This document shows positions 1 through 64,000 of a stretch of DNA of 64,000 nt, piece after piece. The notes below the pieces were generated by a model. It searched no databases. It saw only the letters and a program-made list of their open reading frames with translations, and was not told the origin of the DNA. Source of the stretch: an uncultured delta proteobacterium (GTDB lineage Bacteria; Desulfobacterota; Desulfobacteria; Desulfobacterales; Desulfosarcinaceae); NCBI GenBank assembly GCA_963697225.1, contig CAVONM010000013.1:42375-106374 (forward strand), in the 5' to 3' direction. Positions within the stretch are counted from its first letter, which is position 1. Every line of letters starts with the position of its first letter. A program made the position numbers and the translations under genes.

Positions 1-3
1 TCG

Positions 4-441
4 GTGCCGCCGTGTGTCCGGAGATATATCGACCATCGCCTGGCCGCCTATGAACAGGTGCTGGCGAATGTCCGGGACCATCAGCTTGACCATCCGCTGG
101 ACACGGCTGTTGCGATCTGGGACCAGCATCTTTTTTTCGAGACCCACGAGTATCTCGAACCGCACTGGATGACCGCCGACGGGGACGAAAAAAAGCTGCT
201 CCAGGCCATCATCCGGGCAGCCGGTGCATACGTGCACCTGGAGCAGGGGAATCTCACCGGAGCCAAGCGCATTGCCGCCAAGGCGGCGGCCGTGCTGGAG
301 GTGCATCAGGACCGGTTGGCACCCTACGCCGACCCTCGGCTGCTTCTGGCTAAGCTCAGGGCCCTGGACCCCACGCCGCCGATGCTTGCCGGAACTGCCG
401 GGCAGACAAATCGATCGATGCGGACGATCGATCGTCCATGA
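4..441 (+). CDS. DUF309-domain protein. Possibly 5' partial because the ORF opens 3 nt from the window edge on a GTG.
   Basis: Motif FFETHEYLEPHW...LQAIIRAAGAYVHLEQGN matches the DUF309 HE..E..W signature. Convergent with the HNH gene. Confidence 0.5.
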   Translation: MPPCVRRYIDHRLAAYEQVLANVRDHQLDHPLDTAVAIWDQHLFFETHEYLEPHWMTADGDEKKLLQAIIRAAGAYVHLEQGNLTGAKRIAAKAAAVLEVHQDRLAPYADPRLLLAKLRALDPTPPMLAGTAGQTNRSMRTIDRP

Positions 442-451
442 TGTCATCGGA

Positions 452-958
452 TCACATCAACCCCAGTTCAACCAGCAGCGCGTAGACGCCGGAATGGCGA
501 AGGCGGATCCGGATAAACTCGGCGATGGTGGGCTGCCAGGGGCGATGACGCAGGGCCATCCCGGCTTCCCGGGGCAAGCGTGCGCCCTTTTTGTGATTGC
601 AGGCCCGGCAGCAGGCCACGCAATTGTCAAAATCGTTTTTCCCCCCCCGCGACCGTGGAATGACGTGGTCCATGGTGATGGGCTTGGTCCGGGATCCGCA
701 ATAGGCGCAGGCAAACCGGTCCCGGGCCAGGACGTTTCGGCGTGAAAAGGGAACGCGGCCCCGGTAGACGCTTCTGACTACCTTGACCAGCACGGCCACC
801 GCCGGTGCCCGGAACGTGCGGCTTACACCCTGGATCACCCGATCCGAAAACTTCAGGACCCTGACTTTTTCGGCGAACATCAGGCCCATGGCTTTTTTCC
901 AGTCCACCAGGCCGAGAAAAGAATAATCCCCGTTGAGCAGAATGCAGCTTCCGTTCAT
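452..958 (-). CDS. HNH endonuclease family protein
   Basis: Motif CAYCGSR...MDHVIPRSRGGKNDFDNCVACCRACNHKKG is a classic HNH Cys/His box. The start was chosen at MNGS (958) because it forms an ATGA overlap with the upstream small ORF. Confidence 0.7.
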   Translation of the reverse strand: MNGSCILLNGDYSFLGLVDWKKAMGLMFAEKVRVLKFSDRVIQGVSRTFRAPAVAVLVKVVRSVYRGRVPFSRRNVLARDRFACAYCGSRTKPITMDHVIPRSRGGKNDFDNCVACCRACNHKKGARLPREAGMALRHRPWQPTIAEFIRIRLRHSGVYALLVELGLM

Positions 959-1078
959 GTCGCCGATTCCTCTATCAGGGTATCGATGTAAAAGGTGTAG
1001 GCGATGGGTGGAATCCCATACCATTTGAGCATGGGCAGATCACGCAGTCCTTCCAGTGCCTGCCGGGAAGCCGGTGTC
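955..1078 (-). CDS. Small hypothetical protein (41 aa, MTPASRQALEGLRDLPMLKWYGIPPIAYTFYIDTLIEESAT), translationally coupled to the HNH gene
   Basis: GGAGG lies 5 nt upstream of the ATG at 1078. The stop codon overlaps the HNH start as ATGA. No known domain recognised. Confidence 0.25.
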
Positions 1079-1161
1079 ATGAAATCCTCCTCAATCGGGT
1101 TGTCGCTTTGAAAACGGGAAAGGCTGAATCGAATCTGGAATGAATAAATAAATCGGTTTTT

Positions 1162-1206
1162 ACCACCGTTGTCAATATGCAATTATTGCTGATTGACACC
1201 GGTGGT
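1162..1206. promoter_or_regulatory. 15-bp inverted repeat ACCACCGTTGTCAAT-N15-ATTGACACCGGTGGT in the AT-rich divergent promoter region. Candidate operator.
   Basis: Read directly from the sequence. There is one mismatch between the arms. The repeat lies between the minus-strand small ORF/HNH operon and the plus-strand FAD-linked oxidase gene. Confidence 0.4.
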
Positions 1207-1275
1207 GGAACTTTTTAAATTGGCTCGTCAATACTTACAACAACCGGCCTTAAACCGATCAGACCAAGGAGAAGA

Positions 1276-2658
1276 ATGATGGAGCTGTTCTCGCAAACCC
1301 AGAGGGACGCCCTTACCACTTTCGTGGACCCGGACCGCTTTTCCACCGGCCAGTCCAACCGCGAGCTTCACATCAAGGATATCTCCCCACACCGGGGCAA
1401 ACTGCCCGCCGGCATCATCTGGCCCATGACCACCGGGGAAGTGTCCACCATCCTTGCCTACACTTATGCCCAAGGTATTCCCGTCACTCCCTGGGGGGCC
1501 GGCACCAGCACCGAAGGCAACCCCCTGCCGATGCGCGGCGGCCTGGTGATGGACATGACCCGCATGAACCGGATCATTGCCATCCGGCCCCAGGATCTCC
1601 AGGTCGATGTGCAGCCCGGCGTGTTTCGAAAAACCCTCAACCAGCATACCGGCCGGTCGGGGCTTTTCTTTCCGCCGGACCCCGGCGCCGACGCCACCAT
1701 CGGCGGCATGATCGCCAACAATGCCTCGGGCGTGCAGACCATCAAATACGGTGCTACAAAGGACTACGTGATGCGCCTCGTGGTGGTGCTGCCCGATGGA
1801 CGGGTGATCCACACCGGTGGAAAGGCTCACAAATCCTCATCGGGCTACGATCTTACCCGGCTCTTCGTGGGGTCCGAGGGAACCTTGGGGGTGGTGACCG
1901 AAGCCACCTTGAAACTGGCCGGCATTCCCGTCGTCCACCTGGCCGTGACGGTGATCTTTGACTCTCTTGAGGCAGCTTCGGAAACCGTGGCAGTGCTCAT
2001 GGGATCGGGGTTGGCGCCGGCTGCGCTGGAACTGCTCACCCCGGAACTCATCGCGCTGATGAACCGGGAAAAGAACCTGGGACTTGCCGAAAAGCCGTCC
2101 CTGTTCTGCGAATTTCACGGCATCAGCGAAGCGGCACTGAATGAGACCGCAGCCCTGGCCGAGGCACTGTGCCGGGACGGCGGCGCCCTTGGCTTTAAAA
2201 CCGGCGTCAAGGAACGGGAGCGCAAGGAGCTGTGGCGGGCCCGACACGAGGCCTGGGAGACCATTCACCGGGCCTATCCGGGGCGGGAGACGCTGATCGT
2301 CGACGCGGCGGTACCCATCTCCAGCTATCCGCAGATGGTCCTTTTTTCCCAGCAGCAGCTGGATGAAAAAAAAGCCGTGGGGTTTGTTTTCGGCCACGCC
2401 GGGGACGGCAATCTGCATGTGGTAATGGTGGGTGACCCGGCCGATGACCAAGAATGGGCGTCCCTCGAGGCGATCAACCACAGCATCGTCCACCGGGCGG
2501 TGGAAGTGGGCGGGACCTGCACCGGCGAGCACGGAATCGGTGTCGGCAAACGTCAATTCATGCAGCTGGAGCACGGTGAGGGCTATGGACTGATGAAGCA
2601 GATCAAGGACCTGATGGATCCCAAGGGATTGATGAACCCGGGGAAGATGTTTCTATAG
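1276..2658 (+). CDS. FAD-linked oxidase (GlcD / D-lactate dehydrogenase-like FAD-binding oxidoreductase)
   Basis: 460-aa protein with an FAD_binding_4-type N-terminal half and an FAD-oxidase C-terminal half (GHAGDGNLH...GTCTGEHGIGVGK). Confidence 0.85.
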   Translation: MMELFSQTQRDALTTFVDPDRFSTGQSNRELHIKDISPHRGKLPAGIIWPMTTGEVSTILAYTYAQGIPVTPWGAGTSTEGNPLPMRGGLVMDMTRMNRIIAIRPQDLQVDVQPGVFRKTLNQHTGRSGLFFPPDPGADATIGGMIANNASGVQTIKYGATKDYVMRLVVVLPDGRVIHTGGKAHKSSSGYDLTRLFVGSEGTLGVVTEATLKLAGIPVVHLAVTVIFDSLEAASETVAVLMGSGLAPAALELLTPELIALMNREKNLGLAEKPSLFCEFHGISEAALNETAALAEALCRDGGALGFKTGVKERERKELWRARHEAWETIHRAYPGRETLIVDAAVPISSYPQMVLFSQQQLDEKKAVGFVFGHAGDGNLHVVMVGDPADDQEWASLEAINHSIVHRAVEVGGTCTGEHGIGVGKRQFMQLEHGEGYGLMKQIKDLMDPKGLMNPGKMFL

Positions 2659-2769
2659 ACAGCTTCGGGACGTCGCTGGCACTGATTCATGTCGATGTCA
2701 GTCTATGCCACAACCGGACAACCACGCATGGAAGCTATGGGCATCCTAACGGTCATGGCTGTCGGTGCT

Positions 2770-3237
2770 TTACTTTCTGGCTTTGCCGGCAAGGTATTCG
2801 ATGGTGACCCGCACCACAGTCGTTTGGTCCATCAGACGGTCGATATAGGCGTCCCCGGCAGCAATGTGGTCGGGGGCATATTTGGCCACCAGGGCACGCA
2901 GAGCGGTTTTTTTCAACATCTTGTCTTCGATGACGTCGGCATTGCCGGACACCACCACGCTTTCGTAGCGGGTGGAGAATTTTTCGGGCAGCAACTCGGT
3001 CTTGCCCACCACACAAAAGGAGACCCCTTTGTTGGCGGTGATGTTTTCCAGCTTTTGACCTTCGGTGGCACAGTGAAAAAAGATGTTGTCTTCGATCACA
3101 ACATAATTCACAGGTATGCCGTAAGGTCGGTTGCTTTTGTCCGACGTGCTCAAAATGCCGTACTCGCCGCGTTGCAGCAGCGCCTTGGCGGCGGTATCGT
3201 CAAGCCGCCGGTCTTCCCGCCTCAATGGTTTCGTCAT
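2770..3237 (-). CDS. Pyridoxamine 5'-phosphate oxidase-like FMN-binding protein (NimA/general stress protein 26 family)
   Basis: 155 aa. The YGIPVNYVV...FFHCATEGQK...FCVVGKTE pattern is typical of the PNPOx-like split-barrel family. Confidence 0.65.
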   Translation of the reverse strand: MTKPLRREDRRLDDTAAKALLQRGEYGILSTSDKSNRPYGIPVNYVVIEDNIFFHCATEGQKLENITANKGVSFCVVGKTELLPEKFSTRYESVVVSGNADVIEDKMLKKTALRALVAKYAPDHIAAGDAYIDRLMDQTTVVRVTIEYLAGKARK

Positions 3238-3438
3238 GGGGGTATCCCTTTCCCAGGGGTTGTGCCGATGCGCCTGTCATCGGGTTGGTTTCGCCTTATT
3301 GTCCGGATACCTTTTTTTTGTGTGGATTGCAAATCAAAGCGGCCAATTAACCGAATGAGTATGTGGAGGTGGGCAGTATTGCGGCCCCTTTCGATTCTGT
3401 GCATGCCGAGGCGCTTCCTTCAATCGCTGCCAAACTCG

Positions 3439-4248
3439 TCACCCCTCCAACTCGACCGTCTCCACCAGCACTCGTGCCGTACCCTGCTTGTAAAAGCCCA
3501 GCCGCTTGGCGGCCCCCGCGCTCAGATCGATCATCCGTCCTTCGATAAAGGGCCCGCGGTCGTTCACCCGAACGACGATGCTGCGCCGGTTGGACAGGTT
3601 GGTCACCCGTACGAAGATGGGCAGGGGCAGGTGTTTGTGGGCGGCGCTCAGCCCATCGGGGCTGAAGGCCTCGCCGTTGGCCGTCATGTGGCCGCCCCGC
3701 TGCCGGTAGGTTTCATCACCGTACCAGGAGGCGATGCCTTTTTCACGATAGGTCGTGGCCTGTGCCATTGTCATGGGTACATAGCGCTTGCCCCGGACCG
3801 TGTAGGGTGAATCCTTGACGCGGCCCTGGGCAATGGCCTCCTTGGGGGACAGTCCGTCGATGGTGTCGATGTCGTCATGGGTCAACGGCCAGGAGAGCGG
3901 CGCCGTAATCACGTCGAAGGTGAATCCGCCGACGGTGTAGACGGTGCTGCCGGCAAACTTGGTCACCTTGTAGGCCATGACCACGGTTCCCTTGGTCAGC
4001 CGGTAGGTGGTTCGTATCACACCGCAGGCGGAAAGGATCAGGCATGTCGCAGCCAGCAGGGCGATATAATAGCGCACTGGCCGATTGCTTTTCCGATTAC
4101 CAGGCTGTTGAAAAACTATTTCGTTTGGCCAACCATCGTTAAAATTTGGCTCAAAATACTCATTTATCACACATAAACTCCGCTTTTTCGCCGAATTTTG
4201 CCTTGTCTTGCCCGCGCTCATGACGTTTTTCAACACCCTGTTATGCAT
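3439..4248 (-). CDS. rlpA: Septal ring lytic transglycosylase RlpA-family lipoprotein (DPBB domain). The true start is probably the internal GTG at 4077.
   Basis: ASWYGDE...GGHMTANGEAF...AAHKHLPLPIFVRVTNLSNRRSIVVRVNDRGPF is the RlpA double-psi beta-barrel. A lipobox signal MRYYIALLAATCLILSAC follows the GTG at 4077. Confidence 0.8.
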   Translation of the reverse strand: MHNRVLKNVMSAGKTRQNSAKKRSLCVINEYFEPNFNDGWPNEIVFQQPGNRKSNRPVRYYIALLAATCLILSACGVIRTTYRLTKGTVVMAYKVTKFAGSTVYTVGGFTFDVITAPLSWPLTHDDIDTIDGLSPKEAIAQGRVKDSPYTVRGKRYVPMTMAQATTYREKGIASWYGDETYRQRGGHMTANGEAFSPDGLSAAHKHLPLPIFVRVTNLSNRRSIVVRVNDRGPFIEGRMIDLSAGAAKRLGFYKQGTARVLVETVELEG

Positions 4249-4262
4249 GTTTTTGATAGTGA

Positions 4263-5414
4263 TTATTGTTTGCGCACCACCAGGCTGCCGATGGAATAGC
4301 CCGCGCCGAAGGAGCAGATGACGCCGTGGTCGCCCGGTTGCAAGTCCTGGTGGTAGAGGTGTAAGGCGATCAACGAACCGGCCGAGGCGGTGTTGGCGTA
4401 GCGGTCCAGCACGATGGGCGCCTCATCGAAGGTGGCCTCGCGTCCCAGCAGTTTGCCGCCGATATGCAGGTTCATGTTGATATTGGCCTGGTGAAACCAC
4501 CAGCGTTTGATGTCTGGCACGTTCAATCCATGTAGTGAGATATGGTCCGTCAAGTGCTGGACGGCCATGGGGCAGACCTCTTTGAACACCCGGCGGCCGT
4601 TCTGATGAAACAGCTTGTCGGCACCGAACGGGTCCACATCGTTGGCCCGGCTGACATAGCCGAAGTTGGAGCGCACATGGCTGGAGAACTTGGTTTTGGC
4701 CCGGGTGCTGAGAATTTCATAGCGGTGCGGCGCCGTGGAGGTGTCGGCACCCTCCACGATTGTCGCCGTGGCCACGTCGCCGAAGATGAAGTGGCTGTCC
4801 CGATCGCAGTAATTGACCTGGGGCGAGGTCAGTTCCGGGTTGATGGCCAGCACGCAGCGGGCCGTACCGGCCGCGACCATTTCGTAGGCGCGGTGCAGGG
4901 CGAAGGTGGCCGCCGAGCAGGCCACCAGCATGTCGAAACCGAAGCCATTGATGCCCAGGACCTCCTGCACCTCGATGGCGATGGCGGGATAGGACCGCTG
5001 GGTATAGGCGCATGAAACGATGACCGCATCGATGTCGGCCGCCGTCTTGCCGGCGGCGTCCATGGCGCTTCGCGCCGCGTGGACGGCCATTTCGGCCTGG
5101 TCGGAGACCGCCTCGTCCGGCCGTTCCAGAATGGCCGGGCGCATGCGGTCCACATCCAGAATCCCGTCCTTGACGTAGACATAACGCTGTTTGATGCCGG
5201 AGGCTTTTTCGATGAATTCCACCGAACTGAGCGGTTTCGCTTCCCGTTCGCCGGCCGCGATGGCCTCAGCATGCCGGTCATTGTAGCGATTGGCCCATTG
5301 GTTGTAGGCGGTTACCAGTTCGTCGTTGGTGATGATATGGTCGGGCGTCCACAGCCCGCTGCCGCTGATGACAACCCTGGGGCGTGCTGAAGCTGACATG
5401 GCGATCCTTTGCAA
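4263..5414 (-). CDS. 3-oxoacyl-ACP synthase III (FabH-like) family protein with an N-terminal insertion
   Basis: Catalytic Cys (ACSAATFALH), His (WFHQANINM) and Asn (NTASAGS) of the KAS III triad are present. An insert of about 30 aa follows the first glycine-rich loop. The gene abuts the upstream PLP enzyme gene (its start at 5414 is 1 nt from that gene's end at 5415). Confidence 0.8.
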   Translation of the reverse strand: MQRIAMSASARPRVVISGSGLWTPDHIITNDELVTAYNQWANRYNDRHAEAIAAGEREAKPLSSVEFIEKASGIKQRYVYVKDGILDVDRMRPAILERPDEAVSDQAEMAVHAARSAMDAAGKTAADIDAVIVSCAYTQRSYPAIAIEVQEVLGINGFGFDMLVACSAATFALHRAYEMVAAGTARCVLAINPELTSPQVNYCDRDSHFIFGDVATATIVEGADTSTAPHRYEILSTRAKTKFSSHVRSNFGYVSRANDVDPFGADKLFHQNGRRVFKEVCPMAVQHLTDHISLHGLNVPDIKRWWFHQANINMNLHIGGKLLGREATFDEAPIVLDRYANTASAGSLIALHLYHQDLQPGDHGVICSFGAGYSIGSLVVRKQ

Positions 5415-6569
5415 TTATTTCAAGACGTTTTCAAAATCGTCGATCAGATCCCGCGTGTCTTCGATGCCCACGGAAAGGCGAATCAGGGAGTCGCTGATGC
5501 CGGCAGCCTTGCGTTCCTCGGCGCTCATGCCCGCATGCGAAGTGATGGCCGGCCGGGTAACCAGCGTCTCCACGCCGCCTAAACTGGGGGCTACGATGGG
5601 TACTGTGACGCGCCGCATGAATCGCTCGGCGGCTGCCAGGCCGCCTTTCAGTTCGAAGCTGACCATCCCGCCGAATCCCTCCAGCAGTTCTCTGGCCCGG
5701 CCATGGCCGGGTTGGTCGGGCAGGCCGGGGTAGTTGACCCGATCGACGGCAGGATGGGCGGCGAGGGTCTCGGCAAGCTTCTGGGCGCTGTGGTTCTGGT
5801 GACGAACGCGCAGGGCCAGGGTTTTCATCCCCCGGTGCAGGAGAAAACAGGCGTGGGGGTCCAGGCATCCGCCCAGGTGAATCAGCTTGTGGGCGATCTT
5901 TTTCAACAGCGGCTCCGTGCCGATGACCGCCCCGGCCACGATATCCGAATGGCCGTTCAGATACTTGGTACAGCTGTGCAGGGAGATGTCGTAGCCCCAT
6001 TCGGCCGGCCGGAAATTGACCGGCGTGGCAAAGGTGTTATCGATCATGGAGATCAGGCCGTTGGCTCTGGCAAACTCGGCCAGGGCCTTCAGGTCACCCA
6101 CCTGGATCAGCGGGTTGGTGATGGTTTCCACATACACGCCGCGGGTGTTCGGCTTGAGCATGGGCGTCCAGGATGCGGGATCGTCGGCGTCGATAAAATC
6201 GAACTGAAACCCCAGGGGGACCAAATCCGAGACGATGAAATCCTGGGTGCCCCCGTAAAGGCAGTTCTGCACCAGGATGTGGTCTCCGGGGGAGAAGAGG
6301 GCCAGCAGGGTCGTGGAGATGGCTGCCATGCCGCTGGCCGTCACCAGGGCAGCCTCGGCGTTCTCCAGGGCCGCCAACTTTTTGTGAAGCACCTCGTGGT
6401 TGGGTGTGTTGTTCATGCGGATGTATTTCAATTCATCATAGCTGGACTGGCCGGCGTACTCGAAGGTGGACGACTGGAATATCGGCAGGCTCACGGCCCC
6501 GCAGATGCGCGTTTCGGGTTCTCCGGCATGGATCAGCCGGGTGTCGATGTGATGCTTTTTACTGGCCAT
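5415..6569 (-). CDS. PLP-dependent Cys/Met-metabolism enzyme (cystathionine gamma-synthase / beta-lyase / methionine gamma-lyase family)
   Basis: 384 aa. SLHSCTKYLNGHSD holds the PLP-lysine motif. Overall pattern is that of trans-sulfuration enzymes. Confidence 0.85.
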   Translation of the reverse strand: MASKKHHIDTRLIHAGEPETRICGAVSLPIFQSSTFEYAGQSSYDELKYIRMNNTPNHEVLHKKLAALENAEAALVTASGMAAISTTLLALFSPGDHILVQNCLYGGTQDFIVSDLVPLGFQFDFIDADDPASWTPMLKPNTRGVYVETITNPLIQVGDLKALAEFARANGLISMIDNTFATPVNFRPAEWGYDISLHSCTKYLNGHSDIVAGAVIGTEPLLKKIAHKLIHLGGCLDPHACFLLHRGMKTLALRVRHQNHSAQKLAETLAAHPAVDRVNYPGLPDQPGHGRARELLEGFGGMVSFELKGGLAAAERFMRRVTVPIVAPSLGGVETLVTRPAITSHAGMSAEERKAAGISDSLIRLSVGIEDTRDLIDDFENVLK

Positions 6570-6669
6570 GGTGACTCCTTTGATGGTCCCAAGGGTTGAA
6601 AATTTTTATTTGATCTTTACTTTCTTTCCATCGGAATGAACAGATTAGCATGTTTTCTGGGGAGAGACC

Positions 6670-7014
6670 ATGATCGAATCCAGTGCATTCGGTGTCATGA
6701 CCATTGACGGCCGCACCTATACCTCCGATCTGTTCATCTTTCCGGACGGGCGTGTGCAAGACGGGTGGTGGCGGCGGCGCGGGCACGCGCTGGGTGTTGA
6801 TGATATCATGGCGCTTGTCGACGATTCACTAGATCTGATCGTGGCCGGCACGGGCATTAGTGGGCGCATGCGACCGGAGGCCGACCTGTCCACCTTTCTC
6901 AGGGAAAAGGGCATCGATCTCATTGCCGAACCCAATTCTGGTGCCATACCAATCTATAACCAGAAGGTCACGATGGGATTGAAGGTTGGTGCCTGCTTTC
7001 ATCTGACTTGCTGA
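6670..7014 (+). CDS. Mth938-like (DUF498) domain protein
   Basis: 114 aa. IDGRTYTSDLFIFPDGRV...LDLIVAGTG...GIDLIAEPN matches the Mth938/NDUFAF3-like fold pattern. Confidence 0.55.
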   Translation: MIESSAFGVMTIDGRTYTSDLFIFPDGRVQDGWWRRRGHALGVDDIMALVDDSLDLIVAGTGISGRMRPEADLSTFLREKGIDLIAEPNSGAIPIYNQKVTMGLKVGACFHLTC

Positions 7015-7084
7015 AAGGTCCGTATGACCGTTGATTTTTCAATCGCTAACCATGAGACAACCATCTTCAATGGCAACAGCTAAC

Positions 7085-7351
7085 ATGTCGAAATCAGAAC
7101 GCGACACCGATTTCAAAATGGTCCTGGAAATTCACAATGCCGGCGATCGTGTCTTTTTGCGATCGATCCTGGATGCGGAAGGGATAGACTACTTCATTCA
7201 GGGGGAGACGGTTGCGCCTTACATCTTTAATGCTGTGCCCATGCGGCTGATGGTCAAAAAGGATCAGGTGGCGCAGGTCGAGGCACTTTTAGGCAACTTT
7301 ATGCAATCCTCTGCATATGGTGGATTAAAAAGAATGATCGATGAATCATGA
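7085..7351 (+). CDS. DUF2007-like small protein (putative signal-transducing protein)
   Basis: MVLEIHNAGDRVFLRSILDAEGIDYFIQGE...RLMVKKDQVAQVEALL fits the DUF2007 pattern. The start was chosen at MSKSE and is uncertain. Confidence 0.4.
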   Translation: MSKSERDTDFKMVLEIHNAGDRVFLRSILDAEGIDYFIQGETVAPYIFNAVPMRLMVKKDQVAQVEALLGNFMQSSAYGGLKRMIDES

Positions 7352-7443
7352 ATTTAAATTAAAAAGCATTGCCCCCATTTTCCTCATGGCTATGGGTTCC
7401 CTTCAGAAAAACAACGCGCAGCAGATGGAACAGGGAGTGTGCG

Positions 7444-8043
7444 ATGATAAAGATAGCCGCTGTTTTCGGCAGCCCCCGGCGCAAGGGCAACACGTCAACC
7501 CTTCTTCACCATGCCATCGCCGGCGCTCGTGATGCGGGTGCCCAAGTCACGGAAATCGTGTTGCGGGATTTGGACATGTCGCCCTGCCTGGAATTCTACG
7601 GCTGCAAAAAGGACGGGCGGTGTGTGATCAAGGACGACTATGGGGACATAGAGGAACTGTTTCAGCACATCGATGGCCTGATGCTTGCCTCACCGATTTT
7701 CTTTTACACGGTCAGTGCCCATACCAAGATCCTGATGGATCGCTGCAATTCCCTGTGGGTCAAGAAATACTGGATCGACAAGCAGCCTTTTGGCCGTAAA
7801 AACTACCCTCGCAAGGGCCTGTTCATCTCCGTCGGGTCGACCAAGGGTAAGAAACTGTTCGACGGTGCGCTGCTCAGCGTCAAATATTTCATGGATGCTT
7901 TGGATATGGAGCTCTGGAAAACCCTGCTTTTCAGGGGAATTGAAACGGAGGGGCAGATTTTTCAGCATCCATCGGCCCTGAAGGATGCCTCTGATGCCGG
8001 TAAAGCGCTGGTAGGGACATTGTCGGAACGCCGAGCATCATAA
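7444..8043 (+). CDS. NADPH-dependent FMN reductase / flavodoxin-like fold protein
   Basis: MIKIAAVFGSPRRKGNTSTLL...IDGLMLASPIFFYTVSAHTKILMDR is typical of FMN_red / iron-sulfur flavoprotein family members. Confidence 0.75.
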   Translation: MIKIAAVFGSPRRKGNTSTLLHHAIAGARDAGAQVTEIVLRDLDMSPCLEFYGCKKDGRCVIKDDYGDIEELFQHIDGLMLASPIFFYTVSAHTKILMDRCNSLWVKKYWIDKQPFGRKNYPRKGLFISVGSTKGKKLFDGALLSVKYFMDALDMELWKTLLFRGIETEGQIFQHPSALKDASDAGKALVGTLSERRAS

Positions 8044-8159
8044 GTCGTTTTCATTCAGAATCGGCATCTTTCCTCCCAGGCGGCGTTCTCGCTCAATGAC
8101 AATCCTCAACTTAGTGCGGCTACGTCGGCAGCTTCAACCTCGCTGCGACCTTGACACCT

Positions 8160-11100
8160 TCAGCTTTCAGTTTGCTTGGCTATCGGCGGAAACGTCGTGG
8201 CCCGGGCGAAGGCCATGGCGAAATCAGGTTCGGAGGCCAGTTCCAGATAGCGGATGCGGCGGCTCAGGGCGCGGGCTTCCGATCTCAATTTTTTATCCAA
8301 GAGGGCCATTACGATCCCCACGCCTGCCAGATTTTCTCTGGGGATAACTTCTCCTTCGGCAACGACCGGCGGAAGCATGCCGATGGCCAGGGCGTTTTTC
8401 CAGTTGAAGCGGGCCCCGAAGGCACCGGTGAGGATGGTTCGGTCGATTTTTTCGATGCCTGCCTTGCGCATGAGAAATTCGATGCCCGTGATAAGCGCCC
8501 CCTTGGCCAGTTGAATCTGGCGGACGTCTTTCAAGGTGACTGCAATATCGCTGCCGGTGGTGGTTTGATCGCTGCTTGCGATGGTGTAGTGGCGTCCGAT
8601 GCCCGCTTGGTCGGAAACCACCCCGTCGATGGTCTCATCCAGCCGGCCGTTGGGCAGGATGGCCCCGATGTGGCGCAGGGCGGCGATGGCGTCTATGATG
8701 CCTGAGCCGCAAATGCCCATGGGCCTGTTTTGTCCGTCATTTCCCAGTACTTCGTAGTCAATGCGGCGGCTGCCTTTATCCGGCCATGCACGATGGATGG
8801 CGCCGGAGACCGCACGCATGCCGCAGGAGATCTGGGCCCCTTCCAGTGCCGGACCGGTGGCGCAGCTGGTGACCCACAATCCTTCCCGGTTGCCCAGCAC
8901 CACCTCGCCGTTGGTGCCGATATCCACAATGAGGGTGATCTCGTCGCGTTCGTGGGGTCGGTCGGCCAGAATGGCGGCCATGGTGTCTCCACCCACAAAA
9001 CCCGACACGACCGGCATGAAAAATACCGAAACGGCCGGATCGGTGACCAGCCCCAGATCTCCGGCGCTGAATGGCGGCGGGTTCAGTGTCAGGGGCAGAT
9101 AGGGGAAAACCCCCAGCCCATAGGGATGAAGCCCGGCAAAAACCTGCTGCATGGTGGTGTTGCCGCAGATGCCCACCTCATCGATGTCGCCGACTGTGGC
9201 GCCAACCTGTTCCAGGCAGCGGGTCATGAGAAAATTGATCGCTTCGGTGGCCAGATGTTGGAGTTGATCCAGGTGCGCATCCTTTTCGTTGATTCGGCTG
9301 ATGCGGCTGATCACGTCCTCGCCGAAGCGCCGTTGGGGATTGACACAGGCATCGGCGGCCAGCAGTGCGCCGGTCTCCAGATTGCACAGATAGCCTGCCA
9401 CCGACGTGGTGCCCAGGTCAACGGCGAACCCGAGGCCGGGGGTTTGCCTGCCTGCCAAAATACGGTGTAGGCCGGTCTCTTCGTGCACCACCAGGGTGAA
9501 GGCTTTCAGGCTGTCGCGATATTTGGCCAGCTGCCGCAAGGATGCAATATCGGCAGCCGAGGCGGCCGGTTCGCCGACCTGCGCAGCCAGCCAGTCCAGC
9601 AGGCTTTCCGGGACGTGGTCTGTTTTCAGGCCCGGCGAGCGGTCTTCAACGGCCAGGCGCCGGGTCATGGCATCCACTGGATAGCTGCCAGCGATGCCGG
9701 TTTTGCCTCTTGCTTCGGAATTTCCAGCCAAGGTGTCGGGGATGGTGACCGTTCCTTTGCCGATGGCCCGGGCCTGGCAGGCCAGCCGGGATCCATCGGC
9801 CATTTGATCAGGTGTGAGCACATCCAGTTCCGCCTGGGTGGCTGAAGAGAAATTCGCCTTGGGATGGACGATAACGCGGCACTTGCCGCAGACCCCCATG
9901 CCGCCGCAGTCGGCACGGATGTCGATGCTATGCGCGGCACCCAGTTCCTGGAGGGTTTGCTCTTCCTCTATGGCTACCTTGAGACCGGCCGGTTCGAAGG
10001 TGACCTGGCGGATGTGGCTGAAATTTACGGTGCCAGCGGTGCTCATATCCGACCGATGTTTCTTTTCCCGGCTGCCGTCTGCCTCGACGGTGGTGTCTGC
10101 CCCCCCGGTGAGCAAAAAACTATCGCTGCCATAGGTTTTCACCCGATCCGCTGCCGTAAACCAGCCGCTGCTGCGTACCTGCAGTTCCCGGGAAAGAAAG
10201 GCTGATCGTACATCTAACCGACCACCGGCCACACGCCACTGGATGCAGCGGTAAGGCGTGAAGCCCGCTTCGCTTTTCGATCGGCTGCGGGTGGCGATAC
10301 CGCCGGTTTCGGTGGACCCGTAGACCTCCACCAGATCCACGCCCGTTGCCTTGGAAAATGCCGCGCCGTCGGCTTCGGCCAGTGGGCCGGCCGAGGAAAA
10401 AGCCAGCCGCAGGGCGCCTTTTCCCGGCGGGTTTTCTCTGAGCGCCTGGTAGTGGACCGGCACGCCCACGAAAATGGTGGGTGACGTGTCGGTCATTTGA
10501 CGTTTGATCGCTTCGGGAAAGGAGGGGGTCTGTGCCACCACCCGGGCAGATGCCACCAGGGGTACCAGCAGGGAATAGAGCAGCCCGTAAATCTGCAGGG
10601 CCGGCACGCTGGCCAGAATGCGGTCGCCGCTGCTGATCTCGTAACACTTTATCAGATAGTCCACTTCGCCCAGCAGATTGCGCGGCGTCTTGGACCACAG
10701 GCGCGGGGCGCCGGTGGATCCGCCGGTGAGTAGAACCACCCAGGGCCGGTCAGCATTGGGCGCTTCGTCAGGCGCCAGGGCCTCCGCTTCGTCGTCCAGT
10801 TGCTGGGGTTCGATGACCGTAATCGTTGTCGGCAAGGGTGCTGGGGGACGTGTGATGATTCGGGTGAAGCCGGTCCGGCGATGAAGTTCGGAAACTGTGT
10901 TTGCTGAGAAGTCATCAGGAATCAGCAAGCTCGGACCGTCGACGAGTGTCGCCAGTATGGCCGCGGCCAATACCGAGCGATCATCCGTACCCATGCATAC
11001 CGGGGCCTTGTCTTCGCCGTCGCTGGTCAGCACCGCCCGAATCCGTCTGGCCATCCGGTAGATCCCATCGTAATTGATGCCGGGCATGGTAAATGCCTGA

Positions 11101-11177
11101 CCGGGTCGTTCCGGTCCCGACAATAGCCGTTGCATTCGCATCACCACCGGATCGGTCTTTTTCTTTGCCTCGGTCAT
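8160..11177 (-). CDS. Fusion protein: N-terminal adenylate-forming (AMP-binding) domain + plant-type [2Fe-2S] ferredoxin domain + C-terminal ASKHA ATPase of the RACo/DUF4445 type
   Basis: AMP-binding motifs LLTGGSTGAPRLWSKT and VYGSTETGG are present. The ferredoxin Cys motif is CGGMGVCGKCRV...LACQA. The ASKHA phosphate loops are FAVDLGTTSVAGYL...NPQRRFGEDVISRI and IVDIGTNGEVVLG. Confidence 0.8.
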   Translation of the reverse strand: MTEAKKKTDPVVMRMQRLLSGPERPGQAFTMPGINYDGIYRMARRIRAVLTSDGEDKAPVCMGTDDRSVLAAAILATLVDGPSLLIPDDFSANTVSELHRRTGFTRIITRPPAPLPTTITVIEPQQLDDEAEALAPDEAPNADRPWVVLLTGGSTGAPRLWSKTPRNLLGEVDYLIKCYEISSGDRILASVPALQIYGLLYSLLVPLVASARVVAQTPSFPEAIKRQMTDTSPTIFVGVPVHYQALRENPPGKGALRLAFSSAGPLAEADGAAFSKATGVDLVEVYGSTETGGIATRSRSKSEAGFTPYRCIQWRVAGGRLDVRSAFLSRELQVRSSGWFTAADRVKTYGSDSFLLTGGADTTVEADGSREKKHRSDMSTAGTVNFSHIRQVTFEPAGLKVAIEEEQTLQELGAAHSIDIRADCGGMGVCGKCRVIVHPKANFSSATQAELDVLTPDQMADGSRLACQARAIGKGTVTIPDTLAGNSEARGKTGIAGSYPVDAMTRRLAVEDRSPGLKTDHVPESLLDWLAAQVGEPAASAADIASLRQLAKYRDSLKAFTLVVHEETGLHRILAGRQTPGLGFAVDLGTTSVAGYLCNLETGALLAADACVNPQRRFGEDVISRISRINEKDAHLDQLQHLATEAINFLMTRCLEQVGATVGDIDEVGICGNTTMQQVFAGLHPYGLGVFPYLPLTLNPPPFSAGDLGLVTDPAVSVFFMPVVSGFVGGDTMAAILADRPHERDEITLIVDIGTNGEVVLGNREGLWVTSCATGPALEGAQISCGMRAVSGAIHRAWPDKGSRRIDYEVLGNDGQNRPMGICGSGIIDAIAALRHIGAILPNGRLDETIDGVVSDQAGIGRHYTIASSDQTTTGSDIAVTLKDVRQIQLAKGALITGIEFLMRKAGIEKIDRTILTGAFGARFNWKNALAIGMLPPVVAEGEVIPRENLAGVGIVMALLDKKLRSEARALSRRIRYLELASEPDFAMAFARATTFPPIAKQTES

Positions 11178-11490
11178 TGAATGAGAAGTCCCTTCAAATG
11201 GTTACTGTTATATCAGGCTATCGATGGGGTCAAGGTGATTAACCGGCTGTCCACTTGACACCGTCCGATTATTTCACTACCTAACGGGTTCTCGCCTGCA
11301 CCTTTGTCGAGATGTGATCGACTTGTAATTACCTGTGGAGGTCCATGGATGTACGGTTGTACCCGCCCGCTGACCAATCTTGAACCCAGCTGCATCGCAC
11401 AAAAAACCTTTTGCCCGATCACCGGCAGTGTCCCGGCATCGGCGCCTGTGGGCTGGCGTAGATGCCGGACTGCACCCGAACGGTCTGCCC

Positions 11491-12384
11491 ATGACCGATA
11501 GGCCAGATTCGCGATTGCCAGAAAAACCACCGGTCGTCTTGGGCCTGCTGGGCGGCCTCGCCGTCTTTGTTTCAGCCTTTTGTTTTTACTTCTCCACAGT
11601 CGTGATTCGTTGGTCCCGTGAGGGGGTGGCCATCGATTCCGCCTATTTCGCTTTTTTCCGATTCTTGCTGGGATTTGCAGTGGTCTGTGTGATCATGGGT
11701 GTGCGCCGGCAGAAACCGGCCCCCAGGCGCTATCATCTTCTCATCGGCCGCACACTGGGAAACTGCATTGCCGTGTATTGTTTTTACCAGGCGGTGCGCT
11801 ACACCTCGGTGGTCGAGGCCAATATTTTGAACATGACCTATCCCATCTTCGTGGCCATCCTGTCCTGGATCCTGCTGCGCCGCCAGCGGGATGCGGTTGC
11901 CGTGGCCATGGTGGTGGTGGCCATTGCCGGGGTCTGGCTGATTCTTCAGCCCGGCCGCATGGGCATGGGTGTCCACAGTCTCTGGGGATTGAGTTCGGGG
12001 ATCAGTGCGGCCGTTTCCATTTTCTATTTAAATCTCAGCCGGCAGCACCACGATGCCAACACCGTCCTGTTTTACATGTTCGGCCTGGGATCGGTGTTGA
12101 TGTTTCTCTTCTTCCGGGAGCATTTCTTCTGGCCGAATGGCCGTGAGCTATATTATCTGACGCTGTGCGGCGGGGCTGGCATTGCCGGCCAGTTTCTGAT
12201 CACCCTTGGGTTTCGCTATGTCACGGCCGTGGAGGGCGGCGTCATCTCCTCGACACGGATATTGCTGGCCGGCATACTGGGGCCGTGGTTGGTGGCGGAT
12301 CCTTCTTTGGGAACGGCTGGATGGATGGGTGCCTTGCTGATCTTCGGGGCCAACGTGGTGCTTGCTGTTCGCAAAGGCCGCTGA
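11491..12384 (+). CDS. EamA/DMT-family transporter (10 TM)
   Basis: Two EamA-like hydrophobic halves. Transcribed divergently from the fusion gene. Start chosen at MTDRPD. Confidence 0.7.
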   Translation: MTDRPDSRLPEKPPVVLGLLGGLAVFVSAFCFYFSTVVIRWSREGVAIDSAYFAFFRFLLGFAVVCVIMGVRRQKPAPRRYHLLIGRTLGNCIAVYCFYQAVRYTSVVEANILNMTYPIFVAILSWILLRRQRDAVAVAMVVVAIAGVWLILQPGRMGMGVHSLWGLSSGISAAVSIFYLNLSRQHHDANTVLFYMFGLGSVLMFLFFREHFFWPNGRELYYLTLCGGAGIAGQFLITLGFRYVTAVEGGVISSTRILLAGILGPWLVADPSLGTAGWMGALLIFGANVVLAVRKGR

Positions 12385-12455
12385 CGCGACCGGCTTTCCT
12401 ACCGGTGCATCACCGGCGGATACCAATGATCCCCCAAACGGAAAACACAGCCGAT

Positions 12456-15400
12456 TTACCTGGGCCTGGCCACGTGCCAAATCATATCCGTCCGGTTTCC
12501 GGAGGTCAGGCAGGTGAGTATTTCGAATCCGCATTTGTCGAGGGTGGTGCGGATTGCCGTTTGGCTGCGGCAGCAAGCCTGACGTCCGCCTATTCTGAGC
12601 GCCAAATGCACTAGCTGCCGGCGCCAGTGGGGTCTGTTCGACCGGGGCAGCAGCGATCGCATGATCAGACGACCACCGGGAAGCAGGCGCTCATGGATGC
12701 GTTCCAGGGTTTTTTCCAACTCCCAGTCCTGCAGGAAGTGACCTACGTCGATCATGGTCGCCAGATTCAGCAGCACATCCATTGCCGGCAAATCGGGTGC
12801 GGATCCCCTGACGATGCGCCCCTGTTCGCCCAACACCAGGGCAGCCACCCGCACCCGCTCGGGCTGCGGATCGATGCCGTGGATGGTGGCGTGGGGATAA
12901 TGCTCGGCCAGCCAGCAGGCCGACACGCCGTACCCGCAGCCCACATCCAGGATGTTGGCCAGGTCGGTTTTTTTCGGCACCAGTGCCGCCAGCTCACTCA
13001 AGAGCGGGTCCACCCGTTGCGAGTAGTGGGCAAACAGGCGCGGGCAGGGCGCCATGTTGCGGTAGCGCCAGGCGACGCCTTCGGCGGCTGGGGGTGGATT
13101 TTCGAACCGTCGTTTCAACAAAGGGGGCAGGATCAGCAGCGTGCCGACAAGGCAATAGCCGATGCCGAAAAAGGAGATCTGTCCGGCGCTTTTCAACAGA
13201 TCATGATCGGCGCCCCAGATTGCGGCAGCACCCACCAGGGTGCAACCGGCGGCCATGACCAGTGCCGTTCGAACCACCGAGAAACAGGGATTGTCGAACC
13301 GCTGGTAGCGCTGGTATCCCCGGACCATGAGCAGGGGACTGCATACGCCCACGCCCAGTATGATTACCGACAGCAGCATCAGTGCGGTGAGGTTTAGTGG
13401 GTGGCCCAACATGCCCATGGTGCCCAACGTACAAATATAGGCGAAGGCCGGGGGCAGCAGGGCAATGAGCAGCAGGCCCATATCGGCCATATAGAAGGCC
13501 AGCAGAAAGGTCAGGACTGCCCCGATGAGCAGCAGCATCGCGATAAGTCCATCGTACAGCCGTTTTTCCATGCGTTGGGAGAGGTGTGCCGGATCGAATA
13601 TAGCCGATATGTCGGATATCCGGTCGTAAAATCGCTGGTTGTCAAAGTGCACACGGGGGGTGATGCGGGTTACCTGGCGCCATTGACCGTCGTTTCCGTC
13701 CCTATGGATACCCAGCAGCGTCTGTACGCTCGGCGGGATGGTGGTCGGGTGGGGGGATGCGGCGGTGATCATGGTCAAAAACGGGTCAAATACACCCTCG
13801 GCAAACCCCTGGGCCGCGCCTTCCCGATTCACCGCCGCGCTGACCATGCGGACGCGTTCCGCGGTCCAGAATTGGTTCCAGGCGTCGAAATTGTCTGCGC
13901 TGCGGCTGCGTCCGGGCCAAAACAGGGATGGTGTCAATGCCTTTTCGATGCTGCCGGCGTGGGTTTCGGTTTCGAGTCGCTCCAGCAACCGGTCGTTTTT
14001 GGCCTGAAGGGCGGCCAGGTCGTTTGCCTCGGTCACCAGATAGACGCTGGAAAAAATGTCACCCCACACACGGGTGATCAATTCCTCCGCCGCACGCGTT
14101 TCCCGGCTGACGCCGCTCATGGCTTTCGGGTCCGTGGCAATGTGGGGCCGGATGAAAAGGGACAGCCCCACCGCAGTCAACAGGGCCAACGCCAGTCCCG
14201 GCCAGCCGGCTGAAAAGAGACGGCCCAGCAGCCGTGGAAAACGGCGTTCGGCAGGCACCGCACGGTGCTGGTCGTCCGTCAGGATCCGGGGGAAGACGGT
14301 GTGGACGAACAGGCAGGAAAAGCCGATCCCCATTGCAGTAACCCACCCTATTTGTTCGAAAACGGCAACGCCGCGGGCGGCCATGGCGCCGAAGACACCG
14401 ATGGTGGTGAGCACGGCCGGCAGCCCGATGGCCCGGATTTCACGGGAGGCCTGCCTTGTCCGTTTTTTACCGCCATTGTCGACAAAGAGCATGTAGGCGA
14501 TGCCGTGGTGTATGGTGATCGAAACCATTACACTCCCGAAGCCCAGTACCATGATGGAAATGCTGTCGTGACTCAATGAAAAGACGAAAACGGCCATGAC
14601 TGTCCCGACCAGTGCCGGCAACAGGGCCAACAGTCCCGCCAGAGGATTGGAAAAGGCGGCCAGCAGCAGTACACCGATGCCCACCGCGGTCCACCGGATG
14701 GCCCGATGCACGTCCCGTTTAACGATGGTTTCGTTGTCCAGGGTGGAACGAAAGGTTCCTGCGGTGGTCAGGGTGATCCCACTGCCGATATTTTGTTTCA
14801 GGCCCTCATCCAGTTCGTGGAAGAATCCTGTCAGGGCGCGCGCCACGGTCGTGTCCGTGCCGTGACCGATCGGGGTGGCCAGGATCAGCAGGTGGCGGTG
14901 GTCGGCGGAGAGAAAACGGCCGCGGTGAATGGTCGTCCCGGGTGTTGGATTCATGGCGGCCAGTCGGGAGAGGATGCTCTGGCGCAGACCCAGCGGGTCG
15001 GTGGCCAATGCCGATGCTGGACTGATGCCGGCCATCCGGTTGTGGTCAGCCCCGCTCCTGGTCAGGGCTTGATGAATTGCCTCGTCGGTCAACAACGGGG
15101 CGACCTGCTGCGCCAACTCCCCCGCGGTAAACAATACAGGCAGATGATGGCAGACCAGATCCGCCAGATCGACAAGTCCCTGCTGCATAGACGGATGTTG
15201 CCTCTGCGCGAACAGGTCGCTTTGCTTCATCCGGTTTTCGACCATTTCTGCGGCGGCGACCAGTCGTGACATATCCCCCTTGATGGATTCGATGTCGATG
15301 GCGATTTGATTGGTTTTTATGATGCCCAGTCCGTCGGCAATCTCAGGGTTGTCCGTGAACAGCGGGCCTGGCATGTCATTATCGATGGTGATGCGGTTGA

Positions 15401-15479
15401 ATGCGACCAGGAAAAGGGTCGCACCGATGAGGGTGACCGCTGCCAGCGCAAACATGTTGATGGACGAATTCAGTCGCAT
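12456..15479 (-). CDS. MMPL/RND-like 'predicted exporter' (COG4258-type, two 6-TM bundles) fused to a C-terminal class I SAM-dependent methyltransferase domain
   Basis: About 800 aa of membrane protein with two transmembrane clusters separated by periplasmic-like domains. The C-terminal ILDVGCGYGVSACWLAEHYPHATIHGIDPQPERV...LPGGRLIM is SAM-MTase motif I plus post-I. Confidence 0.75.
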   Translation of the reverse strand: MRLNSSINMFALAAVTLIGATLFLVAFNRITIDNDMPGPLFTDNPEIADGLGIIKTNQIAIDIESIKGDMSRLVAAAEMVENRMKQSDLFAQRQHPSMQQGLVDLADLVCHHLPVLFTAGELAQQVAPLLTDEAIHQALTRSGADHNRMAGISPASALATDPLGLRQSILSRLAAMNPTPGTTIHRGRFLSADHRHLLILATPIGHGTDTTVARALTGFFHELDEGLKQNIGSGITLTTAGTFRSTLDNETIVKRDVHRAIRWTAVGIGVLLLAAFSNPLAGLLALLPALVGTVMAVFVFSLSHDSISIMVLGFGSVMVSITIHHGIAYMLFVDNGGKKRTRQASREIRAIGLPAVLTTIGVFGAMAARGVAVFEQIGWVTAMGIGFSCLFVHTVFPRILTDDQHRAVPAERRFPRLLGRLFSAGWPGLALALLTAVGLSLFIRPHIATDPKAMSGVSRETRAAEELITRVWGDIFSSVYLVTEANDLAALQAKNDRLLERLETETHAGSIEKALTPSLFWPGRSRSADNFDAWNQFWTAERVRMVSAAVNREGAAQGFAEGVFDPFLTMITAASPHPTTIPPSVQTLLGIHRDGNDGQWRQVTRITPRVHFDNQRFYDRISDISAIFDPAHLSQRMEKRLYDGLIAMLLLIGAVLTFLLAFYMADMGLLLIALLPPAFAYICTLGTMGMLGHPLNLTALMLLSVIILGVGVCSPLLMVRGYQRYQRFDNPCFSVVRTALVMAAGCTLVGAAAIWGADHDLLKSAGQISFFGIGYCLVGTLLILPPLLKRRFENPPPAAEGVAWRYRNMAPCPRLFAHYSQRVDPLLSELAALVPKKTDLANILDVGCGYGVSACWLAEHYPHATIHGIDPQPERVRVAALVLGEQGRIVRGSAPDLPAMDVLLNLATMIDVGHFLQDWELEKTLERIHERLLPGGRLIMRSLLPRSNRPHWRRQLVHLALRIGGRQACCRSQTAIRTTLDKCGFEILTCLTSGNRTDMIWHVARPR

Positions 15480-15632
15480 GCGGATCGCCTTTTGGGCAAG
15501 AAACGGGTTCCAGGAAACAGCCGGTTGATGTGTAGCGTCAGTTCCATCGGGTCATTGTTGACGATCACCGGCAGCTGCGGTACCCGGATGCATGATTCCG
15601 GAGAATGATCCGGCTCCATGGCTTGGTGCCGG

Positions 15633-16226
15633 TTATTTCTGAACGCCCCATCGTTCGCGGATGTTGCGATGGTGGCAGGCCACGATGAACAAGGCGGTCA
15701 CCACGGCGCCGACGCCGGCCCGCCAATCGGTTCCCATAGCGATCGTCGTTCCGGCGGCCAGCGTAACCACCATGGCAAAAGATGACAGAAACGGCGTTCG
15801 CCAGACCAGGTGTGCCGCCCCCCAAGCCAGGGTGCCGACACCGGCCCACATCGGTGCGATCACCAGGGTGAAACCCAGGTAGTTGGCCACCCCCTTGCCT
15901 CCCTTGAGGCCGTGAAAGCAGGGAAAGCGATTACCCAGGATCAGCCCGAGGCCCGCCCATGGCACCTGCCAGAAGGGCAACAGTGATCGGGCCACCAGGG
16001 CCACAGCGACCGCCCGACCCACGTCCAGCAGCAGGACTGCCAAGGCCCAGCCGATGCCTGCCTGCCGAAAGACATTAGTGGCACCGGGGTTGCCGCTGCC
16101 GTGACGACGCGGGTCACCGCGACCGGTGAATCGAAATGCCAGGATGGAAAAATTTACCGATCCGGCCAAATAGGCAGCGGCAATCATGAAGATGAATGTC
16201 GGCAGATGTGTGGCGGGCATGATCAT
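15633..16226 (-). CDS. plsY: Glycerol-3-phosphate acyltransferase PlsY (acyl-phosphate dependent)
   Basis: SGNPGATN signature, FPCFHGLKGGKGVA, 197-aa polytopic protein. Confidence 0.85.
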   Translation of the reverse strand: MIMPATHLPTFIFMIAAAYLAGSVNFSILAFRFTGRGDPRRHGSGNPGATNVFRQAGIGWALAVLLLDVGRAVAVALVARSLLPFWQVPWAGLGLILGNRFPCFHGLKGGKGVANYLGFTLVIAPMWAGVGTLAWGAAHLVWRTPFLSSFAMVVTLAAGTTIAMGTDWRAGVGAVVTALFIVACHHRNIRERWGVQK

Positions 16227-16592
16227 TGTTAAGCCATCAACAGAAAAAGGTTAACCTGCATGATGTTTCGGATCGAAGTGGCCATCTGATCACAGCCAAT
16301 CCCAACGCGGGGGAGTGTATTTTCACCATCCACGGTTCAATTCGGGTTGGGTTCAGTTTCGCTTCGGGCCTTTTCGTGTCGATACGATATCGGCAGCTGC
16401 TGATACGCGGATTTCGGCTGAAGAGCAATAGTCTTGAAAGGGCATGATTGTCAATCCTCGCCGTGATCGCTGACGGCAACCAATGACCCCTCCGGCAACA
16501 GGCGGTCGACCGGCCAATCTGCTACAAATCCTTGACAATTGATTGCCGAACGGGTCTATTGGACATCTATTTATTGCTTTTATTCCAACACG

Positions 16593-17390
16593 ATGGGAGG
16601 AGCGATGGGGCTTAAAGAGCACGAATACATCAGGCAGACACTGGAGCGCTACACCAACTGCAAACTGGAGGATTTTTGCAGCCACGTGCTGATCACCAAT
16701 TTTCGTCAGTACATCAAAGCCTTTTCCGAGCAAACCGGGTGCGACATTCATGAGGGCAATTTCCGGATCGTCAATGCACCGGCGTTGGACTGCACAATGA
16801 TCGATTTCGGCATCGGCTCGCCTCAGGCGGCCCTGGTAATCAACGGCCTGGCCTACCTGGACAATCTGAAGTCGGTGGTCATGCTCGGGATGTGCGGCGG
16901 TATCGACGACATCCTGGAAGTGGGCGACTTCGTGGTGCCGACGGCCGCGATTCGGGGGGAGGGAACCAGCCGCCATTACCTGCCCATGGAATTCCCGGCC
17001 CTGCCGGCCATGTCCGTGAACCTGTTGTGCATCGGTGCCGTCAAGGCGCGCAAGATCGTTCCCCGCTGCGGTATCGTCTACACCACTGACCGCCGATTGT
17101 GGGAATTCGATGACGCTTTCGTGGACCACCTGCGTTGTCAGCGAATCCTGGCGATCGAGATGGAACTGGCCACGCTCTTCTCCGTGGCTTACCGCTATGA
17201 AGTGCCCATCGGTTCGATCATGCTGGTTTCAGACATGCCCTTGCAGCGGCGCGGCATCAAAGACAAGAAACTGCACGAGGAAATATACAAGAATCACATG
17301 AACATCCACCTGGATATTGCAATGGATGCCGTTTCCAATCTCAAGGCCCGATGGCCGGATGTGGAGCGGCAGTTGCACAGCGAGTGGTAA
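16593..17390 (+). CDS. Nucleoside phosphorylase-family protein (PNP_UDP_1 fold; AMP nucleosidase / MTA nucleosidase-like)
   Basis: VVMLGMCGGIDD...ILAIEMELATLFSVA motifs of phosphorylase family 1. Confidence 0.65.
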   Translation: MGGAMGLKEHEYIRQTLERYTNCKLEDFCSHVLITNFRQYIKAFSEQTGCDIHEGNFRIVNAPALDCTMIDFGIGSPQAALVINGLAYLDNLKSVVMLGMCGGIDDILEVGDFVVPTAAIRGEGTSRHYLPMEFPALPAMSVNLLCIGAVKARKIVPRCGIVYTTDRRLWEFDDAFVDHLRCQRILAIEMELATLFSVAYRYEVPIGSIMLVSDMPLQRRGIKDKKLHEEIYKNHMNIHLDIAMDAVSNLKARWPDVERQLHSEW

Positions 17391-17521
17391 TAGGCTTTAA
17401 GATAATGCATTTGGGCTGCGTTATCGGTCGTCGCAGTATACCAAATACGGCTTCCTCCCTCTGGCCTTGCCAAAAACATTATCTTGAAGCCTATGGGTGG
17501 GGCGTCGTGCCATTTCACGTG

Positions 17522-18289
17522 TTATGCCGGCAGGATGACTTCCAGTTCGATTTTGGAGAAGTCGTCCTTGCGAAGGGACAGGTGGTAGCCACGCACCTTG
17601 ATGTTGATCCTGTCATCGGAGGCCTTCACCTCCTCCAGTTCAATGATACTGCCAGGGGTGATGTCCAACTCCTTTAGCTTGTCCACGATGGTGCCTTTGC
17701 CTCTGACGCGGATCAGTCGGGCGACCTGACCCGACTCGAGGCTTTCCAGGGTGATCGTTTCCCGCCTGGCCTGTTGAAACTGCCGTTGACGTTTTTTTAG
17801 ATCATCCATGCATCGGGTGATGGCGTTCTCACACCCGGACAGGGCATTGTCCTTCTCGCAGAACTGGCGAAACCCCCCGATCCACTCCTCCCCCCCGCGG
17901 GGGCATATCTGGATGAACTCCACGAAGCGCACCAACCGGTCGATGATGGTCGGCGAAACGGCATGCTCCATCTTGCAGGCGGTGTCTTCCGCCTCCCGCT
18001 CCTCCACATCCAGCACTTTGGTGAAAAAATCCTTGAGGATTTCGTGGCGGCGTACAATGTCCCGGGCCAGGATTTCACCGCGGGGAGTCAGGGTGATCAC
18101 GTCGTAAGGGGCGTAGTTGATGTGGCCTTTTTCCGCCAACAGCCGCAGGGCGCCGGTGACCGAGGCACTGTTGACCGCCATGCGGACAGCAATGTCCTTT
18201 GCCCGTGCGGCCTTTTTACCGGAGACGATATGGTATATGGCCTCCAGATAATCCTCCATACTGGCGCTCAGTCGCTTGCTTTTCGGCAT
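17522..18289 (-). CDS. DtxR/IdeR-family metal-dependent transcriptional repressor with a C-terminal FeoA/SH3-like domain and a Cys-rich insert
   Basis: N-terminal HTH (MEDYLEAIYHIV...), metal-site residues ACKMEHAV, C-terminal SH3-like LESGQVARLIRV. An extra segment reads CPRGGEEW...CEKDNALSGCENAITRC. Confidence 0.8.
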   Translation of the reverse strand: MPKSKRLSASMEDYLEAIYHIVSGKKAARAKDIAVRMAVNSASVTGALRLLAEKGHINYAPYDVITLTPRGEILARDIVRRHEILKDFFTKVLDVEEREAEDTACKMEHAVSPTIIDRLVRFVEFIQICPRGGEEWIGGFRQFCEKDNALSGCENAITRCMDDLKKRQRQFQQARRETITLESLESGQVARLIRVRGKGTIVDKLKELDITPGSIIELEEVKASDDRINIKVRGYHLSLRKDDFSKIELEVILPA

Positions 18290-18354
18290 GCTGTTACTTA
18301 TCTTTGTTTGGCATCCGTTTACAGGATCAAGCAGGTCGTACCATGAATGCCGCG

Positions 18355-18372
18355 GTTGACGAATTCGTCAAC
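18355..18372. promoter_or_regulatory. Perfect 18-bp palindrome GTTGACGAATTCGTCAAC in the divergent intergenic region between the DtxR-family gene and the ferritin-like gene. Candidate operator.
   Basis: Read directly from the sequence. It does not match the canonical DtxR or Fur box that I recall. Confidence 0.4.
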
Positions 18373-18520
18373 GCGGGATTCCAATCGTCCGCGGAGTGTA
18401 CACGGGCGGTTGAAAATGTGTCAAGATGATTTTGGAAGCCCTAAAAAAGCAAGGAACGTCAATCACATGGACCCCAAAACGGTGGCTTGCCGGACCCGCT
18501 AAGCCCACAAGGAGGAACCG

Positions 18521-19018
18521 ATGACGGAAAACAGTGCGCTGGATATTCTTAAACATGCAATTCTGCTGGAAAAGCGGGGGAAATCGTTTTATCGGACGGT
18601 GGCAAATCAATCCACGAACAGTGATGTGAAGGCTTTCTTTGAAACCATGGCCACCGAAGAAGTCCAGCACGTCAAAATCCTTTCCGATCAGTTCAAGGCC
18701 TTCAAGGAAACCGGTAAATTCAAACCAGCGGACACCCTGGAAACGGGCTCCATCTCAAAAAATGTTTTGACGCCGGAGGTCAAGGGGCGCATTGCCGCTG
18801 CAGATTTCGAAGCGGCAGCCATTTCGGCGGCCATGCTCATGGAGGAGCGTGCCATCACGCTGTATGCCAAACGAGGCAATGAGGCCCTGGACCCGGAAGA
18901 GAAAAAACTATACCAGTGGCTGGCTGACTGGGAAAAAGAACACCTGGCGTTTCTCGCCGCTATCGACGCGGAGTTGAAGGAGCGAATCTGGAATGACAGC
19001 GGTTTCTGGCCCTTCTAA
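18521..19018 (+). CDS. Ferritin-like / rubrerythrin-like diiron-fold protein (no rubredoxin domain)
   Basis: 165 aa with two E..H-containing helices (TEEVQHVKIL, EKEHLAFLAA). Confidence 0.55.
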   Translation: MTENSALDILKHAILLEKRGKSFYRTVANQSTNSDVKAFFETMATEEVQHVKILSDQFKAFKETGKFKPADTLETGSISKNVLTPEVKGRIAAADFEAAAISAAMLMEERAITLYAKRGNEALDPEEKKLYQWLADWEKEHLAFLAAIDAELKERIWNDSGFWPF

Positions 19019-19204
19019 ATCAATCTTCGCCACCTCCCCGCGGACGACCCCAAGTCCCGGGGAGGCAGCTGCTTGACTGTTTTTTTCCTACCAACCAGCT
19101 ACCACGCCTTCCTTCATCCAGTCGTTGAAAATATTAGCGGCGGCCTTACCATATTAGAAAACAACCATCACGATCCGTGATGTTGAGATAAAGGAGATCA
19201 TCCA

Positions 19205-19717
19205 ATGAACGAAAATGCAAGTGCCAAAGAACTGTTCGAAACGGGAATGACTGAGTTTGCCAACGCCAGGTATGACAGAAGTATCGCCCATTTTACCCGG
19301 GCAATCGAAAAGGACACCGGCCATGCGCTGGCGGCCGTCAGTCGCGGGGCGGCCTACCTCAAGCTGGATATGTTGGACCTGGCGCGGGATGATTTTGAGC
19401 GTGCAATAAAGATCGATCCGGAGTATGCTCGAGCCTATCACATGCGTGGGCTGGTCAGCGAGAAACGAGGGGACGATCATACCGCTCTGGCCGATTTTGA
19501 CCGGGCCATCGATCTGAATCCGGATTACGGCGCCGCCTATTACAGTCGTGCAGCCCTTCACGCAAAGATGGCCAACACGGAAAAAGCCCAGGAGGACATC
19601 GAAATGGTGGCCCACCTGGGAAACCGCAACATGGAATCCTTCATGAATGAGAACAACGTCTGGCATACCCAGCAGATGCGGGTGGAGGACGCCATCGAAA
19701 CCGAACTGCAGCGCTAA
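19205..19717 (+). CDS. Tetratricopeptide-repeat protein
   Basis: Repeated A..Y...G...A..DF..A pattern across 3-4 TPR units. Confidence 0.65.
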   Translation: MNENASAKELFETGMTEFANARYDRSIAHFTRAIEKDTGHALAAVSRGAAYLKLDMLDLARDDFERAIKIDPEYARAYHMRGLVSEKRGDDHTALADFDRAIDLNPDYGAAYYSRAALHAKMANTEKAQEDIEMVAHLGNRNMESFMNENNVWHTQQMRVEDAIETELQR

Positions 19718-19936
19718 ATGACTTCGATAAAATTGACTTGACTCGGTCGGTGGGTATGGATTAAGTTTGCATCAATCATAAACAGACGCCACGAAGACGT
19801 TGCGGTAAACATAAAAAAGAACGCGTTACAAGGCCACGAAGGCATCGGCAGATAAATTTCATCTGCTTTAGTCTCGCGGCCTTTTTCGTTCTCAGCAGTC
19901 GAAACGAGAAGGTTTTTTAAATGGAGGTTCCCGGTC

Positions 19937-20125
19937 ATGTGTGAAGCCAATGCTTATATGGTCAAAGACGATGAAGAAACCCTGCTCATGGAATCCGTCG
20001 ACCTGGTGGAGCCCGAAGCGGACGGCACGTTCCGCCTGGTGGGGATTTTTGGCGACCAGATTGTTATCAAAGGAAAGATCAAGCGGATGAATCTTGTGGA
20101 TCACCGCATTCTGTTTGAAGAATAG
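19937..20125 (+). CDS. cooT: CooT-family nickel-binding protein (62 aa)
   Basis: Begins MCEANAY with the conserved Cys2 Ni ligand. 62-aa length and the LV.IFGDQ...KG.IK pattern match the CooT family as I recall it. Confidence 0.5.
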   Translation: MCEANAYMVKDDEETLLMESVDLVEPEADGTFRLVGIFGDQIVIKGKIKRMNLVDHRILFEE

Positions 20126-20154
20126 AAGACCCGCCTGCCATTTAATATCTCAAG

Positions 20155-21090
20155 CTACTCAAGTCGAGAGACCAGCTCTGCAGCCGTTGAACAGTTCTCA
20201 CCGCCGGCCGCTTCGATACTCCGTCGATAATTATGGCTGGCTCGTCCGCCGACCACCAGCGGGAATCCATTATTCAGCAAGTCAGACAGGCGGGTGAGTT
20301 CGTCTTGCATGAAGGCATCATCGACGCGACAGGTGATGCTCAGGGCAATCATTTCCGCGCCAGGGATAGAACAGGCAGCGGCGATCTCTTCAGCCGGCAG
20401 ATTAAAACCTAAAAAGACCGGTTCCCAACCGTGATCCTGTGCAGTAACGGCTACGGCCAGAGCGCCCAGGTAACAGCACTGGCCGGCCGGTGCGGCGATC
20501 AGCAAGCATGGCTTTTCAGCGGCATCGCCGGTGGGATGACTCAGCAAGCCAATGAGTTGCGCATGAATGACGACCGAGGCCATCTGTCCATGAACAATCC
20601 GCAATGATCCATCAGACCACCTGCGGCCAACCTGCTCCATGAGCGGACAGAATATCGTGTCAATCAAGGCTTGACGGCTGAAGGCCGCGGCTGCCTGCCG
20701 CAGTATGCCCTGCAGCGCCTTGCCGTCAAGCATGGCAACGGCTTCTAAACTATGGCTGACTATCTCAGTTGGGGCGATGCCGGCGGGCATTTTTGAATCG
20801 TCGTGAGTTGGCTCGTTGGGCTGGATGGCGGGTGGTGTGGTGGGTTCCGCCAGCTCGACCAATTGGGCCCGATCGAGACCGGCAATGTGCGATATGCTGT
20901 GGCCATTCTGGATCACCCGTCTGAGCAGGACGAGGCGGTCGATGTCCGACTGGCTGAACAATCGGCGGCCATTGGCCAACCGCTGCGGCGCAACCGCATG
21001 GTATCGGCGTTCCCATGCCCGGATCACATGGGTGGAAAGACCGGTGTGTAAACTGACAAAGCCAATCGGAAAGGCAACCGGACCGGGCAT
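20155..21090 (-). CDS. MerR-family regulator with a C-terminal cobalamin (B12)-binding domain (CarH/LitR-like)
   Basis: N-terminal MerR HTH (FPIGFVSLHTGLSTHVIRAWERRY). C-terminal B12-binding Rossmann-like domain (LLIAAPAGQCCYLGALAVAVTAQDHGWEPVFLG...). Confidence 0.7.
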   Translation of the reverse strand: MPGPVAFPIGFVSLHTGLSTHVIRAWERRYHAVAPQRLANGRRLFSQSDIDRLVLLRRVIQNGHSISHIAGLDRAQLVELAEPTTPPAIQPNEPTHDDSKMPAGIAPTEIVSHSLEAVAMLDGKALQGILRQAAAAFSRQALIDTIFCPLMEQVGRRWSDGSLRIVHGQMASVVIHAQLIGLLSHPTGDAAEKPCLLIAAPAGQCCYLGALAVAVTAQDHGWEPVFLGFNLPAEEIAAACSIPGAEMIALSITCRVDDAFMQDELTRLSDLLNNGFPLVVGGRASHNYRRSIEAAGGENCSTAAELVSRLE

Positions 21091-21529
21091 CGTATCTACT
21101 CCATTCGAGAAAAATGTGGCCTCGCGCAAACGATCCCATGAATGCTTAGCGCCCCGCCTGTCGTCGATGACCCATCATGCATAGCAAAACACACTTTTCA
21201 TTGTTGACAATTTGCCCGCTACCCCACCAAAAGCAGCAGGGGTAGTTTCTGTAGTGGCGGCTTTTCCGAGTTCATCGACGCTGGCGGGCCCGATTTTATT
21301 CGTCGACAAGTTTGGAAATGGCCAGCGCGCAGGCATTCACGGCTTCATCAGGTCCATCCAAGTTGATGATATGATTTTCAAGATCAAAATCTACAATCGT
21401 GCAGCCATGGTTTTCAACCGTCATCTTGATTACATTCAAAAATGTTGCTTCATCCATAAGAGTCATCCTTCCCATCCGTCATCCTGCGACAAAAAGGATT
21501 GCCGGTGACAGATTTACGTCAATGTTGGG

Positions 21530-21742
21530 TCAAATTGATTCGACCAACCTATTTGCCTGGGGCACATCTGTCAAGATGCATGAACCCGCGAAAGCTGCCC
21601 GAAAAATGGGGCACGGGGAACCGGAGATCCCCGTGCGTGATCGAGTCAGAACCATCAAATCGTTGGGGCAAATGTACATGCATGCAGTTTTGTCCCCGCC
21701 TTTGCAACCATCGCATTTTTCAGCGATTACGAAACTAGGCAT
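21530..21742 (-). pseudogene. Remnant of the adenylylsulfate reductase beta subunit (AprB-like N-terminus only, about 32 matching residues)
   Basis: MPSFVIAEKCDGCKGGDKTACMYICPNDLMVL matches the AprB N-terminal [4Fe-4S] region. The sequence then diverges and stops. A strong GGAGG lies before the ATG. No aprA follows. Confidence 0.45.
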
Positions 21743-22206
21743 ATAACCTCCTTGCCTGTTCGGGTTAAATGTGACGCGCATCCTCGGTGCCGAAACAGTT
21801 GCAGATGGCACTATGATTTATGCCATGCCCATCATGGCACTCCAATAAAATAGGGCAGCGGGCGCGTGTGTCAATGTTTTGTCTAGTTAGAGGACTCAGT
21901 TTGTTGGGTAGTCGCCCATTGATCGACGCGGGCATCTCGTTTCCACCGAAGACTAACGGCAGCCGATTCTTCTTGTGCATCAGGCGCGACTCTCCGAACC
22001 ATTCAGAGTGGCATGCGGATTACCCGGCTTCCGATCAGAAAGGGCTCAATGCTCATGCGGCGAAACCAACCAAATGGTGAAGGCGTCTCGATTTTTCAGG
22101 CCGACAAAAAAACGAATTGCCAATGTCAAAATTGTGTTTAATATCTGTCTAACAAAACTTATTAATTTTGCTTATTCACCTTAACGATAAAATAATTGTG
22201 AAGATA

Positions 22207-23547
22207 ATGAACGTTCTTCGAAAACGAGCTAGTGTCAAGAAACTTCGCATCGGGCTAACGGATAAGGACCTCGAACGCCTATTTGAGATTCACGCCACAG
22301 ATTCGGCTGCAGTGCTGGCCAGGCGGACAGGGTTGCCCTATTTGATGATCTACAACATCGTTCATAGGCGGGTGATGTCGGTGAGCCATCGGCACTACAT
22401 GACGCTATACGGCCGACCTGCGCCCCAGCAGGTGACGTTGAAGGTGGATGGTGAGCTATTCAGGGCAATGGCTGAATTGTGGCTGTTTCTCAACCAGGGG
22501 CTCACTCGGGCAGACCTTTACCGTGAGCTGTTTGGACTGGAATCTCATCAAAAAACCGATCACCGGATTTTCAATGGAAAGATCCATGCCGTCGATGCCA
22601 GACTTGAGCACATCATGAGACAGAAATTTTCAAATGCGGGTGTCGACACGCAACTGTTGAATCAATGGCTGGAAGAATTCGATTCGATGCCGCACAGCGA
22701 TTGGGTTCCGTACTCCCGCATACGGCCGGCACTGGTGTATCTGTGGGAAAAATTGGGCGTTCACCCGACATCGGTGTTGAATCAGTCCGTCGTCAGATAC
22801 GAAACCGGAATCCTCAAGCGCGTTTCCCGGAGCACCGCTGATCGAATCGAGGCGTTAAAAAACAAAACGGAAAGGGAACTCCGGGAAGATCGAAAACAGG
22901 ATACGGAGAAGATCAAGGAATCTGTTGTCGGTGGAAAACGCGGGTACACGCTTTATTCCGACATCAGGGACGAACTGTTTTTTTTATGCAGAACCACACG
23001 AAGAGGTGCCAAATACTATTTGGGACGAAGCCCTTGGACCTATGAAAAAGGGAGGGCCAAACGAATTGCCAATTGGAGAGCCATCAAGATTTTGCAGGAC
23101 TGCGATCGGTTCATCCGGCAGTCACCCGCCATACCCCTGGCCAATCTGCCACAATCGCGACAATGGGCGCAGGTCCACCGACTGATCGATGTCCTGGTGG
23201 CCCGAACCGCCCAGCTGCTCTCCGACAAGGATGGCATCGCTTTCGAAAAGCGCATCCTGCGACCGTCTCACACGCGGGTTGAATACAACAACCCGTATCA
23301 TGGCTTTACACCCTTCGACATGGCCTCGCGTGTGTTGGGGATGAAACCCAGGGCCTTCGACCTGATGGTGGCGAGAAATTGTGAAATTTTCAGGACCGTG
23401 GGTAAATTCGCCCAGCGCTGGTACCTTCCCGACCTGTATCTGCGGGAGCTGTCCAGGAAGAAAGATTTTGAATTGATCTCGGCCAAATATGAATTGATGG
23501 CCAAAGACGATCGCCGCCCGCGGCCAATCGATGCCTGCATGAACTAG
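22207..23547 (+). CDS. Hypothetical protein (446 aa), no recognisable domain. Preceded by a 400-bp AT-rich segment.
   Basis: Long uninterrupted ORF with lower GC than the surrounding sequence. A promoter-like AT-rich region lies upstream. Confidence 0.5.
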   Translation: MNVLRKRASVKKLRIGLTDKDLERLFEIHATDSAAVLARRTGLPYLMIYNIVHRRVMSVSHRHYMTLYGRPAPQQVTLKVDGELFRAMAELWLFLNQGLTRADLYRELFGLESHQKTDHRIFNGKIHAVDARLEHIMRQKFSNAGVDTQLLNQWLEEFDSMPHSDWVPYSRIRPALVYLWEKLGVHPTSVLNQSVVRYETGILKRVSRSTADRIEALKNKTERELREDRKQDTEKIKESVVGGKRGYTLYSDIRDELFFLCRTTRRGAKYYLGRSPWTYEKGRAKRIANWRAIKILQDCDRFIRQSPAIPLANLPQSRQWAQVHRLIDVLVARTAQLLSDKDGIAFEKRILRPSHTRVEYNNPYHGFTPFDMASRVLGMKPRAFDLMVARNCEIFRTVGKFAQRWYLPDLYLRELSRKKDFELISAKYELMAKDDRRPRPIDACMN

Positions 23548-23573
23548 CTGGAACGGTAAGGCCAGACACCATC

Positions 23574-23777
23574 CTATTTAAACGCATCTACGCTGGATAC
23601 GTTGAATCGGTTGTACAACAGATCGATGCCAAAACCCGGGCCACAGCCGACTTCCAATGCCCGTGCCCTCCTTGTGGGACCACCCATTTCCAACAATTGC
23701 CGCGTTTCAAGATGGTTTTGCAGAAAGGCGCGAAAAGGGCTGGGGATGAAGAGGCGCTCTAAAAAATTAAGTTGCAT
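23574..23777 (-). pseudogene. Truncated SAM-methyltransferase fragment (67 aa, ends right after motif I LEVGCGPGFG)
   Basis: Only the N-terminal portion of a class I methyltransferase is present. Overlaps the stop region of the upstream SDR-family gene. Confidence 0.3.
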
Positions 23778-25293
23778 TAATCAACTCCGGGCCGAGCACG
23801 ACACGCGCCCCACTTTGTCGGGCGATGCCCTTGAGCATATCGCGAAACACCCATTGATGGGCCGGATAGAGGCCATACCAGTAGCCCAACCCCAACAGTC
23901 CCCGGGACAGGAATGCCGACTGGAGCACCAACTCGGTATGGCCCGATCGGGGGGACAGCTGGAACACCATCAGCGCGCCGCCGGGCGCCTTCATGCGAGA
24001 TTCGAGTACCAGTCGGCGGGGGCGATGGATCTGGGACACACGCCAGAAGTGAAAGTGCTCGTCGACATCCAGCTGTCTGGCATGACGACGTCTTTTTTTC
24101 AGGCCGGGACCGCCGATGAATGCATCCAGTGCCCCCCGGGCCAACCAAAGTAAACGGTTGCCATAGTACCCCTGCTCTCCGCCGATGGCCTCGACGGTCT
24201 GCCAAACCGTATCGATTTCCGCCGCCAGGACGATGCGAAAACCCATGGTCAGGGTCGTTCCGCCGGCATAATCGGCATCACCGCAGGCGGTCCATTCCGG
24301 CGGCAAGAGCGTGTCGATGGGCAGGTCGCAGGCATCCTGCTCCGCCTGGGGCTGCCTGTCCAGGGCGATTCGTATGGTCTCCTCAGCGCGCTGCAGCGCC
24401 AGCGGGACGATGTCGCGGATGCGGTTGTCTCGGCAGACCACCGGAATACTCAACCCCTCGGCCAACGGTCTGGCGATGATCGACGGAACAGGCGTGACCA
24501 GGTGGATCCAAAGGGAACTCAATCTGGGGGTCAGCACCGGTACAGGGAAAATGATCCGTGGCATCAACCCGGCAATGTCGGCGTAGGTATGGATGAGGTC
24601 GCGATAACTGAGCACCTCCGGTCCGCCGATATCGAAGGTTTCGCCGATGGTCCCGGGCGATTCCAGGCAGCCGCACAGGTAACCCAGGACATCCGTAATG
24701 GCGATGGGCTGGCAGGGGGTGCTGACCCATCGGGGGGTGACCATGACCGGCAGGCGGTCCACCAGGTATCTGAGCATTTCGAACGACGCGCTGCCCGACC
24801 CCAGTATCATGGCCGCCCGCAGACAGGTCACCGGCACGGCGCTTTCCCGGAAAATCGCCTCCACCTCGTGGCGTGAGCGCAGGTGCTTGCTCAAATCCGG
24901 GTGGTCTGCGTCGCCCAGGCCGCCCAGGTAGATTATTCTTCGGACTTTGCGAGTCGATGCGACCGTCGCCATGTTCAGCGCCGCCCTGCGGTCGGCGTCG
25001 GCGAATCCGTGCTTGCCGGCGATCATGGAGTGGATCAGGTAGTATACAACCTCGCAGCCAGTCACCGCCTGCTCGACGGAGGCCAGGTCAAGGGCATCCA
25101 TGGCCACGATCTCCACGTTGGCGTGACCGTGCCAGGGACGGTTTTCCAAGCGCCGCGGGTTGCGCGCACAGGCCCTTACCCGATAGCCCTTGGCGAGAAG
25201 CCACGGCACCAGACGGCCGCCCACGTAGCCGGTGGCACCGGTAACCAGGATGGGTCGTTTGTATGTGGTCTCTTTTTTGGCCTTGGTGTTCAT
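23767..25293 (-). CDS. NAD(P)-binding atypical SDR (NmrA-like) domain fused to a C-terminal DUF2867 domain
   Basis: ILVTGATGYVGGRLVPWLLAKGY Rossmann motif at the N-terminus. The C-terminal 180 aa resemble DUF2867. Confidence 0.7.
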   Translation of the reverse strand: MNTKAKKETTYKRPILVTGATGYVGGRLVPWLLAKGYRVRACARNPRRLENRPWHGHANVEIVAMDALDLASVEQAVTGCEVVYYLIHSMIAGKHGFADADRRAALNMATVASTRKVRRIIYLGGLGDADHPDLSKHLRSRHEVEAIFRESAVPVTCLRAAMILGSGSASFEMLRYLVDRLPVMVTPRWVSTPCQPIAITDVLGYLCGCLESPGTIGETFDIGGPEVLSYRDLIHTYADIAGLMPRIIFPVPVLTPRLSSLWIHLVTPVPSIIARPLAEGLSIPVVCRDNRIRDIVPLALQRAEETIRIALDRQPQAEQDACDLPIDTLLPPEWTACGDADYAGGTTLTMGFRIVLAAEIDTVWQTVEAIGGEQGYYGNRLLWLARGALDAFIGGPGLKKRRRHARQLDVDEHFHFWRVSQIHRPRRLVLESRMKAPGGALMVFQLSPRSGHTELVLQSAFLSRGLLGLGYWYGLYPAHQWVFRDMLKGIARQSGARVVLGPELINAT

Positions 25294-25791
25294 TGGCAGA
25301 GCTTTCGCTTTAGGTCAAAAGTCTTATGCGAAGCGGCGCGAAACGGGTTCCAGGGTTCATGGCCTGACTGCGCCTGCTCATGCGAGCAGGCCATAAACCA
25401 TGAAATGGGCAATCACCCGGCAATCGAAACCAGGGATGCTTTTCCGATATACGCCATGGTCTCTTCATACTTGTCCCGCTTGCTGTATATTGAACCCCGC
25501 CATGAAAAGAGGAACGTATCAGTGTCAGATCAATCGGCGGGCATCGTTGATGCATGTCATTTGCGTCCATACATGTTCAATACTATAATGAGATAATCAC
25601 GAAAAACCAATACCCAAACGGAACCTACTGACCCCTGACGCTGTCGGCTGAAAATTGACTTCTCTATGACAATGGTCATCCTAAATGGGTAGCCCGGTCA
25701 ACCCGATCCACGCAAGCAATCGCGACACACCCATTTCATGTGCAAATTCATTTGCAAACGGGTTACCATACAAATGAGGAGTTCAGTCGCC

Positions 25792-26505
25792 ATGAACGCG
25801 CCGCCGGCAGCAATAGTAACACCTGATGCAGGGCCCCTGTCTATCCATGCCCACCGCCTGACCCGCATATACACGGTCGGTTCGGTGCAGGTGACCGGTA
25901 TCGACAGGATCGATCTTTCCGTTGTCCGGGGCCAGTTGGTGGTGCTCAAGGGCGACAGCGGTTCGGGGAAAAGCACGCTGCTATCGTTGTTGGCCGGGTT
26001 GGACCGGCTCTCCACCGGGGAGCTGGTCGTGGCCGGCCACGACCTGAATCACTGCAGGGAAGCCGAACTGACCGACTTTCGACGCAATACCGTCGGTATG
26101 ATCTTTCAGGCTTTCAATCTGCTGCCGACGTTGACCGTGCTGGAAAACGTCTGCCTGCCTGCACTCCTGGCCGGCCGCGCCTTCCGTGCAGTTCGATCCA
26201 GGGCAGAGGAACTGCTCGACTGGCTCGGCCTGGGCGACCGCCTCAACCACCAGCCGCGTCAGCTCTCCGGCGGAGAAATGCAGCGCAGCGCCATCGCCCG
26301 GGCGCTGATCAATGATCCGGCCATCGTTCTGGCCGACGAGCCCACGGGGAACCTGGACTCACGCAATGCCCGCAAGGTCATGGCCCTGCTGGCCGATCTG
26401 AACCGCCGGTTCGACCGGACCGTCGTGATTGCCACCCACAGCGACCTGGCTGACGAATACGCCACCATGGTGCTCAGGCTGCGAGACGGCCGCGTGGCCC
26501 CATGA
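25792..26505 (+). CDS. ABC transporter ATP-binding protein (LolD/MacB/AttE-like)
   Basis: Walker A GDSGSGKSTLL, signature LSGGEMQR, Walker B IVLADEPTGNLD. GAGGAG RBS before the ATG at 25792. Confidence 0.85.
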   Translation: MNAPPAAIVTPDAGPLSIHAHRLTRIYTVGSVQVTGIDRIDLSVVRGQLVVLKGDSGSGKSTLLSLLAGLDRLSTGELVVAGHDLNHCREAELTDFRRNTVGMIFQAFNLLPTLTVLENVCLPALLAGRAFRAVRSRAEELLDWLGLGDRLNHQPRQLSGGEMQRSAIARALINDPAIVLADEPTGNLDSRNARKVMALLADLNRRFDRTVVIATHSDLADEYATMVLRLRDGRVAP

Positions 26506-29105
26506 ACGGCGCCATGGCGACGATGTCGGGCGGCCTGCGCCTGTTTGGCTGGTTCACCCTGCGTCACCTGCGCAGCCACATGGGTCGGACCCTGGCGGTG
26601 CTGCTGGGAATTGCCCTGGGTGCGGCGGTCTTCACCAGTGTCCGCCTGGCCGTGCAGGCCACCATGGATTCCTATTCGCGAAGCATGGACCTGATCGCCG
26701 GCAGCAGCGACCTGACCCTGTTCCGCCCCGGCGGCCGGGTCCCCGATACGCTGGTGGCGGCGCTGATGCAGAACCCGTTTGTCCTCACGGCGTCGCCGGT
26801 TCTGTCTGCCTATGTCAGACCGGCCGACCATGAAACCCCCTTCCTGTTGATCGGTTTCGATCCCATCCTGGATCGCGATCTGCGCAGGTGGACCGTTCAA
26901 TCCACGGGTGAAGGCAAGGCGGCCGACTGGGCGTCGATGATGACCCAGCCCTTTTCCTTGCTGATCGGGGCGAAACTGGGCCAACAGTTCGGCTGGCAAG
27001 AGGGCCAATCGATCAAGCTGGTTCACTCCCGGCAGACCCTGGATTTCAAGGTCCTGGCCCTGCTGGATCCCGGCGGGCTGGCTTTGGTGGAGGGTGGTCG
27101 CATCGCCATGTGCGACATTGCCACCTTCCAGGAATTCACCGGCCAGTTCGGCCTGGCGGACCGCATCGACATACGATTGAAGCCTGACGCTGCAGGGGAC
27201 GCATCGACCACCCTGCAAGCGCTGCTGCCCGCCGGCGTCGTCATGCGGTCGCCCTCGGCGCTCAGTGAAAGCGGCCAGGGAATGATCCGGGCCTACCAGC
27301 TCAGTCTTACCTTTTTGAGTTTCATATCCCTGTTCGTGGGCATGTTTCTGGTCTACAGCCTGGTGGCGCTCAATGCCGCCGCCCGTCGACGCGAGCTGGC
27401 GGTCATGCGGGCCACCGGTGCGTCGGGGCGGCTGCTCTTTTTCCTGTTCGTGGGCGAAGGGGCCTTTATCGGCCTGTGCGGATGGCTGTTGGCCCTGCCG
27501 ATCAGCAGCCTGCTGGTCAAAACCCTGCTGGCGGGTGTCAGCCGGACCGTGTCCGTGCTTTTCGTTCGCGTGCAGGTGGATGGACTGACCCTGGACCCCT
27601 GGGAAATTCTGCTCTCCTTTGGCGTCACCCTGGCCGTTTCCGTGCTGGCGTCCCTGCAGCCGGCTCGCGAGGCCATGCAAGTACCTCCGCGAGAAGCGCT
27701 GGACATCTCCCCCACCGCCAATATACGGCCGCGACTGATTCGTCGCATGGCCCTGGGGGGCCTCGGCCTGCTGTTGCTGGTCTATCCCATCGCCCGGCTG
27801 CCCAGCCCGCCGTCGGTCTCCCTGCCCGGGTACCTGGCGGCGTTGCTGTTGTTTGTGGGCTTCGCGCTATTGGCTCCCCTGATGTTGCAGCAAGTCGGCC
27901 GGCTGATGGCCCCGCGGTTGCTGTACCTGGGCGGCCAACCGGCTTTTTTGGCCGCCGGTTACCTCAAACAAAGCGGTGTCCAGACCGCCATTTCCGTGGG
28001 CTCACTGATCACGGCGGTGGCCCTGTTTACCGCCCTGGTGGTCATGATTCACAGCTTCCGCAGCACCGTGGCCCTGTGGGTGCAGCAGAGCATCGCCGGC
28101 GACATCTACATTCGCCCCAAACTGGCCGAACTGAATCGTTTCCGTGACCCGTTGCCGCCGCGTGTCGTGGCAGCGGTGCAGACTCTGCCGGTTCCCGTTG
28201 AACTGGTGCCCATGCATCGCCTGGAATTGCAGGTCAACGGACACCAGCACCTATTCGAGGCCATGGATTACGACGCCTATGCCAGGCGCAGCCGATTTAT
28301 CTGGATGGGCGGCGACATCCGGCAAATCGAAGCCGATCTGATCGCCGGCAGGGGCGTCGCGGTATCGGAGGTCTTCGCCAACAGCACCGGTCTGAAAGCC
28401 GGCGACCGCTATCGGGTCCAGATCGGCAGGCATCTGTTCGACGAACCGATCCTGGGAATCTTTCGCGACTACCGTACCCGGGGCGGCGCGGTGTATTATT
28501 CGCTGACCCACTACCAACGGCGCTTCGACGATCCGACCTGGAGCGGCGTTCAGGTCAATTTAACCGAGCGCGGGCCCGGTCTGGCGGGTGCCGTCGACCG
28601 GGTGCACACCGCGCTTCTGGATTGCTGCGGGGAGACGATCGAGATGATGGAGGGCCCGAGCCTGCGCCAGGCCGTCCTGCAGGTATTCGACGAAACTTTT
28701 GCTATCACCACCGTCCTGCTGCTGATTGCCCTGGTGGTGGCCGCCCTGGGAATCGCCACCACCCTGGCCGTGCTGGTGCTCCAGCGCCGCCGGCAGCTCA
28801 ACACCATCCGCGCCGTGGGCGGCAGTGCCGCCCAGCTGCGGCGCATGATTTTCTGGGAAGCGGGCCTGATCGTGATGGTAGGCCAGGCAGCCGGGCTGGC
28901 CTGCGGGTTCATCCTGTCGACCCTGCTGATCTTCGTCGTCAACCGGCAATCGTTTGGATGGACCTTCGTCTACCAGGTCGACTGGCCGTCTCTGCTCGCA
29001 GCCGTGCCGTTGATTTTCGCTGCGGCCCTGCTGGCCGCCCTGCCGGCGGTCAATCTGGCCCTGAGCTCGTCACCGGCCATGCTGCTGCGCGGGGGAACCC
29101 GTTAA
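26502..29105 (+). CDS. ABC transporter permease with duplicated FtsX/MacB-like domains (about 860 aa, YbbP/AttFG-like)
   Basis: Two FtsX-type 4-TM modules separated by large extracytoplasmic domains. Overlaps the ATPase gene by 4 nt. Confidence 0.8.
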   Translation: MNGAMATMSGGLRLFGWFTLRHLRSHMGRTLAVLLGIALGAAVFTSVRLAVQATMDSYSRSMDLIAGSSDLTLFRPGGRVPDTLVAALMQNPFVLTASPVLSAYVRPADHETPFLLIGFDPILDRDLRRWTVQSTGEGKAADWASMMTQPFSLLIGAKLGQQFGWQEGQSIKLVHSRQTLDFKVLALLDPGGLALVEGGRIAMCDIATFQEFTGQFGLADRIDIRLKPDAAGDASTTLQALLPAGVVMRSPSALSESGQGMIRAYQLSLTFLSFISLFVGMFLVYSLVALNAAARRRELAVMRATGASGRLLFFLFVGEGAFIGLCGWLLALPISSLLVKTLLAGVSRTVSVLFVRVQVDGLTLDPWEILLSFGVTLAVSVLASLQPAREAMQVPPREALDISPTANIRPRLIRRMALGGLGLLLLVYPIARLPSPPSVSLPGYLAALLLFVGFALLAPLMLQQVGRLMAPRLLYLGGQPAFLAAGYLKQSGVQTAISVGSLITAVALFTALVVMIHSFRSTVALWVQQSIAGDIYIRPKLAELNRFRDPLPPRVVAAVQTLPVPVELVPMHRLELQVNGHQHLFEAMDYDAYARRSRFIWMGGDIRQIEADLIAGRGVAVSEVFANSTGLKAGDRYRVQIGRHLFDEPILGIFRDYRTRGGAVYYSLTHYQRRFDDPTWSGVQVNLTERGPGLAGAVDRVHTALLDCCGETIEMMEGPSLRQAVLQVFDETFAITTVLLLIALVVAALGIATTLAVLVLQRRRQLNTIRAVGGSAAQLRRMIFWEAGLIVMVGQAAGLACGFILSTLLIFVVNRQSFGWTFVYQVDWPSLLAAVPLIFAAALLAALPAVNLALSSSPAMLLRGGTR

Positions 29106-29135
29106 TAATACTTGGTTGGAGGGGAAATTATAAAA

Positions 29136-30271
29136 TGGGACGCTGCAGGAATTTCAGCCTTCTTGTCCGGACCGCGTTGCTGATTGCGCTTTCCGCCTTT
29201 ACGGCGATTGCGGCAGACAACGGATTTCTGCAGGTCACCGGCCCCTGCCGGCTCTTCTTTCCCGCCGATCACGGCCCCCACACGGATTACCGCACCGAAT
29301 GGTGGTATTACACGGGTAATCTGACCGACGGAGACAACAACCGCTTCGGCTTTCAGCTGACCTTTTTCCGCAGCGGGCTGCAACCGCCCGACCAACGCAG
29401 ACAGTGGCCGGATCCGGCCTCGGCCTGGCGCACCGACCAGATTTACCTGGCCCATGCCGCGGTCAGCGATATCGACGGCGGCCGCCACTTGCAGGCTGAG
29501 CGGATGGCTCGTCCGGTTCTCTCCCTGGCCGGGGCGGACCAGGTGGGTGGCCTGGTAACCATCCACGTCCATGGCTGGCAGGCCGTCATTGCGCCCGAGG
29601 CGCATCGCCTGCAGGCCAGCGCCGAAGCGTTTGCCCTGACCCTCGACCTGACACCGGACAAGCCTATTGTCCTGCACGGTGACAGCGGATACAGCCGCAA
29701 AGGTCAGTCGCCCGAGCACGCCAGCTGCTACTACTCTTTTACCCGCCTGCTGGCCTCGGGCAGCCTGACCGTGGACGGTACCCGCCATGAGGTTCAGGGA
29801 TCGGCCTGGATGGACCACGAGTTCAGCACGGCTCCCCTGCAGCCGGGCATCACCGGCTGGGATTGGTTCAGCCTGCAGTTGGGTGACCGGACCGAGATCA
29901 TGATCTTTTTACTGCGTCAACCGGACGGGACCTTGAATCCGGCCTCCAGCGGTACGTACGTGCTACCCTCGGGGCAGACGCGGCACCTGTCGCGCGGCGA
30001 TGTGCGCATCGAGCCACTTTCGCATTGGACCAGTCCCATCAGCGGCGCCCGCTACCCGGTCGAGTGGCAGGTGGCCGTGGTTCCACTGGACGTGGAGCTG
30101 ACCGTAACGGCCAACCTTGACGACCAGGAGATGCGCACCCCGAACAGCACCAATGTAGTTTACTGGGAAGGCAGCGTGCAGGCCAAGGGAACCCGCAACG
30201 AAAAGGCGATCGATGGCGTCGGTTATGTGGAGCTGACCGGTTATGCCCGACCGTTCGATGCACCCATGTAA
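29136..30271 (+). CDS. AttH-like lipocalin/CrtC-domain (hydroxyneurosporene synthase-like) secreted protein
   Basis: Signal peptide. Motifs TEWWYYTGNL, RFGFQLTFFR, GSAWMDHEF. ABC-ATPase / FtsX permease / AttH-like is the attEFGH-type gene order. Confidence 0.6.
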
Positions 30272-30350
30272 GCTAACACACCCCTGGTTTGACAACGCAG
30301 GTCGTGTGGATAGCTTACTTCATTATTCACCCGGGCAAACAGGAGGCGAT

Positions 30351-30839
30351 ATGAAAGCAATTACCGCCACCATCGCACTGATGTTCATCGGCGTTTCGAT
30401 GGCCGCCGCTGCCGGCAGCCCGTCCGTCAAACCGTCGGTTTCGAAAGATGCGCAATACTACAATGCAGGCGTTGACTTGATGCTGGCCAAGAAATTTACC
30501 GATGCGGAAAAGCAGTTCCGCAAAGCCCTTGAACGCAACGAGCGCTTCGCCGAAGCTCACAACAAGCTGGCCTACACCCTGCGAAAACAGGGTCCAGATC
30601 ACTACGCCGAGGCCCTCGAACACTATAACCGGGCGATTGAATTGAAGCCGAACCTGGCTGAACCCTACATGTATCGCGGGGTGCTGCACATTCAGATGGG
30701 CAAACCCTCCCTTTCCCAGGAAGATCACAATAAACTCGTCGCCATGAATTCGCCCCTGGCCGCTGAGCTGCAGTACGTGGTCGAAAACGGCCGCGAAAAA
30801 GAACCGGAACCGTTTTTCGGTGTGTCTCGTAAAATGTGA
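30351..30839 (+). CDS. Secreted TPR-repeat protein
   Basis: Signal peptide MKAITATIALMFIGVSMAAAAG, then TPR-like repeats. Confidence 0.55.
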   Translation: MKAITATIALMFIGVSMAAAAGSPSVKPSVSKDAQYYNAGVDLMLAKKFTDAEKQFRKALERNERFAEAHNKLAYTLRKQGPDHYAEALEHYNRAIELKPNLAEPYMYRGVLHIQMGKPSLSQEDHNKLVAMNSPLAAELQYVVENGREKEPEPFFGVSRKM

Positions 30840-30889
30840 TCTGGAAGATCAAGTGGGCCCAGACCGGGATTGACAAAATTGAGATTTGG

Positions 30890-30918
30890 ATGACAAGCGG
30901 TCGCGTATGTCGTATTAT
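30890..30918 (+). promoter_or_regulatory. Sigma70-like promoter candidate ATGACA-N17-TATTAT upstream of the hemerythrin/encapsulin operon
   Basis: Hexamers and spacing read from the sequence. About 110 nt upstream of the ATG at 31030. Confidence 0.3.
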
Positions 30919-31029
30919 ATCCCATAATCGCCTGATGTGCAGACGGGCCTTGTATGGCCTGTGAGAATGGTGGAAACCCCCGCCCATCGTCCCCACCACC
31001 AGACACCCAAATTTTCTAAAGGAGAACAT

Positions 31030-31545
31030 ATGGACATCATCGATGCATTGGTCGGTCACCACCAGGAACTCAGAAAACTCTACCAGGCGTCGGAAAGCGA
31101 TGCGGGCCGGTTCGCCGAATTTGTGCGTCACCTCGTGGTTCACCACACCATGGAGGAGAAGTACTTTTACGATTTGCTCCAGAAGGTCGCCGATGCCCGC
31201 CACGATTCCCTTGAAGCGGTCAACGAGCACCATATCATTGAATTGATCATCAAGGATGCCGAAGGATTTCCTAAAGATCACGAAGGCTTTCCCATCAAGG
31301 TGGAAGGCCTTGGCGAATACACCTCCCACCACCTGGACGAGGAGGAGGCGGAAATCTTTCCCATGGCGCGCGCCCGTTTCAGCCCCGAGGACCTGATGAT
31401 CCTGGGAAAGCTATTCCTCGAGGCCAAACAAAAAATGCTTGCCATTGAATTACCGGAGGTGCCTGCGCAGATCAATCAACGGGCTGCTGGCTCGAAACAG
31501 GTTCAGGCCAGCTCGCAAGGGCTTGGCATCGGCAGCTTGAAATAA
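31030..31545 (+). CDS. Hemerythrin-like (HHE cation-binding) protein with a C-terminal encapsulin targeting peptide: predicted encapsulin cargo
   Basis: Multiple H..E/HH pairs (VGHHQELR, LVVHHTMEEKY, EHHIIELI, SHHLDEEEAE). The C-terminus ...SSQGLGIGSLK matches the family-1 encapsulin cargo-loading peptide consensus (SLGIGSLK/R-like). Lies 46 nt upstream of the shell gene. Confidence 0.8.
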   Translation: MDIIDALVGHHQELRKLYQASESDAGRFAEFVRHLVVHHTMEEKYFYDLLQKVADARHDSLEAVNEHHIIELIIKDAEGFPKDHEGFPIKVEGLGEYTSHHLDEEEAEIFPMARARFSPEDLMILGKLFLEAKQKMLAIELPEVPAQINQRAAGSKQVQASSQGLGIGSLK

Positions 31546-31591
31546 CGACCCCGTCCGATTCATCTAAACATCTATCGAAAATGGAGAAACC

Positions 31592-32410
31592 ATGGATATA
31601 CTGAAAAGAGAGCTGGCACCGATTCCGCAGCAGGCTTGGGCTGAAATCGATGCGCAAGCGGCAAGAAGCCTGAAAGCGATCCTGTCGGCCAGAAAAGTCA
31701 TTGACCTGACAGGGCCCATGGGACCGGATTTTCCAGGAGTGCCCGAGGGACGCCTGGAATATCCGGGCAACCAGTCGCCAACCGGGCTGTCCTATGGCAT
31801 TCACAAGGTTCATCACCTGGTGGAGACCCGTATTCCCTTCGAACTGGACATCAAGGAGATGGACAATGCCGTCCGTGGGGCCAAAGACCTCGATTTGGCC
31901 AATCTGGAAGCCGCCGCACTGGAGATCGCCCTGTTTGAAGAGAGTGCGGTTTACCACGGACTGCCCCAGGCCAACATCAAAGGGCTCAAACATTGTGCTG
32001 ATCAGGAATGCCTGACCATCGGATCGACGCCGGAACAATTGCTCGAGGCTATCGCCGAGGGGCTGACTGTCTTCGCCGGCCGCTCCGTCGAAGGACCCTT
32101 CTCCTTTGTCGTGGGGCCTAAACTGTGGAGCCGGATGTCCGCACACCTGCAGGGCTACCCGGTTAAAATGCAGGCTGAGAATATCCTGGGCGGAACGGTG
32201 CTGCTTAGCCCCTATCTAACCGGCGATTTCGAGATGGAAGCATACATGGTCTCCCAGCGGGGCGGTGATTTCGAGATCATTTTGGGCAACGATCTGGCGA
32301 TCGGCTATGACAGCCATACGACCAGCACCGTCGGGCTTTACTTCACGGAATCCTTTACCTTTAGAATCCTCGATGCCGCCGGCGTCATTCATTTTACGGC
32401 TCAGGTGTAG
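31592..32410 (+). CDS. Family 1 encapsulin nanocompartment shell protein (Linocin M18 / HK97-fold)
   Basis: MDILKRELAPIPQQAWAEID... and C-terminal ...QRGGDFEIILGNDLAIGYDSH...FTESFTFRILD align closely with the Thermotoga maritima encapsulin that I recall ([20 protein letters not shown]...[22 protein letters not shown]...ITETFTFQVV). Confidence 0.9.
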   Translation: MDILKRELAPIPQQAWAEIDAQAARSLKAILSARKVIDLTGPMGPDFPGVPEGRLEYPGNQSPTGLSYGIHKVHHLVETRIPFELDIKEMDNAVRGAKDLDLANLEAAALEIALFEESAVYHGLPQANIKGLKHCADQECLTIGSTPEQLLEAIAEGLTVFAGRSVEGPFSFVVGPKLWSRMSAHLQGYPVKMQAENILGGTVLLSPYLTGDFEMEAYMVSQRGGDFEIILGNDLAIGYDSHTTSTVGLYFTESFTFRILDAAGVIHFTAQV

Positions 32411-32492
32411 GTCAATCCATCCACGGCGTAACAGAGACCACCGCCATGGCTGCTTAACCCAAAATCGAAGGAATAACTAAAGGAGGCTAACC

Positions 32493-32738
32493 ATGGTCGA
32501 CAAAGCGGCACTGTGTGAAAAAATAAAATCGATATACCCGGACATCGGCGAATGTGGCATCGACATCAAAGTGGATTATGACGATGAAAAGCGGACTACC
32601 ATTTTATACCTGCGCAGGGGCAACAAGGAAGTCAAGCACTACCTGCCGGATGAAGACGCGGAGGCATGTATGGCGGGGCGGCAGTGCGTCGCCCTGGGTG
32701 TGGAGATCGCCCAGCTCAGGGATGAGCGCTACCTCTGA
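32493..32738 (+). CDS. Small Cys-containing hypothetical protein (81 aa) immediately downstream of the encapsulin gene
   Basis: Strong AAAGGAGG RBS. Four Cys. No domain recognised. Confidence 0.35.
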   Translation: MVDKAALCEKIKSIYPDIGECGIDIKVDYDDEKRTTILYLRRGNKEVKHYLPDEDAEACMAGRQCVALGVEIAQLRDERYL

Positions 32739-33184
32739 TGGCAACCTGAACTTTAGCGGCACCCACCCAAAACCATTTTCGAATCGGAAAACTGCGGATA
32801 TAGCCGGCGTCGGCCAGTTGCGGCAGCAGGGTTCCGGCCTGGCGCAGGGAAAGCAGCAGGCCGACATAAACGGACGGGGCACAGATGGCGCCCAAGAGCC
32901 AGAGAAGCACCAACGTGGCGCTGGCCACCTGTTCAGCCAATCTGGAGGCAGCGCCGTTGAGCAAGTTCATCACGTACTTCTCAGGCGGTGCGCTGCATTC
33001 CGAATCGGGAATGGCTGAGCATGCCCTGTCGTAGCGGTCATCGCCGCTCAATTTCCCATAGACCCGCTCGACGTGGCTGGGCTTGGATGCCATGTCTTGT
33101 TCTCACTCGCTCCTTGCGTTAATCTTTGGCTTTGAAACTGGCCGAACCGCATGAAAAATGGACAATGCCCACTCTCGGGGCCAG

Positions 33185-33571
33185 CTATCCATCCGCTTGG
33201 CTTTCAAGGGCATGGCGCTTCAGCTGAGCCAAGGGGACGTGATTCAAGACCCTGCTGTGCGTGGCGGCAAGGATTACTGGCGGCGCGCAGCCGTTTTCTT
33301 CGGCCTCTTCCCATCGGTCGACACACAGGCACCAGCGATCTCCCGGCTTGAGTCCGGGAAAACCAGCTGTCGGCTGGGGCGTGCTTAGATCGTTGCCGCG
33401 ACGTCTGGTAAATTCCAGAAATGCATCGGTCACCTGGGCGCAGACGCCATGTCGACCGATGTCGCCGGGTCCAATGCGGCAGTCTCCGTCGCGCAGAAAA
33501 CCGGTCAATGGTTGCAGGCTGCATGTTTACAGCGATTCCCCGATAACGTTAACCGCTTTTTGGTTTGCCAT
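33185..33571 (-). pseudogene. DUF2237-family gene interrupted by an in-frame TAA after codon 14
   Basis: AAAGGAGG-N8-ATG at 33571 gives MANQKAVNVIGESL, then TAA (33529-33527). The same frame continues TCSLQPLTGFLRDGDC...GDRWCLCVDRWEEA, the DUF2237 signature. Confidence 0.5.
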
Positions 33572-33884
33572 GGCAAGCCTCCTTTAAAGATTCAGTGTAG
33601 TTGTGTAATAACTCATGCCTAATAAGTTATGGCATCCGACGGCAAGGGCAATGTCAAGCGGGTGGTTGTAAGATGACAGTTTCAAGCTACCGGAAAGACC
33701 CCTTTTGAACCACAACGGCTACCCACGACCTTTCTCGGGCGACGGGTATAATGGGTCGACACGGTTCCTCTTTTTATCTATAGTAATCCAGCCGCTTTTG
33801 AGCGGGTACAATTCATCAAGGTTTTCAAATCGGCACGACCATCGCTGACTCGCCTCTGCCACGTGGGATGGCCAATGGATTGAC

Positions 33885-34874
33885 ATGACGACCAACGCCA
33901 AGAAATTGAAATTGCTGGTCACCGGGGCTTCCGGGTTTATCGGTTTCGAGGTCTCCCGTCAGCTTTCGCGCGGTGGGTATCGACCCCGGCTGATGATCCG
34001 TCAACCGGGCGATGATTGCGAGATCTGTCGATTCGATGCGGACATCGCCCTGGCGGACCTGAGACATCCCGATTGCCTGCGGCAAGCCGTCAAAGGTGTC
34101 GACGGCATCATTCACCTCGGGGCAAGGGCTACTTTCGAATCATACGCCACGTTGAAGCCATCCATCCTGGATGGGTCGATCGCCTTGATGGAGGCTGGTA
34201 TCGAGGCCGGGGTTCGCCGGTTTGTATACAGTTCAAGCATGCTCGTATACAGCGGCCAGGCATCCCTTGTCACTGCCGATACCCCGGTCAATCCGGTACT
34301 CGATTATGGCCGCATCAAGGTGGACACGGAAAAGCGGTTGTCGGCGATGGCCGCATCGGCGGGCATGGCCTTCACGGCCCTGCGGTTGCCGCATGTATAC
34401 GGCCTTCGAGATCTTTATTTTCGCCAACTGCAAGCCGGTCGTCTTATTCTGCCGGGGCTAGGCAAAAACATCTATACGCACCTTCACGTCGCCGATGCGG
34501 CCGCGGCCATTATCACCTGTGCGGAGCAATCCTATTCCGGCGTCCTGCCCGTTGGCGATCGCCTGCCATCGACATGGGCCACATTTCTAAACATCGTCAG
34601 GCAGCACTACCCAAATGCCCGCGTGCTTATGTTTCCCCAATGGTTGGCCCTGCTGGCCACGGCCCTGCTGACGCCGTTCCGACGAATTCGCCCCAACCCT
34701 GGCTTGGAAACACCGGGTGCCGTGCGTAGCTACAATTTCAATCTCGCCGTCGACCCCGACCTGCTGTGGCAGGACCTCGGGTTGGCACCCCAGTATGGGA
34801 CCATCCGCGAAGGCATCCCCGCGGCGGTTGCCTCAAAACGAGATACAGACATCTTGACCACCCGGTTGAGGTGA
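33885..34874 (+). CDS. NAD-dependent epimerase/dehydratase-family (extended SDR) protein
   Basis: LLVTGASGFIGFEV Rossmann motif. YGRIK catalytic Y..K. Confidence 0.8.
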   Translation: MTTNAKKLKLLVTGASGFIGFEVSRQLSRGGYRPRLMIRQPGDDCEICRFDADIALADLRHPDCLRQAVKGVDGIIHLGARATFESYATLKPSILDGSIALMEAGIEAGVRRFVYSSSMLVYSGQASLVTADTPVNPVLDYGRIKVDTEKRLSAMAASAGMAFTALRLPHVYGLRDLYFRQLQAGRLILPGLGKNIYTHLHVADAAAAIITCAEQSYSGVLPVGDRLPSTWATFLNIVRQHYPNARVLMFPQWLALLATALLTPFRRIRPNPGLETPGAVRSYNFNLAVDPDLLWQDLGLAPQYGTIREGIPAAVASKRDTDILTTRLR

Positions 34875-34911
34875 GAAAACCGGATGCGTGGAACGCCACG
34901 TTGCATCCAGC

Positions 34912-35328
34912 CTATTCGAATACGATTTGCTGGATAGCCAGATAATGCGTTACCTCATTTTTTTCATTGTGGATGGGGGCAATTTTCCATTGCATGATAA
35001 ACTCTGAGCCATCCTTGCGATAATTGATGGCACGTCCATGAAATACCTTTCCATGGGAAATATCGATGTTTAATTGATCGATGACCGCCATGTCTGTTTT
35101 CGGCCCTTGCAAAATAGACGGGGATTTCCCCATAACCTCATGCGGTCCGTAACCAGTTAGTTCACAGAACGCCGGGTTGACGTATATGATCGGATAACCC
35201 GGCCCTGCTTCGGAGATGATGATCGAGTTGTAGGACTCTTCCATGGAAGCCTCCAGCAGACGCTTCATAATATACCGATAGTTTTCATCTTTATCGAAAA
35301 TCTCAAAAATATCATTTTCGGGTTTCAT
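34912..35328 (-). CDS. Stand-alone PAS domain protein, LOV-like but lacking the photoactive cysteine
   Basis: IIYVNPAFCELTGYGPHEVMGKSPSILQGPKTD parallels the LOV motif (GRNCRFLQG) with Ser-Pro in place of Asn-Cys. 138 aa with no output domain. Confidence 0.6.
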   Translation of the reverse strand: MKPENDIFEIFDKDENYRYIMKRLLEASMEESYNSIIISEAGPGYPIIYVNPAFCELTGYGPHEVMGKSPSILQGPKTDMAVIDQLNIDISHGKVFHGRAINYRKDGSEFIMQWKIAPIHNEKNEVTHYLAIQQIVFE

Positions 35329-35552
35329 TGGCTTTCCTCCTGAACAGATGTGGTTGATTGATTAGATTAGGTTGTTGAGCATAACGTATAGGACCGGGTT
35401 GATCTTTAATAAGACGCTTTTTGGAAAACGCTAAAAAGGCCCACAGGATAGGGTCGAGTCACCAAAACGAACAGTGGATGCCAATATCAGCCATGGGCCA
35501 CCGATGCGAATGGTTGGCGGATATGTGATGCTACGGGTGCGGCAACAAGGGA

Positions 35553-37394
35553 TCAATCGAACATGAAGGCCACAGAGGCGGCCCCCAATCCGGCACTGGC
35601 GCCGATGACTGGTGAGATGTTGACCTCGGCCACCGGGGTTTTGGCGGCGAGCGTTGTCATTTGCCGCGCATACCAATCGGCCGCCGACCGGTTGTTGGCA
35701 TGCAAAACAATATAGTTCCAGATGGTTCGGTCCCGACTGGTGAGGTTGATGTGCGCCATGACCTTTTTCATATTGGCCTTCTGGCTGAAGGCCTTGCCAA
35801 ACACCATCGAATTCCCGTCCGTATCCATCGACACAATCGGATTGAGGTTGAGAAGTTTGGCCAGCAGGCCTTTCAACGGAGAGACGCGCCCCCCCCTGAC
35901 CATGTATTTTAGCGTTTTTACACTTACCAGGATGCGCGTATCGTCAATCCATCGAGCGGTCTGGTCAATAATCTCGTCATGGGCGACCCCCTTTTCAATT
36001 GCCTGGGCGATGCGCAACACAATCAACCCCAACCCACCCGAGATGTTTTTCGAATCAATGACGCTGATGGGTTTCCCGCAAGCACGGCTGATTGTTTCCG
36101 CGGCTTTGCAACTGCTGAAATAGGTCCCGCTGAACTTGGCGGTCAGATGGACCGCGATAACCGCATCGTAATGCGCTGCCAGACGGGCATACAGATTTTT
36201 GAAAGCAATTTCGTTCACCTGGGCGGTTTTGGGGTAGTCGTCTCTATTATCGATGCGCCGGTAGAACTGTTCGGGGTGCATGGTAATCTTATCCAGATAG
36301 TGATTGTTACCGAAGTAGATGTTTATGGGCAGCATATGGATCTGATAGTCGTCGATCAAGGCCGGTGAGAGGTCGCACGCCGAATCGGTGACCAGGGCAA
36401 TCTTCCATTTTCGCTCATAGATGACCTGGCTCTGCCTGAGCATATCGTCGGCTTTTTGAAAGGTCAGGGTCCCATGATGCTGAAGCGTTTCAAACAGTCG
36501 GCCCGGGTGGCTGGTGTGGACATGCAGACGGCTGGCCTTAGCTGCACCGGCAACCACGACGGAATCGCCATGTTCAGAAAGGATCTCGGACAGCCGGTTG
36601 TGATCCAGGGACACATTGCGGATTATTGCCTCCGTACAATAGCGATAAACCACTTCCTTGGGAACATCGCTTTCTACCGGCATTTGATCGCTAGTGTCCT
36701 CCCGCACGCGGTCGTCGGTGGTCAACTTGACGAGATGGCGGATGCTATTTTTACGGATACATTCAATAATGCCGTCAATAAAATAGACGAAGGCCTTGGC
36801 GCCGGCATCGACCACATCAGCCTTGGCCAGGACGTCCAGCTGCAGTTTGGTCTCGGCCAACGCCTTTTCGAGGATTGCTTTCGAGTCGACAAACAATTGG
36901 CCAAAATCGTCGATTCGGTGCTGCTTAGCGTCGATGAAATCGGCCCAGGCGCTGACGATGGTCAAGAGGGTGCCTTCCACCGGGTCCGCCACTGCCTGGT
37001 AGATGTATCGCACCGCATTTTTTACGCTTGCAGTAAACGGCTCAATCGAAACACTGGCCAGGTCGTCGGTTTCACTGCTCACACCGAAGAGGAACTGGGC
37101 GAAGATGATGCCTGAATTACCGCGTGCGTTCATCAGGGCCGTCTCGGCAATCCGATCAAGCATTTGTTTGTATGGCCGCTCCGGCCTAACCGAATCGACG
37201 ACCGCACCTAAGGTAAATGCCATGTTGGCTCCGGTGTCGCCGTCTTTGACGGGAAAGACGTTGATCCGGTTCAGCCGCTCCTGGTTGGCAACGACCTTCC
37301 GGGTGCCGGCCAGGAACATGTAATACAACCATCGACCATCAATTTCTCTCATAGGGCGGGTTACTTTACTACCATCAGGTTGATTGAACCCCAA
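35553..37394 (-). CDS. DAK2-domain / DegV-domain fusion protein (YloV-like)
   Basis: N-terminal DAK2 (KDGDTGANM). C-terminal DegV fatty-acid-binding domain (IALVTDSACDL...). Confidence 0.8.
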   Translation of the reverse strand: MGFNQPDGSKVTRPMREIDGRWLYYMFLAGTRKVVANQERLNRINVFPVKDGDTGANMAFTLGAVVDSVRPERPYKQMLDRIAETALMNARGNSGIIFAQFLFGVSSETDDLASVSIEPFTASVKNAVRYIYQAVADPVEGTLLTIVSAWADFIDAKQHRIDDFGQLFVDSKAILEKALAETKLQLDVLAKADVVDAGAKAFVYFIDGIIECIRKNSIRHLVKLTTDDRVREDTSDQMPVESDVPKEVVYRYCTEAIIRNVSLDHNRLSEILSEHGDSVVVAGAAKASRLHVHTSHPGRLFETLQHHGTLTFQKADDMLRQSQVIYERKWKIALVTDSACDLSPALIDDYQIHMLPINIYFGNNHYLDKITMHPEQFYRRIDNRDDYPKTAQVNEIAFKNLYARLAAHYDAVIAVHLTAKFSGTYFSSCKAAETISRACGKPISVIDSKNISGGLGLIVLRIAQAIEKGVAHDEIIDQTARWIDDTRILVSVKTLKYMVRGGRVSPLKGLLAKLLNLNPIVSMDTDGNSMVFGKAFSQKANMKKVMAHINLTSRDRTIWNYIVLHANNRSAADWYARQMTTLAAKTPVAEVNISPVIGASAGLGAASVAFMFD

Positions 37395-37729
37395 TATTGC
37401 ATAAACAGTATGGAAAAAGATAGCTAAATGAAAGGTGTCATAATGAATATAAACAGGATTCTACCATTTTCTGGATGTCACCAACGGTGATTTTCCAAGA
37501 ATGGCTCAGTTTATCTCATTATGTTTACCTTCCAGGGAAGCTGGAGGACTTCAGATCCCGTGTTGTCAAGGGATCGCGGTAGCCGAATACAGCTTCACCC
37601 TTGACGCCTTAGCTCTGAAGCCCTTCAGCTTTTGCAACGTTGGGGTGAACAGTTCATCTGCGGGTGGATAGCCATCAATAAACCCCATTATCGGTCATGC
37701 GGTCAAGTAATCAAAGCAAGACAGCATAC

Positions 37730-37750
37730 CAGGCCTTCTGGAAAGGCCTG
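37730..37750 (-). terminator. Perfect 8-bp GC-rich hairpin (CAGGCCTT-CTGGA-AAGGCCTG) about 270 nt downstream of lon
   Basis: Read from the sequence. The minus-strand reading is followed by a T-rich stretch. Assignment as a terminator is tentative. Confidence 0.3.
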
Positions 37751-38015
37751 AAGAATTGGTTTCAATCAAATGCGTTTCATGTCAGTGTCATGCTGCCATT
37801 TCCTGTTCAGCGGTCACTGCTCCGGAGCTCCTGTTTGTGACCCCATCGCGCGTGACGGCCTCGGCCAATTCGAACAGCGCCTCTCCTTCGACGACTTCAT
37901 CTTTGAGCAGTTGACCGACCATTTTAACCAGCAGCTCCCGGTTGGCTGTCAGAATCTGTAAAGTGACGTTGTTTTTTCATGTCAACCCCCTCATTTGTCT
38001 ATGACCGTGACTCAC

Positions 38016-40511
38016 TTAACAGGCCAGAGGCATCCGATCCGTATCACATTCATCGCCGGCACCGATGTCCGCGGGGGAACCGCCGTCTTTTGACGCTTTG
38101 CCATCAGGCTGGTCGGCGAACGCCTCGGCGATGGCTTCGTCAATGCGGTCCACGGTCACAAAGGTCATCTCGCTGCGGACCTCATCAGGCAGCTCTTCAA
38201 CGTCGGAGTTATTCCGCCGCGGCAGAATCACCGTTTTCAGTCCGGCGCGATGGGCTGCCAGCGCTTTCATCTTGATGCCGCCAACCGGAAGCACTCGGCC
38301 GCGAAGCGTTATTTCACCGGTCATGCCGACATCGCTGCGAACAGGTTTGTCGCTGAAAAGGCTGGCCAGGGTCATGACCATGGCCACGCCTGCCGAGGGA
38401 CCGTCTTTGGGCAGCGCACCGGCTGGGACATGCACGTGCACATCCGAATTTTGGAAGGCAGACGGATCGATGCCCAACAGTTCTGCTTTCGTTCGCACAT
38501 AGCTGAGTGCAATTTCGGCACTCTCTTTCATCACACTGCCCAACTGACCCGTCAGGGAGAGTCGGCCTTTGCCCGGCATGCGAGATGCCTCGATGTAAAG
38601 AATATCACCCCCGACCGATGTTACCGCCAGACCGGTAGCGATTCCCGGCACATTAAAGGTTTCCGATCGCTCGGCGTCGAAACGCTCCTTCTTCAAATAA
38701 TCACGAACCATCTGTTCCGTTACCACCACATGAGACCACCCCTTTTCGCTCAGCGCCACGATGCCTTTGCGGCAGATGGCAGCGATATGCCGCTCGAGAT
38801 TTCGCACACCGGCCTCGCGGGTATAGTCGTGGATAATTTTCAAGACGGCATCCTCCACAAAGGTAACCTCGTCATCCGCTAACCGATGCGACTTGAGCTG
38901 ACGGGGAATAAGGTGCCGTCGGGCAATCTGATGCTTTTCGAGCGCCGTGTACCCATCGATATGGATGATTTCCATGCGGTCTCTCAGCGGGCCCGGTATG
39001 GTGTCCAGCCCATTGGCCGTAGCGATAAAAATGACTTCGCTGAGATCGAAGTCCACATCCAGGTAGTGATCGCGAAAGGTGCTGTTTTGCGCCGGGTCCA
39101 GGACCTCCAGCAGCGCGCTGCTGGGGTCGCCACGCCAGCCCTGACCGATCTTGTCGATTTCGTCGAGCATAAACACCGGATTGCGGGTGCCCGCCCGTTT
39201 GATTGACTGGATAATTCGTCCGGGCATCGCTCCGATATAGGTACGACGATGGCCGCGTATTTCGGCCTCATCCCTGACGCCTCCCAGACTCATACGGGTA
39301 AATTTGCGGCCCAGGGCACGCGCCACGCTGCGTCCCAAACTGGTCTTGCCGACGCCCGGAGGGCCGACCAGACACAAAATTACGCCCATGGCGGACTTTT
39401 CTTCAGCCTCGTTCTGCGCCCCTTTTCGGTCCTCTACAAGACTCCTCACGGCAATGTATTCGATCAGGCGTTCTTTGATTTCCTCCAGGCCATAGTGGTC
39501 CTCATCCAGAATGCGCCGCGCGTCGGCAATGTCACCGCTGTCGTCGCTTAGTTGTCCCCAAGGCAGATCGATCAGCCAGTCAAGGTAGGTCTTGATGATC
39601 GGATACTCTGCCGATTGGGGAGGCATTTGCTGCATGCGTTCCATTTCGCGGACCGCTTCCTTTCGCGCTTCATCGGGCATGTCTGAACCCTCGATCCGCT
39701 CGGCGTAATCATCCGACTCCGACGAGGGGTCATCGGTTTCGCCCAATTCCTTTTTTATGGCCTTGAGCTGTTGCCTCAAAAAGTAATCCCGTTGCGATTT
39801 GCTCATTTTTTCTTGAACTTCGGACTTTATTTTTTTTCCGATGTTGAGCATTTCCTTTTCGCGCGACAAATGCGAAAGAAGCACACGAATTTTCTGAGAC
39901 ACACTGTCGATCTCGAGCAACTCCTGCCGCACTTCCGTGGTCAGATTCATGTTGAATGTCGTAACGTAGGTCAGCTGAAGCGGATCGCTGATGCGCGATA
40001 TCGTCTCGGCGGCCTCTTTTGAAGAATTCGGGGTCATTGCCAGCACTTCAAATACCGTGTCACGCAACTGGCGTTGCAGCACCTCCAACTCGATACCCGT
40101 TTCCACGATCTCCGGGGCGTGAAGCACACTCGCCTTGAGGTGCGGGCCACCGGTTTGCCAAGTGGACACCTTGAACCTGCGGATTCCGTTCAACAAGGCG
40201 ACCATGACACCCTCTTCATTTTTTTTGGCATGCAGAATCTTGGCAATGGTTCCAACCTCATAAAGTTGACCCGGTACGGGATGTTCGATTGCCGGGTCCT
40301 TGACCGTCAGCAGCCCAACCGTCCGATCCGCTTTCATGGCATCGTCGATCATAGATGCTGAACTGAAGGAGATCATGAACGGCACACTCATCTGAGGAAA
40401 CGCCACCATGCTGCGAACCGGCAAAATGGGTATGATGTCCTGAGCGTCGGTCTTGACTTCGATCATGTCGTCTTCGTTGCTGCTTATAACCTCATTTGTG
40501 TCTAATTTCAT
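38016..40511 (-). CDS. lon: ATP-dependent Lon protease (La)
   Basis: Lon N-terminal domain. AAA+ Walker A GPPGVGKTSLGRS. Protease catalytic region PKDGPSAGVAMVMTLAS. 831 aa. Confidence 0.95.
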   Translation of the reverse strand: MKLDTNEVISSNEDDMIEVKTDAQDIIPILPVRSMVAFPQMSVPFMISFSSASMIDDAMKADRTVGLLTVKDPAIEHPVPGQLYEVGTIAKILHAKKNEEGVMVALLNGIRRFKVSTWQTGGPHLKASVLHAPEIVETGIELEVLQRQLRDTVFEVLAMTPNSSKEAAETISRISDPLQLTYVTTFNMNLTTEVRQELLEIDSVSQKIRVLLSHLSREKEMLNIGKKIKSEVQEKMSKSQRDYFLRQQLKAIKKELGETDDPSSESDDYAERIEGSDMPDEARKEAVREMERMQQMPPQSAEYPIIKTYLDWLIDLPWGQLSDDSGDIADARRILDEDHYGLEEIKERLIEYIAVRSLVEDRKGAQNEAEEKSAMGVILCLVGPPGVGKTSLGRSVARALGRKFTRMSLGGVRDEAEIRGHRRTYIGAMPGRIIQSIKRAGTRNPVFMLDEIDKIGQGWRGDPSSALLEVLDPAQNSTFRDHYLDVDFDLSEVIFIATANGLDTIPGPLRDRMEIIHIDGYTALEKHQIARRHLIPRQLKSHRLADDEVTFVEDAVLKIIHDYTREAGVRNLERHIAAICRKGIVALSEKGWSHVVVTEQMVRDYLKKERFDAERSETFNVPGIATGLAVTSVGGDILYIEASRMPGKGRLSLTGQLGSVMKESAEIALSYVRTKAELLGIDPSAFQNSDVHVHVPAGALPKDGPSAGVAMVMTLASLFSDKPVRSDVGMTGEITLRGRVLPVGGIKMKALAAHRAGLKTVILPRRNNSDVEELPDEVRSEMTFVTVDRIDEAIAEAFADQPDGKASKDGGSPADIGAGDECDTDRMPLAC

Positions 40512-40609
40512 AGTAACACCTCAGTGTTTGGGTTTGATCGATGCCTCTTTAAATTTATGAAATATATGTTAAACATTATCTTGACATTGGCAATCGGTTT
40601 TTTTATTAT

Positions 40610-41569
40610 TTGTTCATGAACTTAAAGTCTACCTACACCATCAAATATGTTGCGTCGAAAACAGGGTTGAAGCCTTACCTGATTCGGAGTTGGGAAATGC
40701 GTTATCAGGCAATTTGCCCGCAGCGATCCGACAGCAATCGCCGATGTTTCACCGATAACGATGTCAAGCGATTGAGATTGCTCAAGCTAGCGGTGGACGA
40801 AGGGCATCCCATCTCCGCAGTCGCCAAAAGGAGCAGCGATGAACTCAGCCGCCTGCTGGGACGGGGTTTCGCCTTGGTCAATTGTGACGACACCACCGAT
40901 TTCGGTACTGCATCCAGTGGTTTTGCCGACGGCGCAATGGCTGCGCAATTCGTCGAACAAGCGCTATCGCATATCATTCGACTGAACCCGTCGGCGTTGG
41001 AGCATGTGCTGAATGGTGCGGCTGTCGACATGCCCCGACAATCATTTTTGCAAACGGTGGTGTTGCCCCTGTTTGAAAGAATCGGTGAGCTCTGGCGCCT
41101 CGGTAAATTGAAGACCATCAACGAACACATGGCATCGATCGTTGTCCGTACCATTTTATGGGATATGCTGCGCAGCGTCCACCTATCCGAGGCAGCCCCC
41201 AGGATCGTTGTTGCCACACCTGTGGGCCACTGGCATGAACTGGGAGCCTTGGCTTCAGCGCTGGCGGCGTCTGAATCGGGTTGGCGCGTCTATTATTTTG
41301 GCCCCAACCTCCCGGCTGAGGAGATCGCCTATGCGGCCAAAAAATTCAGTGTCAGGGCCTTGGCCCTGAGCCTCTGTCACCTGGTTAACGATCACCGCCT
41401 GAGTGGTGAACTGAAAAAACTCCGTCGTTTGGTCGGCAGCGACCTGCCGATCTTTATCGGCGGGCCGGGTACCGAACCGGTTCGCCAGACCCTCGTGCAA
41501 ATCAACGCGGTATCGGGTATCAATCTGGGTGGATTCAGGGATAAGCTCGAAGCGTTGGCCAAGGCGTGA
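40610..41569 (+). CDS. MerR-family regulator with C-terminal B12-binding domain (second CarH/LitR-like paralog)
   Basis: MerR HTH (YTIKYVASKTGLKPYLIRSWEMRY) plus a B12-binding-like C-terminal half (IVVATPVGHWHELGALASALAASESGWRVYYFG). Confidence 0.7.
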   Translation: MFMNLKSTYTIKYVASKTGLKPYLIRSWEMRYQAICPQRSDSNRRCFTDNDVKRLRLLKLAVDEGHPISAVAKRSSDELSRLLGRGFALVNCDDTTDFGTASSGFADGAMAAQFVEQALSHIIRLNPSALEHVLNGAAVDMPRQSFLQTVVLPLFERIGELWRLGKLKTINEHMASIVVRTILWDMLRSVHLSEAAPRIVVATPVGHWHELGALASALAASESGWRVYYFGPNLPAEEIAYAAKKFSVRALALSLCHLVNDHRLSGELKKLRRLVGSDLPIFIGGPGTEPVRQTLVQINAVSGINLGGFRDKLEALAKA

Positions 41570-41693
41570 GCCGCCTTTGTCAATCGGTGCCGCAAGGCTT
41601 CATGCAGAAAATCGATTGTGGTCATTTTGATCGGGGCGGGGAGACAGATGTGAAATGGCCGTCAGCAATCCTTCCGGCTGACGGCCATATGCT

Positions 41694-41984
41694 CTACTGG
41701 ACCGGTTTCATGCCGTGCACCTCTGTAAATGCGTCCCACTCATCGACGCCGACTTCACCATCACCGTTGGTGTCGATCATGTCAAAACCGGAGCGCCATT
41801 TTTCCACGTTGGGCGTGATGAACTCGTTGAATGTCAACACACCATCGCTGTCCTTGTCCAACGCTGTCATGTCCCAAACCATACTCATATCCCCGTGCCC
41901 GCCGTAATGGTGTCCGGCAAATGCGATAAACGGCAGCGTCAAGGCTACCATTGCCAGTACCACTGCATATCTTTTAACTTTCAT
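41694..41984 (-). CDS. Secreted EF-hand calcium-binding protein
   Basis: Signal peptide plus two canonical EF loops, DKDSDGVLTFNEF and DTNGDGEVGVDEW. Confidence 0.65.
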   Translation of the reverse strand: MKVKRYAVVLAMVALTLPFIAFAGHHYGGHGDMSMVWDMTALDKDSDGVLTFNEFITPNVEKWRSGFDMIDTNGDGEVGVDEWDAFTEVHGMKPVQ

Positions 41985-42012
41985 ACGGACCTCCCAGCTC
42001 ACATGTGGAGCA

Positions 42013-42800
42013 TTATTGGTGAAAAGTTAAACAAATATTAAACTTCAGATGCCATTTGTCAATGGTGATCGATTGAACTGAGATGGCGAGCGCATTCCCC
42101 GCCGCTTGTCGAAGCGAAGTAGAGATTCCGCTCATCTTGTGGATATAGTTGGCAGATGAGACGTAGGGTTTGGTTGCCACCATGCCGCCATCGGCGAACT
42201 GGCTCATTCCTCGGGTGTTAACGATCTCCACCCACTGAACGGCATCGATATAGACGCCCAGATACCAGTTGTCGACTTCATTTGGGTGGACACCTGCCAA
42301 GAGGGCGAAATTGCCGGTGATCATCAATCGATAGATGTGCTGGGCGACATCGCTGCGGGACGTTAAAAAATGCTCCGCGTCAACGACGGTCGATGGAACG
42401 GTCAGGCGTGATGCGAGGTCTGCGGGCTCGATGTCGAGGCGGTATTCGCCCGGTTGCATGTCTTCAAAGCGATCCACCTGCTGCTCCTTGATCAATCGGG
42501 CCAGATTGCGCTTAAAGGATCGTTCATTGTGTGGGTCATCCAGGCGAAGGTACACCAAACGGTGTCCCTGGCGTGAGAGGGCCGCGCCGAAATGGCGCAT
42601 GGCGCTGAAAAACACTGAATGGGGTGCTTAACGGAGTCCGTCTCCTGGCGCACTTCCATGAGCGTGTAAATGGTGTCTTTGCGAACCTTCTCGAACCAGC
42701 TGTGTTGCGCGTTGAGTTGGTTGCCGGGGATCAATCGAAGGGTTACGCTTCTCTTCATCAGTGTTCCTCCCCAAATGTTTGGCGGCCATGTGGGGTTCAA
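42013..42800 (-). pseudogene. Decayed cryptochrome/photolyase-related (COG3046-type) gene with an internal deletion and a frameshift
   Basis: One frame encodes an N-terminal-like MKRSVTLRLIPGNQL... Another frame gives FFSAMRHFGAALSRQGHRLVY... joined directly to the C-terminal signature RLMITGNFALLAGV...WVEIVNTRGMSQFADGGMVATKPYVSSANYIHKMSG. About 250 aa of the roughly 500-aa family length are present. Confidence 0.45.
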
Positions 42801-43351
42801 TTACCGGTCGTGGGACCGGGTTGATGCTGGGTGTGTCATTGACAAGAATGCTTGGTGACGAGAACCAACATAGTATAAACACCGGTAAACGACCAATAAT
42901 TCTCCTCAGGACGTTGATTAAGACCTGCGCGTTGCCTGTTGAGGTTAATTCTCGATAGGCCACCATTCGTATTCTTTTCGAGCTGGTAGTATTTCGCCAT
43001 CATTTTAACCGAAATCAGTCATCATTGCGGATTCATCCTAACTAGTTAAATTGTTAAATATATGAATAATTTTATTCATCCCAATCTTAAGGCACAAGCC
43101 TGCATTTGATTCTGAACGAAGATGAGAATCAACTGACAATTTCAAGTCGCTTTCTGAAATGTTGAGGATATTTAGAATGATTGTATTTTTCATAATCTAC
43201 ACAGTTTTTTTCATAATCGCGTCTGCCGCTGGTTGGAGTGTCGCATCGTCAATGTGACTCTCCGGATCTACTGAAGCATCCGCATCTTGTTTTTAGAGGC
43301 GATGCTTGTTGTTTGGCCCAGCATTTTTAAAAGTACTTTCAGGTCATATTT

Positions 43352-43651
43352 ATGATTCAAAGGCGCACGATCGGCATCATTGGCAAGGGAAACGTCGGCG
43401 TGGCTGTGGCGTATGCCATTTTCTTGCAGGCAAGGGCCAATGAAATTATCCTGATCGATAAAAACCGGAAAAAAGCCGAAGGTGAGGCCATGGATCTTAC
43501 CCACGGGCAGGCCTTTGTCGAAAAGACGGTCGTTCATGTTGGGGACTATTCCGATCTTGCCGCGGCTCAGATAGTTATCATCACTGCCGGTGTTGCTCAA
43601 CAGCCGGGCGAACACCGTATCGACATTGACTTGGCAGACATCGACTTGTAG
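43352..43651 (+). pseudogene. ldh: N-terminal fragment (99 aa) of an L-lactate/malate dehydrogenase
   Basis: IGIIGKGNVGVAVAYAIFLQARANEIILIDKNRKKAEGEAMDLTHGQAF...IVIITAGVAQQPGEHRIDI is the LDH NAD-binding N-terminus. The ORF stops about 210 aa early. It sits in an AT-rich pocket. Confidence 0.55.
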
Positions 43652-43718
43652 TATCTCACCTTTTCGTGCATGATCCTGATTGTGGGTTATCGGCACACGC
43701 TGGAAGGTAAAAAATAGG

Positions 43719-44084
43719 ATGATTGAACAGAAAAGAAGACAACACCCCCGCTGTATGGAAGACACGGCAGTCAACTATCATTTCTTGAACCATTCAACGC
43801 AGCATGAGGCGATCGCGCGGAATTATAGTCGTTTCGGCATGTATTTCGAGGCGCAGCGCTCATTGTCACCGGGAACGATTATCGTCCTACGCAGATACGG
43901 ATGCAAAGATCCTGTCGACCCTGATCTTGCACCTGCTTACTGTTCCGGGGACCGTGAGGCTTCAGAAGCATGCCAGGAACTAAAGACGCAAGTATTTGGT
44001 GAAGTCAAGCGCAGTGAGATGCTTAAGGGGACGACGGAGGAGCGCTTTGGTATCGCTGTCCGTTACATTGGGCCGGCAACATAG
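43719..44084 (+). CDS. Hypothetical protein, possibly PilZ-like
   Basis: RRQHPR...NYSRFGMYFE is loosely similar to PilZ RxxxR / DxSxxG motifs. Weak. Confidence 0.25.
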   Translation: MIEQKRRQHPRCMEDTAVNYHFLNHSTQHEAIARNYSRFGMYFEAQRSLSPGTIIVLRRYGCKDPVDPDLAPAYCSGDREASEACQELKTQVFGEVKRSEMLKGTTEERFGIAVRYIGPAT

Positions 44085-44093
44085 TCCATTCAG

Positions 44094-44807
44094 GTGCGAA
44101 ATTGCTATCCTGACTTTTCATGGATTTCTTTAAGCTTTCAAAACTGTCTGGATAAATGGCAAATGTGTATTAAGACCGTCTCGAGACTCTTACTATGCAC
44201 AATATCGTTCATTTTTTTGAATGGCTTCGTCGGTATGCCAATTCATCCTGCCACTGCTGAACCCGATGCTGAAGAGCTGCTCAACAAACAACGGATTGTA
44301 TACAGAATAAAACCGGAAAGAAGAGGTGGAGAGGCATTCAAACTGATTTACCTCGTACCGGTTCCGGTCGATGTTTTCTGGAGGTTCAAGACCGACTTTG
44401 GTGGTGATTTCCTTCTCAGCAACAGATACATAAAGGAACATCGGCTTATCCTTGAGTCGGGCAATGCCACCGTCACTGAGAACAGCTACTCGAACGCGCC
44501 AAACGAGACGTTCAGATGGCATACGACCCTGTATCCCGATCAACACCGCTTGGATTTCCAGTTGGAAAACCCCCGGGAATGCGGGCAAAAGTTCCACTAT
44601 GGCACGATACGAATGGAACCATTCCGATCATACACCAAAGTCACCCACACGGCTTACTTTGATTTTTTCGGTGCATTTATCTGGGTTAATCTTCGCATCG
44701 CAGGCGGCATGACCTCATTTTTAATGTACACCGCCCGTTGGGAAAGGGATACTGTTTTGCGCTTACGGCACCGATACGAGACTGAACCCTCCCCGCGGCC
44801 GCGATGA
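44094..44807 (+). CDS. Hypothetical secreted protein
   Basis: Signal-peptide-like segment LLLCTISFIFLNGFVGMPIHPATA. No domain recognised. Confidence 0.3.
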   Translation: MRNCYPDFSWISLSFQNCLDKWQMCIKTVSRLLLCTISFIFLNGFVGMPIHPATAEPDAEELLNKQRIVYRIKPERRGGEAFKLIYLVPVPVDVFWRFKTDFGGDFLLSNRYIKEHRLILESGNATVTENSYSNAPNETFRWHTTLYPDQHRLDFQLENPRECGQKFHYGTIRMEPFRSYTKVTHTAYFDFFGAFIWVNLRIAGGMTSFLMYTARWERDTVLRLRHRYETEPSPRPR

Positions 44808-44956
44808 GCGGAATCTCTGCTGTTGCCCCGACAAGGGGCGGGGAATGTGCTCGCTATCGCGGTTCAGCAGGTCAAATGAAGGACTCGAACGCTTGACCAG
44901 ATGCGCCGCACCATAGAAACTGTTAAGACTTCCTTTTATTTCTTCGGGTAACGATT

Positions 44957-45529
44957 GTGAAGGTTTCAATGCGATTGTTCATTTTGTCATTCATTTCAGG
45001 CCTGCTGTCTTACCTCTCGGTTTCATTGCCGCATCTGTTATCCGCTTGGTTTAACCTGTCAGATGATGCCTTTTTTATTCTTCCCGGGTTGTTTTTCGGT
45101 ATGCTCGTCCTCGCACCACGCGTCAATAACGCAAAATTCCGCGCTCTGCGACGCGTGGGCTTGCTGATTTTCAGCTTAGGCGCATGGTATGTGGCGGTGA
45201 CGGTTGGATTCCAGGTGTTACCGTGGGTCCATCAATTGGCGATGCTGTCGTGTGGAATATCGGGAAGTATCGGTGTGCTTCTGCTTATTGCAGCAAGCCG
45301 CTATCTCGTGCCTTTGAATTTGAGTGTTTCTTCTCTTCTGATTGCTCTGCTCGTTGGTTTTATCGGCGGCGGTATCATCGGCATGGCCCTCGTGCAGCCA
45401 AGGACCAGCTTGTCCAGTGAATTGCTCTATTTTTTTGGTTTTCTATTTTGGCATTGCGGTGTTGCCTGGGCGCTTTTAGGCAGACCACGGACCACCGGCA
45501 GCAACAGACCGAGGCGCACTGCGGCATAA
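44957..45529 (+). CDS. Hypothetical polytopic membrane protein (5 predicted TM, several intramembrane His)
   Basis: Hydrophobicity pattern. Lies 300 nt upstream of sdhA on the same strand. Confidence 0.4.
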   Translation: MKVSMRLFILSFISGLLSYLSVSLPHLLSAWFNLSDDAFFILPGLFFGMLVLAPRVNNAKFRALRRVGLLIFSLGAWYVAVTVGFQVLPWVHQLAMLSCGISGSIGVLLLIAASRYLVPLNLSVSSLLIALLVGFIGGGIIGMALVQPRTSLSSELLYFFGFLFWHCGVAWALLGRPRTTGSNRPRRTAA

Positions 45530-45828
45530 ATCGCGCAGCTGCCTGCTAAGGTCTGATCCACCATACCAGACAACCCAATGGGACAGCCGAGAGTGGGGCC
45601 TTGGAAAATATCGAATCGCGAATGCTCGCCTTTCACCCTGAAAAAATTGTTGTGACAATGATCACACAACGCTTCAGTACCACATTTTCAGTTGCTCTGG
45701 AAACAACGTTGGATGAAGATGGAACGAAACGTCGATGTCTTTCTCGGCGTAGGCCCAAAAAAATCCTTGTCTGAATCCTGCGCAATTGGTTTAATGCCGG
45801 ATAATATAACGATTCCAACCACAGGGAG

Positions 45829-47571
45829 GTGCCCGTGATCCATCAATTCGACACGGTAATCGTCGGCTCCGGCGGTGCCGGTCTTTATGCCGCACTGGAA
45901 GCCAGCCAGCAATCCAAAACGGCGGTTCTTTCCAAGCTTTACCCGATCCGCAGCCATACCGGTGCTGCCCAGGGTGGCATCAGCGCCGCATTGGGCAATG
46001 TGGAGGAGGACAAACCCGAATGGCACGCCTTCGACACGGTTAAGGGCGGTGACTACCTCGTTGATCAGCAGGCGGCCAAAATACTTACCGAAGAGGCTGT
46101 CCAGGCAGTCTATGATCTGGAGAACCGCGGCCTGCCATTTAACCGTACACCCGAGGGACGCATCGACCAGCGCCGCTTCGGCGGCCATACGCGCAATTTT
46201 GGCGAAGGCCCCGTTCGTCGGGCCTGCTATGCGGCCGATCGTACGGGTCACATGATCCTGCAGACACTCTATCAGCAGTGTATCAAAAACGAAGTGGCTT
46301 TTTTCGACGAGTTTCAGGTTGTGGATCTGCTCCTGGACGGGACCACCACCCAGGGGGTCGTGGCCGTGGAACTGGCCACCGGTGAGCTGCATGTCTTCGC
46401 CGCCAAGGCCGTCCTGTTCGCAACCGGCGGGTTCGGGCGCATCTTCAAGATCACCTCCAACGCCTACGCCAACACGGGTGACGGCCCGGCGGTATGCGCC
46501 CGGCGAGGGATTCCCTTAGAGGACATGGAGTTCTTCCAGTTTCACCCCACCGGCATCATGGGGTTGGGCATCCTGATTTCCGAAGCGGTGCGCGGGGAAG
46601 GCGGCATCCTGCGCAACCGGGACGGGGAGCGCTTCATGCAGCGCTACTCGCCGACGCTGCTGGATCTGGCCCCCCGCGACATCGTCGCCCGGTCCATACT
46701 GACCGAGATCCGCGCCGGCCAGGGGATTCGCGGGGATCGCAAGATCGATGACTACGTCCATCTGGACGCCACACACCTGGGCAAGGCGGTCCTGGCCAGC
46801 AAACTGCCCGACATCACCGGCTTCTGTAAGACATATCTGGGTATCGATCCGGCCGAGACGCCCATACCGGTGCTGCCTACGGCGCATTATGCCATGGGCG
46901 GAATCCCCACGGATGTTCACGGGCGGGTGATCATGGACGCTGCCGGAACCATTGTCGACGGCCTATACGCGGCCGGGGAGTGTGCATGCGTTTCCGTGCA
47001 TGGGGCCAACCGTTTAGGGACCAACAGCCTGCTCGACCTGGTGGTGTTCGGCCGGCGGGCCGGTCAGCACATCGGCGGCTATGTTAAGCAGGCCGACATG
47101 CCCCAGCCGAACGCAACCGCCGCCGACGAGGCGCGTGCCTTTATCGATCGCTTGACCGACGGCTCATCCGGACCCCACGGTGGGCACATCACGGATGAGA
47201 TGCAGACCACCATGATGGAAAAGGTGGGGATTTATCGCAACGAGAAGGAGATGCAGGCGGCCGTGGATGACATTCAGGCGCTGCGGCAGCGCTACCGGTC
47301 CGTGCGCGTCCAGGACACCGCCAAGCCGTTCAACACCGACCTGCTCGAAATTATCGAGCTGGGCAACCTGCTGGATCTGTCGCTGCTGACGGCAACGGCA
47401 GCCCTCGATCGCCGGGAAAGCCGCGGGGCTCACAGCCGGGAGGATTTCTCGGAAAGGGACGACGGCGACTGGCTCAAGCACTCCCTGGCCTATCTGGAAG
47501 GGGACACGGTCAGGCTTGACTACAAAGCGGTAGACACAAGCATTTGGGAACCCAAACCGCGCACCTATTGA
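45829..47571 (+). CDS. sdhA: Succinate dehydrogenase / fumarate reductase flavoprotein subunit
   Basis: [16 protein letters not shown] motif. The [10 protein letters not shown] histidine is the covalent FAD-attachment site. 580 aa. Confidence 0.95.
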
Positions 47572-47587
47572 TTCCAAGGAGGCGACC

Positions 47588-48313
47588 ATGAAAATCATCC
47601 TCAACATCCAGCGTTACAACCCCGACGTCGACGACGCCCCCTACTTCCAGGAATACAGCGTGGAGGTGGGTCCCAACCAGCGGCTGCTGGACGCCTTGAT
47701 GCTGGTCAAACGCTTTCAGGACGGCAGTCTGGGGTTCCGCAAGAGCTGCGCCCACGGCGTCTGCGGGTCCGATGCCATGCGTATAAACGGGAAGGACGGC
47801 CTGGCCTGCAAGACCCTGGTCAAGGAGGTGGCCCAAAAGGAAGGCGATACGGTCACGCTGGAACCGCTCAGGTACCTGCCGGTTCAGCGCGATCTGATCG
47901 TCAACCAGGCCGAATTTTTCAAGAAGTACCGTTCGGTCAAGCCGTTCCTGATCAACGACGAACCGGTGGCGGAAAAAGAACGCATACAGTCACAAGACGA
48001 ACGCATGCAATTCGACGACACCACCAACTGCATCCTGTGCGCCTCGTGCTACTCGGCCTGTCCGGTTCTGCAAGACAATACCGATTTTCTGGGACCGGCC
48101 GCCATCGCCCAGGCCTACCGCTTTAACGCCGACACCCGTGACCGTGGATTCGATGAGCGCTTGGCCGTGCTGGATCAACCCGATGGCGTGTGGCCCTGCC
48201 AGAACCATTTCAAGTGCACGCAATCCTGCCCGCGTTCCATTCTGATTACCAAGCGGATCAACCAGACCAAGCGATTGATCGAGAAACACAAGGAGAAAAA
48301 GGGCGACAACTGA
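47588..48313 (+). CDS. sdhB: Succinate dehydrogenase / fumarate reductase iron-sulfur subunit
   Basis: 2Fe-2S (CAHGVCGSDAMRING), 4Fe-4S and 3Fe-4S (CILCASCYSACP) cysteine clusters. Confidence 0.9.
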   Translation: MKIILNIQRYNPDVDDAPYFQEYSVEVGPNQRLLDALMLVKRFQDGSLGFRKSCAHGVCGSDAMRINGKDGLACKTLVKEVAQKEGDTVTLEPLRYLPVQRDLIVNQAEFFKKYRSVKPFLINDEPVAEKERIQSQDERMQFDDTTNCILCASCYSACPVLQDNTDFLGPAAIAQAYRFNADTRDRGFDERLAVLDQPDGVWPCQNHFKCTQSCPRSILITKRINQTKRLIEKHKEKKGDN

Positions 48314-48323
48314 GTGCGTCGTC

Positions 48324-48845
48324 TCAGTGCGGCGTATCGAAAGAGTCCAGCAGCATTTCGGGATGATCGGCATCATCCCCTTTGGCCTCGGGGTGGCTGT
48401 TGATGAAACGGGCACAGGCGTTCCAGCGCAAGACGGCATCCTGGTTGTGCGGGTCGCAGCCGGCCAGCGCTTCACCATAGGCTTTCATGGCTTTGACGAA
48501 CCAATCATAAGCCACGGTTCCTGAACCCGGGCCGCCCTGATTGAAATGAAACTTGGCCCGCCGCTCGAATACAATCCCAGTGTAATAGGATTTGCAGTAG
48601 GCGCTGTCCAGCCGGGCCACGATGTCCCGGGCTTGTTCAAAGGAGGGGTTGAGCCCGCTCTCGGAAAACATGTCGGTCAATGCCAGCAGAAGGACGATCA
48701 AGGCATCCTGATTGTCGGGGGCGACCGCCAGGATGTCCAGGCAGATGCTTTCCGCCCCGTCCGGTTCATTGAGCATACGATAGCGTTTGGCCATATCGAG
48801 TGCGGATGGAACCGCTTCGGGTTTGAGGGTTTTCAGTTCGACCAT
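48324..48845 (-). CDS. Hypothetical protein
   Basis: ORF with plausible start MVELK. No domain recognised. Confidence 0.35.
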   Translation of the reverse strand: MVELKTLKPEAVPSALDMAKRYRMLNEPDGAESICLDILAVAPDNQDALIVLLLALTDMFSESGLNPSFEQARDIVARLDSAYCKSYYTGIVFERRAKFHFNQGGPGSGTVAYDWFVKAMKAYGEALAGCDPHNQDAVLRWNACARFINSHPEAKGDDADHPEMLLDSFDTPH

Positions 48846-49104
48846 ATCGACCTCCCTTCCGGTTAAGTTGACAGCAGCCATCGATCACTGGAAACCACTA
48901 TTATACGAAGTATTCACTTATTTTCAAGAGGCGGTCACCATCCAATACCGTTTCGTAACGAAATGCTAGAGGGATGCAAACCCTGTCGCCACGCATCAAT
49001 TGGCTCATAAGGATAACTATTACCGTGATCGATTTCAGATGACGGCAAGGGGTGTTTTGCATGGACATTGAAGACAAGCTACCGGGCCGAAACGGATACC
49101 ACCC

Positions 49105-50106
49105 ATGACCTCTCGAGCCACCCTCGTGCTTGCCAACCACCGCCCGGAAACGATTCCAGCGGCGCAGCAGCTGATGGTCCGCCACGATAGGGTGATTCTC
49201 GAAGAACCGCCCGACCCTCAGTTCCTGTCCATGCTCAACGGGCAGGTGCCCATCGATGCCTACCTCGAGACCCAGGACCTGGAGTATCCTGAATTCAGCC
49301 GCCGCATGGCCGACGTCCTGCGCGAATGCCATCGGGCCGGCACCCGGCTATACCAGATCGAGCCCTTTATCGACCATCTGCTGTCCATTCACGAACGGTT
49401 TGCCGGCGGGGACGGTCCGTCGAACCTGCCGACCGGCACGGCCCTGCACCGGGTCTACCTGGCCGAACGGGAAGCCACCGCCGCATTGATCGACTTTTAC
49501 ACCGTGTCGACCAGCGGACCGTTGGCAGCTACCATCGAGGCGGTCAAGCGGTTCGCCCGCAGCGATGCTCAGCGTTTCGCATTGCGTGACCGGATGCGGG
49601 CAGCGGCCATGGCCGACGTCATCGCGGCCCCCGGCCGCACCTATATCGAGGCCGGGCTGATCCACTTTCCCCTGTGGCACGAGCTCAGGCGGCGGCTGCC
49701 GACAGGCTACCCCCTTCGCGTGCATTTTCTCATGGCCGATGCCGTGCGATCCATGGGCTATCGCAGTCACCTGTATGGCCCCGGAGACCTGCTGACCCTG
49801 CACTACCGTTTTCACCCGCAGCGTCGATTTCAAGGGGAAGATCTTCTCGCGGCGCGTGCGCTGATCTACAGCAAACTGATCGCCAAGGACGAGATTATCG
49901 ACGCCGACGAACCTTATCCGCACACCCGTGATGAATTGGAGGTGGGTGCCGTGACAGCCCGGCTCACCTTGACCGACTGTCGCCGCCTGTACCCGCCGAT
50001 CCGAGGGGCGGCCACCACTACAGCCCGTGAGATGGTGCGGCACTATCTGGGCTTTTTCGAGGAAACAGACGAGCCATCCATGAACACAGGGAAAATACCG
50101 CGATGA
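49105..50106 (+). CDS. Hypothetical protein (333 aa), first gene of the inositol/glucosamine operon
   Basis: ORF. ATGA overlap with the HAD gene. No domain recognised. Confidence 0.45.
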   Translation: MTSRATLVLANHRPETIPAAQQLMVRHDRVILEEPPDPQFLSMLNGQVPIDAYLETQDLEYPEFSRRMADVLRECHRAGTRLYQIEPFIDHLLSIHERFAGGDGPSNLPTGTALHRVYLAEREATAALIDFYTVSTSGPLAATIEAVKRFARSDAQRFALRDRMRAAAMADVIAAPGRTYIEAGLIHFPLWHELRRRLPTGYPLRVHFLMADAVRSMGYRSHLYGPGDLLTLHYRFHPQRRFQGEDLLAARALIYSKLIAKDEIIDADEPYPHTRDELEVGAVTARLTLTDCRRLYPPIRGAATTTAREMVRHYLGFFEETDEPSMNTGKIPR

Positions 50107-50756
50107 TCAAAGCGATGCTATTCGATTTCGGGCTGGTTATCTCGACCCCGCGTTCGACGGACTGCTTTCGCGCATACGAACGGGATCTGGGGATCGCCGA
50201 GGGCAGCATCAACCCAATCATGTTCGACGGCCCGGCCTGGCAGGACGCCCTGATCGGTCGGTTGACCATGCAGGCCTACTGGCGTGCCATCGGCCCGTCG
50301 CTGGGCCTGACCAGGCAACGGCAGATCGACGCCTTCCGCTGTCGCTACTACCATGACGAATCCGTCAACCCAGACGTCCTGCGCCTGATTCGGCGGCTCC
50401 ACGGCACTTACTACTTGGCGGTGCTTTCCAATCATCCGCCGGGCCTGGATCAATGGCTGAGCGACTGGGGCATTCGGGATCTTTTCGACGTGATTTACTG
50501 TTCCGGTGACGAGGGCCGGGTCAAACCCGATCCAGCGGTGTACCAAGCCACCCTCGACCGCCTGGGGGTACGGCCGGCCGAAGCCGTATTTATCGACGAT
50601 ACCGCGGGGCACGTGACGGCCGCGCAAGCCTTGGGCATTCACGGGATTGTCTTCAGTGATGCCCACCGTCTCGAAAGGGATCTGGATACCCTTTTGGGTG
50701 AGGACCAGTCAGCTCATCTGCCACCGCGCACCATCGAGACCCCGTATGAAGGTTAA
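50103..50756 (+). CDS. HAD-superfamily hydrolase (beta-phosphoglucomutase/phosphatase-like)
   Basis: MLFDFGLV (motif I DxG variant) and FIDDTAGHV (motif IV). Confidence 0.7.
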   Translation: MIKAMLFDFGLVISTPRSTDCFRAYERDLGIAEGSINPIMFDGPAWQDALIGRLTMQAYWRAIGPSLGLTRQRQIDAFRCRYYHDESVNPDVLRLIRRLHGTYYLAVLSNHPPGLDQWLSDWGIRDLFDVIYCSGDEGRVKPDPAVYQATLDRLGVRPAEAVFIDDTAGHVTAAQALGIHGIVFSDAHRLERDLDTLLGEDQSAHLPPRTIETPYEG

Positions 50757-50760
50757 ACCC

Positions 50761-51483
50761 ATGACGCATCGGAAGACCGCGAAAAGCCTGCTTGGAGCCC
50801 TCCTCCTGGAAGGCGGTGGTGAGTTCGGTGGCAGGATGGCGGACCCCGACCGCGAAGCCCTGTCTGCTGCAGGTGGTCCAAGCGCAAGGGTCGCCATCAT
50901 CCCGGCCGCAGCTGCACCGGACCACAATGACGAACGGGCCGGACAGAACGCGGTGCGCTGGTTTCGACATTTAGGCGCCTTGCAGGTCGAAAGCCTGCCC
51001 CTGGTCGACCGGGTCTCAGCCAATGACCCCGCCATTGCCGACCGCCTGCTCAAGGCCCGACTGATCTACCTGCTGGGCGGGTTTCCCGCTCACCTGGCCC
51101 TCAGCCTTCAGGGCAGCCGCAGCTGGCAGGCCGTGCTGCAGGCTTATAAATCCGGCGCAGTGATTGCCGGCAGCAGTGCCGGAGCCATGGTGCTCTGCAG
51201 CGATTATTACGACCCGGCGGGCCACGCGGTCGCCCCCGGCCTCGGACTTCTTTCCCGCACCTGTGTCATTCCCCATCACGAGACCGTTGGCTGGCGCTGG
51301 GCGCCCGTTTTACAAAAAGCGCTGCCGGACGATGTGCTGTTGGGAATCGATGAAGAAACCGGTGCCCTGAACCTGCCCGCGCAAGACCACTGGCGAGTCT
51401 ACGGCAAAGGGCGGGTAACGCTTTACCGCAAAAACCGGGTGACAGTTTTTGGCCCCGGCCAGACATTCCGTTTGGATGGTTGA
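50761..51483 (+). CDS. Peptidase S51-family protein (cyanophycinase / dipeptidase E-like)
   Basis: IYLLGGFP and AVIAGSSAGAMVL (Ser nucleophile elbow) motifs. Confidence 0.6.
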   Translation: MTHRKTAKSLLGALLLEGGGEFGGRMADPDREALSAAGGPSARVAIIPAAAAPDHNDERAGQNAVRWFRHLGALQVESLPLVDRVSANDPAIADRLLKARLIYLLGGFPAHLALSLQGSRSWQAVLQAYKSGAVIAGSSAGAMVLCSDYYDPAGHAVAPGLGLLSRTCVIPHHETVGWRWAPVLQKALPDDVLLGIDEETGALNLPAQDHWRVYGKGRVTLYRKNRVTVFGPGQTFRLDG

Positions 51484-51699
51484 GGCAACCGCCACGCCAA
51501 TGTGGGAAAACCGGTCACACCGCCTTGAGCGGAATTGCTCAGGACAGTCGAGATCGGGTCGGCTTTTGACTTGCATTCCGAAATCCTCTATACTCATTTG
51601 AATTCTATCCGGACTCAGCGGTATGGTCTTGCCATCCGATGACCTATCGGATCCGGCCATGGCGATTACTCTGAAGCGCTCCCACTGCCCTGTTCAATC

Positions 51700-52965
51700 A
51701 TGAAAGGCCCCATGGCAAATCCTCATGGAAAAATAGTTCTCATGGGTTCCGGTGAGCTGACGGCCACCATGGTGGAGGTGCACAAGGGCCTTTTGCAGCA
51801 GTTGCCGGGAACACCCCGGGCCGTATTTCTGGACACCCCGGCCGGTTTTCAACTCAACGTGGACCAGATATCGGCCCGGGCGGCCGACTATTTTCGGACC
51901 CGTGTCCGCCACCCGCTGACCGTGGCCTCGTTCAAGTCTAACACGCCCACCAGCGACTATGACGACCTTCAGGCAAACCGCGTGTTGCGCCAGGCCGACT
52001 TTGTTCTCATCGGGCCGGGCAGCCCGACCTATGCCTTGCGGCAATGGCAGCAATCGCCCGTACCCGATCTGCTCGCTGACTGCGTAATCACGGGTGGATG
52101 CCTGGTCGCTGCCAGCGCCGCCGCCCTGACCATGGGCCGCTTCACCCTGCCGGTATACGAAATCTACAAGGTCGGGCAGGATCCGCACTGGATTGACGGC
52201 CTGGACCTGTTGGGCCGCTTCGGCCTGAACCTGGTGGTGGTGCCCCACTGGAACAACGCCGAAGGCGGCAACCACGACACGCGTTTCTGCTTTATGGGCG
52301 CCACGCGGTTCGATGCCATGGCGGACATGCTGCCGCACCGACTACCCATACTGGGCCTGGACGAACATACCGCCTGCATCCTGGACCTGGCCACCGATCA
52401 GGCCGAGGTCAAGGGCATCGGCGGCATCACCGTGCGAACCCCCGACGGCGCGATGACGGTCAAGAGCGGTGACCGTTTTGCCCTGTCGGTGTTGCGGGAA
52501 GGGTCGATCACACCCAATCGGATCGTTGAACCACCCGAATCGGAATCCGTGCCACTGCCGACGGATGCCAACCAAGCGTTCTGGCTGAGCGCGCACGACC
52601 TGGTAGCCCGCTTCGAGACAGGCCTCGATCAAGGGGACGCGCGCGCCGCGACGAACGCACTCTTGGAGTTCGACCGCATCGTCTGGTGTGCCCAACACGG
52701 GCTTGAGGATGAGGCGGTCGTTGCCCAGGCCCGCGACACATTACGCGATATGATCGTTCTTTTGGGAAACCAGATGGCCGCCTCACCCAAACTTCGGGAG
52801 GAGCGCCTGGCCCCGCTGGTGGAAGCGCTGCTGGGTCTGCGCCAGAAGCTGCGCCGGGAAGCGCAATGGGACGCGGCCGACATGCTGCGTGCCGCCCTGA
52901 GCGCCATCGGCATTCAGGTGGAAGACACCCCGGACGGCCATCGCTGGCACCTGACATCGCCATAG
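51700..52965 (+). CDS. S51/class-I-glutamine-amidotransferase-like domain fused to a C-terminal domain resembling the anticodon-binding C-terminus of cysteinyl-tRNA synthetase
   Basis: N-terminal KIVLMGSGEL...FVLIGPGSPTYAL has the S51-like fold, with the nucleophile-elbow Ser apparently replaced (TGGCLVAASAA). The C-terminal LRQKLRREAQWDAADMLRAALSAIGIQVEDTPDGHRWHL parallels the E. coli CysRS C-terminus (...[24 protein letters not shown], from memory). Confidence 0.55.
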   Translation: MKGPMANPHGKIVLMGSGELTATMVEVHKGLLQQLPGTPRAVFLDTPAGFQLNVDQISARAADYFRTRVRHPLTVASFKSNTPTSDYDDLQANRVLRQADFVLIGPGSPTYALRQWQQSPVPDLLADCVITGGCLVAASAAALTMGRFTLPVYEIYKVGQDPHWIDGLDLLGRFGLNLVVVPHWNNAEGGNHDTRFCFMGATRFDAMADMLPHRLPILGLDEHTACILDLATDQAEVKGIGGITVRTPDGAMTVKSGDRFALSVLREGSITPNRIVEPPESESVPLPTDANQAFWLSAHDLVARFETGLDQGDARAATNALLEFDRIVWCAQHGLEDEAVVAQARDTLRDMIVLLGNQMAASPKLREERLAPLVEALLGLRQKLRREAQWDAADMLRAALSAIGIQVEDTPDGHRWHLTSP

Positions 52966-53015
52966 TCGATGCAATGCCTGACAGCGGCCATCCATTCACT
53001 GAGGAATCGATAACC

Positions 53016-54668
53016 ATGAAGCAACACCCCCAGCTATCTCTGCTGTTCGTCATGCAGGCATCGCCATCCGGGCCGGCGCCGTTGGTCGCCTATCTTGACG
53101 CGATCCCCCATGTCCGAGTGGATGTTGAACCGGTTTTGCCCGAAAATCTGAGCGACTACGACGTCTTGATCACGCTGGGGACTGCGGCAGGTGCCGTCGG
53201 GCGGGAATTGGAAGATTTTGTCCATGCGGGTGGTGGTTGGCTGGTCGCAGTCGATGCATCACCCGGTCCCCTGCCGGCCCTGCTGGGCGTCGCCGTCGAG
53301 CCGCCCGGACCGGAGGCTGAATTGCGCGTGCTGTTTGAAAGGCCTGATCACCCCTTGGGCGTTCGGCTGCCGGATGCGCTCTATCTGACCGGGCGTTACC
53401 AGGTGCTGACGCCCACCGATGATGACACCGAAACCCTGCTCTATGCCGACTGGCACTATGCGCATACCCCGGTGCTCACCCAGCGCCCGGTGGGCCGGGG
53501 CCAGGTGGCCTGTACCACCCTGCAGGCCCTTGACCATCCTGTGGTGCAGCAAATTTTCTACCGCCTGCTTGTCAATCTCGCCGGCCGCCCGATCACGCCG
53601 GATCCACTAAGCGTGGGGATTTTGGGCTACGCCCCCTCCGTGGGACGGCTGCACGGCCTGGGTATCGACCACACCGCGGGGCTGGAACTGCGGGCCGTGT
53701 GCGACCTGAACCCGGCGCGCAGCGATCAGGCGCGCAAGGATTTCCCGGATATCCGGGTTCTGCCCACGGCTGACGCGCTGGCTGCGGCTGACGGAATCGA
53801 TCTGGTCATTGTGGCCACGCCCCCCAATATCCATGCCGACAATTGCCTGCAGATGATGGCGGCCGGAAAACATGTGGTTTGCGAAAAACCGCTGGCCCTG
53901 AACCGCCGGGAGACCGATGCCCTGCAGAACCTGGCCCAGCAAAACCAGGTCCATTTGAGCTGTCACCAGAACCGCCGGTGGGACCCGGATTACCTCACGA
54001 TCAAAGATAGCCTGAAACGAGGGCTCATCGGCGAGCTGTTCTACCTGGAAACCTTCGTTGGCGACTATCACCACCCCTGCGGGTACTGGCATTCGCACGC
54101 TTCCGTCTCCGGCGGCACCAGCTATGACTGGGGCGCCCACTATCTTGACTGGATCGTCAGCCTGATTCAGCGGCCGATTACGGCGGTGATCGGCACCCGC
54201 CACAAACGGGTCTGGCGGGATGTGACCAATGCCGACCAGGAACGCATTCAAATTCGCTTTGAAGGCGGCATCGAGGCCGAATTTATGCATTCCGACATCG
54301 CCGCGGCCCGCAAGCCGAAATGGTATCTGCTGGGCACTAGCGGGGCGATCACCGGCCGCTGGCAGGATGTGCATACCCACACCATCGATAGAGACCATTA
54401 CTACCGCCGCCACGATATCCCGGTTACCGAGATGACGCCGGAGATGGCCATTTCCTATCGCCGGGCCGAGGGTGAGATCATCCGCATCACCCCGGCCGTG
54501 GCCGAGCGTGAGCCCTATTGCTTCCACCGCAACCTGGCCGACCATCTCCTGCTGGGCGAACCGATCACCGCCCCTTTGGCCGATTCCGTCCAAGTGGTGG
54601 CCATTTTGGAAGCTGCTGCCCGCTCCATGCAGCAGGGAGGCACGCTGGAGGCGCTCGATGGCATCTGA
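53016..54668 (+). CDS. ThuA-like (class I GATase-like) domain fused to a Gfo/Idh/MocA-family NAD(P) oxidoreductase
   Basis: N-terminal about 230 aa are ThuA-like (YDVLITLGTAAG...GGGWLVAVDAS). The C-terminal half has a VGILGYAPSVGRLHG Rossmann motif and the EKP motif (HVVCEKPLA) of Gfo/Idh/MocA. Confidence 0.65.
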   Translation: MKQHPQLSLLFVMQASPSGPAPLVAYLDAIPHVRVDVEPVLPENLSDYDVLITLGTAAGAVGRELEDFVHAGGGWLVAVDASPGPLPALLGVAVEPPGPEAELRVLFERPDHPLGVRLPDALYLTGRYQVLTPTDDDTETLLYADWHYAHTPVLTQRPVGRGQVACTTLQALDHPVVQQIFYRLLVNLAGRPITPDPLSVGILGYAPSVGRLHGLGIDHTAGLELRAVCDLNPARSDQARKDFPDIRVLPTADALAAADGIDLVIVATPPNIHADNCLQMMAAGKHVVCEKPLALNRRETDALQNLAQQNQVHLSCHQNRRWDPDYLTIKDSLKRGLIGELFYLETFVGDYHHPCGYWHSHASVSGGTSYDWGAHYLDWIVSLIQRPITAVIGTRHKRVWRDVTNADQERIQIRFEGGIEAEFMHSDIAAARKPKWYLLGTSGAITGRWQDVHTHTIDRDHYYRRHDIPVTEMTPEMAISYRRAEGEIIRITPAVAEREPYCFHRNLADHLLLGEPITAPLADSVQVVAILEAAARSMQQGGTLEALDGI

Positions 54669-55668
54669 GATCCAATGGGGCATTCTGGGCAACGCCACCA
54701 TCGCCCGCAAATGCGTCATCGGCGCCATCCAGAAATCGCGCAACGGTTGCGTGCGGGCACTGGCCAGCCGATCGCCTGAAAAAGCGCGTGACGTGGCCAG
54801 GCAGCACGGTATTCCCAACCTGTATGGGAGCTATCAGGCGCTGCTCGACGATCCCGCGGTAACGGCGGTTTATCTTCCGCTGCCCAATCACCTGCATTGG
54901 CCCTGGACCCAAAAAGCGCTGGCGGCCGGCAAACACGTCCTGTGTGAAAAGCCAATCGCCTGCAACGCCCAGGAAGCTGAATCGATGGCCGCCGCTGCCC
55001 GCAAGGCCGACCGGCTGCTGATGGAGGCCTTCATGTATCGCTTTCATCCGCGCAGCCGGCGCATCAAGCAGATGGTCGTGCAGGACGAGATCGGCAGGCC
55101 CAGGCTCATCCGGGCGGCGTTTAGCTACCCCATGGCCGCAAAGCTCCTACAGAGCGGTGACAACGCCCGCCTTCGGCCGGAAATGGGCGGCGGTGCGTTA
55201 CTGGACGTGGGCTGTTATGGGGTCAGCGTGGCCCGCTGGTTGATGAACGCCGAACCGGTGAGCGTCCAGGCCCAGGCATCCTTTCATCCTTCCGGCGTGG
55301 ACTGGCACCTGATTGGCAGCCTCTATTTCGGCCCCCGGCGCATGGCCGTCGTCGAAGCCAGTTTTATTGCAGCCCTGCAGCAGACCTACAGCGTGGTGGG
55401 GGACCGCGGGGCCATCGAGCTGCCCCACGACGCCTTTATCCCCTGGGAGAAAGACGCCGTGTTCGTGCTGCGCGGCCTTGACGACGAGACCGGCACCCGG
55501 CAGACCATCGCCGGTGTTGACGAATATCAATTGATGGTGGAGCATTTTGCCGACGCCGTGCTGGATCTTTCACCACTGGCCTATTCACCCGAAGAGAGCA
55601 TCGCCAACATGCGGGTGTTGGACGCCCTGTCCCGGGCCGCCCGCAGCGGCCGGCGTGAGGCGATATGA
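54658..55668 (+). CDS. Gfo/Idh/MocA-family oxidoreductase (inositol/sugar dehydrogenase-like)
   Basis: WGILGNATIARK Rossmann motif and HVLCEKPIA motif. Confidence 0.8.
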   Translation: MASEIQWGILGNATIARKCVIGAIQKSRNGCVRALASRSPEKARDVARQHGIPNLYGSYQALLDDPAVTAVYLPLPNHLHWPWTQKALAAGKHVLCEKPIACNAQEAESMAAAARKADRLLMEAFMYRFHPRSRRIKQMVVQDEIGRPRLIRAAFSYPMAAKLLQSGDNARLRPEMGGGALLDVGCYGVSVARWLMNAEPVSVQAQASFHPSGVDWHLIGSLYFGPRRMAVVEASFIAALQQTYSVVGDRGAIELPHDAFIPWEKDAVFVLRGLDDETGTRQTIAGVDEYQLMVEHFADAVLDLSPLAYSPEESIANMRVLDALSRAARSGRREAI

Positions 55669-56726
55669 CCGGCGACCCAAAGTATCCGCAAGGGATGGAA
55701 ACGGAAAACGGCCCCATGCGCAGCGCAGCAGCGACCCGCCACGATGTTCGGACCGAAACCCTGGAGAGCCTGGCAAGATACTGGCAAGGTGGCGAACATA
55801 CGCTGAAATGGGCCTGCCCCTTCGTTCTGCCACAATGGCTGAGCGCCTGGTGGCCAATCGCTGACAGGGATTGGTCACCATATATCCTGTCCGTATACCA
55901 CCAAGGGCTGCTGGCTGGCATCGCCCCGCTGATGCGAAGAGACCACCAGGCCCGTCTCATCGGTGATGCCGACCTCTGCGATCATCTGGATGTCGTCGTG
56001 GTCCCGCAGCATGCCGAGAAATTTTGCCAGGCCCTGCTCGATGGTCTGGCGCGTGACGGGGTCCGAGAGCTGGAGTTGTCGCCAATTCGCCAGGATTCAT
56101 CGGTGATGACCCACCTGATACCCATGGCCGAAGAATGGGGTGTGCGGGTCAGCCATGACCACCTTGCCCAATTGTTTGCCATGCCACTGCCCGCCAGTTG
56201 GGAGTCCTATCTTCAGGGTCTGAGTGGCAAGGAGCGCCATGAGATCCGGCGAAAGATCAGACGGCTTCACCAAGCCGGCCGCGTGACCCTGCGCTGCATT
56301 GGTCATGCTGCCGAGGTGCCGGCGGCCATGGAGACCTTTTTGACCCTGTTCAAGGCCAACCGAACCGACAAGGCGGCCTTCATGACCGACAAGATGATGG
56401 CCTTTTTTCTCCGATTGGCCGCTAACCTGGCCGCATCGGATCTCTTGAAACTGTACTTTTTGGATCTGGACGGCCGGCCCGTCGCGGCAACCCTGTGCAT
56501 CGATGACCGGTCCACGGTCTACCTTTACAACAACGGCTATGATGCGGCGTACCAGTCCCTGAGCATCGGCCTGCTGAGCAAGGTGCTAACCATAAAGGCC
56601 AGCATCGGTGACGGCCGGCAGGTCTATGATTTTCTCAAGGGCTCGGAAGCATACAAAAGTAGATTGGGCGGCCAGCCGATAGATGTTTACGGTTGCTCGC
56701 TGGAATTCGGCCAAACTGGGAAATGA
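55665..56726 (+). CDS. GNAT-fold acyltransferase of the FemAB-like/CelD/BioF2-like type (Acetyltransf_6)
   Basis: The C-terminal LKLYFLDLDGRPVAATLCIDDRSTVYLYNNGYD...SIGLLSKVL...YDFLKGSEAYKSRLGGQP pattern is characteristic of this family. ATGA overlap with the upstream gene. Confidence 0.6.
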   Translation: MTGDPKYPQGMETENGPMRSAAATRHDVRTETLESLARYWQGGEHTLKWACPFVLPQWLSAWWPIADRDWSPYILSVYHQGLLAGIAPLMRRDHQARLIGDADLCDHLDVVVVPQHAEKFCQALLDGLARDGVRELELSPIRQDSSVMTHLIPMAEEWGVRVSHDHLAQLFAMPLPASWESYLQGLSGKERHEIRRKIRRLHQAGRVTLRCIGHAAEVPAAMETFLTLFKANRTDKAAFMTDKMMAFFLRLAANLAASDLLKLYFLDLDGRPVAATLCIDDRSTVYLYNNGYDAAYQSLSIGLLSKVLTIKASIGDGRQVYDFLKGSEAYKSRLGGQPIDVYGCSLEFGQTGK

Positions 56727-57963
56727 GATGTCGATGAAGCCACTGACCATCGCCATGCTCAGCATCCATTCCAGCCCTATCGGAGAGCTGGGCACCCGTG
56801 ACACCGGCGGCATGAGCGTCTACGTGCGGGAACTGGCCCGCGAAATGGGCAACATGGGGCACCAGGTGGATATTTTCACCCATGCGTGGCGCGACGATGC
56901 ATCGACGGTAGTGGTCCTGGCCACCCGTGTCCGCCTGATATCACTCAGCATCAGCCACCGCGGTCCGCATTCCAAGGCCGGTCTTTATGCCCATGCGGGC
57001 GACCATGCTGCAACCATCGAGGGCTTTCGCCGACACCAAGCGCGCACCTACGACCTGATCCACAGCCATTACTGGCTTTCGGGTCACGTGGGCCGGCTGC
57101 TCAAGGAGCGCTGGCAGCGGCCCCACGCGATTACCTTTCATACGCTGGGCGCTGCGAAGGCCGAGACCGGTGTCGGCGCTGTCGAACCCACCCTTCGGCT
57201 GGCGGTTGAAAAGGAGCTGGTATTGGCCTGTGACGGTCTGCTGGCACCCTGTGAGGGTGAAAAAACCAATTTGATGCATTATTATGGAGCAGATGCAGCC
57301 AAAATCGCCATGGTCCCCGGTGGCGTTGATGTTGACCACTTTCGGCCCATGGACAAAACCATGGCCCGGCGGCGGCTGGGAATTGACCCCCGCGTCAGCT
57401 TGCTGCTTGCCATCGGGCGGCTGACACCCCAGAAGGGACAGGACCGGATCATCGAGGCGCTGCCCCACATTGAAACCGGGAGCCGGCCGCAGTTGCTGGT
57501 GGTGGGAGGCAACGGAGACGGTGACCCTGAACGGCGACGCCTGCAGAATATTGCCGCCGCAGCGGGCGTGCAGGAACGGGTAACCTTTTGCGGCAGCGTT
57601 GCCCACCGCGACCTGCCGGTGTATTATGCGGCGGCGGATGTCGTCGTGCTGGCCTCACATTATGAAAGCTTCGGGCTGGTGGGTATAGAGGCCCTGGCAT
57701 GCGGGCGGCCGGTGGTTTCCACCCCGGTGGGTGTGATGGCCGAACTGGCCCGCCTGCAGCGACCCGGCATTATCACTGCCGAGGGGTCACCGGCCGCCTT
57801 GGCCGCAGGTATCACCATCGCCGGGGATCGGGCGCTGGACTGGCCCGACCACATCATTCGCCAGAGCGTCAGGGACTATGGCTGGACCAACGCGACTGCG
57901 GCGGCCCTGGCGGCCTACCGGGCCGCCATGCAGGTCGCCCCTGCCGTCCATGGGTGGCCATGA
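56727..57963 (+). CDS. GT4 glycosyltransferase, MshA/BshA-like (predicted UDP-GlcNAc:inositol-phosphate or similar N-acetylhexosaminyl transferase)
   Basis: N-terminal IAMLSIHSSPIGELGTRDTGGMSVYV and C-terminal EXXXXE-type ESFGLVGIEALACGRPVV motifs of GT4 retaining transferases. Organisation closely resembles MshA. Confidence 0.75.
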
Positions 57964-58069
57964 ATGCCCGGTCATTCAGCCGATGCATTGCGTCTCACAT
58001 TGATCGGTAACACACCCATCACGTTTCATCCGCCATCGTCCAACCCGGGCGGATGATGAAAGGATAACC

Positions 58070-58804
58070 ATGAAACTGATTGTTCATGACACGATTCCGG
58101 ACGCGCCGGCACGGAAGCCCTGTGACGTCCTCGTGCTCTCGGCGCATCCGGATGACGCCGAATTCGGGGCTGCCGGGACGGTCATTCGCTGGGTCGATGA
58201 GGGCCGGCGCATCGTTTATGCCATTGCCACCAATGGTGACAAAGGTACCAGCGATCGCACCCTGACCCCTGAGGTGCTGGCCGCCATTCGCCGGGACGAA
58301 CAGGCACGCGCGGCCACATCTATCGGCGTCCACGAAATCGTTTACCTGGGATACCCGGATCAGGGTCTCGAGGATACCCCCGCGCTGCGCAAGGACGTCG
58401 TTCGCCTGTTGCGGATTTTTCGCCCCCGCATACTGGTCACTTCGGATCCGTATCGGCGCTATCTTTGGCACCGGGACCATCGCATCATCGGCCAGGTGGC
58501 CATGGATGCCGTGTTTCCTTACGCCCGGGACCACATGGCCTATCCCGATCTTCTCGAAAAGGGCCTGGAACCCCACAAGGTGGCAGAGGTCTTCTTCTGG
58601 GGGACCGAAGACATCGACTACCGCTCGGATATTACCGACACATTCGAGCGTAAAATCAAAGCCCTGCGCTGCCACGCCAGCCAGATGAAAGAATTCAGGT
58701 TTTCGGACCCGGTGGAATGGTTAAAGGAGCGCTGTCGCGAGATGGCCCAAGGCTCCGATTTTGAACTGGCCGAAGGGTTTCATCGGGTGGCCCTGCCGAT
58801 GTAG
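58070..58804 (+). CDS. PIG-L/LmbE-family N-acetylglucosaminyl deacetylase (MshB/BshB-like)
   Basis: VLSAHPDDAEFGAAGT zinc-binding motif. HRDH present. Confidence 0.8.
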   Translation: MKLIVHDTIPDAPARKPCDVLVLSAHPDDAEFGAAGTVIRWVDEGRRIVYAIATNGDKGTSDRTLTPEVLAAIRRDEQARAATSIGVHEIVYLGYPDQGLEDTPALRKDVVRLLRIFRPRILVTSDPYRRYLWHRDHRIIGQVAMDAVFPYARDHMAYPDLLEKGLEPHKVAEVFFWGTEDIDYRSDITDTFERKIKALRCHASQMKEFRFSDPVEWLKERCREMAQGSDFELAEGFHRVALPM

Positions 58805-58889
58805 CCCTTTCTGGTGATTCCCATTCATACGGTCGGCATCCGCGGCTGCGGCTGCCTCTCCATTAAAACCTAAAAAAGGTGATAAACGC

Positions 58890-60254
58890 GTGTACAAACG
58901 ATCCGAAGCACCACACAACGCCAGGAACAGCCCCACCCCCGTTGCGCGGCCTGAAGGTCGCCTGGGGGTGTTGATTCCGGGTATGGGGGCAGTGGCCACC
59001 ACGTTTATCGGCGGTGTGCTGGCAATTCGCCGCGGCCTGGGCAAACCGATCGGCGCCCTGTCCCAAATGGGTACCCTGTCGATGGGCGGCGCCCCGTCCG
59101 AGGGCGACCGCCTGATCCGGGATGTGGTTCCCCTGGCCCGGATGGACGACCTCGTTTTCGGCGGCTGGGACATCTTCGATGACGACATGTATGCCGCTGC
59201 CGTCACTGCCGGGGTGCTGGCACAACCGACCCTGGATGGCATCCGATCGGACCTGCAGGCCATACGGCCAATGCCGGCAGTGTTTGACAGGCGTTATGTC
59301 AACCGGCTCGACGGACGCCACACCAAGTCGGGACGCTCCAAAATGGATCTTGCCGATCAGGTTCGTGCGGACATCCGGGCTTTCAAGGCCGCCAACGGCC
59401 TTGCACGCATGGTCATGATCTGGTGCGGCAGCACCGAAGTCTATTCCCAGCCAGGGCCGGTGCACCAATCCGTGAGCAGTTTTGAAGCGGGTCTGAAAAC
59501 CGACGATCCGGGAATCGCCCCCAGCATGATATACGCCTATGCGGCCATCCAGGAAGGTCTGCCATTTGTCAACGGCGCCCCCAATTTGACAGAGGAGATT
59601 CCCGCCCTGCAGGCCATGGCGCAGCAACACCAGGTGCCCCTGAGCGGCAAGGATTTCAAGACCGGTCAGACCATGATCAAAACCGTTCTGGCACCCGCTT
59701 TCAGGGCGCGGCTGCTGGGGGTCGCCGGCTGGTTTTCCACCAACATATTAGGCAATCGGGACGGCGAGGTGCTGGATGACCCACAGGCGCTGAAGGCCAA
59801 AGAGATCAGTAAACTGAGCGCGTTGGAGCATATCCTGCAGCCGGGATTATTCCCCGATCTTTACGCGGATCTGCATCACAGTGTCAAAATCAACTATTAC
59901 CCGCCGCGGGGTGACAACAAAGAAGGCTGGGACAATATCGATATTTTCGGCTGGCTCGGGTATCCCATGCAAATCAAGATCAATTTTCTGTGCCGCGACA
60001 GCATCCTGGCTGCCCCACTGGTATTGGATGTGGCCTTGTTTATGGATCTGGCGGCACGCGCCGGTTGGCACGGCCCGCAGGACTGGCTCTCTTTTTATTA
60101 CAAAAGCCCGATTACCCCCGCGGGCGTATCGGTAGAACACGATCTGTTTAAACAACTCGAGCGATTGACTGCCAGGCTGAACCAGGCCGCGCAGGCGGCC
60201 GTTCGAAGCAAGGCGTTTAGTGGCAACCACCAAAAAAGGAGACTTTCAACATGA
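58890..60254 (+). CDS. ino1: myo-Inositol-3-phosphate synthase (bacterial/archaeal type)
   Basis: 454 aa. N-terminal NAD-binding LGVLIPGMGAVATTFIGGV and conserved MIPS core motifs (NGAPNL, SGKDFKTGQT). Confidence 0.8.
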   Translation: MYKRSEAPHNARNSPTPVARPEGRLGVLIPGMGAVATTFIGGVLAIRRGLGKPIGALSQMGTLSMGGAPSEGDRLIRDVVPLARMDDLVFGGWDIFDDDMYAAAVTAGVLAQPTLDGIRSDLQAIRPMPAVFDRRYVNRLDGRHTKSGRSKMDLADQVRADIRAFKAANGLARMVMIWCGSTEVYSQPGPVHQSVSSFEAGLKTDDPGIAPSMIYAYAAIQEGLPFVNGAPNLTEEIPALQAMAQQHQVPLSGKDFKTGQTMIKTVLAPAFRARLLGVAGWFSTNILGNRDGEVLDDPQALKAKEISKLSALEHILQPGLFPDLYADLHHSVKINYYPPRGDNKEGWDNIDIFGWLGYPMQIKINFLCRDSILAAPLVLDVALFMDLAARAGWHGPQDWLSFYYKSPITPAGVSVEHDLFKQLERLTARLNQAAQAAVRSKAFSGNHQKRRLST

Positions 60255-60712
60255 AGCAACTGCAACCGGGAAATGCAGCACCGGCGTTCAGCGCATTGGA
60301 TCAGCACGGCGGTAGCGTCAATCTGTCCGATTTCAAGGGGCGCAGGGTATTCATCTTTTTCTACCCCAAAGCCAATACCTCCGGCTGAACGACCCAGGCC
60401 CAGGCGGTGCGGGACGCACTGCCCGATCTGACGGCTGCCGGCGTGGCCGTTATTGGCATCAGTCCGGACCCGGTCGCTCAGCAGAAAAAATTCGACGACA
60501 AGCACGGTCTGGGGTTTGCCCTGCTCAGCGACAGCGACCACCACATTGCCGACGCCTACGGCGTGTGGGGCGAAAAGAAAATGACTGGCAAGACCTATAT
60601 GGGGATCGAGCGGTCGGCGTTTTTGATCAATGAATCTGGCAACATCAGCGCCACCGGTTACAACATCAGCCCCCAGCAAACGATGCCCGCATTGAAGCAG
60701 TGGCTGGCGTGA
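60251..60712 (+). CDS. bcp: Peroxiredoxin (Bcp/PrxQ-type) with an in-frame TGA at the peroxidatic Cys position: predicted selenocysteine-containing peroxiredoxin
   Basis: Reads ...VFIFFYPKANTSG-TGA-TTQAQAVRD... The canonical Bcp motif is FYPKA.TPGCTTQAC. The TGA (60386-60388) is in frame with the ATG at 60251, which overlaps the ino1 stop as ATGA. The protein has no Cys at all. A 9-bp hairpin lies 15 nt downstream of the TGA. Confidence 0.7.
60403..60423 (+). promoter_or_regulatory. Candidate SECIS-like hairpin (GGCGGUGCG-GGA-CGCACUGCC) 15 nt downstream of the in-frame UGA
   Basis: Base pairing read from the sequence (one G-U pair). The position is appropriate for a bacterial SECIS. The apical loop is small, so the real structure may differ. 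Confidence 0.35.
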
Positions 60713-60807
60713 CGCAACGCCGACCGTGAACCGCGGTGTTCTGATGTCAATGAAATCCTTGCCCCATATCGATTTAATCGCTCAAATTTAACCGGTGGAG
60801 AAAAAAG

Positions 60808-61416
60808 ATGAACGCGCGACAGATAATGGACAGCGATGAATTCAAGCGCTGTGAGGCCTTTCACGGCCACGTGTGCGGCGGGCTGGCCATCGGCTATGTG
60901 GCGGCCAGGGCCGGGCTGGACTGGCTGCGGGAAAAGCGGGCTCTGGACGAAGAACTGGTGGCTATCGTGGAAACCGATGCCTGCTGTGTGGACGCTATCC
61001 AGGTGGTCACCGGCTGCACGTTGGGCAAAGGCAACCTCATCTTCCGGGACTACGGGAAGATGGGCTTTACCTTTTTCAACCGCCGCACCGGCCAGGGGGT
61101 GCGGTTGGCCATGAAACCGGACACCATCCGCGTCAACCATCGGCAGGTCGAACTACTCGGAAAAACGCGTGACGGCAGCATCACGGAAGCGGAAAAAGCC
61201 GAATTGGAAACATTGGGTAACCAGCGAACAGCCGAGGTGTTGGAAACCCGCGCCGGCGACCTGTTCTGCATGACACCGGTCACCGCCGGCATGCCGGACA
61301 GGGCCCGCATCGAGCCCTCAACACCCTGCGCCCGCTGTGGTGAGCCCACCATGGGGTCCAAACTGGCGTCGGTGGATGGCCACGCGGTTTGTCGGGCCTG
61401 CTTGGCCGCGGATTAA
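60808..61416 (+). CDS. FmdE-family protein with C-terminal zinc ribbon
   Basis: FHGHVCGGLAIGY signature of FmdE. C-terminal CARCGEP...CRAC. Confidence 0.7.
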   Translation: MNARQIMDSDEFKRCEAFHGHVCGGLAIGYVAARAGLDWLREKRALDEELVAIVETDACCVDAIQVVTGCTLGKGNLIFRDYGKMGFTFFNRRTGQGVRLAMKPDTIRVNHRQVELLGKTRDGSITEAEKAELETLGNQRTAEVLETRAGDLFCMTPVTAGMPDRARIEPSTPCARCGEPTMGSKLASVDGHAVCRACLAAD

Positions 61417-61457
61417 CTAATGGTGCCTCTATCGCGGGAGAATGTCGCGGCCATGGG

Positions 61458-62060
61458 TCACTTTGCCGCGGTATAGATGTCGTTCACCCGATCCCAGTTG
61501 ACGACGTTGAAGAAGGCGCCGATGTAATCCGGCCGGCGGTTCTGGTACTTCAGGTAATAGGCATGCTCCCAGACGTCGATGCCCATGACCGGTGTCTTTC
61601 CCTGGCTGATGGGATTGTCCTGGTTGGGCGTTGCCACGATCTCCAGATTGCCCTTGTCCAGCACCAGCCAGGTCCACCCGCTGCCGAAAAGGAGGGCGGC
61701 GGTATTCGAAAAGGTCTCCTTGAATTTCTCATGGCTGCCGAATCGTTTTTTGACGGCATCGGCAACCGGCCCACCGAACGTGACATCTTTTTTCAGCATC
61801 GGCCACCAGAACGAGTGGTTGGCATGCCCGCCGCCGTGATTGCGCACGGCTGTGCGGATGTCCTCGGGAACTGTATCGAGACTCTTCAAGAGCGCTTCGG
61901 CGCTTTTATCCTTAAACACCTCATGACCACTGAGGGCGCCATTCAGCTTGTCCACATAGGTCTGGTGGTGCTTCGTGTGGTGAATTTCCATGGTCCTGGC
62001 GTCGAAATAAGGTTCTAAAGCGTCATATGCGTAGGGTAGTTTTGGCAATGTATGATTCAT
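61458..62060 (-). CDS. sod: Fe/Mn superoxide dismutase
   Basis: [25 protein letters not shown]...DVWEHAYYL. 200 aa. Confidence 0.95.
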
Positions 62061-62237
62061 GGTTGGTTCTCCGGGTTGTGGTTTGCCAGCGGGAGATGAA
62101 CCGACTCACCTGTGCGCGACTAAACGCGCCGATTCCACGTGAACCGATGCTGTCCCGCTGTTGACAAACAATGGCGACGCACCTAAAATAAATCAAATCG
62201 ATAATTATTATATCAACATCAAAAAAAACTATATTAC

Positions 62238-63200
62238 ATGATTACCCATACCCAACTGGAGTACCTGGTGGCCGTGGACCGCCACGGGAGTTTCTCGGCG
62301 GCAGCCGCCCGGTGTTTTGTCACCCAGCCGACGTTGAGCATGCAGATTCAAAAACTAGAGGCGGAATTGGGTGTGACCTTGTTCGACCGAGGCCGGAAAC
62401 CGGTTGAGGCCACACCTGTCGGGAAGGCCGTCATTGACCGGGCCTACCGGACGCTGCGGGAATTCAAGGGCATCGTCGAGTTGGTCCATGATCAGCGGGA
62501 AGCCGTCTCGGGAGAGCTGCGCGTGGGCATCATTCCTACCCTGGGTGCTTATCTGCTGCCCCGGTTCATCCCGGATCTGCTCACATCCTATCCGCTGGTT
62601 CGGATGACCATTCAGGAACGGCTCACCGGTGACATTGTCGAGGGGTTGCGGCGGGATCTGCTGGATGTCGGCATTGCCGCCACGCCCTTGGAAGAAAAAG
62701 GGATTCGGGAGACGCCGTTGTTCCGTGAGCCGTTCTATGCCTTGGTCTCCGCCGGCCACCGGCTGGCAGACAAGAAGCGGCTGTCAACCGGGGACCTCGC
62801 GCCGGATGAGATGATTCTGCTGGACAGCGGCCACTGCCTGCGCAAACAGGTGTCCCGAATTTGCATGGGGACCTTTAACCAGGATGATCACCCGTCGGTC
62901 AGGCTGCGATTTGTGGGTGGCAGCCTGGAAGGCCTGATACGGATCGTGGAATCGGGGTACGGGGTCACGCTGCTTCCCGAATTGGCCGCCATGACCCTGG
63001 CAAAAGGTTCTCGGGAGCTGCTGCATCCGCTTGAAGCCCCGGTGCCCGCACGCGAGGTGAGCCTCATCACCCATGGGGAAGGCGTCAAGACCCGGCTGCT
63101 GGAGATCCTCAAACTGTCGATTCTAAAGGGTCTTCCTGCTGGGTTGAAAGATGCCGAAGGCGGTCACGCCCTGCGCGTTATCGGCGCAGGGAAGGCCTGA
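62238..63200 (+). CDS. oxyR: LysR-family regulator, OxyR-like (peroxide sensor)
   Basis: LysR HTH. LDSGHCLRKQVSRIC reproduces the OxyR redox Cys pair spacing (E. coli GHCLRDQAMGFC). Divergent from sod. Confidence 0.7.
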   Translation: MITHTQLEYLVAVDRHGSFSAAAARCFVTQPTLSMQIQKLEAELGVTLFDRGRKPVEATPVGKAVIDRAYRTLREFKGIVELVHDQREAVSGELRVGIIPTLGAYLLPRFIPDLLTSYPLVRMTIQERLTGDIVEGLRRDLLDVGIAATPLEEKGIRETPLFREPFYALVSAGHRLADKKRLSTGDLAPDEMILLDSGHCLRKQVSRICMGTFNQDDHPSVRLRFVGGSLEGLIRIVESGYGVTLLPELAAMTLAKGSRELLHPLEAPVPAREVSLITHGEGVKTRLLEILKLSILKGLPAGLKDAEGGHALRVIGAGKA

Positions 63201-64000
63201 TTGCTTTCCTTGCCGCATCGGGGGCCAGCAAAAGGATCACGCCGGCCGCCACCACCAGTGCGCCGGCAATTTCGATCGGGGCCAGGGTCTCGCCCAGGAT
63301 CAGGTGGGCATAGAAAACGGCGAAAGCAATTTCGGACATCACCAGAATGGATGCGATACCTGCCGGCAGCCGGCCCAATGCAAAGGTAAAAACGAAAAAA
63401 GCGAAGACGGTGGAGATGCCGATCAACCCCCCGAACCACAGGTAGGCGATGGCAGGAACCGGCGGGGGCAGAAGGCTGCCTGTGAAAAACTGGCCGGGCA
63501 GCAGGATCAGGGAGGCGATGCCGAATGCCCAGGCAAGCGTCACCACGGCACTGTAGCCGCTGCGCAACGCCTTGCCGAAGAGGCTCCATCCGGCGTACAG
63601 TGCCGGTACGAGAAAACCCACCGCAATACCGGCAAGGCTGACCTCGGGTGCACCGGCCTGGATGAGCCCGGAAACCAGAACCGTCCCCATGGCGATGACG
63701 ATCAGCGAGAAGATCTTCAACCCGGTGAGCGGCTCTTTCCAGACCATACGGGCCACAACCATCACCATCGCCGGCATGGCCGCCTGTTGAATGGTCGTAA
63801 TGGCCGCACCGTTGAGCCGGTACCCCAGGTTGAGGGCCACGTGAAAGACGCCCAAACTGACACCCATGCCAGCAATCACGGGCCAGTCCGAGCGACGGAT
63901 GGCCATGCTTTTTCGTTCGGTACCTGCGGCCAGTATGAGAAAAACGACGAACGCAGCCGTATCTCGCCAGAATGCCAGCGTCAGGGACGACACCTGGTCG
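63178..64000 (-). CDS. EamA/DMT-family transporter (may extend beyond the window end)
   Basis: Polytopic, with EamA-like repeats. The first Met in the ORF track is at 63993; the window ends at 64000. Confidence 0.55.
   Translation of the reverse strand, partial: DQVSSLTLAFWRDTAAFVVFLILAAGTERKSMAIRRSDWPVIAGMGVSLGVFHVALNLGYRLNGAAITTIQQAAMPAMVMVVARMVWKEPLTGLKIFSLIVIAMGTVLVSGLIQAGAPEVSLAGIAVGFLVPALYAGWSLFGKALRSGYSAVVTLAWAFGIASLILLPGQFFTGSLLPPPVPAIAYLWFGGLIGISTVFAFFVFTFALGRLPAGIASILVMSEIAFAVFYAHLILGETLAPIEIAGALVVAAGVILLLAPDAARKAIRPSLRR

Follow-up and report, generated by a model that had tools for sequence, protein, structure and literature searches.

Deletional gene decay beside a CarH-like regulator gene in a Desulfosarcina-type sulfate reducer

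A 64,000-nucleotide stretch of DNA from an uncultured delta proteobacterium (contig CAVONM010000013.1; hereafter the window) carries pieces of a photolyase gene and of a lactate dehydrogenase gene. They lie between genes for a CarH-like regulator and an EF-hand protein on one side and the sdhAB operon on the other. Are these pieces genes in decay, shortened genes with a role of their own, or neighbours disrupted by inserted DNA? A first-pass annotation made from the letters alone had placed them in a pocket of roughly 2 kb, and proposed either an eroding light-response module or an old integration site. The EF-hand gene and sdhA lie 3.8 kb apart, and all three items listed for the pocket (a photolyase remnant, an AT-rich tract and an ldh fragment) were found there, with the corrections given below. 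The region represents ordinary deletional gene decay at one locus and no new system. Specifically, the pocket between the Lon/CarH-like regulator/EF-hand genes and sdhAB is very probably a deletion-prone cluster of pseudogene remnants, composed of accessory genes, in a Desulfosarcina-type sulfate reducer.

Intact orthologs occupy the same locus in relatives

The gene order Lon, CarH-like regulator, EF-hand, phr (the photolyase gene), (ldh), ..., sdhAB is kept in the related loci that we label L002-L009, L010 and L025. A phr ortholog of 514 codons without stops lies in the same place, from the EF-hand gene to ldh or the next gene, in seven genomes (L002-L007 and L010), and an intact gene for a 313-aa L-lactate dehydrogenase (L-LDH) resides at the corresponding locus in L002. 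Because intact orthologs are present at this locus in relatives, the phr and ldh copies in the window are decayed orthologs, and the proposed erosion is borne out. The intact 514-aa proteins align end to end with FeS-BCP (6-4) photolyases of solved structure, namely the Vibrio cholerae 6-4 photolyase 7YKN (E = 3.6e-177), Agrobacterium PhrB (4DJA) and Rhodobacter sphaeroides CryB (3ZXS).

Four further features lie between the EF-hand gene and sdhA:

43719-44084, plus strand: apparently intact conserved hypothetical gene
44094-44807, plus strand: apparently intact conserved hypothetical gene
44957-45529, plus strand: apparently intact conserved hypothetical gene
45561-45655, plus strand: relic (95 bp) of an MTHFR-like gene, found by blastn against L002, where the gene encodes 261 aa

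The three hypothetical genes share 77-91% amino-acid identity with their counterparts in L002, L004, L005 and L007, and match no Pfam family even at E <= 5. A PilZ-like identity for 43719-44084 is unsupported.

Three deletions dismantle the photolyase gene

The photolyase remnant spans 42013-42758 on the minus strand and derives from a 514-codon gene for a FeS-BCP/CryPro-type (6-4) photolyase (COG3046, PF04244). Its breakpoints were mapped at the nucleotide level against L002, and its parts are as follows:

42615-42758, minus strand: phr codons 1-48 (tblastn frame -3), beginning with the ATG at 42758-42756 and in a different frame from the remainder
42613-42620, unstranded: site of a frameshift deletion of 10 bp at 42615/42616, seen in a MAFFT alignment to six orthologs
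42337-42618, minus strand: phr codons 51-144, from within the N-terminal alpha/beta DPRP domain (tblastn frame -2; PF04244 46-138, E = 1.3e-21)
42334-42345, unstranded: junction of a 681-bp (227-codon) in-frame deletion of codons 145-371 (the blastn segments against L002 share 12 nt)
42130-42345, minus strand: phr codons 369-440, a conserved C-terminal helical segment (...ITGNFALLAG...KPYVSSANYIHKMS; tblastn frame -2)
42129-42136, unstranded: junction of a 284-bp 3' deletion (blastn segments overlap by 8 nt; microhomology GATGAGCG)
42013-42129, minus strand: read-through tail of a chimeric 200-codon ORF, corresponding in relatives to a non-coding hairpin element and the EF-hand gene promoter

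With a full-length 514-aa homolog as tblastn query, the N- and C-terminal segments both map to this one protein, a check that the first-pass annotation had suggested, and 211 of the 514 codons (41%) are kept. The claim of that annotation that N- and C-terminal signatures stand in different frames applies to the first 48 codons only, which were displaced by the 10-bp deletion at 42615/42616; the N-domain and C-terminal pieces are joined in frame. At this site the window reads aaaaacac----------tgaatg where the six aligned orthologs have aaaaacCCGGCTATTTTTtgaatg. The DPRP family reflects the same break, with positions 1-42 (of 224) matching the minus-strand ORF 42492-42800 and positions 46-138 the overlapping ORF 42013-42615 in a second frame, whereas the intact L002 ortholog covers positions 1-222.

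The junction of the 681-bp deletion falls within an imperfect microhomology of 10-12 nt, GTG(C/G)TGGGC. The 284-bp deletion took codons 441-514 together with the stop codon and some 59 nt of the adjoining intergenic DNA. The GATGAGCGG motif at its junction is also found in relatives, where it marks the 5' end of the hairpin element. Residues 163-200 of the chimeric ORF match the phr/EF-hand intergenic region of L002-L009. Between the two junctions, codons 369-440 show 88% identity to the reference by tblastn and 94% nucleotide identity to L002. Interrupted by the frameshift and the two large deletions, the locus holds no single ORF of about 500-520 aa, and the longest ORF has 200 codons.

Four cysteines, spaced C355-X87-C443-X2-C446-X12-C459 in the intact proteins, are invariant in seven orthologs, and all four lie within the segments deleted from the window copy. 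We take them to be [4Fe-4S] ligands, their spacing matching that of the Fe-S ligands of PhrB. Codons 145-371 presumably encoded most of the FAD-binding helical domain, to judge from the PhrB and CryB structures. The remnant would then hold no complete FAD-binding domain, its C-terminal half being reduced to codons 369-440. Compared with FeS-BCP photolyases, the window copy is frameshifted and lacks both the middle segment and the four cysteines, and is a pseudogene rather than a member enzyme.

The substitution pattern points the same way. Comparisons of the window copy with its orthologs give dN/dS values of 0.19-0.30, against 0.06-0.17 among intact orthologs, and the window copy carries 15 private replacements at the 183 positions that are invariant in seven orthologs, against 1-4 for each intact ortholog. 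As judged from these substitutions, constraint on the phr remnant is relaxed. A literature search returned no paper connecting a photolyase with Desulfosarcina.

An in-frame deletion allele of L-lactate dehydrogenase

The ldh copy consists of one feature:

43352-43651, plus strand: in-frame internal-deletion allele of L-lactate dehydrogenase (Pfam and NCBIfam matches)

This ORF had been read as the first 99 codons of a lactate/malate dehydrogenase that terminates abruptly. It is indeed a fragment, but its end is the native one: codons 1-92 are followed by a 7-nt filler (43624-43630) and then by the final six native codons and the native stop codon (...LADIDL, then stop). Relative to the intact 313-aa L-LDH, 214 codons (93-306) are lost.

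The ORF matches positions 3-90 of the 141 in Ldh_1_N (E = 4.5e-21) and positions 5-95 of the 316 in the L-LDH model, with a score of 99 bits against a family cut-off of 339. Its 99-aa product clusters at 90% with a 313-aa 'L-lactate dehydrogenase [Desulfosarcina sp.]'. Set beside bacterial L-LDH (TIGR01771 / PRK00066), the N-terminal 92 residues match part of the NAD-binding domain, including the GxGxxG motif (kept as GIIGKGNVG), and the fragment exceeds 90% identity to Desulfosarcina L-LDHs of 313 aa; Ldh_1_N coverage stops at position 90 and the whole of Ldh_1_C is missing. The intact L002 protein has both domains, and its DTGR (149), GEHGD (174) and Ldh_1_C (146-309) all fall inside codons 93-306, which are deleted in the window. 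We take DTGR to hold the substrate Arg and GEHGD the catalytic His of L-LDH. From what each has lost, neither the phr nor the ldh remnant is predicted to be able to yield an active enzyme.

Further losses in the pocket and parallel decay in relatives

Downstream, tblastn matches residues 47-78 of the MTHFR-like protein to the window at 45571-45666. On either side of this relic lies a deletion, one of about 252 bp and the other of 1437 bp, and these took the DUF423 and SRPBCC genes as well (the three assignments come from the ORFs and Pfam matches of the L002 genes). Related loci exhibit lesions of their own: phr carries a 126-codon in-frame deletion, leaving 388 aa, in the isolate D. alkanivorans PL12 (L009), whose genome is complete, has a frameshift together with a relic fusion in L025, and is absent altogether from L008; ldh has a 92-codon in-frame deletion in L005; and the MTHFR-like and DUF423 genes are relics in L003.

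These lesions bear on whether the window allele could be an artefact of a collapsed or chimeric long-read metagenome assembly, the true genome being intact. The source genome is probably a metagenome-assembled genome (MAG), the relatives include MAGs produced by the same kind of project, sequencing errors can show up as small indels in sister MAGs, and sdhA in L005 is split by what is probably a frameshift error. Moreover, the remnant protein is recorded on a single 307-kb contig, an exact-protein look-up gave no place on record for it, and a search of metagenome contigs with a degenerate junction-specific pattern gave 0 matches, that is, no second assembly with the same allele. An artefact would nevertheless have to account for six separate lesions with microhomology junctions, for an excess of amino-acid replacements outside the junctions that assembly errors would not generate, and for a similar lesion in a complete isolate genome. 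A frame-changing indel in the phr upstream region also occurs in L006 on a contig with a 'k141_' name, presumably that of a short-read assembler. We therefore regard an assembly or sequencing artefact as very unlikely.

Since both large intragenic deletions in the window preserve the frame and leave ORFs, shortened proteins could conceivably be expressed, each with a new role: a 154-200-aa fusion that joins an N-domain piece of the photolyase to its C-terminal helical piece, and a 99-aa LDH Rossmann fragment. Gene callers predict both ORFs, and the ldh remnant retains its start, its GxGxxG motif and its native stop. Indeed, all four large intragenic deletions that were found through synteny (window phr, window ldh, L005 ldh and L009 phr) are in frame, for which the chance is approximately (1/3)^4 = 0.012. 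Neofunctionalization sits poorly with the loss of the native start frame of the photolyase remnant, with its relaxed constraint and with a C-terminus read from non-coding DNA. The deletion also differs in each lineage, and thus no conserved short form exists. The in-frame bias itself may stem from same-phase microhomology between similar peptide motifs (AQH/AHH, IY.LM/FY.FM and EIIL/DIL). We give little credence to new roles for these ORFs, and favour gene decay for both.

The AT-rich tract is an ordinary intergenic region

Two non-coding features separate the remnants:

42960-43340, unstranded: AT-rich tract, an ordinary divergent intergenic region between phr and ldh (GC 0.30-0.47)
42759-43040, minus strand: conserved non-coding region upstream of the phr start, strongly conserved in seven genomes

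The AT-rich tract is as the first-pass annotation had described it, with a GC content of 0.305-0.395 at 42900-43300 and about 0.55 in the flanks. A dip to about 0.31 in a genome of about 0.55, in a pocket whose gene content differs between species, could mark foreign DNA left by an old mobile element or island that disrupted its neighbours. The tract, however, aligns collinearly, with 82-86% identity, to the intergenic region of L002, L003, L005 and L006, where phr is intact. No tRNA or known RNA was detected in the window (ARAGORN; Rfam at gathering thresholds), no integrase or transposase among the scanned pocket ORFs, and no direct-repeat pair bracketing the tract in a repeat scan of 40400-46000. 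Furthermore, the lesions are deletions inside genes and not insertions. The tract thus reads as a normal intergenic region rather than an integration scar, and the old integration site, which we consider the least probable of the alternatives, is set aside.

The conserved stretch 42759-43040 is probably the promoter plus leader of phr. Within it, RNAalifold returned no supportive covariation (covariation term +2.25). Two ORFs in this part of the locus were rejected as genes. The ORF 43038-43193 belongs to no family and has no tblastn match in L002-L009 (E <= 1e-4), with one weak match of 26 residues in L025. A 107-codon ORF upstream of phr, uninterrupted in four relatives, has a dN/dS of about 1 and is frameshifted in three genomes. 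Together, the AT-rich tract and the stretch of about 280 nt upstream of phr constitute an old regulatory region that is still largely intact.

A CarH-like regulator and two conserved CarH-type sites

The flank on the other side of the photolyase remnant is intact:

40555-40587, plus strand: CarH-type operator of three 11-bp repeats in the regulator's own promoter
40616-41569, plus strand: intact CarH-like MerR/B12-binding regulator gene (Pfam MerR_1, B12-binding, B12-binding_2)
41694-41984, minus strand: intact gene for a secreted-looking EF-hand protein, 96 aa from its ATG (Pfam EF-hand; ribosome-binding site and ATG conserved)
42027-42062, minus strand: EF-hand gene promoter (TTGACA at 42062-42057, TAATAT at 42040-42035)

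The regulator scores above the cut-offs for PF13411, PF02607 and PF02310. It matches the NCBIfam CarH model with E = 1.3e-30 but at 106.6 bits, well under the curated cut-off of 400, and on these scores it is classed as a distant CarH-like protein and not an equivalog. Its best solved relative is Thermus thermophilus CarH (3WHP, 5C8D), with which its GELW, NEH, GHWH and GPNLP segments align at residues W131, E141, H142 and H177. A light-response signature of GxxW, EH, GxxH and GxxxP has been defined for such proteins (PMC11796333), and with these residues and the three repeats on its own promoter the regulator is a good CarH candidate.

CarH operators are made of three or four tandem 11-bp repeats that overlap the -35 or -10 element, and the repeats follow the consensus nnnnTnnACAn (PMC9304148). 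The repeats at 40555-40587 contain GAAATA (degenerate), TAAACA and TTGACA, the last of which is the -35 element. This operator scores 10/12 in the window and 12/12 or 11/12 in relatives, mostly 12/12; across all 128,000 window positions, the scan found a single 12/12 site and a single 11/12 site. A second conserved site lies in front of the EF-hand gene, which is downstream of the phr remnant in the same orientation and is conserved in all loci. Here, two CarH-type repeats, TTAAACAAATATTAAAC at 42027-42043, overlap the -10 element.

A CarH operator upstream of phr was rejected: none of the eight relatives scanned has a site of at least 10/12 there, and all that the window offers is one 10/12 site, at 43187, which is not conserved, and one of 9/12 at 42942. 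Control of the adjacent photolyase by the CarH-like regulator is unproven.

CarH/LitR proteins are photoreceptor repressors that bind DNA in the dark in an AdoCbl-dependent manner and are released by light. When compared with those of T. thermophilus (5C8D), Bacillus megaterium and myxobacteria, the regulator shares the MerR domain, the B12-binding four-helix-bundle and Rossmann domains, and the light-response signature. Three tandem 11-bp TnnACA repeats that include the -35 element of the own promoter are found with T. thermophilus CarH and likewise in the window. Unlike those systems, the host is a strict anaerobe, no carotenoid genes lie nearby, and the cis targets that are conserved seem to be its own gene and the small EF-hand gene.

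The Lon/CarH-like/EF-hand trio is present in genomes where a photolyase never existed at this place or was lost. One possible though rather doubtful reading is that this trio, rather than a photoprotection module, is the conserved unit throughout Desulfosarcina-type strict anaerobes, wherein a repressor of the AdoCbl-photoreceptor type autoregulates and controls a small secreted calcium-binding protein, with phr as an accessory that is repeatedly lost. It is similarly tentative that lineages leaving light-exposed sediment surfaces are shedding phr by deletions that tend to be in frame. A regulator kept without the photolyase would then sense B12 status or redox, or drive a light-avoidance response.

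A proposed history of short-homology deletions

The deletions and their junctions, the synteny with intact orthologs and the relaxed constraint are observed, and from them a history of gene decay can be proposed. The ancestral locus would have carried a functional 514-aa FeS-BCP (6-4)-type phr and a 313-aa L-LDH gene, with MTHFR-like, DUF423 and SRPBCC genes downstream. Selection on the pocket genes may then have lapsed in the lineage of the window, followed by six deletion events, about 3.3 kb in total, of the short-homology type (slippage or illegitimate recombination). We infer this mechanism from the microhomology at both large phr junctions, 8 nt long at one and about 10-12 nt at the other. 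Along the gene, phr lost its reading frame beyond codon 48 through the 10-bp deletion, codons 145-371 through that of 681 bp, and codons 441-514 with the stop through that of 284 bp; ldh lost 214 codons, including the C-terminal domain and the GEHGD motif. The cause may be that light-driven repair and LDH were no longer needed in a dark, anoxic habitat.

The main value of this decay lies in annotation: the ORFs 42013-42615, 42492-42800 and 43352-43651 should be labelled pseudogene fragments rather than proteins. Among uncultured Desulfosarcina relatives, an intact Fe-S (6-4) photolyase beside a CarH-type B12 regulator is common, which is unexpected for strict anaerobes, and several lineages, including D. 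alkanivorans PL12, are independently losing the photolyase with the regulator kept. The present, decayed and absent genotypes constitute a natural set that could show whether responding to light is of consequence to sulfate reducers in sediments.

With the decay by deletion known for non-essential genes of bacteria (deletional bias; microhomology-mediated deletion), this locus shares its several short-homology deletions, its relaxed dN/dS and, within one pocket, losses that are specific to each lineage; nothing essential differs. The sole unusual point of the decay is the in-frame state of all four large intragenic deletions.

Conserved synteny around a variable pocket

Syntenic loci were collected with the neighbouring MerR/B12 regulator as the query in a scan of one genome per species. 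This yielded eight loci (regulator identity 80–93%) from uncultured 'delta proteobacterium', Desulfosarcina sp. and Desulfobacteraceae MAGs and from the complete Desulfosarcina alkanivorans PL12 genome, and further loci were added by a metagenome scan and exact-protein look-ups. All loci share the gene order Lon (−), CarH-like regulator (+), EF-hand protein (−), a variable pocket and sdhAB (+). Nucleotide identity between the window and the relative L002 is 91–96% in the flanking core genes and roughly 84% in the pocket. The features that the first-pass annotation reported in this pocket are real, as Pfam, NCBIfam and GC analyses recover ORFs matching a photolyase-related family, a lactate dehydrogenase (ldh) fragment and a dip in GC content.

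Anatomy of the photolyase remnant

Two overlapping minus-strand ORFs within 42013–42800 match the Pfam family DPRP (PF04244, 'deoxyribodipyrimidine photo-lyase-related protein'), with profile positions 1–42 falling in ORF 42492–42800 and positions 46–138 in ORF 42013–42615. The C-terminal half of the latter, a 200-codon ORF, carries the family's highly conserved '...RLMITGNFALLAG...TKPYVSSANYIHKMS' block, whose database matches (75–96% identity) are named 'deoxyribodipyrimidine photolyase-related protein'. Where the window has this remnant, L002–L007 and L010 carry an uninterrupted 514-codon photolyase gene (phr), the product of which aligns end to end with solved (6-4) photolyases of the Fe–S bacterial cryptochrome/photolyase type (FeS-BCP, CryPro; 7YKN, E = 3.6e-177; 4DJA, PhrB; 3ZXS, CryB). 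The surviving segments and three deletion sites were mapped by tblastn and nucleotide alignment against these intact orthologs.

Segments and deletion sites of the phr remnant (segments by tblastn and nucleotide alignment)
42758–42615, frame −3: phr codons 1–48
Between 42615 and 42616: 10-bp deletion shifting the frame (alignment to orthologs)
42618–42337, frame −2: phr codons 51–144
Junction 42334–42345: 681-bp (227-codon) in-frame deletion, at an imperfect 10–12-nt repeat, GTG(C/G)TGGGC
42345–42130, frame −2: phr codons 369–440
Junction 42129–42136: 284-bp deletion, at an 8-nt repeat, GATGAGCG

The repeat at the 681-bp junction encodes A(Q/R)H and AHH. The 284-bp deletion took phr codons 441–514, the stop codon and about 59 nt of spacer, and the final 38 codons of the 200-codon ORF (42129–42013) are non-coding DNA 5′ of the EF-hand gene in every relative. 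In total, 211 of the 514 codons survive. The initial description of N- and C-terminal signatures lying in different frames holds only for the first 48 codons; the rest of the N-domain piece continues into the C-terminal piece in a single frame.

The endpoint of the 3′ deletion coincides with the exact 5′ edge of an element of about 63 nt that forms a hairpin and occurs twice in inverted orientation (42074–42136 and 44803–44866). Each copy lies directly 3′ of a gene (phr and a 237-codon ORF) and ahead of the next promoter, and the two inner stems show compensatory differences (GCUUCGACAAGC versus GCCCCGACAAGGGGC). The element is doubled in tandem in L003, L005 and L007.

Loss of photolyase function

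Four cysteines are invariant in the orthologs (Cys355, Cys443, Cys446 and Cys459), with a spacing that matches that of the PhrB Fe–S ligands, and all four fall within the segments deleted from the window. The dN/dS values are 0.19–0.30 for the remnant versus its orthologs and 0.06–0.17 among intact genes. Furthermore, at 183 positions invariant in seven orthologs, the remnant carries 15 private replacements (for example, L11P, Y42S, H46P and L115P) and each intact ortholog carries 1–4. The surviving codons are under relaxed constraint, and the window copy is a pseudogene. A more distant, non-syntenic phr homolog in L001 (9230–10774), preceded by a PAS-domain gene, is split by a single in-frame stop into ORFs of 234 and 257 aa.

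Internally deleted ldh and wider decay of the pocket

The 99-codon ORF at 43352–43651 (+) matches positions 3–90 of 141 of Ldh_1_N (E = 4.5e-21), the profile for the NAD-binding domain shared by lactate and malate dehydrogenases, and its top NCBIfam models are L-LDH. An intact 313-aa L-LDH with Ldh_1_N and Ldh_1_C domains begins at the homologous position in L002, and the 90%-identity cluster holding the window product consists otherwise mostly of 313-aa 'L-lactate dehydrogenase [Desulfosarcina sp.]' proteins. The window gene comprises codons 1–92, a 7-nt filler (43624–43630) and the gene's native 3′ end, six codons plus stop (LADIDL*), a net in-frame loss of 642 bp (214 codons). Missing are the entire C-terminal domain and the DTGR and GEHGD motifs, which supply the Arg and catalytic His of L-LDH. 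A different in-frame deletion in L005 (codons 35–126) leaves 221 aa (13743–14408), and ldh is wholly absent from L003, L004, L006 and L007. A 43-nt stretch of the phr remnant (42414–42456, QPGEYRLDIEPADLA) shows inverted similarity (77%) to the ldh junction (43601–43643, QPGEHRIDIDLADID); the filler CATTGAC might have been templated from it, or the resemblance might be coincidental.

Between a 190-codon ORF and sdhA, L002 carries genes for an MTHFR-like protein (261 aa), DUF423 and SRPBCC. In the window, the MTHFR-like gene is reduced to a 95-bp relic (45561–45655) bordered by deletions of roughly 252 bp and 1437 bp, and the DUF423 and SRPBCC genes, which precede sdhA in L002 (16608–18242) and L005, are completely lost. 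Relative to L002, about 3.3 kb has disappeared in six events within 4 kb. Lesions in relatives are independent, and the pocket is unstable across the clade.

State of the pocket in relatives
L009 (isolate PL12), 11606–12769 (−): 388-aa in-frame phr variant without 126 N-domain codons
L008: no phr
L025, 5869–7409 and 8971–9266: phr frameshifted near codon 170; two genes fused as a relic
L003: MTHFR-like and DUF423 genes present as relics
L026, 1–2189: two tandem phr copies, one truncated
L014 and L016–L018 (about 70% regulator identity): Lon, CarH-like and EF-hand genes retained; no phr nearby

The L025 fusion joins codons 1–41 of the ORF corresponding in position to 43719–44084 to codons 216–261 of the MTHFR-like gene.

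An assembly artefact is unlikely to account for the apparent deletions. Just one known contig, 307 kb long, carries the remnant, and a metagenome search specific to the junction returned nothing, but six separate lesions with microhomology, along with the excess of substitutions, speak otherwise. The four large intragenic deletions identified through synteny all preserve the reading frame (probability by chance about 0.012), a bias that probably reflects microhomology where similar peptide motifs are encoded in the same codon phase. It leaves a small likelihood that shortened proteins are expressed from these alleles. The simplest account is that selection was relaxed and that microhomology-mediated deletions would then have accumulated in a deletion-prone accessory pocket. 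The proposal of erosion is largely correct, given the intact phr and ldh orthologs in relatives, the mapped deletions and the relaxed constraint; the locus represents no new kind of system.

The AT-rich tract and the phr upstream region

GC content is 0.31–0.40 at 42900–43300 versus about 0.55 around it. An alternative suggestion, that the pocket is an old integration site, is wrong: the tract aligns collinearly with the corresponding intergenic DNA of L002, L003, L005 and L006 (82–86% identity over alignments spanning it). No tRNA was found in the window, none of the scanned pocket ORFs matched an integrase or transposase, and a repeat scan of 40400–46000 showed no pair of direct repeats flanking the tract. 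Together these results leave that reading unsupported.

Approximately 280 nt directly upstream of the phr start (42759–43040, −) shows strong conservation across the seven genomes compared, with divergence below that of phr synonymous sites. This region includes a nearly invariant 47-nt block, GCAATGATGACTGATTTCGGTTAAAATGATGGCG, with 1–2 substitutions in L003, L004 and L007. RNAalifold detected no covariation upstream of phr. An apparent 107-codon ORF within this conserved stretch was rejected as a gene, because a dN/dS of about 1 and frameshifts in three genomes indicate that it is non-coding. Small indels in these assemblies, including 1-nt differences upstream of phr, warrant caution; in the long-read MAG L005, sdhA is split over two frames (18239–19979), most likely by a sequencing frameshift.

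The CarH-like regulator and candidate operators

The closest solved structure to the 317-aa MerR/B12 regulator (40616–41569) is T. thermophilus CarH. The regulator's GELW, NEH, GHWH and GPNLP motifs fit GxxW/EH/GxxH/GxxxP, the signature described for cobalamin domains that respond to light (PMC11796333). Published CarH operators comprise 3–4 tandem 11-bp repeats, nnnnTnnACAn, over the −35 or −10 element (PMC9304148). Every relative, even at 59–72% identity, has the array TAAACA-N5-TAAACA-N5-TTGACA ahead of its regulator gene, with TTGACA as the −35 element; the window's own copy has a degenerate first repeat (score 10/12). In addition, the conserved promoter of the EF-hand gene has a 17-nt two-repeat piece, TTAAACAAATATTAAAC (42027–42043; chance expectation in the window 0.02), overlapping its −10 element, and this piece is retained in nearly all loci. 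With the threshold set at 10/12, a scan of eight relatives gave no operator site upstream of phr. Physical linkage of the CarH-like regulator and photolyase is real and recurrent, direct control of the latter by the former is hypothetical, and the conserved cis targets appear to be the EF-hand gene and the regulator's own gene.

Elsewhere in the window, an 11/12 three-repeat match (18392–18428, −; TTGACA-N5-TCAACC-N5-TGTACA) lies about 135 nt upstream of a 255-aa ORF (17522–18289) that by eye resembles an iron-dependent (DtxR-like) repressor, and may be due to chance. A second MerR/B12 paralog (20155–21129, −), 34% identical to the CarH-like regulator, retains GxxW, but its EH is replaced by GQ and the cobalt-ligating His by Cys (GQCC versus GHWH). 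About 1 kb upstream of it on the same strand is the only 12/12 operator site in the 64-kb window (22155–22123, −; TAGACA-N5-TAAACA-N5-TTGACA), followed by the same TTGACATTGGCAAT promoter core as at the first regulator. Downstream of this operator, a small ORF (21530–21811, −) begins with MPSFVIAEKCDGCKGGDKTACMYICPNDLM, which resembles the N terminus of AprB (APS reductase beta subunit). The remainder does not match AprB and the ORF has no Pfam match; it could represent a further fragment or a small protein rich in Cys.

Follow-up and report, generated by a model that had tools for sequence, protein, structure and literature searches.

A Desulfobacterota gene cluster combining MshA-like, LmbE and Fem-fold genes with a CysRS-derived module: a possible tRNA-dependent route to a mycothiol-like thiol

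Gene content and organization of the locus

Positions 49105-60712 of the window, i.e. the whole 64,000-nucleotide stretch of DNA analysed here, contain eleven genes (g1-g11), all encoded on the plus strand in the order given below together with the associated features. All genes named in the initial annotation were recovered on this strand at their positions, and every one of its domain assignments held in Pfam and NCBIfam profile searches.

49105-50106, plus strand: g1, 333-aa conserved hypothetical protein, ATGA-coupled to the HAD gene
50103-50756, plus strand: g2, HAD-IA phosphatase (Pfam Hydrolase/HAD_2; NCBIfam HAD-SF-IA-v3 58.3 bits, above cutoff)
50746-51483, plus strand: g3, S51 protein (Pfam Peptidase_S51 E 3.5e-15; cyanophycinase model 59 bits, below cutoff)
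51566-51594, plus strand: promoter-like TTGACT-17-TATACT in the g3-g4 gap, matching 10/12 consensus positions
51700-52965, plus strand: g4, S51 plus CysRS C-terminal domain (Pfam CysS_C 27.6 bits, cutoff 23; Peptidase_S51 24.4 bits, cutoff 23.9)
52974 or 53016 to 54668, plus strand: g5, ThuA-like + Gfo/Idh/MocA fusion (ThuA 29.6 bits, below the cutoff of 33.4)
54658-55668, plus strand: g6, Gfo/Idh/MocA sugar or cyclitol oxidoreductase (Pfam; NCBIfam Gfo6 xylose dehydrogenase 138.8 and IolG 106.2 bits, both below cutoff)
55665-56726, plus strand: g7, tandem GNAT (Pfam Acetyltransf_6 E 6.7e-32 and FemAB_like)
56728-57963, plus strand: g8, GT4 glycosyltransferase (best NCBIfam model MshA, 271.5 bits over the full length, cutoff 462.5)
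58070-58804, plus strand: g9, PIG-L/LmbE zinc deacetylase, MshB/BshB-type step (Pfam PIG-L E 2.3e-29)
58890-60254, plus strand: g10, myo-inositol-1-phosphate (inositol-3-phosphate) synthase, MIPS (Pfam NAD_binding_5 E 2.6e-91; Inos-1-P_synth E 9.2e-32)
60251-60712, plus strand: g11, Bcp/PrxQ-type peroxiredoxin (AhpC/TSA), its start overlapping the MIPS stop as ATGA
60403-60423, plus strand: SECIS-like hairpin GGCGGUGCG-GGA-CGCACUGCC, beginning 14 nt past the UGA of g11
60808-61416, plus strand: FmdE-domain protein ending in a zinc ribbon (Pfam FmdE E 4e-40)
61458-62060, minus strand: Mn/Fe superoxide dismutase (SOD), context gene (NCBIfam SOD[Mn] 256.6 bits, below the cutoff of 363)
62238-63200, plus strand: OxyR-like LysR regulator, context gene (best NCBIfam model OxyR, 199.9 bits, below the cutoff of 329)

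Three junctions are ATGA overlaps (g1/g2, 50103-50106; g6/g7, 55665-55668; g10/g11, 60251-60254), and 11-nt overlaps are present at both the g2/g3 and g5/g6 junctions. The sole large intergenic gap (216 nt) separates g3 from g4 and carries the promoter-like site, which is followed by a leader of ~105 nt, without a match to any Rfam family, and then by g4. Both hexamers are kept in three related loci (L005, L006 and L007) and nearly kept in L008. This site suggests that the cluster is probably organized as two transcription units and not strictly as one operon, so that the proposed single, tightly packed operon stands with respect to the common strand and the overlaps but is probably interrupted by an internal promoter.

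The first gene, g1, gave no Pfam, NCBIfam or PDB match and, outside the window, adjoins the cluster in L004-L007 alone. Its homologues (~65% identity) in Desulfatitalea alkaliphila and in a 7.7-Mb genome, the two other genomes checked, lie in unrelated contexts. Membership of g1 is thus not conserved, and the gene probably has no role in the pathway. As a neighbour, the FmdE gene is likewise restricted to the close clade, lying downstream of the peroxiredoxin gene in L004-L007.

Conservation of the cluster in other genomes

Members of the g4 family were found in no fewer than 587 species representatives, the majority of them Desulfobacterota, and sequence conservation of the cluster is high across species representatives. 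The initial annotation had considered such an operon unexpected in a deltaproteobacterium, which is overstated for a cluster this common across Desulfobacterota. Gene linkage was counted in the 50 loci whose downstream flank extended to 7 kb or more. The GNAT-GT4-LmbE block recurred with g4 in this synteny search of related genomes (GNAT in 41/50 loci, GT4 in 40/50, LmbE in 32/50), and while gene order varies among loci, g4-GNAT-GT4-LmbE represents the conserved core and minimal form. The Gfo pair was found in 35/50 loci, g5 always being paired with g6, and the stand-alone S51 gene g3 in 18/50. The MIPS (Ino1) and HAD genes, both assigned to the operon previously, are indeed present in the window, but they adjoin the cluster in only 9/50 and 15/50 loci, respectively, the latter on either strand. 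Dozens of other genomes share this gene order, so that the arrangement is not due to chance; the operon is real and widely conserved in relatives of sulfate reducers.

Genes related to glucosaminyl-inositol synthesis

The GT4 encoded by g8 is far closer to MshA than to any other family compared. Among NCBIfam models the next family reached 114 bits, BshA 85.5 bits and sucrose-phosphate synthase 71 bits, with a weak match to GlcN-phosphatidylglycerol synthase at 75.7 bits. The best PDB match was Corynebacterium glutamicum MshA (3c48/3c4q, E 1e-57), at 199 bits vs 60 bits for PimB'. Clustering with glycogen- or sucrose-type GT4s had been named beforehand as speaking against a mycothiol-like pathway; in model scores, g8 is far better matched by MshA than by GT4s of those types. 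In a comparison of 54 cluster GT4s at MshA positions, Y110, H133, T134 and R154 were kept in 54/54, K78 was represented by 44 K and 6 R, and N25 was replaced by S in 52/54; the donor-binding residues R231, K236, E316 and E324 are intact. We take the MshA positions kept in g8 to be inositol-phosphate contacts, roles reportedly described by Vetting et al. in 2008.

For the LmbE protein g9, in which the motifs AHPDD and HRDH are seen, the NCBIfam scores were all below cutoff (BshB1 95.6, BshB2 80.2, Mca 68 and MshB 38.7 bits). The HAD protein g2 is a candidate for the GlcNAc-Ins-3-P phosphatase (MshA2-type step), with GlcNAc-Ins-3-P as its presumed substrate. As already noted in the initial annotation, the operon encodes no catalytic homologue of MshC or BshC.

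The nearest solved relatives of g5 are uncharacterised oxidoreductases, 3e18 and Bacillus subtilis YvaA (3gfg, 112.7 bits), and the PDB neighbours of g6 comprise glucose-fructose oxidoreductase, aldose-aldose oxidoreductase and sugar 3-ketoreductase.

Two proteins pointing to charged tRNA

According to its AF2 model (pLDDT 89.2), g7 is a tandem-GNAT protein of the Fem/MprF fold. MprF/L-PGS lipid aminoacylases and peptidoglycan Fem enzymes are among the proteins it resembles structurally, and Sbb17, a natural-product enzyme acting on an amino sugar, is among the top matches. The Fem-type enzymes in this match list are mostly users of Gly-, Ala-, Ser- or Lys-tRNA. We propose that g7 is an aminoacyl-tRNA:GlcN-inositol aminoacyltransferase.

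The cluster's signature gene, g4, is predicted to encode an S51-type domain with a Ser-His-Glu triad, joined to two domains of cysteinyl-tRNA synthetase (CysRS), the helical bundle and the anticodon-binding domain. The CysRS-C-terminal-like domain that had been recognised is therefore real, with CysS_C above cutoff and the anticodon-reading residues kept. Searches of the PDB with the g4 family profile matched CysRS C-termini (8qhp, E 6e-7; E. coli 1li5 residues 338-459, E 3e-6) and gave a single weak S51 match (6nqc, E 0.034). The best Foldseek matches were a CysRS-tRNACys complex (1u0b) and PepE (6a4r), obtained with a poor model (pLDDT 61.5), including around the catalytic region. Among 118 full-length representatives at 50% identity, the Ser-His-Glu triad is nearly invariant (S139 in 117/118, H183 in 118/118, E222 in 114/118), as are R385 (114/118), an aromatic residue at 390 (115/118), D394 (116/118) and R397 (116/118) of the anticodon module. 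In g4, R385, W390, D394 and R397 align to R427, W432, D436 and R439 of E. coli CysRS, anticodon-domain residues mutated to alter anticodon specificity (PMC13449415). By this alignment g4 appears to keep the four CysRS residues reading the tRNACys anticodon (GCA), and tRNA binding by g4 is predicted.

Divergent members of the g4 family (L084-L087, from other lineages) stand alone, without GNAT, GT4 or LmbE genes, so that g4 may serve some general function connected with tRNACys and separate from the pathway. No dedicated tRNACys gene was found near the cluster in the window and 58 related loci. The stand-alone S51 protein g3 is a predicted Ser-His-Glu hydrolase (cyanophycinase/PepE-like) and a paralogue of the g4 N-terminal domain; by hhalign, the whole length of g3 aligns to the g4 family (probability 97%).

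A predicted selenocysteine peroxiredoxin and other redox neighbours

An in-frame TGA (60386-60388), unremarked in the initial annotation, interrupts the g11 open reading frame at the position of the peroxidatic Cys (FYPKANTSG*TTQ, the asterisk marking the stop). With this residue read as U and replaced by C, the protein passes the NCBIfam Bcp equivalog model (172.3 bits, cutoff 140) and matches Pfam AhpC-TSA at 128.9 bits. Both the TGA and the reading frame on its two flanks are kept in L004-L007, and the whole protein is devoid of cysteine. Judged from these sequence features, g11 is predicted to be a selenoprotein in which selenocysteine (UGA) replaces the peroxidatic Cys. The sequence of the SECIS-like hairpin is identical in all five genomes and matched no Rfam model; in ViennaRNA predictions the full 9-bp stem formed only for L006, the others giving a related extended stem-loop. 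As for the peroxiredoxin being dedicated to the operon, its ATGA coupling to the MIPS gene was verified, but linkage is confined to 5/50 loci, namely the window and four close relatives.

The OxyR and SOD genes described as lying next to the operon were both found downstream, each scoring below the respective cutoff. The SOD gene is adjacent in L005 too, and the OxyR-like regulator keeps the GHCLR...C motif, whose two Cys are separated by nine residues in position. The Cys-free 1-Sec peroxiredoxin, SOD and the OxyR-like regulator together form a local redox context which favours a thiol as the product. Independent support for a thiol comes from neighbours of the cluster in other genomes, where they are arranged in several ways. 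One is a double GNAT that scores best against the model of the mycothiol synthase MshD (100.5 bits, full length); another, in L015, L017 and L018, joins a mycoredoxin-like domain (82.4 bits, cutoff 89.5) to thioredoxin reductase; and a third is a glyoxalase-II-like MBL hydrolase near the cluster in 14 loci. The mycoredoxin-like/thioredoxin reductase fusion sits directly upstream of S51-g4 and is preceded by the HAD gene in L015 and L017.

A possible pathway and its alternatives

From the domain identities, conserved residues, g7 fold, conserved synteny and thiol-type neighbours, we infer the following substrates, order of steps and product. MIPS (g10) would provide inositol-3-phosphate, which the MshA-like GT4 (g8) would convert with UDP-GlcNAc to GlcNAc-Ins-3-P; the HAD phosphatase (g2) would take off the phosphate, and the LmbE deacetylase (g9) would free the glucosamine amine. 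The tandem GNAT (g7) would then acylate this amine with an amino acid from aminoacyl-tRNA. The product is most likely a glucosamine-inositol compound carrying an amino acid from charged tRNA, and this amino acid is probably cysteine, as the invariant partner g4 bears the tRNACys anticodon-binding module. The g4 protein might recruit Cys-tRNACys for g7 or might itself carry the cysteinyl group as an acyl-serine intermediate. The Gfo pair and the second S51 protein (g3) could act as optional tailoring or turnover enzymes, for instance in myo-to-scyllo epimerisation of the cyclitol. In the close clade, the translationally coupled, Cys-free Sec peroxiredoxin would need an external thiol reductant, possibly the cluster compound.

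We thus tentatively favour a mycothiol-like low-molecular-weight thiol pathway in which, in contrast to mycothiol and bacillithiol synthesis with its ATP-dependent cysteine ligase MshC or BshC, a tRNA-dependent step takes over. The mycothiol-like interpretation put forward initially is partly supported, namely by the MshA-like GT4 and the thiol-type neighbours. Several points count against it. None of the MshA, MshB, BshA, BshB1 and MshD equivalog models reaches its curated cutoff, and neither mycothiol nor bacillithiol synthesis has an equivalent of the Gfo pair, the ThuA domain or the two S51 domains. Further points are the divergent g4 relatives that stand alone, the lack of a dedicated tRNACys gene near the loci scanned, and the restricted linkage of peroxiredoxin and MIPS.

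The logic of MIPS, GT4, HAD and LmbE holds whatever the amino acid, and inositol-based solutes are common in anaerobes. The product could accordingly be a non-thiol aminoacyl- or acyl-glucosaminyl-inositol or related pseudodisaccharide, serving as compatible solute or other cytoplasmic metabolite, with g7 adding a non-cysteine residue, as the tRNA preferences of most Fem-type enzymes would allow, and with g4, whose relatives exist outside the cluster too, in an unrelated or regulatory role. We consider this unlikely: g4 has a CysRS-specific anticodon module with the GCA-reading residues kept, the MshD-like, mycoredoxin-like/thioredoxin reductase and glyoxalase-II-like neighbours fit thiol chemistry and not osmolyte synthesis, and no di-myo-inositol-phosphate or glucosylglycerate genes (DIPPS, GpgS), whose conservation had been named as an argument against a thiol, were recognised among the annotated ORFs of related loci. 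An envelope glycoconjugate (a GPI-like GlcN-phosphatidylinositol, a GlcN-lipid, or an aminoacylated wall or lipid component) would liken GT4 and LmbE, itself a PIG-L family member, to PIG-A and PIG-L and have g7 aminoacylate a lipid or peptidoglycan precursor, in line with its MprF/L-PGS and Fem neighbours and the weak GlcN-phosphatidylglycerol synthase match of the GT4. It is improbable given that the GT4 is far closer to MshA than to lipid-acting enzymes such as PimB' and keeps the positions presumed to contact the phosphate of soluble inositol phosphate, that no CDP-alcohol phosphatidyltransferase, flippase or MprF-type membrane domain was recognised in the cluster, and that a membrane-spanning segment is evident by eye in 0/11 products.

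MshA/MshB-like pairs are known in aminoglycoside pathways, and an aminocyclitol- or aminoglycoside-like secondary metabolite would match GT4 and LmbE with BtrM/BtrD (NeoD/NeoL), let the two cyclitol/sugar oxidoreductases tailor the cyclitol, and place the tRNA-dependent acylation beside streptothricin-type pathways, as suggested by Sbb17. This is very improbable for a cluster without aminotransferase, 2-deoxy-scyllo-inosose synthase, resistance or export genes, whose neighbours are redox housekeeping genes and whose spread over at least 587 species representatives with high conservation is typical of primary metabolism. The least probable explanation weighed here is salvage or catabolism of an external glycoside or peptide conjugate that contains GlcNAc or inositol, in which LmbE and S51 would be amidases, and ThuA-Gfo plus Gfo would cleave glycosides oxidatively like trehalose ThuAB. 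The Pfam family description gives ThuA and Gfo a catabolic role in the trehalose system, S51 enzymes such as PepE and cyanophycinase are known hydrolases, and Mca-type LmbE proteins are amidases, the Mca model scoring 68 bits for g9. Yet MIPS is biosynthetic, the GT4 is of the nucleotide-sugar type and retains its donor-binding residues, g7 has a transferase fold, the cluster lacks an uptake transporter or binding protein, and the Gfo pair is missing from 15/50 otherwise complete clusters.

If the tentatively favoured mycothiol-like pathway is correct, members of this group would produce an undescribed small protective thiol that is made in a new way.

Organization of the gene cluster

Eleven consecutive genes, all on the + strand, occupy positions 49105-60712. 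The family assignments and gene overlaps described for this cluster in the initial annotation were found again here, and are summarized below.

Genes of the cluster, in order, all + strand (families from Pfam and NCBIfam)
g1: no family
g2: HAD-IA phosphatase
g3: S51 peptidase, cyanophycinase-like (Peptidase_S51, 56.7 bits)
g4, 51700-52965: S51 domain plus CysS_C (CysS_C, 27.6 bits, cutoff 23; Peptidase_S51, 24.4 bits, cutoff 23.9)
g5: ThuA-like domain plus Gfo/Idh/MocA dehydrogenase
g6: Gfo/Idh/MocA dehydrogenase
g7, 55665-56726: Acetyltransf_6 / FemAB_like (tandem GNAT)
g8, 56728-57963: GT4 glycosyltransferase
g9: PIG-L/LmbE deacetylase (PIG-L, E 2.3e-29)
g10: myo-inositol-1-phosphate synthase (MIPS)
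g11, 60251-60712: AhpC/TSA peroxiredoxin

Start and stop codons overlap as ATGA at three junctions (g1/g2, g6/g7 and g10/g11), and 11-nt overlaps occur at g2/g3 and g5/g6. The sole large intergenic gap of the cluster (216 nt, 51484-51699) separates g3 from g4 and contains a near-consensus promoter-like site, TTGACT-17-TATACT, which is kept in the related loci L005-L007 and nearly so in L008. Because of this site, g4-g11 probably form a transcription unit of their own; the earlier description of a single operon thus holds for gene content, strand and overlaps, but probably not for transcription as one unit. A conserved leader of ∼105 nt lies between the promoter-like site and g4 and has no match in Rfam. 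Scanning 48000-62500 against Rfam revealed no riboswitch, T-box or SECIS model, with a chance-level match only.

The sugar-cyclitol half resembles mycothiol biosynthesis

The best NCBIfam model for the glycosyltransferase g8 is MshA (TIGR03449; 271.5 bits full-length, cutoff 462.5), followed at a distance by the next family (114 bits), BshA (TIGR03999; 85.5 bits, cutoff 273.7) and sucrose-phosphate synthase (71 bits). In the PDB, its best solved relative is Corynebacterium glutamicum MshA (E 1e-57), and the next is a cyanobacterial sucrose-phosphate synthase. The initial assignment as an MshA-like enzyme was therefore retained, and a glycogen- or sucrose-type GT4 was ruled out, as those models reached at most 99 bits compared to 271.5 bits for MshA. 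Alignment of 54 cluster GT4s to C. glutamicum MshA indicated that Y110, H133, T134 and R154 are present in all 54 sequences, as are the donor-site residues R231, K236, E316 and E324, while K78 is found in 44 (and replaced by Arg in 6 more) and N25 is exchanged to Ser in 52. K78, Y110, T134 and R154 of MshA are reported to bind inositol phosphate (Vetting et al. 2008), and the presumed acceptor-contact positions would thus be retained in the cluster enzymes save for the N25 exchange.

The deacetylase g9 carries AHPDD and HRDH motifs and scores 95.6 bits with BshB1 (TIGR04001; cutoff 182.5), 68 with Mca and 38.7 with MshB (TIGR03445; cutoff 224). All Msh and Bsh equivalog scores fall below their cutoffs and, by this measure, the cluster enzymes are relatives rather than orthologues. 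In the window the MIPS gene lies within the same operon as the GT4 and LmbE genes. The simplest reading of MIPS, GT4, HAD and LmbE would be a route from Ins-3-P via GlcNAc-Ins-3-P and GlcNAc-Ins to GlcN-Ins, in which the HAD protein g2 is a candidate GlcNAc-Ins-P phosphatase. To our knowledge this step of the mycothiol pathway is still without an assigned gene, for which the HAD gene would offer a candidate. We hold the GlcN-inositol core with greater confidence than the complete thiol model discussed below.

The dehydrogenase domain of g5 is close to Bacillus subtilis YvaA, the scyllo-inositol dehydrogenase IolW, and g6 resembles glucose-fructose and aldose oxidoreductases. On the basis of these similarities, cyclitol epimerisation by the Gfo pair is a reasonable idea.

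A Fem-like protein and an S51-CysRS fusion in place of a cysteine ligase

None of the eleven products contains a CysRS, MshC or BshC catalytic domain. The reported absence of MshC and BshC homologues was hence borne out, as neither a class-I synthetase catalytic domain nor a BshC-like product is encoded in the cluster.

The predicted structure of g7 (pLDDT 89.2) adopts the tandem-GNAT fold of the FemX/FemA/MprF type; sequence searches of the PDB gave no match, so that fold comparison alone is informative in this case. The protein also matches the BspF model at 44 bits, and Acetyltransf_6 includes CoA-dependent members such as BspF. Acylation of an amino-sugar amine by a Fem-like, tRNA-dependent route has a precedent (Maruyama et al. 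2016, as cited in PMC12945691), and we consider g7 a putative aminoacyl-tRNA-dependent transferase. It has no detectable sequence similarity to any solved member of the Fem/MprF group (FemX, FemA, Sbb17/Orf11, L-PGS), lacks the FemA coiled-coil arm and the MprF membrane domain and, unlike known Fem systems, is always paired with a separate anticodon-binding-domain protein. We know of no Fem system with such a partner.

This partner, g4, combines two domains. Compared with the PDB, its family profile retrieved C-terminal regions of CysRS (E 6e-7 to 6e-6) and one weak S51 match (6nqc, E 0.034), and residues ∼300-417 align with E. coli CysRS 338-459. In the anticodon-binding domain of the E. coli enzyme, R427, W432, D436 and R439 were the residues mutated in order to alter anticodon specificity, and R427 was named as hydrogen-bond partner of G34 (PMC13449415). 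By alignment these residues correspond to g4 R385, W390, D394 and R397. Among 118 full-length representatives (32-55% identical to g4 of the window), Arg occupies position 385 in 114, an aromatic residue position 390 in 115, Asp position 394 in 116 and Arg position 397 in 116. Together with the CysS_C score of 27.6 bits (cutoff 23), this conservation substantiates the CysRS-C-terminal-like domain noted in the initial annotation, and g4 is predicted to bind tRNACys. While g4 shares with CysRS the helical bundle/anticodon region and these four residues, it is devoid of the Rossmann catalytic domain, the CP domain and the zinc site, in place of which it carries an S51 domain, and is thus unable to carry out ATP-dependent activation of cysteine.

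By hhalign, g3 and the N-terminal domain of g4 are paralogues (probability 97%, triad aligned), and both proteins have the S51 fold and the Ser-His-Glu motifs known from PepE and cyanophycinase. The g4 triad is present in nearly all of the 118 representatives (Ser139 in 117, His183 in 118, Glu222 in 114). In contrast to known S51 proteins, g4 carries a fused tRNA-binding module, and the motif around its nucleophile is AASAAA instead of GxSAGA. A role in cyanophycin metabolism was ruled out, since the cluster contains no cyanophycin synthetase. The g4 structural model is poor (pLDDT 61.5, residues 137-197 disordered), and therefore no active-site or tRNA-docking conclusions are drawn from it; even so, its top Foldseek matches are the CysRS-tRNACys complex and PepE, and 6nqc was also matched.

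These features suggest two ways in which cysteine might be delivered. In one, g4 would hand Cys-tRNACys to g7; in the alternative, g4 itself would carry a cysteinyl-serine intermediate. Our confidence in the precise role of g4 is lower than in the thiol model as a whole. A scan of the window and of 58 related loci detected no dedicated tRNACys gene, and the tRNAs found upstream in a few of these 58 are unrelated tRNA-Val genes and, in one locus, a tRNA-Tyr. The tRNA-Val(GAC) gene recurs 0.2-8.3 kb upstream of g4 in L033, L037, L045, L048 and L056, which probably reflects shared neighbourhood ancestry rather than a functional link.

Divergent relatives of g4 stand alone in other genomes, at the following positions:

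L084: 9016-10269
L085: 2000-3253
L086: 8001-9245
L087: 2492-3760

In two metagenomic contigs such a gene directly follows CtaA-ClpS-DUF2017, in one of them in a context that looks actinobacterial; other stand-alone relatives have no related neighbours. ClpS next to a predicted tRNA-binding protein is a curious pairing. Because divergent relatives occur alone, g4 may have a general tRNACys-linked function that was recruited by the cluster.

Distribution and conserved synteny

Homologues of g4 number in the thousands, and, with each species represented by a single genome, relatives were present in at least 587 species; the family combining S51 and CysRS anticodon domains comprises ∼549 clusters at 50% identity. 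The species among the matches listed are almost all Desulfobacterota MAGs, with a few Nitrospirota, and the closest relatives of the window cluster among these matches are Desulfosarcina-like MAGs. To describe synteny, the window proteins were compared with 80 loci, all ORFs were then clustered, and counts were restricted to the 50 loci whose sequence extends 7 kb or more past the downstream end of g4.

Occurrence of cluster genes in the 50 loci
GNAT: 41
GT4: 40
ThuA-Gfo: 35
Gfo: 35
LmbE: 32
second S51 (g3): 18
HAD: 15
MIPS: 9 (minority adjacency)
g1: 5
peroxiredoxin: 5

The minimal recurrent arrangement is g4-GNAT-GT4-LmbE, into which the Gfo pair is optionally inserted. Linkage of g1 and of the peroxiredoxin is limited to the window's own clade (L004-L007). 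Pfam, NCBIfam, structure and context searches gave neither family, structure nor conserved context for g1, and in the two further genomes inspected, Desulfatitalea alkaliphila and one of 7.7 Mb, its homologues have unrelated neighbourhoods; we therefore leave it out of the proposed pathway. With linkage in only 5 of the 50 loci, the peroxiredoxin was likewise ruled out as a conserved member, and the earlier view of a peroxiredoxin dedicated to the pathway was abandoned.

Three further families adjoin or sit within the cluster in other genomes, in varied arrangements. The best model for a 310-aa double GNAT is MshD (mycothiol synthase; 100.5 bits full-length, cutoff 163), and in L076 this gene lies between GT4 and LmbE. 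In L015, L017 and L018, a thioredoxin reductase (317 bits, cutoff 343) bearing a fused mycoredoxin-like domain (82.4 bits, cutoff 89.5) is encoded directly upstream of S51-g4, preceded by HAD in L015 and L017. A glyoxalase-II-like MBL hydrolase occurs in 14 loci, often paired with a HAD gene. Enzymes of these kinds serve in the acetylation, recycling and use of a small thiol, and their presence lends the thiol reading independent support.

In several related clusters, genes of CbiM/CbiQ/CbiO-type ECF metal transporters were noticed by eye between GT4 and MIPS:

L013: 13633-16161
L015: 11526-13557
L017: 16908-19651

A predicted selenocysteine peroxiredoxin and its surroundings

In g11, an in-frame TGA (60386-60388) occupies the peroxidatic Cys codon; the frame and the TGA are kept in 5 genomes, and a conserved hairpin (60403-60423) lies downstream. 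With Cys substituted at the UGA, the product scores 172.3 bits with the Bcp equivalog (cutoff 140). Read in this way, g11 is a selenoprotein with Sec at the peroxidatic site. Because the gene is split in the ORF listing, ORF calling would shorten or overlook it. UGA position and downstream hairpin are as in bacterial Sec Prx/Bcp proteins, from which g11 differs by the absence of any other Cys ('1-Sec' Bcp, zero cysteine and no resolving Cys) and by translational coupling to an inositol-phosphate synthase gene. Without any cysteine of its own, the protein would need reduction by an external thiol or redoxin. The SOD and OxyR genes said to adjoin the cluster are both present, following g11, with the regulator best described as OxyR-like. 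Here and in L004-L007, g11 is also followed by a protein (60808-61416) that combines an FmdE domain and a zinc ribbon at its C-terminus.

Elsewhere in the window, an ORF beginning MDILKRELAPIPQQAWAEID (31592-32410) appears by eye encapsulin-shell-like, and another (18521-19018) ferritin/rubrerythrin-like. The G+C content is 0.49-0.56 at 30001-46000, with its minimum at 42-46 kb, compared to ∼0.59-0.65 in the flanking sequence; this segment, just upstream of sdhAB, may be foreign or differently composed.

Discussion

With mycothiol biosynthesis (Ino1, MshA, MshA2, MshB, MshC, MshD) the cluster shares MIPS, a GT4 with MshA as best match, an LmbE-family deacetylase and a phosphatase candidate; in some related loci a mycoredoxin-like domain and a double GNAT resembling MshD are added. 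It differs by lacking MshC, in place of which it has a Fem/MprF-fold protein and the S51-CysRS-anticodon fusion, by its additional Gfo pair, ThuA domain and S51 genes, and by scores below cutoff for every Msh model; membership in MshD (TIGR03448, acetyl-CoA-dependent double GNAT) was not found. Moreover, mycothiol hosts are Actinobacteria, whereas the cluster hosts are Desulfobacterota and Nitrospirota. With bacillithiol biosynthesis (BshA, BshB, BshC) the cluster shares the GT4-then-LmbE logic, BshB1 as best model of g9 (95.6 bits) and an unconventional Cys-adding step. However, g8 scores far lower with BshA than with MshA (85.5 versus 271.5 bits), BshA and BshB1 scores are below cutoff, no BshC-like product is encoded, and the bacillithiol acceptor is malate while the cluster MIPS points to inositol phosphate. 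Since the ligase is absent and all equivalog cutoffs were missed, the cluster, as judged from its gene content, resembles mycothiol and bacillithiol synthesis but is a member of neither. In the literature searched, Desulfobacterota were connected neither with a mycothiol-like pathway nor with an S51/tRNA protein, and there was no description of the g4-GNAT-GT4-LmbE cluster or the S51+CysRS-C family.

Overall, we favor, tentatively and with somewhat less than balanced conviction, a model in which the cluster directs a complete mycothiol-like thiol pathway, with a tRNA-dependent cysteine addition in place of the MshC or BshC ligase. The wider proposal, that Desulfobacterota and some Nitrospirota make a new major Cys-GlcN-cyclitol thiol in a tRNA-dependent manner, with g4 as a new class of aminoacyl-tRNA-utilising enzyme, is a bolder one that we regard as rather unlikely. 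If true, g4 would select Cys-tRNACys by its anticodon and pass the cysteine to the Fem-fold transferase or to its own serine.

We know of no main small thiol identified so far in sulfate-reducing and syntrophic Desulfobacterota; the cluster is a concrete candidate thiol pathway in hundreds of species, and could account for the oxygen and electrophile stress tolerance of these anaerobes. The Cys-adding step is the least understood reaction of bacillithiol synthesis and a drug target in mycobacteria. A tRNA-dependent Cys addition, if true, would tie translation substrates to redox-buffer synthesis, and the S51+CysRS-anticodon-domain family would be a novel kind of tRNA-recognising enzyme; its members that stand alone in other phyla would then be signs of a broader tRNACys-dependent biochemistry that has gone unrecognised.

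Follow-up and report, generated by a model that had tools for sequence, protein, structure and literature searches.

An intact open reading frame on the forward strand (51700..52965, +) encodes a protein of 421 amino acid residues in which a peptidase S51 hydrolase domain is fused to a module derived from cysteinyl-tRNA synthetase (CysRS), corresponding to the part of CysRS that reads the tRNA-Cys anticodon. Homologue starts make an ATG at 51712 a possible alternative start. A look-up of the exact protein sequence found no record of it, probably as the result of a different start call. The fusion had been proposed in an earlier note and is real: Pfam, NCBIfam, PDB profile and Foldseek searches agree on it. 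Within the window (the whole 64,000-nucleotide stretch of DNA analysed here), the gene belongs to an operon that resembles the mycothiol pathway, and our main reading is that GlcN-inositol (GlcN-Ins) is cysteinylated in a Cys-tRNA-Cys-dependent manner, in place of the reaction carried out by MshC. We give this reading a probability of roughly 45%. The earlier note had interpreted the locus along similar lines, and that interpretation is partly supported.

The two halves of the protein are separated by a variable linker (aa 272-288; 52513..52563, +), which falls in variable alignment columns and has a pLDDT below 50 in the AF2 model. The model as a whole is of moderate quality (pLDDT 73), with active-site loops below 50 and an unreliable inter-domain orientation. 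Downstream of the linker, a helical region (aa 290-369; 52567..52806, +) corresponds to the CysRS helical-bundle domain: it forms four long helices in the model and aligns with CysRS residues 338-412 when the family profile is compared with the PDB, and it was matched only via full-length NCBIfam cysS models and CysRS structures. It is followed by the CysS_C alpha/beta anticodon-binding domain (aa 370-416; 52807..52947, +), identified by Pfam (CysS_C, PF23493; 27.6 bits against a cut-off of 23, E 3e-6), by the PDB profile matches and by the G34-contact residues described below. The same Pfam model matched 39 of 45 diverse family members, with a best E-value of 1.6e-11. In the NCBIfam cysS models, residues 300-417 of the target align with approximately the last 115 model positions, and the whole cysteine--tRNA ligase models (TIGR00435 / NF011108) gave 20 bits, where their cut-offs are 340 and 780.

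Searches of known structures gave the same picture. A phmmer search of the PDB initiated with the target returned CysRS chains only, and the family profile matched four different CysRS structures at E-values from 2e-7 to 3e-4, including 8qhp (2e-7), 3tqo (8e-7) and E. coli 1li5/1u0b (1.4e-6). Profile positions 298-414 align with CysRS residues 338-459, and the matches to 3tqo and 1li5 extend over approximately 120 residues. A Foldseek search with the AF2 model, the kind of structural comparison that the earlier note had suggested, retrieved 1u0b_B, the CysRS:tRNA-Cys complex (E 6e-4, 129 columns, 27% identity). The likeness to CysRS that had been claimed for the C-terminus therefore stands, but it covers approximately 120 residues rather than the last ~35; the DALR_2 domain (PF09190), which had also been put forward, was matched at E ≤0.01 neither in the target nor in the 45 homologues.

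In the 1u0b complex, E. coli CysRS contacts G34 through R423, R427, W432, A435, D436, R439 and D451 (PMC12684709 Table S2). These residues align with R381, R385, W390, A393, D394, R397 and D409 of the target and all seven are identical, in a comparison that covers G34 only, a base carried by many tRNAs. Among the 45 homologues, which share 32-55% identity, positions 381, 385 and 390 hold arginine (45/45), arginine or lysine (45/45) and an aromatic residue (44/45), and conservation extends to D394 (45/45), R397 (45/45) and D409 (44/45). The C-terminal half of the target is net acidic, and the G34 contacts supply the only conserved basic positions of the tail. The same region is equally acidic in the CysRS of E. 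coli (-12) and Coxiella (-6), and because of this we dropped net charge as an argument against RNA binding. Like E. coli CysRS (1li5/1u0b), the target combines a helical bundle with an alpha/beta anticodon-binding domain and keeps all G34 contacts; unlike CysRS, it lacks the Rossmann catalytic domain, the CP insertion and the stem-contact fold, and an S51 fold occupies the place of the catalytic domain. Judged by these residues, the tail is a putative tRNA-Cys binder.

The N-terminal domain (aa 12-270; 51733..52509, +) has the S51 fold that the earlier note had recognised, as seen in Pfam, in Foldseek matches to PepE and cyanophycinase and in alignments. The Pfam match is marginal (Peptidase_S51, PF03575; aa 12-226, 24.4 bits against a cut-off of 23.9, E 2.6e-5), and only 21 of the 45 diverse homologues match this model at E ≤0.01. 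Foldseek, with the model of the target as query, found the PepE structure 6a4r (E 1.2e-12, TM target 0.74), 6nqc (1.6e-12) and the cyanophycinase 3en0 (6.7e-10). The nucleophile-elbow serine had been thought to be replaced; in fact Ser139 (codon AGC, 52114..52116, +; motif A-A-S-A-A) is retained, together with His183 (52246..52248, +; PHWNN) and Glu222 (52363..52365, +; GLDEHTA), and only the flanking glycines have become alanines. In the alignment that HMMER gave with 6nqc, an S51 structure, 'GGclvaaSaaaltvG' stands opposite 'GGSLAGCSAGAMVLS' and 'vvpHwnn' opposite 'VIPHFNK'. A stand-alone, cyanophycinase-like S51 paralogue with a GSSAGA elbow is encoded just upstream (50746..51483, +; 25% identical to the N-domain of the target), and BLASTP aligned AASAAA with GSSAGA, VVPHW with VIPHH and LDEHT with IDEET. 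Conservation in the diverse homologues is 44/45 for Ser139, 45/45 for His183 and 44/45 for Glu222, the last of which we take to be the triad acid, as in the S51 family generally. We thus propose a putative Ser139-His183-Glu222 triad of the S51 type.

S51 enzymes such as PepE and cyanophycinase are hydrolases that work via an acyl-enzyme and release one aminoacyl or dipeptidyl unit from the N-terminus of their substrate. The target shares with them the fold and the Ser-His-Glu positions, but it is only 13-20% identical, has an A-A-S-A-A elbow in place of G-x-S-A-G, and adds a 150-aa tRNA-synthetase tail as well as two invariant, family-specific inserts, PVYEIYKVG and HWNNAEGGxHDTRFC(F/Y)MG, which lie beside the nucleophile and the histidine.

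The genes around the target bear out the GlcN-inositol operon with a FemAB-like gene that the earlier note had described. Upstream lies a HAD-IA phosphatase, a candidate GlcNAc-Ins-P phosphatase (50103..50756, +). Downstream are a ThuA-like domain fused to a Gfo/Idh/MocA oxidoreductase (53016..54668, +), a second Gfo/Idh/MocA oxidoreductase (54658..55668, +), the FemAB-like gene (55665..56726, +), a GT4 glycosyltransferase (56728..57963, +), a PIG-L/LmbE-family GlcNAc de-N-acetylase (58070..58804, +) and a myo-inositol-1-phosphate synthase (58890..60254, +). The operon is tightly packed, with gene overlaps of 4-11 nt, the second oxidoreductase overlapping its neighbours by 11 nt and 4 nt. By NCBIfam and PDB comparison, the GT4 protein is closest to MshA, the UDP-GlcNAc:inositol-phosphate GlcNAc transferase: its best PDB match is C. 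glutamicum MshA (3c48/3c4q, E 1e-57), and it scores 271 bits with the MshA model TIGR03449, under the cut-off of 462. The PIG-L protein scores 38.7 bits with the NCBIfam MshB model, under the cut-off of 224. Since the MshA, MshB and MshD-like proteins all fall below the NCBIfam equivalog cut-offs and MshC is absent, the system is mycothiol-like rather than a canonical mycothiol pathway.

No MshC-like gene was found among the cluster genes scanned against NCBIfam or Pfam. The target itself shows no sequence resemblance to MshC or the catalytic domain of CysRS: neither it nor the family profile matched an MshC chain in the PDB at E ≤1, and there was no NCBIfam MshC match. MshC, the Cys:GlcN-Ins ligase, is a CysRS paralogue that keeps the catalytic half of the synthetase, depends on ATP and zinc and is not known to require a tRNA; the target would be its complement. 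The step proposed for the target is the same and it too lies beside MshA-like and deacetylase genes, but it keeps only the anticodon-reading C-terminal part of CysRS. Because the operon is mycothiol-like but lacks the usual cysteine ligase, a charged tRNA suggests itself as the source of cysteine.

A role in anti-phage defence, raised by a 'GT4-conflict' Pfam match, was rejected, as six operon proteins gave no PADLOC match. No riboswitch or T-box scored above its gathering threshold in the 216-nt gap upstream of the target or in the whole window, the sole sub-threshold match being irrelevant. A promoter scan found one 10/12 promoter-like site at 51566-51594; the seven promoter-like sites found compare with 3.9 ± 1.7 in shuffles and are only modestly above expectation.

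The FemAB-like partner is a double-GNAT protein (Pfam Acetyltransf_6 / FemAB_like) whose predicted fold resembles Fem/MprF more than it does acyl-CoA GNATs. Its sequence profile has no solved relative in the PDB, so that its assignment to the FemX/MprF structural class rests on structure prediction. The protein carries a conserved C-terminal E-x-Y-K-x-R-L-G-G motif, which we take to resemble the catalytic lysine motif of Fem enzymes. By predicted structure it belongs with the FemX/MprF-class aminoacyl-tRNA-dependent transferases and is a putative user of an aminoacyl-tRNA donor. Unlike this partner, no known member of the class (FemX/FemA, the MprF C-domain, Sba18/Sbb17) is paired with an anticodon-reading protein. 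For known FemX-class enzymes the acceptor arm suffices and they act alone (PMC2655667), so that there is no obvious need for a further protein that handles tRNA.

The target family is widespread and uncharacterised. It comprises at least 592 species and at least 449 clusters at 50% identity with E ≤1e-30, with metagenome-assembled members assigned to Desulfosarcina, Desulfatibacillum, Desulfofustis, Desulfatitalea and Thermodesulfovibrio; its members are named only 'peptidase E' or 'hypothetical', and a full-text literature search found no description of an S51 domain joined to a CysRS tail. Long open reading frames at five loci (L040, L058, L070, L074 and L078), which seemed to fuse the target with further domains, proved to be spurious upstream extensions. 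At 38 loci of the Desulfobacterota/Nitrospirota/Nitrospinota type, the FemAB-like gene, whose co-occurrence with the target the earlier note had considered worth following, is the most constant neighbour (33/38), followed by GT4 (32/38) and PIG-L (25/38), whereas inositol-phosphate synthase adjoins in only three. The gap between the target and the FemAB-like gene ranges from -4 to ~600 nt, or ~1.5-3 kb where Gfo genes are inserted. At one locus (L007) the FemAB-like gene is missing although the target, GT4 and PIG-L are present. Other loci add genes to the set: a mycoredoxin-TrxR fusion stands first in the operon at L083, L084, L026 and L036, a GloB-like MBL gene is present at nine loci, and an MshD-like tandem GNAT occurs at L004 and L084 (106 bits at L084 against the NCBIfam cut-off of 163).

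In Actinomycetota, Chloroflexota and Firmicutes the family is also found without GT4, PIG-L or FemAB-like neighbours. Acidimicrobium at least has a normal MSH pathway (PMC4255298). A conserved ZnuABC-like cluster adjoins the target gene in Acidimicrobiia. The idea of a zinc-sparing MshC substitute in this group was set aside: the cluster is convergently transcribed and may reflect lineage synteny. No tRNA-Cys gene is present in the window or near any of the 82 loci; at five Actinomycetota loci, the gene downstream of the target is a tRNA-Glu gene.

The analysis shows which two folds the target combines, which residues are conserved, how the genes are linked and to which structural class the partner belongs; from there we infer tRNA-Cys binding, Cys-tRNA as the candidate donor, GlcN-Ins as the candidate acceptor and a possible division of labour between the proteins. 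The MshA-like glycosyltransferase, the HAD phosphatase, the PIG-L protein and inositol-phosphate synthase would build GlcN-inositol. The C-terminal third of the target (aa ~290-421) would dock tRNA-Cys by its GCA anticodon, as proposed from the intact residues that grip G34. The S51 domain, given its place in the position of the CysRS catalytic domain and the flexible linker, would have access to the aminoacyl ester that ends Cys-tRNA-Cys on its 3' side, where a Cys-O-Ser139 acyl-enzyme would form and be resolved by an amine or by water. In this gene set, which also includes the FemX/MprF-class partner, the amine of GlcN-inositol would then be cysteinylated from Cys-tRNA-Cys, which is the MshC step of Actinobacteria, and the end product would be a mycothiol-like low-molecular-weight thiol.

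We favour an S51 site that acts catalytically on the aminoacyl end over one that belongs to a mere adaptor. In the fullest version of this mechanism, the S51 domain would be a new class of aminoacyl-tRNA-dependent transferase, in which Ser139, guided by the CysRS-derived anticodon reader, accepts cysteine from Cys-tRNA-Cys as an acyl-enzyme and hands it on to GlcN-inositol, or to a related aminosugar, at the amine; it would replace MshC independently of ATP and zinc. A mycothiol-like thiol, widespread but unrecognised until now, would then exist in phyla that include Desulfobacterota and Nitrospirota. This version is tentative, with the odds leaning against it. We know of no S51 enzyme that acts on aminoacyl-tRNA. 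A 2026 review of aminoacyl-tRNA-dependent enzymes includes none either and describes four classes that borrow charged tRNA, namely whole-aaRS-like proteins, FemX-type GNATs, cyclodipeptide synthases and PEARLs (PMC12945691); an isolated anticodon module on a serine-hydrolase fold matches none of the four. The nearest parallels are SbzA (IleRS-like) and AcmF (AlaRS-like), in which parts of tRNA synthetases are likewise recycled and a small molecule receives the amino acid of a charged tRNA (PMC12945691). These are, however, whole-synthetase homologues with a catalytic core, whereas the target carries the anticodon module alone on an unrelated hydrolase fold.

It is also conceivable, if on balance unlikely, that the FemX-class partner performs the transfer itself (Cys-tRNA-Cys + GlcN-Ins -> Cys-GlcN-Ins) and that the target selects and delivers tRNA-Cys by its anticodon, perhaps in competition with EF-Tu, its S51 site having a secondary role, for instance in hydrolysing products that are wrong or over-extended and so editing them. 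The partner is structurally in the aminoacyl-tRNA transferase class and often translationally coupled to the target, a FemX-like enzyme would be a precedented catalyst for this step (PMC12945691), and one aminoacylation step seems enough where a separate MshD-like GNAT is present, as in L004 and L084. A pure adaptor, however, would hardly be so constrained that the Ser-His-Glu triad and the inserts are near-invariant across phyla, even where no FemX-like neighbour exists; moreover, L007 does without the partner, and known Fem enzymes manage without an anticodon-reading companion.

An improbable alternative places the target outside the pathway, as a stand-alone tRNA-Cys enzyme: either a deacylase or quality-control factor for aminoacyl-tRNA-Cys bearing wrong, damaged or S-modified cysteine, or an amidase that frees cysteine from a thiol store upon binding uncharged tRNA-Cys, the linkage in Desulfobacterota reflecting shared cysteine and thiol physiology. 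The breadth of the family, its high, housekeeping-like sequence conservation and the many members in Firmicutes, Chloroflexota and Actinomycetota that lie amid unrelated housekeeping genes are consistent with such a role, as is the fact that S51 enzymes hydrolyse off an N-terminal aminoacyl unit. Yet at 33 of the 38 Gram-negative-type loci the gene directly precedes those for the FemX-like protein, GT4 and PIG-L, and stop and start codons frequently overlap or nearly do so; this fold is absent from known editing factors, and CysRS is not known to require editing. We give least credence to the idea that the CysRS-like tail is an evolutionary leftover which now serves protein-protein contacts or binds another ligand, in an otherwise ordinary S51 peptidase or amidase whose substrate is a peptide or the Cys-GlcN amide and which has nothing to do with tRNA: the acidic C-terminal half and the lack of a linked tRNA-Cys gene would fit, but the residues conserved are exactly the base-contacting ones (R381, R385, D394, R397, D409 and the aromatic 390) and also the sole conserved basic positions of the tail, the equivalent CysRS regions are as acidic, and the neighbour is an aminoacyl-tRNA-class enzyme.

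Little is known about the main low-molecular-weight thiols of sulfate reducers, of Nitrospirota and of numerous further anaerobes. The operon type described here is a concrete candidate for a thiol pathway, with an MshA-like transferase, a deacetylase and a cysteine-adding step, to which some loci add a mycoredoxin-TrxR fusion, glyoxalase-II-like and MshD-like genes. Its HAD gene offers a candidate for the GlcNAc-Ins-P phosphatase, a step to which no gene is known to have been assigned. If Cys-tRNA-dependent cysteinylation of GlcN-inositol is true, it would be a new route by which charged tRNA is borrowed for small-molecule synthesis. A function established for one member of the family would carry over to the annotation of thousands of genes.

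The target gene (51700-52965, + strand) encodes a protein of 421 amino acid residues whose C-terminal half resembles the anticodon module of cysteinyl-tRNA synthetase (CysRS), as the earlier note had claimed; sequence and structure comparisons agree on this point. Pfam places the CysS_C domain ("cysteinyl-tRNA ligase anticodon binding domain") at residues 370-416 (E 3e-6; 27.6 bits, gathering score 23), and residues 300-417 pair with the last ~115 positions of full-length cysS models in NCBIfam. CysRS chains were the sole phmmer matches of the target among all PDB sequences, and a profile of 31 target homologues retrieved 8qhp (E 2.3e-7), 3tqo (8e-7) and E. coli 1li5/1u0b (1.4e-6), its positions 298-414 corresponding to CysRS residues 338-459, the helical bundle and terminal alpha/beta domain. 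The structural search that had been proposed gave the same answer: the AF2 model (pLDDT 73, pTM 0.60) matches 1u0b_B, from the CysRS:tRNA-Cys complex, over 129 columns (E 6e-4). The proposed comparison with DALR_2 yielded nothing, as Pfam gives no match to that domain in the target or in 45 diverse homologues. No MshC chain among the PDB sequences was matched by the target (phmmer) or by the profile.

CysRS residues touching the anticodon base G34 in 1u0b are R423, R427, W432, A435, D436, R439 and D451 (PMC12684709, Table S2). Their equivalents in the target, R381, R385, W390, A393, D394, R397 and D409, are all identical (phmmer alignment, offset 42). Among the 45 homologues, R381, D394 and R397 are each present in 45/45 and D409 in 44/45, while position 385 is R in 43 and K in 2, position 390 is W in 27, F in 9 and Y in 8, and position 393 is A in 34, S in 8 and G in 3. 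R381, R385 and R397 are the only conserved basic positions across the whole C-terminal half. With the G34-contact positions kept across the homologues, the base-reading residues of the tail have thus been preserved by selection. Net charge is uninformative about RNA binding either way, since the C-terminal half of the target (about -6.5) and the same stretches of E. coli (-12) and Coxiella (-6) CysRS are likewise acidic.

The S51 fold proposed for the N-terminal half is only just detected by Pfam (Peptidase_S51, 24.4 bits against a threshold of 23.9) and is clear in Foldseek matches of the model to PepE (6a4r, E 1e-12), acI-B1 peptidase (6nqc, 2e-12) and cyanophycinase (3en0, 7e-10). The earlier suggestion that the nucleophile serine is replaced has to be withdrawn, as Ser139 aligns with the S51 serine. 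In the HMMER alignment with 6nqc, the family motifs AASAAA and PHWNN correspond to GCSAGA and PHFNK; against the adjacent S51 paralogue, AASAAA, VVPHW and LDEHT correspond to GSSAGA, VIPHH and IDEET. The sole change in the nucleophile elbow is from Gly to Ala in the flanking small residues. Ser139 (44/45), His183 (45/45) and Glu222 (44/45) are retained in homologues 32-55% identical to the target, and the domain is, judged by its residues, an active-looking hydrolase. Two invariant inserts relative to the paralogue, PVYEIYKVG by the serine and HWNNAEGGxHDTRFC(F/Y)MG by the histidine, are located in low-confidence loops of the AF2 model and look like a family-specific substrate site.

Ten genes, assigned to families by Pfam and NCBIfam, run on one strand (+) from 49105 to 60254, several overlapping by 4-11 nt. 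The ORF at the operon head (49105-50106, 333 aa) matches nothing in Pfam, NCBIfam or PADLOC; it overlaps the next gene by 4 nt, and a counterpart (90% identity) was found only in the closest relative, locus L003. The next gene, for a HAD-IA phosphatase (50103-50756), would be co-transcribed with the pathway and may supply the GlcNAc-Ins-P phosphatase, a step for which we know of no assigned enzyme in mycothiol synthesis. Directly upstream of the target, the stand-alone S51 paralogue (50746-51483), whose elbow is the canonical GSSAGA, might act as its partner or as a subunit of a heterodimer. After the target come a ThuA-Gfo/Idh/MocA fusion (53016-54668), a second Gfo/Idh/MocA oxidoreductase (54658-55668), an Acetyltransf_6/FemAB_like protein (AcT6, 55665-56726), a GT4 glycosyltransferase (56728-57963), a PIG-L deacetylase (58070-58804) and inositol-1-phosphate synthase (58890-60254). 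About 1.2 kb past the operon end, a convergent gene (61458-62060, - strand) presumably encodes an Fe/Mn superoxide dismutase, as recognised by its N-terminal sequence motifs, which would fit an oxidative-stress neighbourhood. Elsewhere the window carries, all on the - strand, three unusual fusions: of AMP-binding enzyme, 2Fe-2S ferredoxin and RACo-like ASKHA domains (8160-11177), of an MMPL transporter and a SAM methyltransferase (12456-15479) and of FakA-like Dak2 and DegV domains (35553-37394). G+C content is 0.49-0.50 at 42001-46000, 0.52-0.56 at 16001-24000 and ~0.60 elsewhere; the two low stretches may be acquired segments.

The ten window proteins were compared with 82 fetched loci of relatives. 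Among the 38 Desulfobacterota/Nitrospirota-type loci with at least 3.5 kb 3' of the target, AcT6 is found in 33, GT4 in 32 and PIG-L in 25; less frequent are the Gfo pair (13/38), S51 paralogue (11/38), HAD phosphatase (9/38) and inositol-phosphate synthase (3/38). The gap from target to AcT6 is -4 to ~600 nt, or otherwise holds a Gfo insert of ~1.5-3 kb. By these counts and spacing, the conserved core is therefore target-AcT6-GT4-PIG-L. One locus, L007, has no AcT6 across 21 kb and retains the target, Gfo pair, GT4 and PIG-L. One MAG (GCA_029979785.1) holds two cluster copies, which may represent a paralogous cluster or a strain mix; the second (contig JARPNQ010001084) reads Gfo2 (cut at the contig end)-AcT6-GT4-PIG-L-MIPS-4HBT thioesterase. 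Loci L020 and L053 likewise have a hotdog-fold thioesterase close to the target.

With few exceptions, the operon neighbours were not seen in the Actinomycetota, Chloroflexota and Firmicutes loci among the 82, where the surrounding genes vary and are of a housekeeping type. What stands out is a recurrent alpha/beta-hydrolase gene upstream of the target, the ThuA-Gfo/Gfo pair upstream in L066 (6825-9123) and L079 (6929-9069), two GT4 genes 3' in L055 (Dehalococcoidia) and a small GNAT 3' in L053 (Syntrophomonadaceae). The pair (53016-55668 in the window) thus also accompanies the target in some Actinomycetota without the remaining operon; its role might, for instance, lie in inositol or glycoside oxidation. 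In five Actinomycetota loci, tRNA-Glu(UUC) lies 15-70 nt 3' of the target and on its strand (L060 2813, L061 1487, L071 11227, L077 11280, L079 11327), followed by tRNA-Asp and tRNA-Phe where the contig goes on, probably as lineage synteny. No tRNA-Cys gene was found near the target in any of the 82 loci. In Acidimicrobiia-type loci (L062, L064, L066, L068, L069, L072, L075, L080, L081), a ZnuABC/TroABC-like metal ABC transporter is convergent 3' of the target, and a LarE-like PP-loop gene and an F420-type LLM oxidoreductase lie upstream; we considered that the target might there be zinc-sparing relative to the zinc enzyme MshC.

The GT4 protein has MshA as its best NCBIfam match (271 bits; next family 114, BshA only 49) and finds its best PDB matches in 3c48/3c4q, entries for C. 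glutamicum MshA, over its full length (E 1e-57). For the PIG-L protein, a GlcNAc de-N-acetylase, the nearest match is archaeal diacetylchitobiose deacetylase, with BshB1 next. Contexts anchored on AcT6 homologues revealed further thiol genes. A 413-427-aa fusion of a mycoredoxin-like glutaredoxin (TIGR02200, 77 bits) and a thioredoxin-reductase-like flavoprotein (TIGR01292, 313 bits) heads the operon in L083 (717-1958) and L084 (4142-5425) and lies 5' of the S51 paralogue and target in L026 (7884-9122) and L036 (7928-9151); it may serve the pathway thiol as a dedicated disulfide reductase or redoxin. The fusion is not in the window. Nine loci have a GloB-like (glyoxalase II) metallo-beta-lactamase-fold gene by the operon, and two of them, L004 and L084, also carry a tandem GNAT that matches mycothiol synthase MshD best (TIGR03448, 106 bits, full length); the two genes occupy 3155-3898 and 2208-3140 in L084 and 8235-8882 and 7259-8188 in L004. 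As all these scores fall under equivalog cut-offs, they point to a pathway that is mycothiol-like rather than canonical mycothiol. Among the cluster genes scanned against NCBIfam or Pfam none was MshC-like, and the target and AcT6 fill the slot where a cysteine-adding enzyme is expected.

Sequence profiles of AcT6 found no solved relative in the PDB. Its confident AF2 model (31 homologues, pLDDT 90) has its best Foldseek TM-scores with FemX (0.60-0.64), the aminoacyl-tRNA-dependent peptide synthases Sbb17/Sba18, crystallised with the aminosugar streptothrisamine, and the MprF C-domain. Orf11, a relative of Sbb17/Sba18, glycylates streptothrisamine from Gly-tRNA (PMC12945691), and these enzymes offer a close chemical precedent for GlcN-Ins aminoacylation. 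Recognition by characterised Fem enzymes is limited to the acceptor arm and the amino acid (PMC2655667).

The target gene is tightly and repeatedly linked to genes for an aminoacyl-tRNA-class transferase, a GlcNAc-transferase and a deacetylase. In the reading we favour, with a probability of about 0.45, the CysRS module would dock tRNA-Cys and the S51 site would act on the aminoacyl ester at the tRNA's opposite end; a Ser139 acyl-enzyme would form and be resolved by an amine, and Cys-tRNA-Cys would cysteinylate GlcN-Ins, standing in for MshC. A catalytic S51 site is favoured because the triad and inserts are near-invariant even without an adjacent FemX-like gene, because L007 lacks AcT6, and because S51 enzymes remove one N-terminal aminoacyl unit, such as an aminoacyl-tRNA ester presents. 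Nearly as good, if somewhat unlikely in itself, is an explanation in which the FemX-like enzyme does the chemistry and selection and delivery of tRNA-Cys fall to the target; the existence of a separate MshD-like gene speaks for it. That the target is a stand-alone deacylase or a tRNA-gated amidase we consider distinctly unlikely. A relic tail is improbable, as preserved base-reading residues would be hard to explain in a relic domain.

Of the 8,000 candidates listed by a word-indexed search with the target, 7,993 scored E ≤0.001, so that at least this many matches exist. The best 120 of these matches are 57-93% identical, nearly all ~400-445 aa long, most already annotated with PF23493, and named "peptidase E", "cyanophycinase-like exopeptidase" or "hypothetical". 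An exhaustive search of 50%-identity representatives gave 1,739 clusters at E ≤1e-3, of which 449 reach E ≤1e-30, with full-length matches down to 35% identity, and at least 592 relatives were confirmed in species-representative genomes. The relatives listed include Desulfobacterota, Nitrospirota, Nitrospinota, Aminicenantes, Syntrophomonadaceae, Chloroflexota, Actinomycetota (mostly Acidimicrobiia) and Dormibacteria. A full-text literature search found no description of the S51 and CysRS-module architecture, in keeping with the earlier note. A 2026 review (PMC12945691) counts only aaRS-like enzymes, FemX-type GNATs, CDPSs and PEARLs as aminoacyl-tRNA-dependent enzymes, and a 2022 review of aaRS paralogues lists for CysRS only CysRS* and MshC. 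The parts are all known. Their union, in which an anticodon module stands isolated on a serine-hydrolase fold and is paired with a FemX-class enzyme within a thiol operon lacking MshC, is undescribed as far as we could find. The architecture occurs very commonly among anaerobic and sediment lineages, and if its S51 domain is a transferase, it would constitute a new enzyme class.
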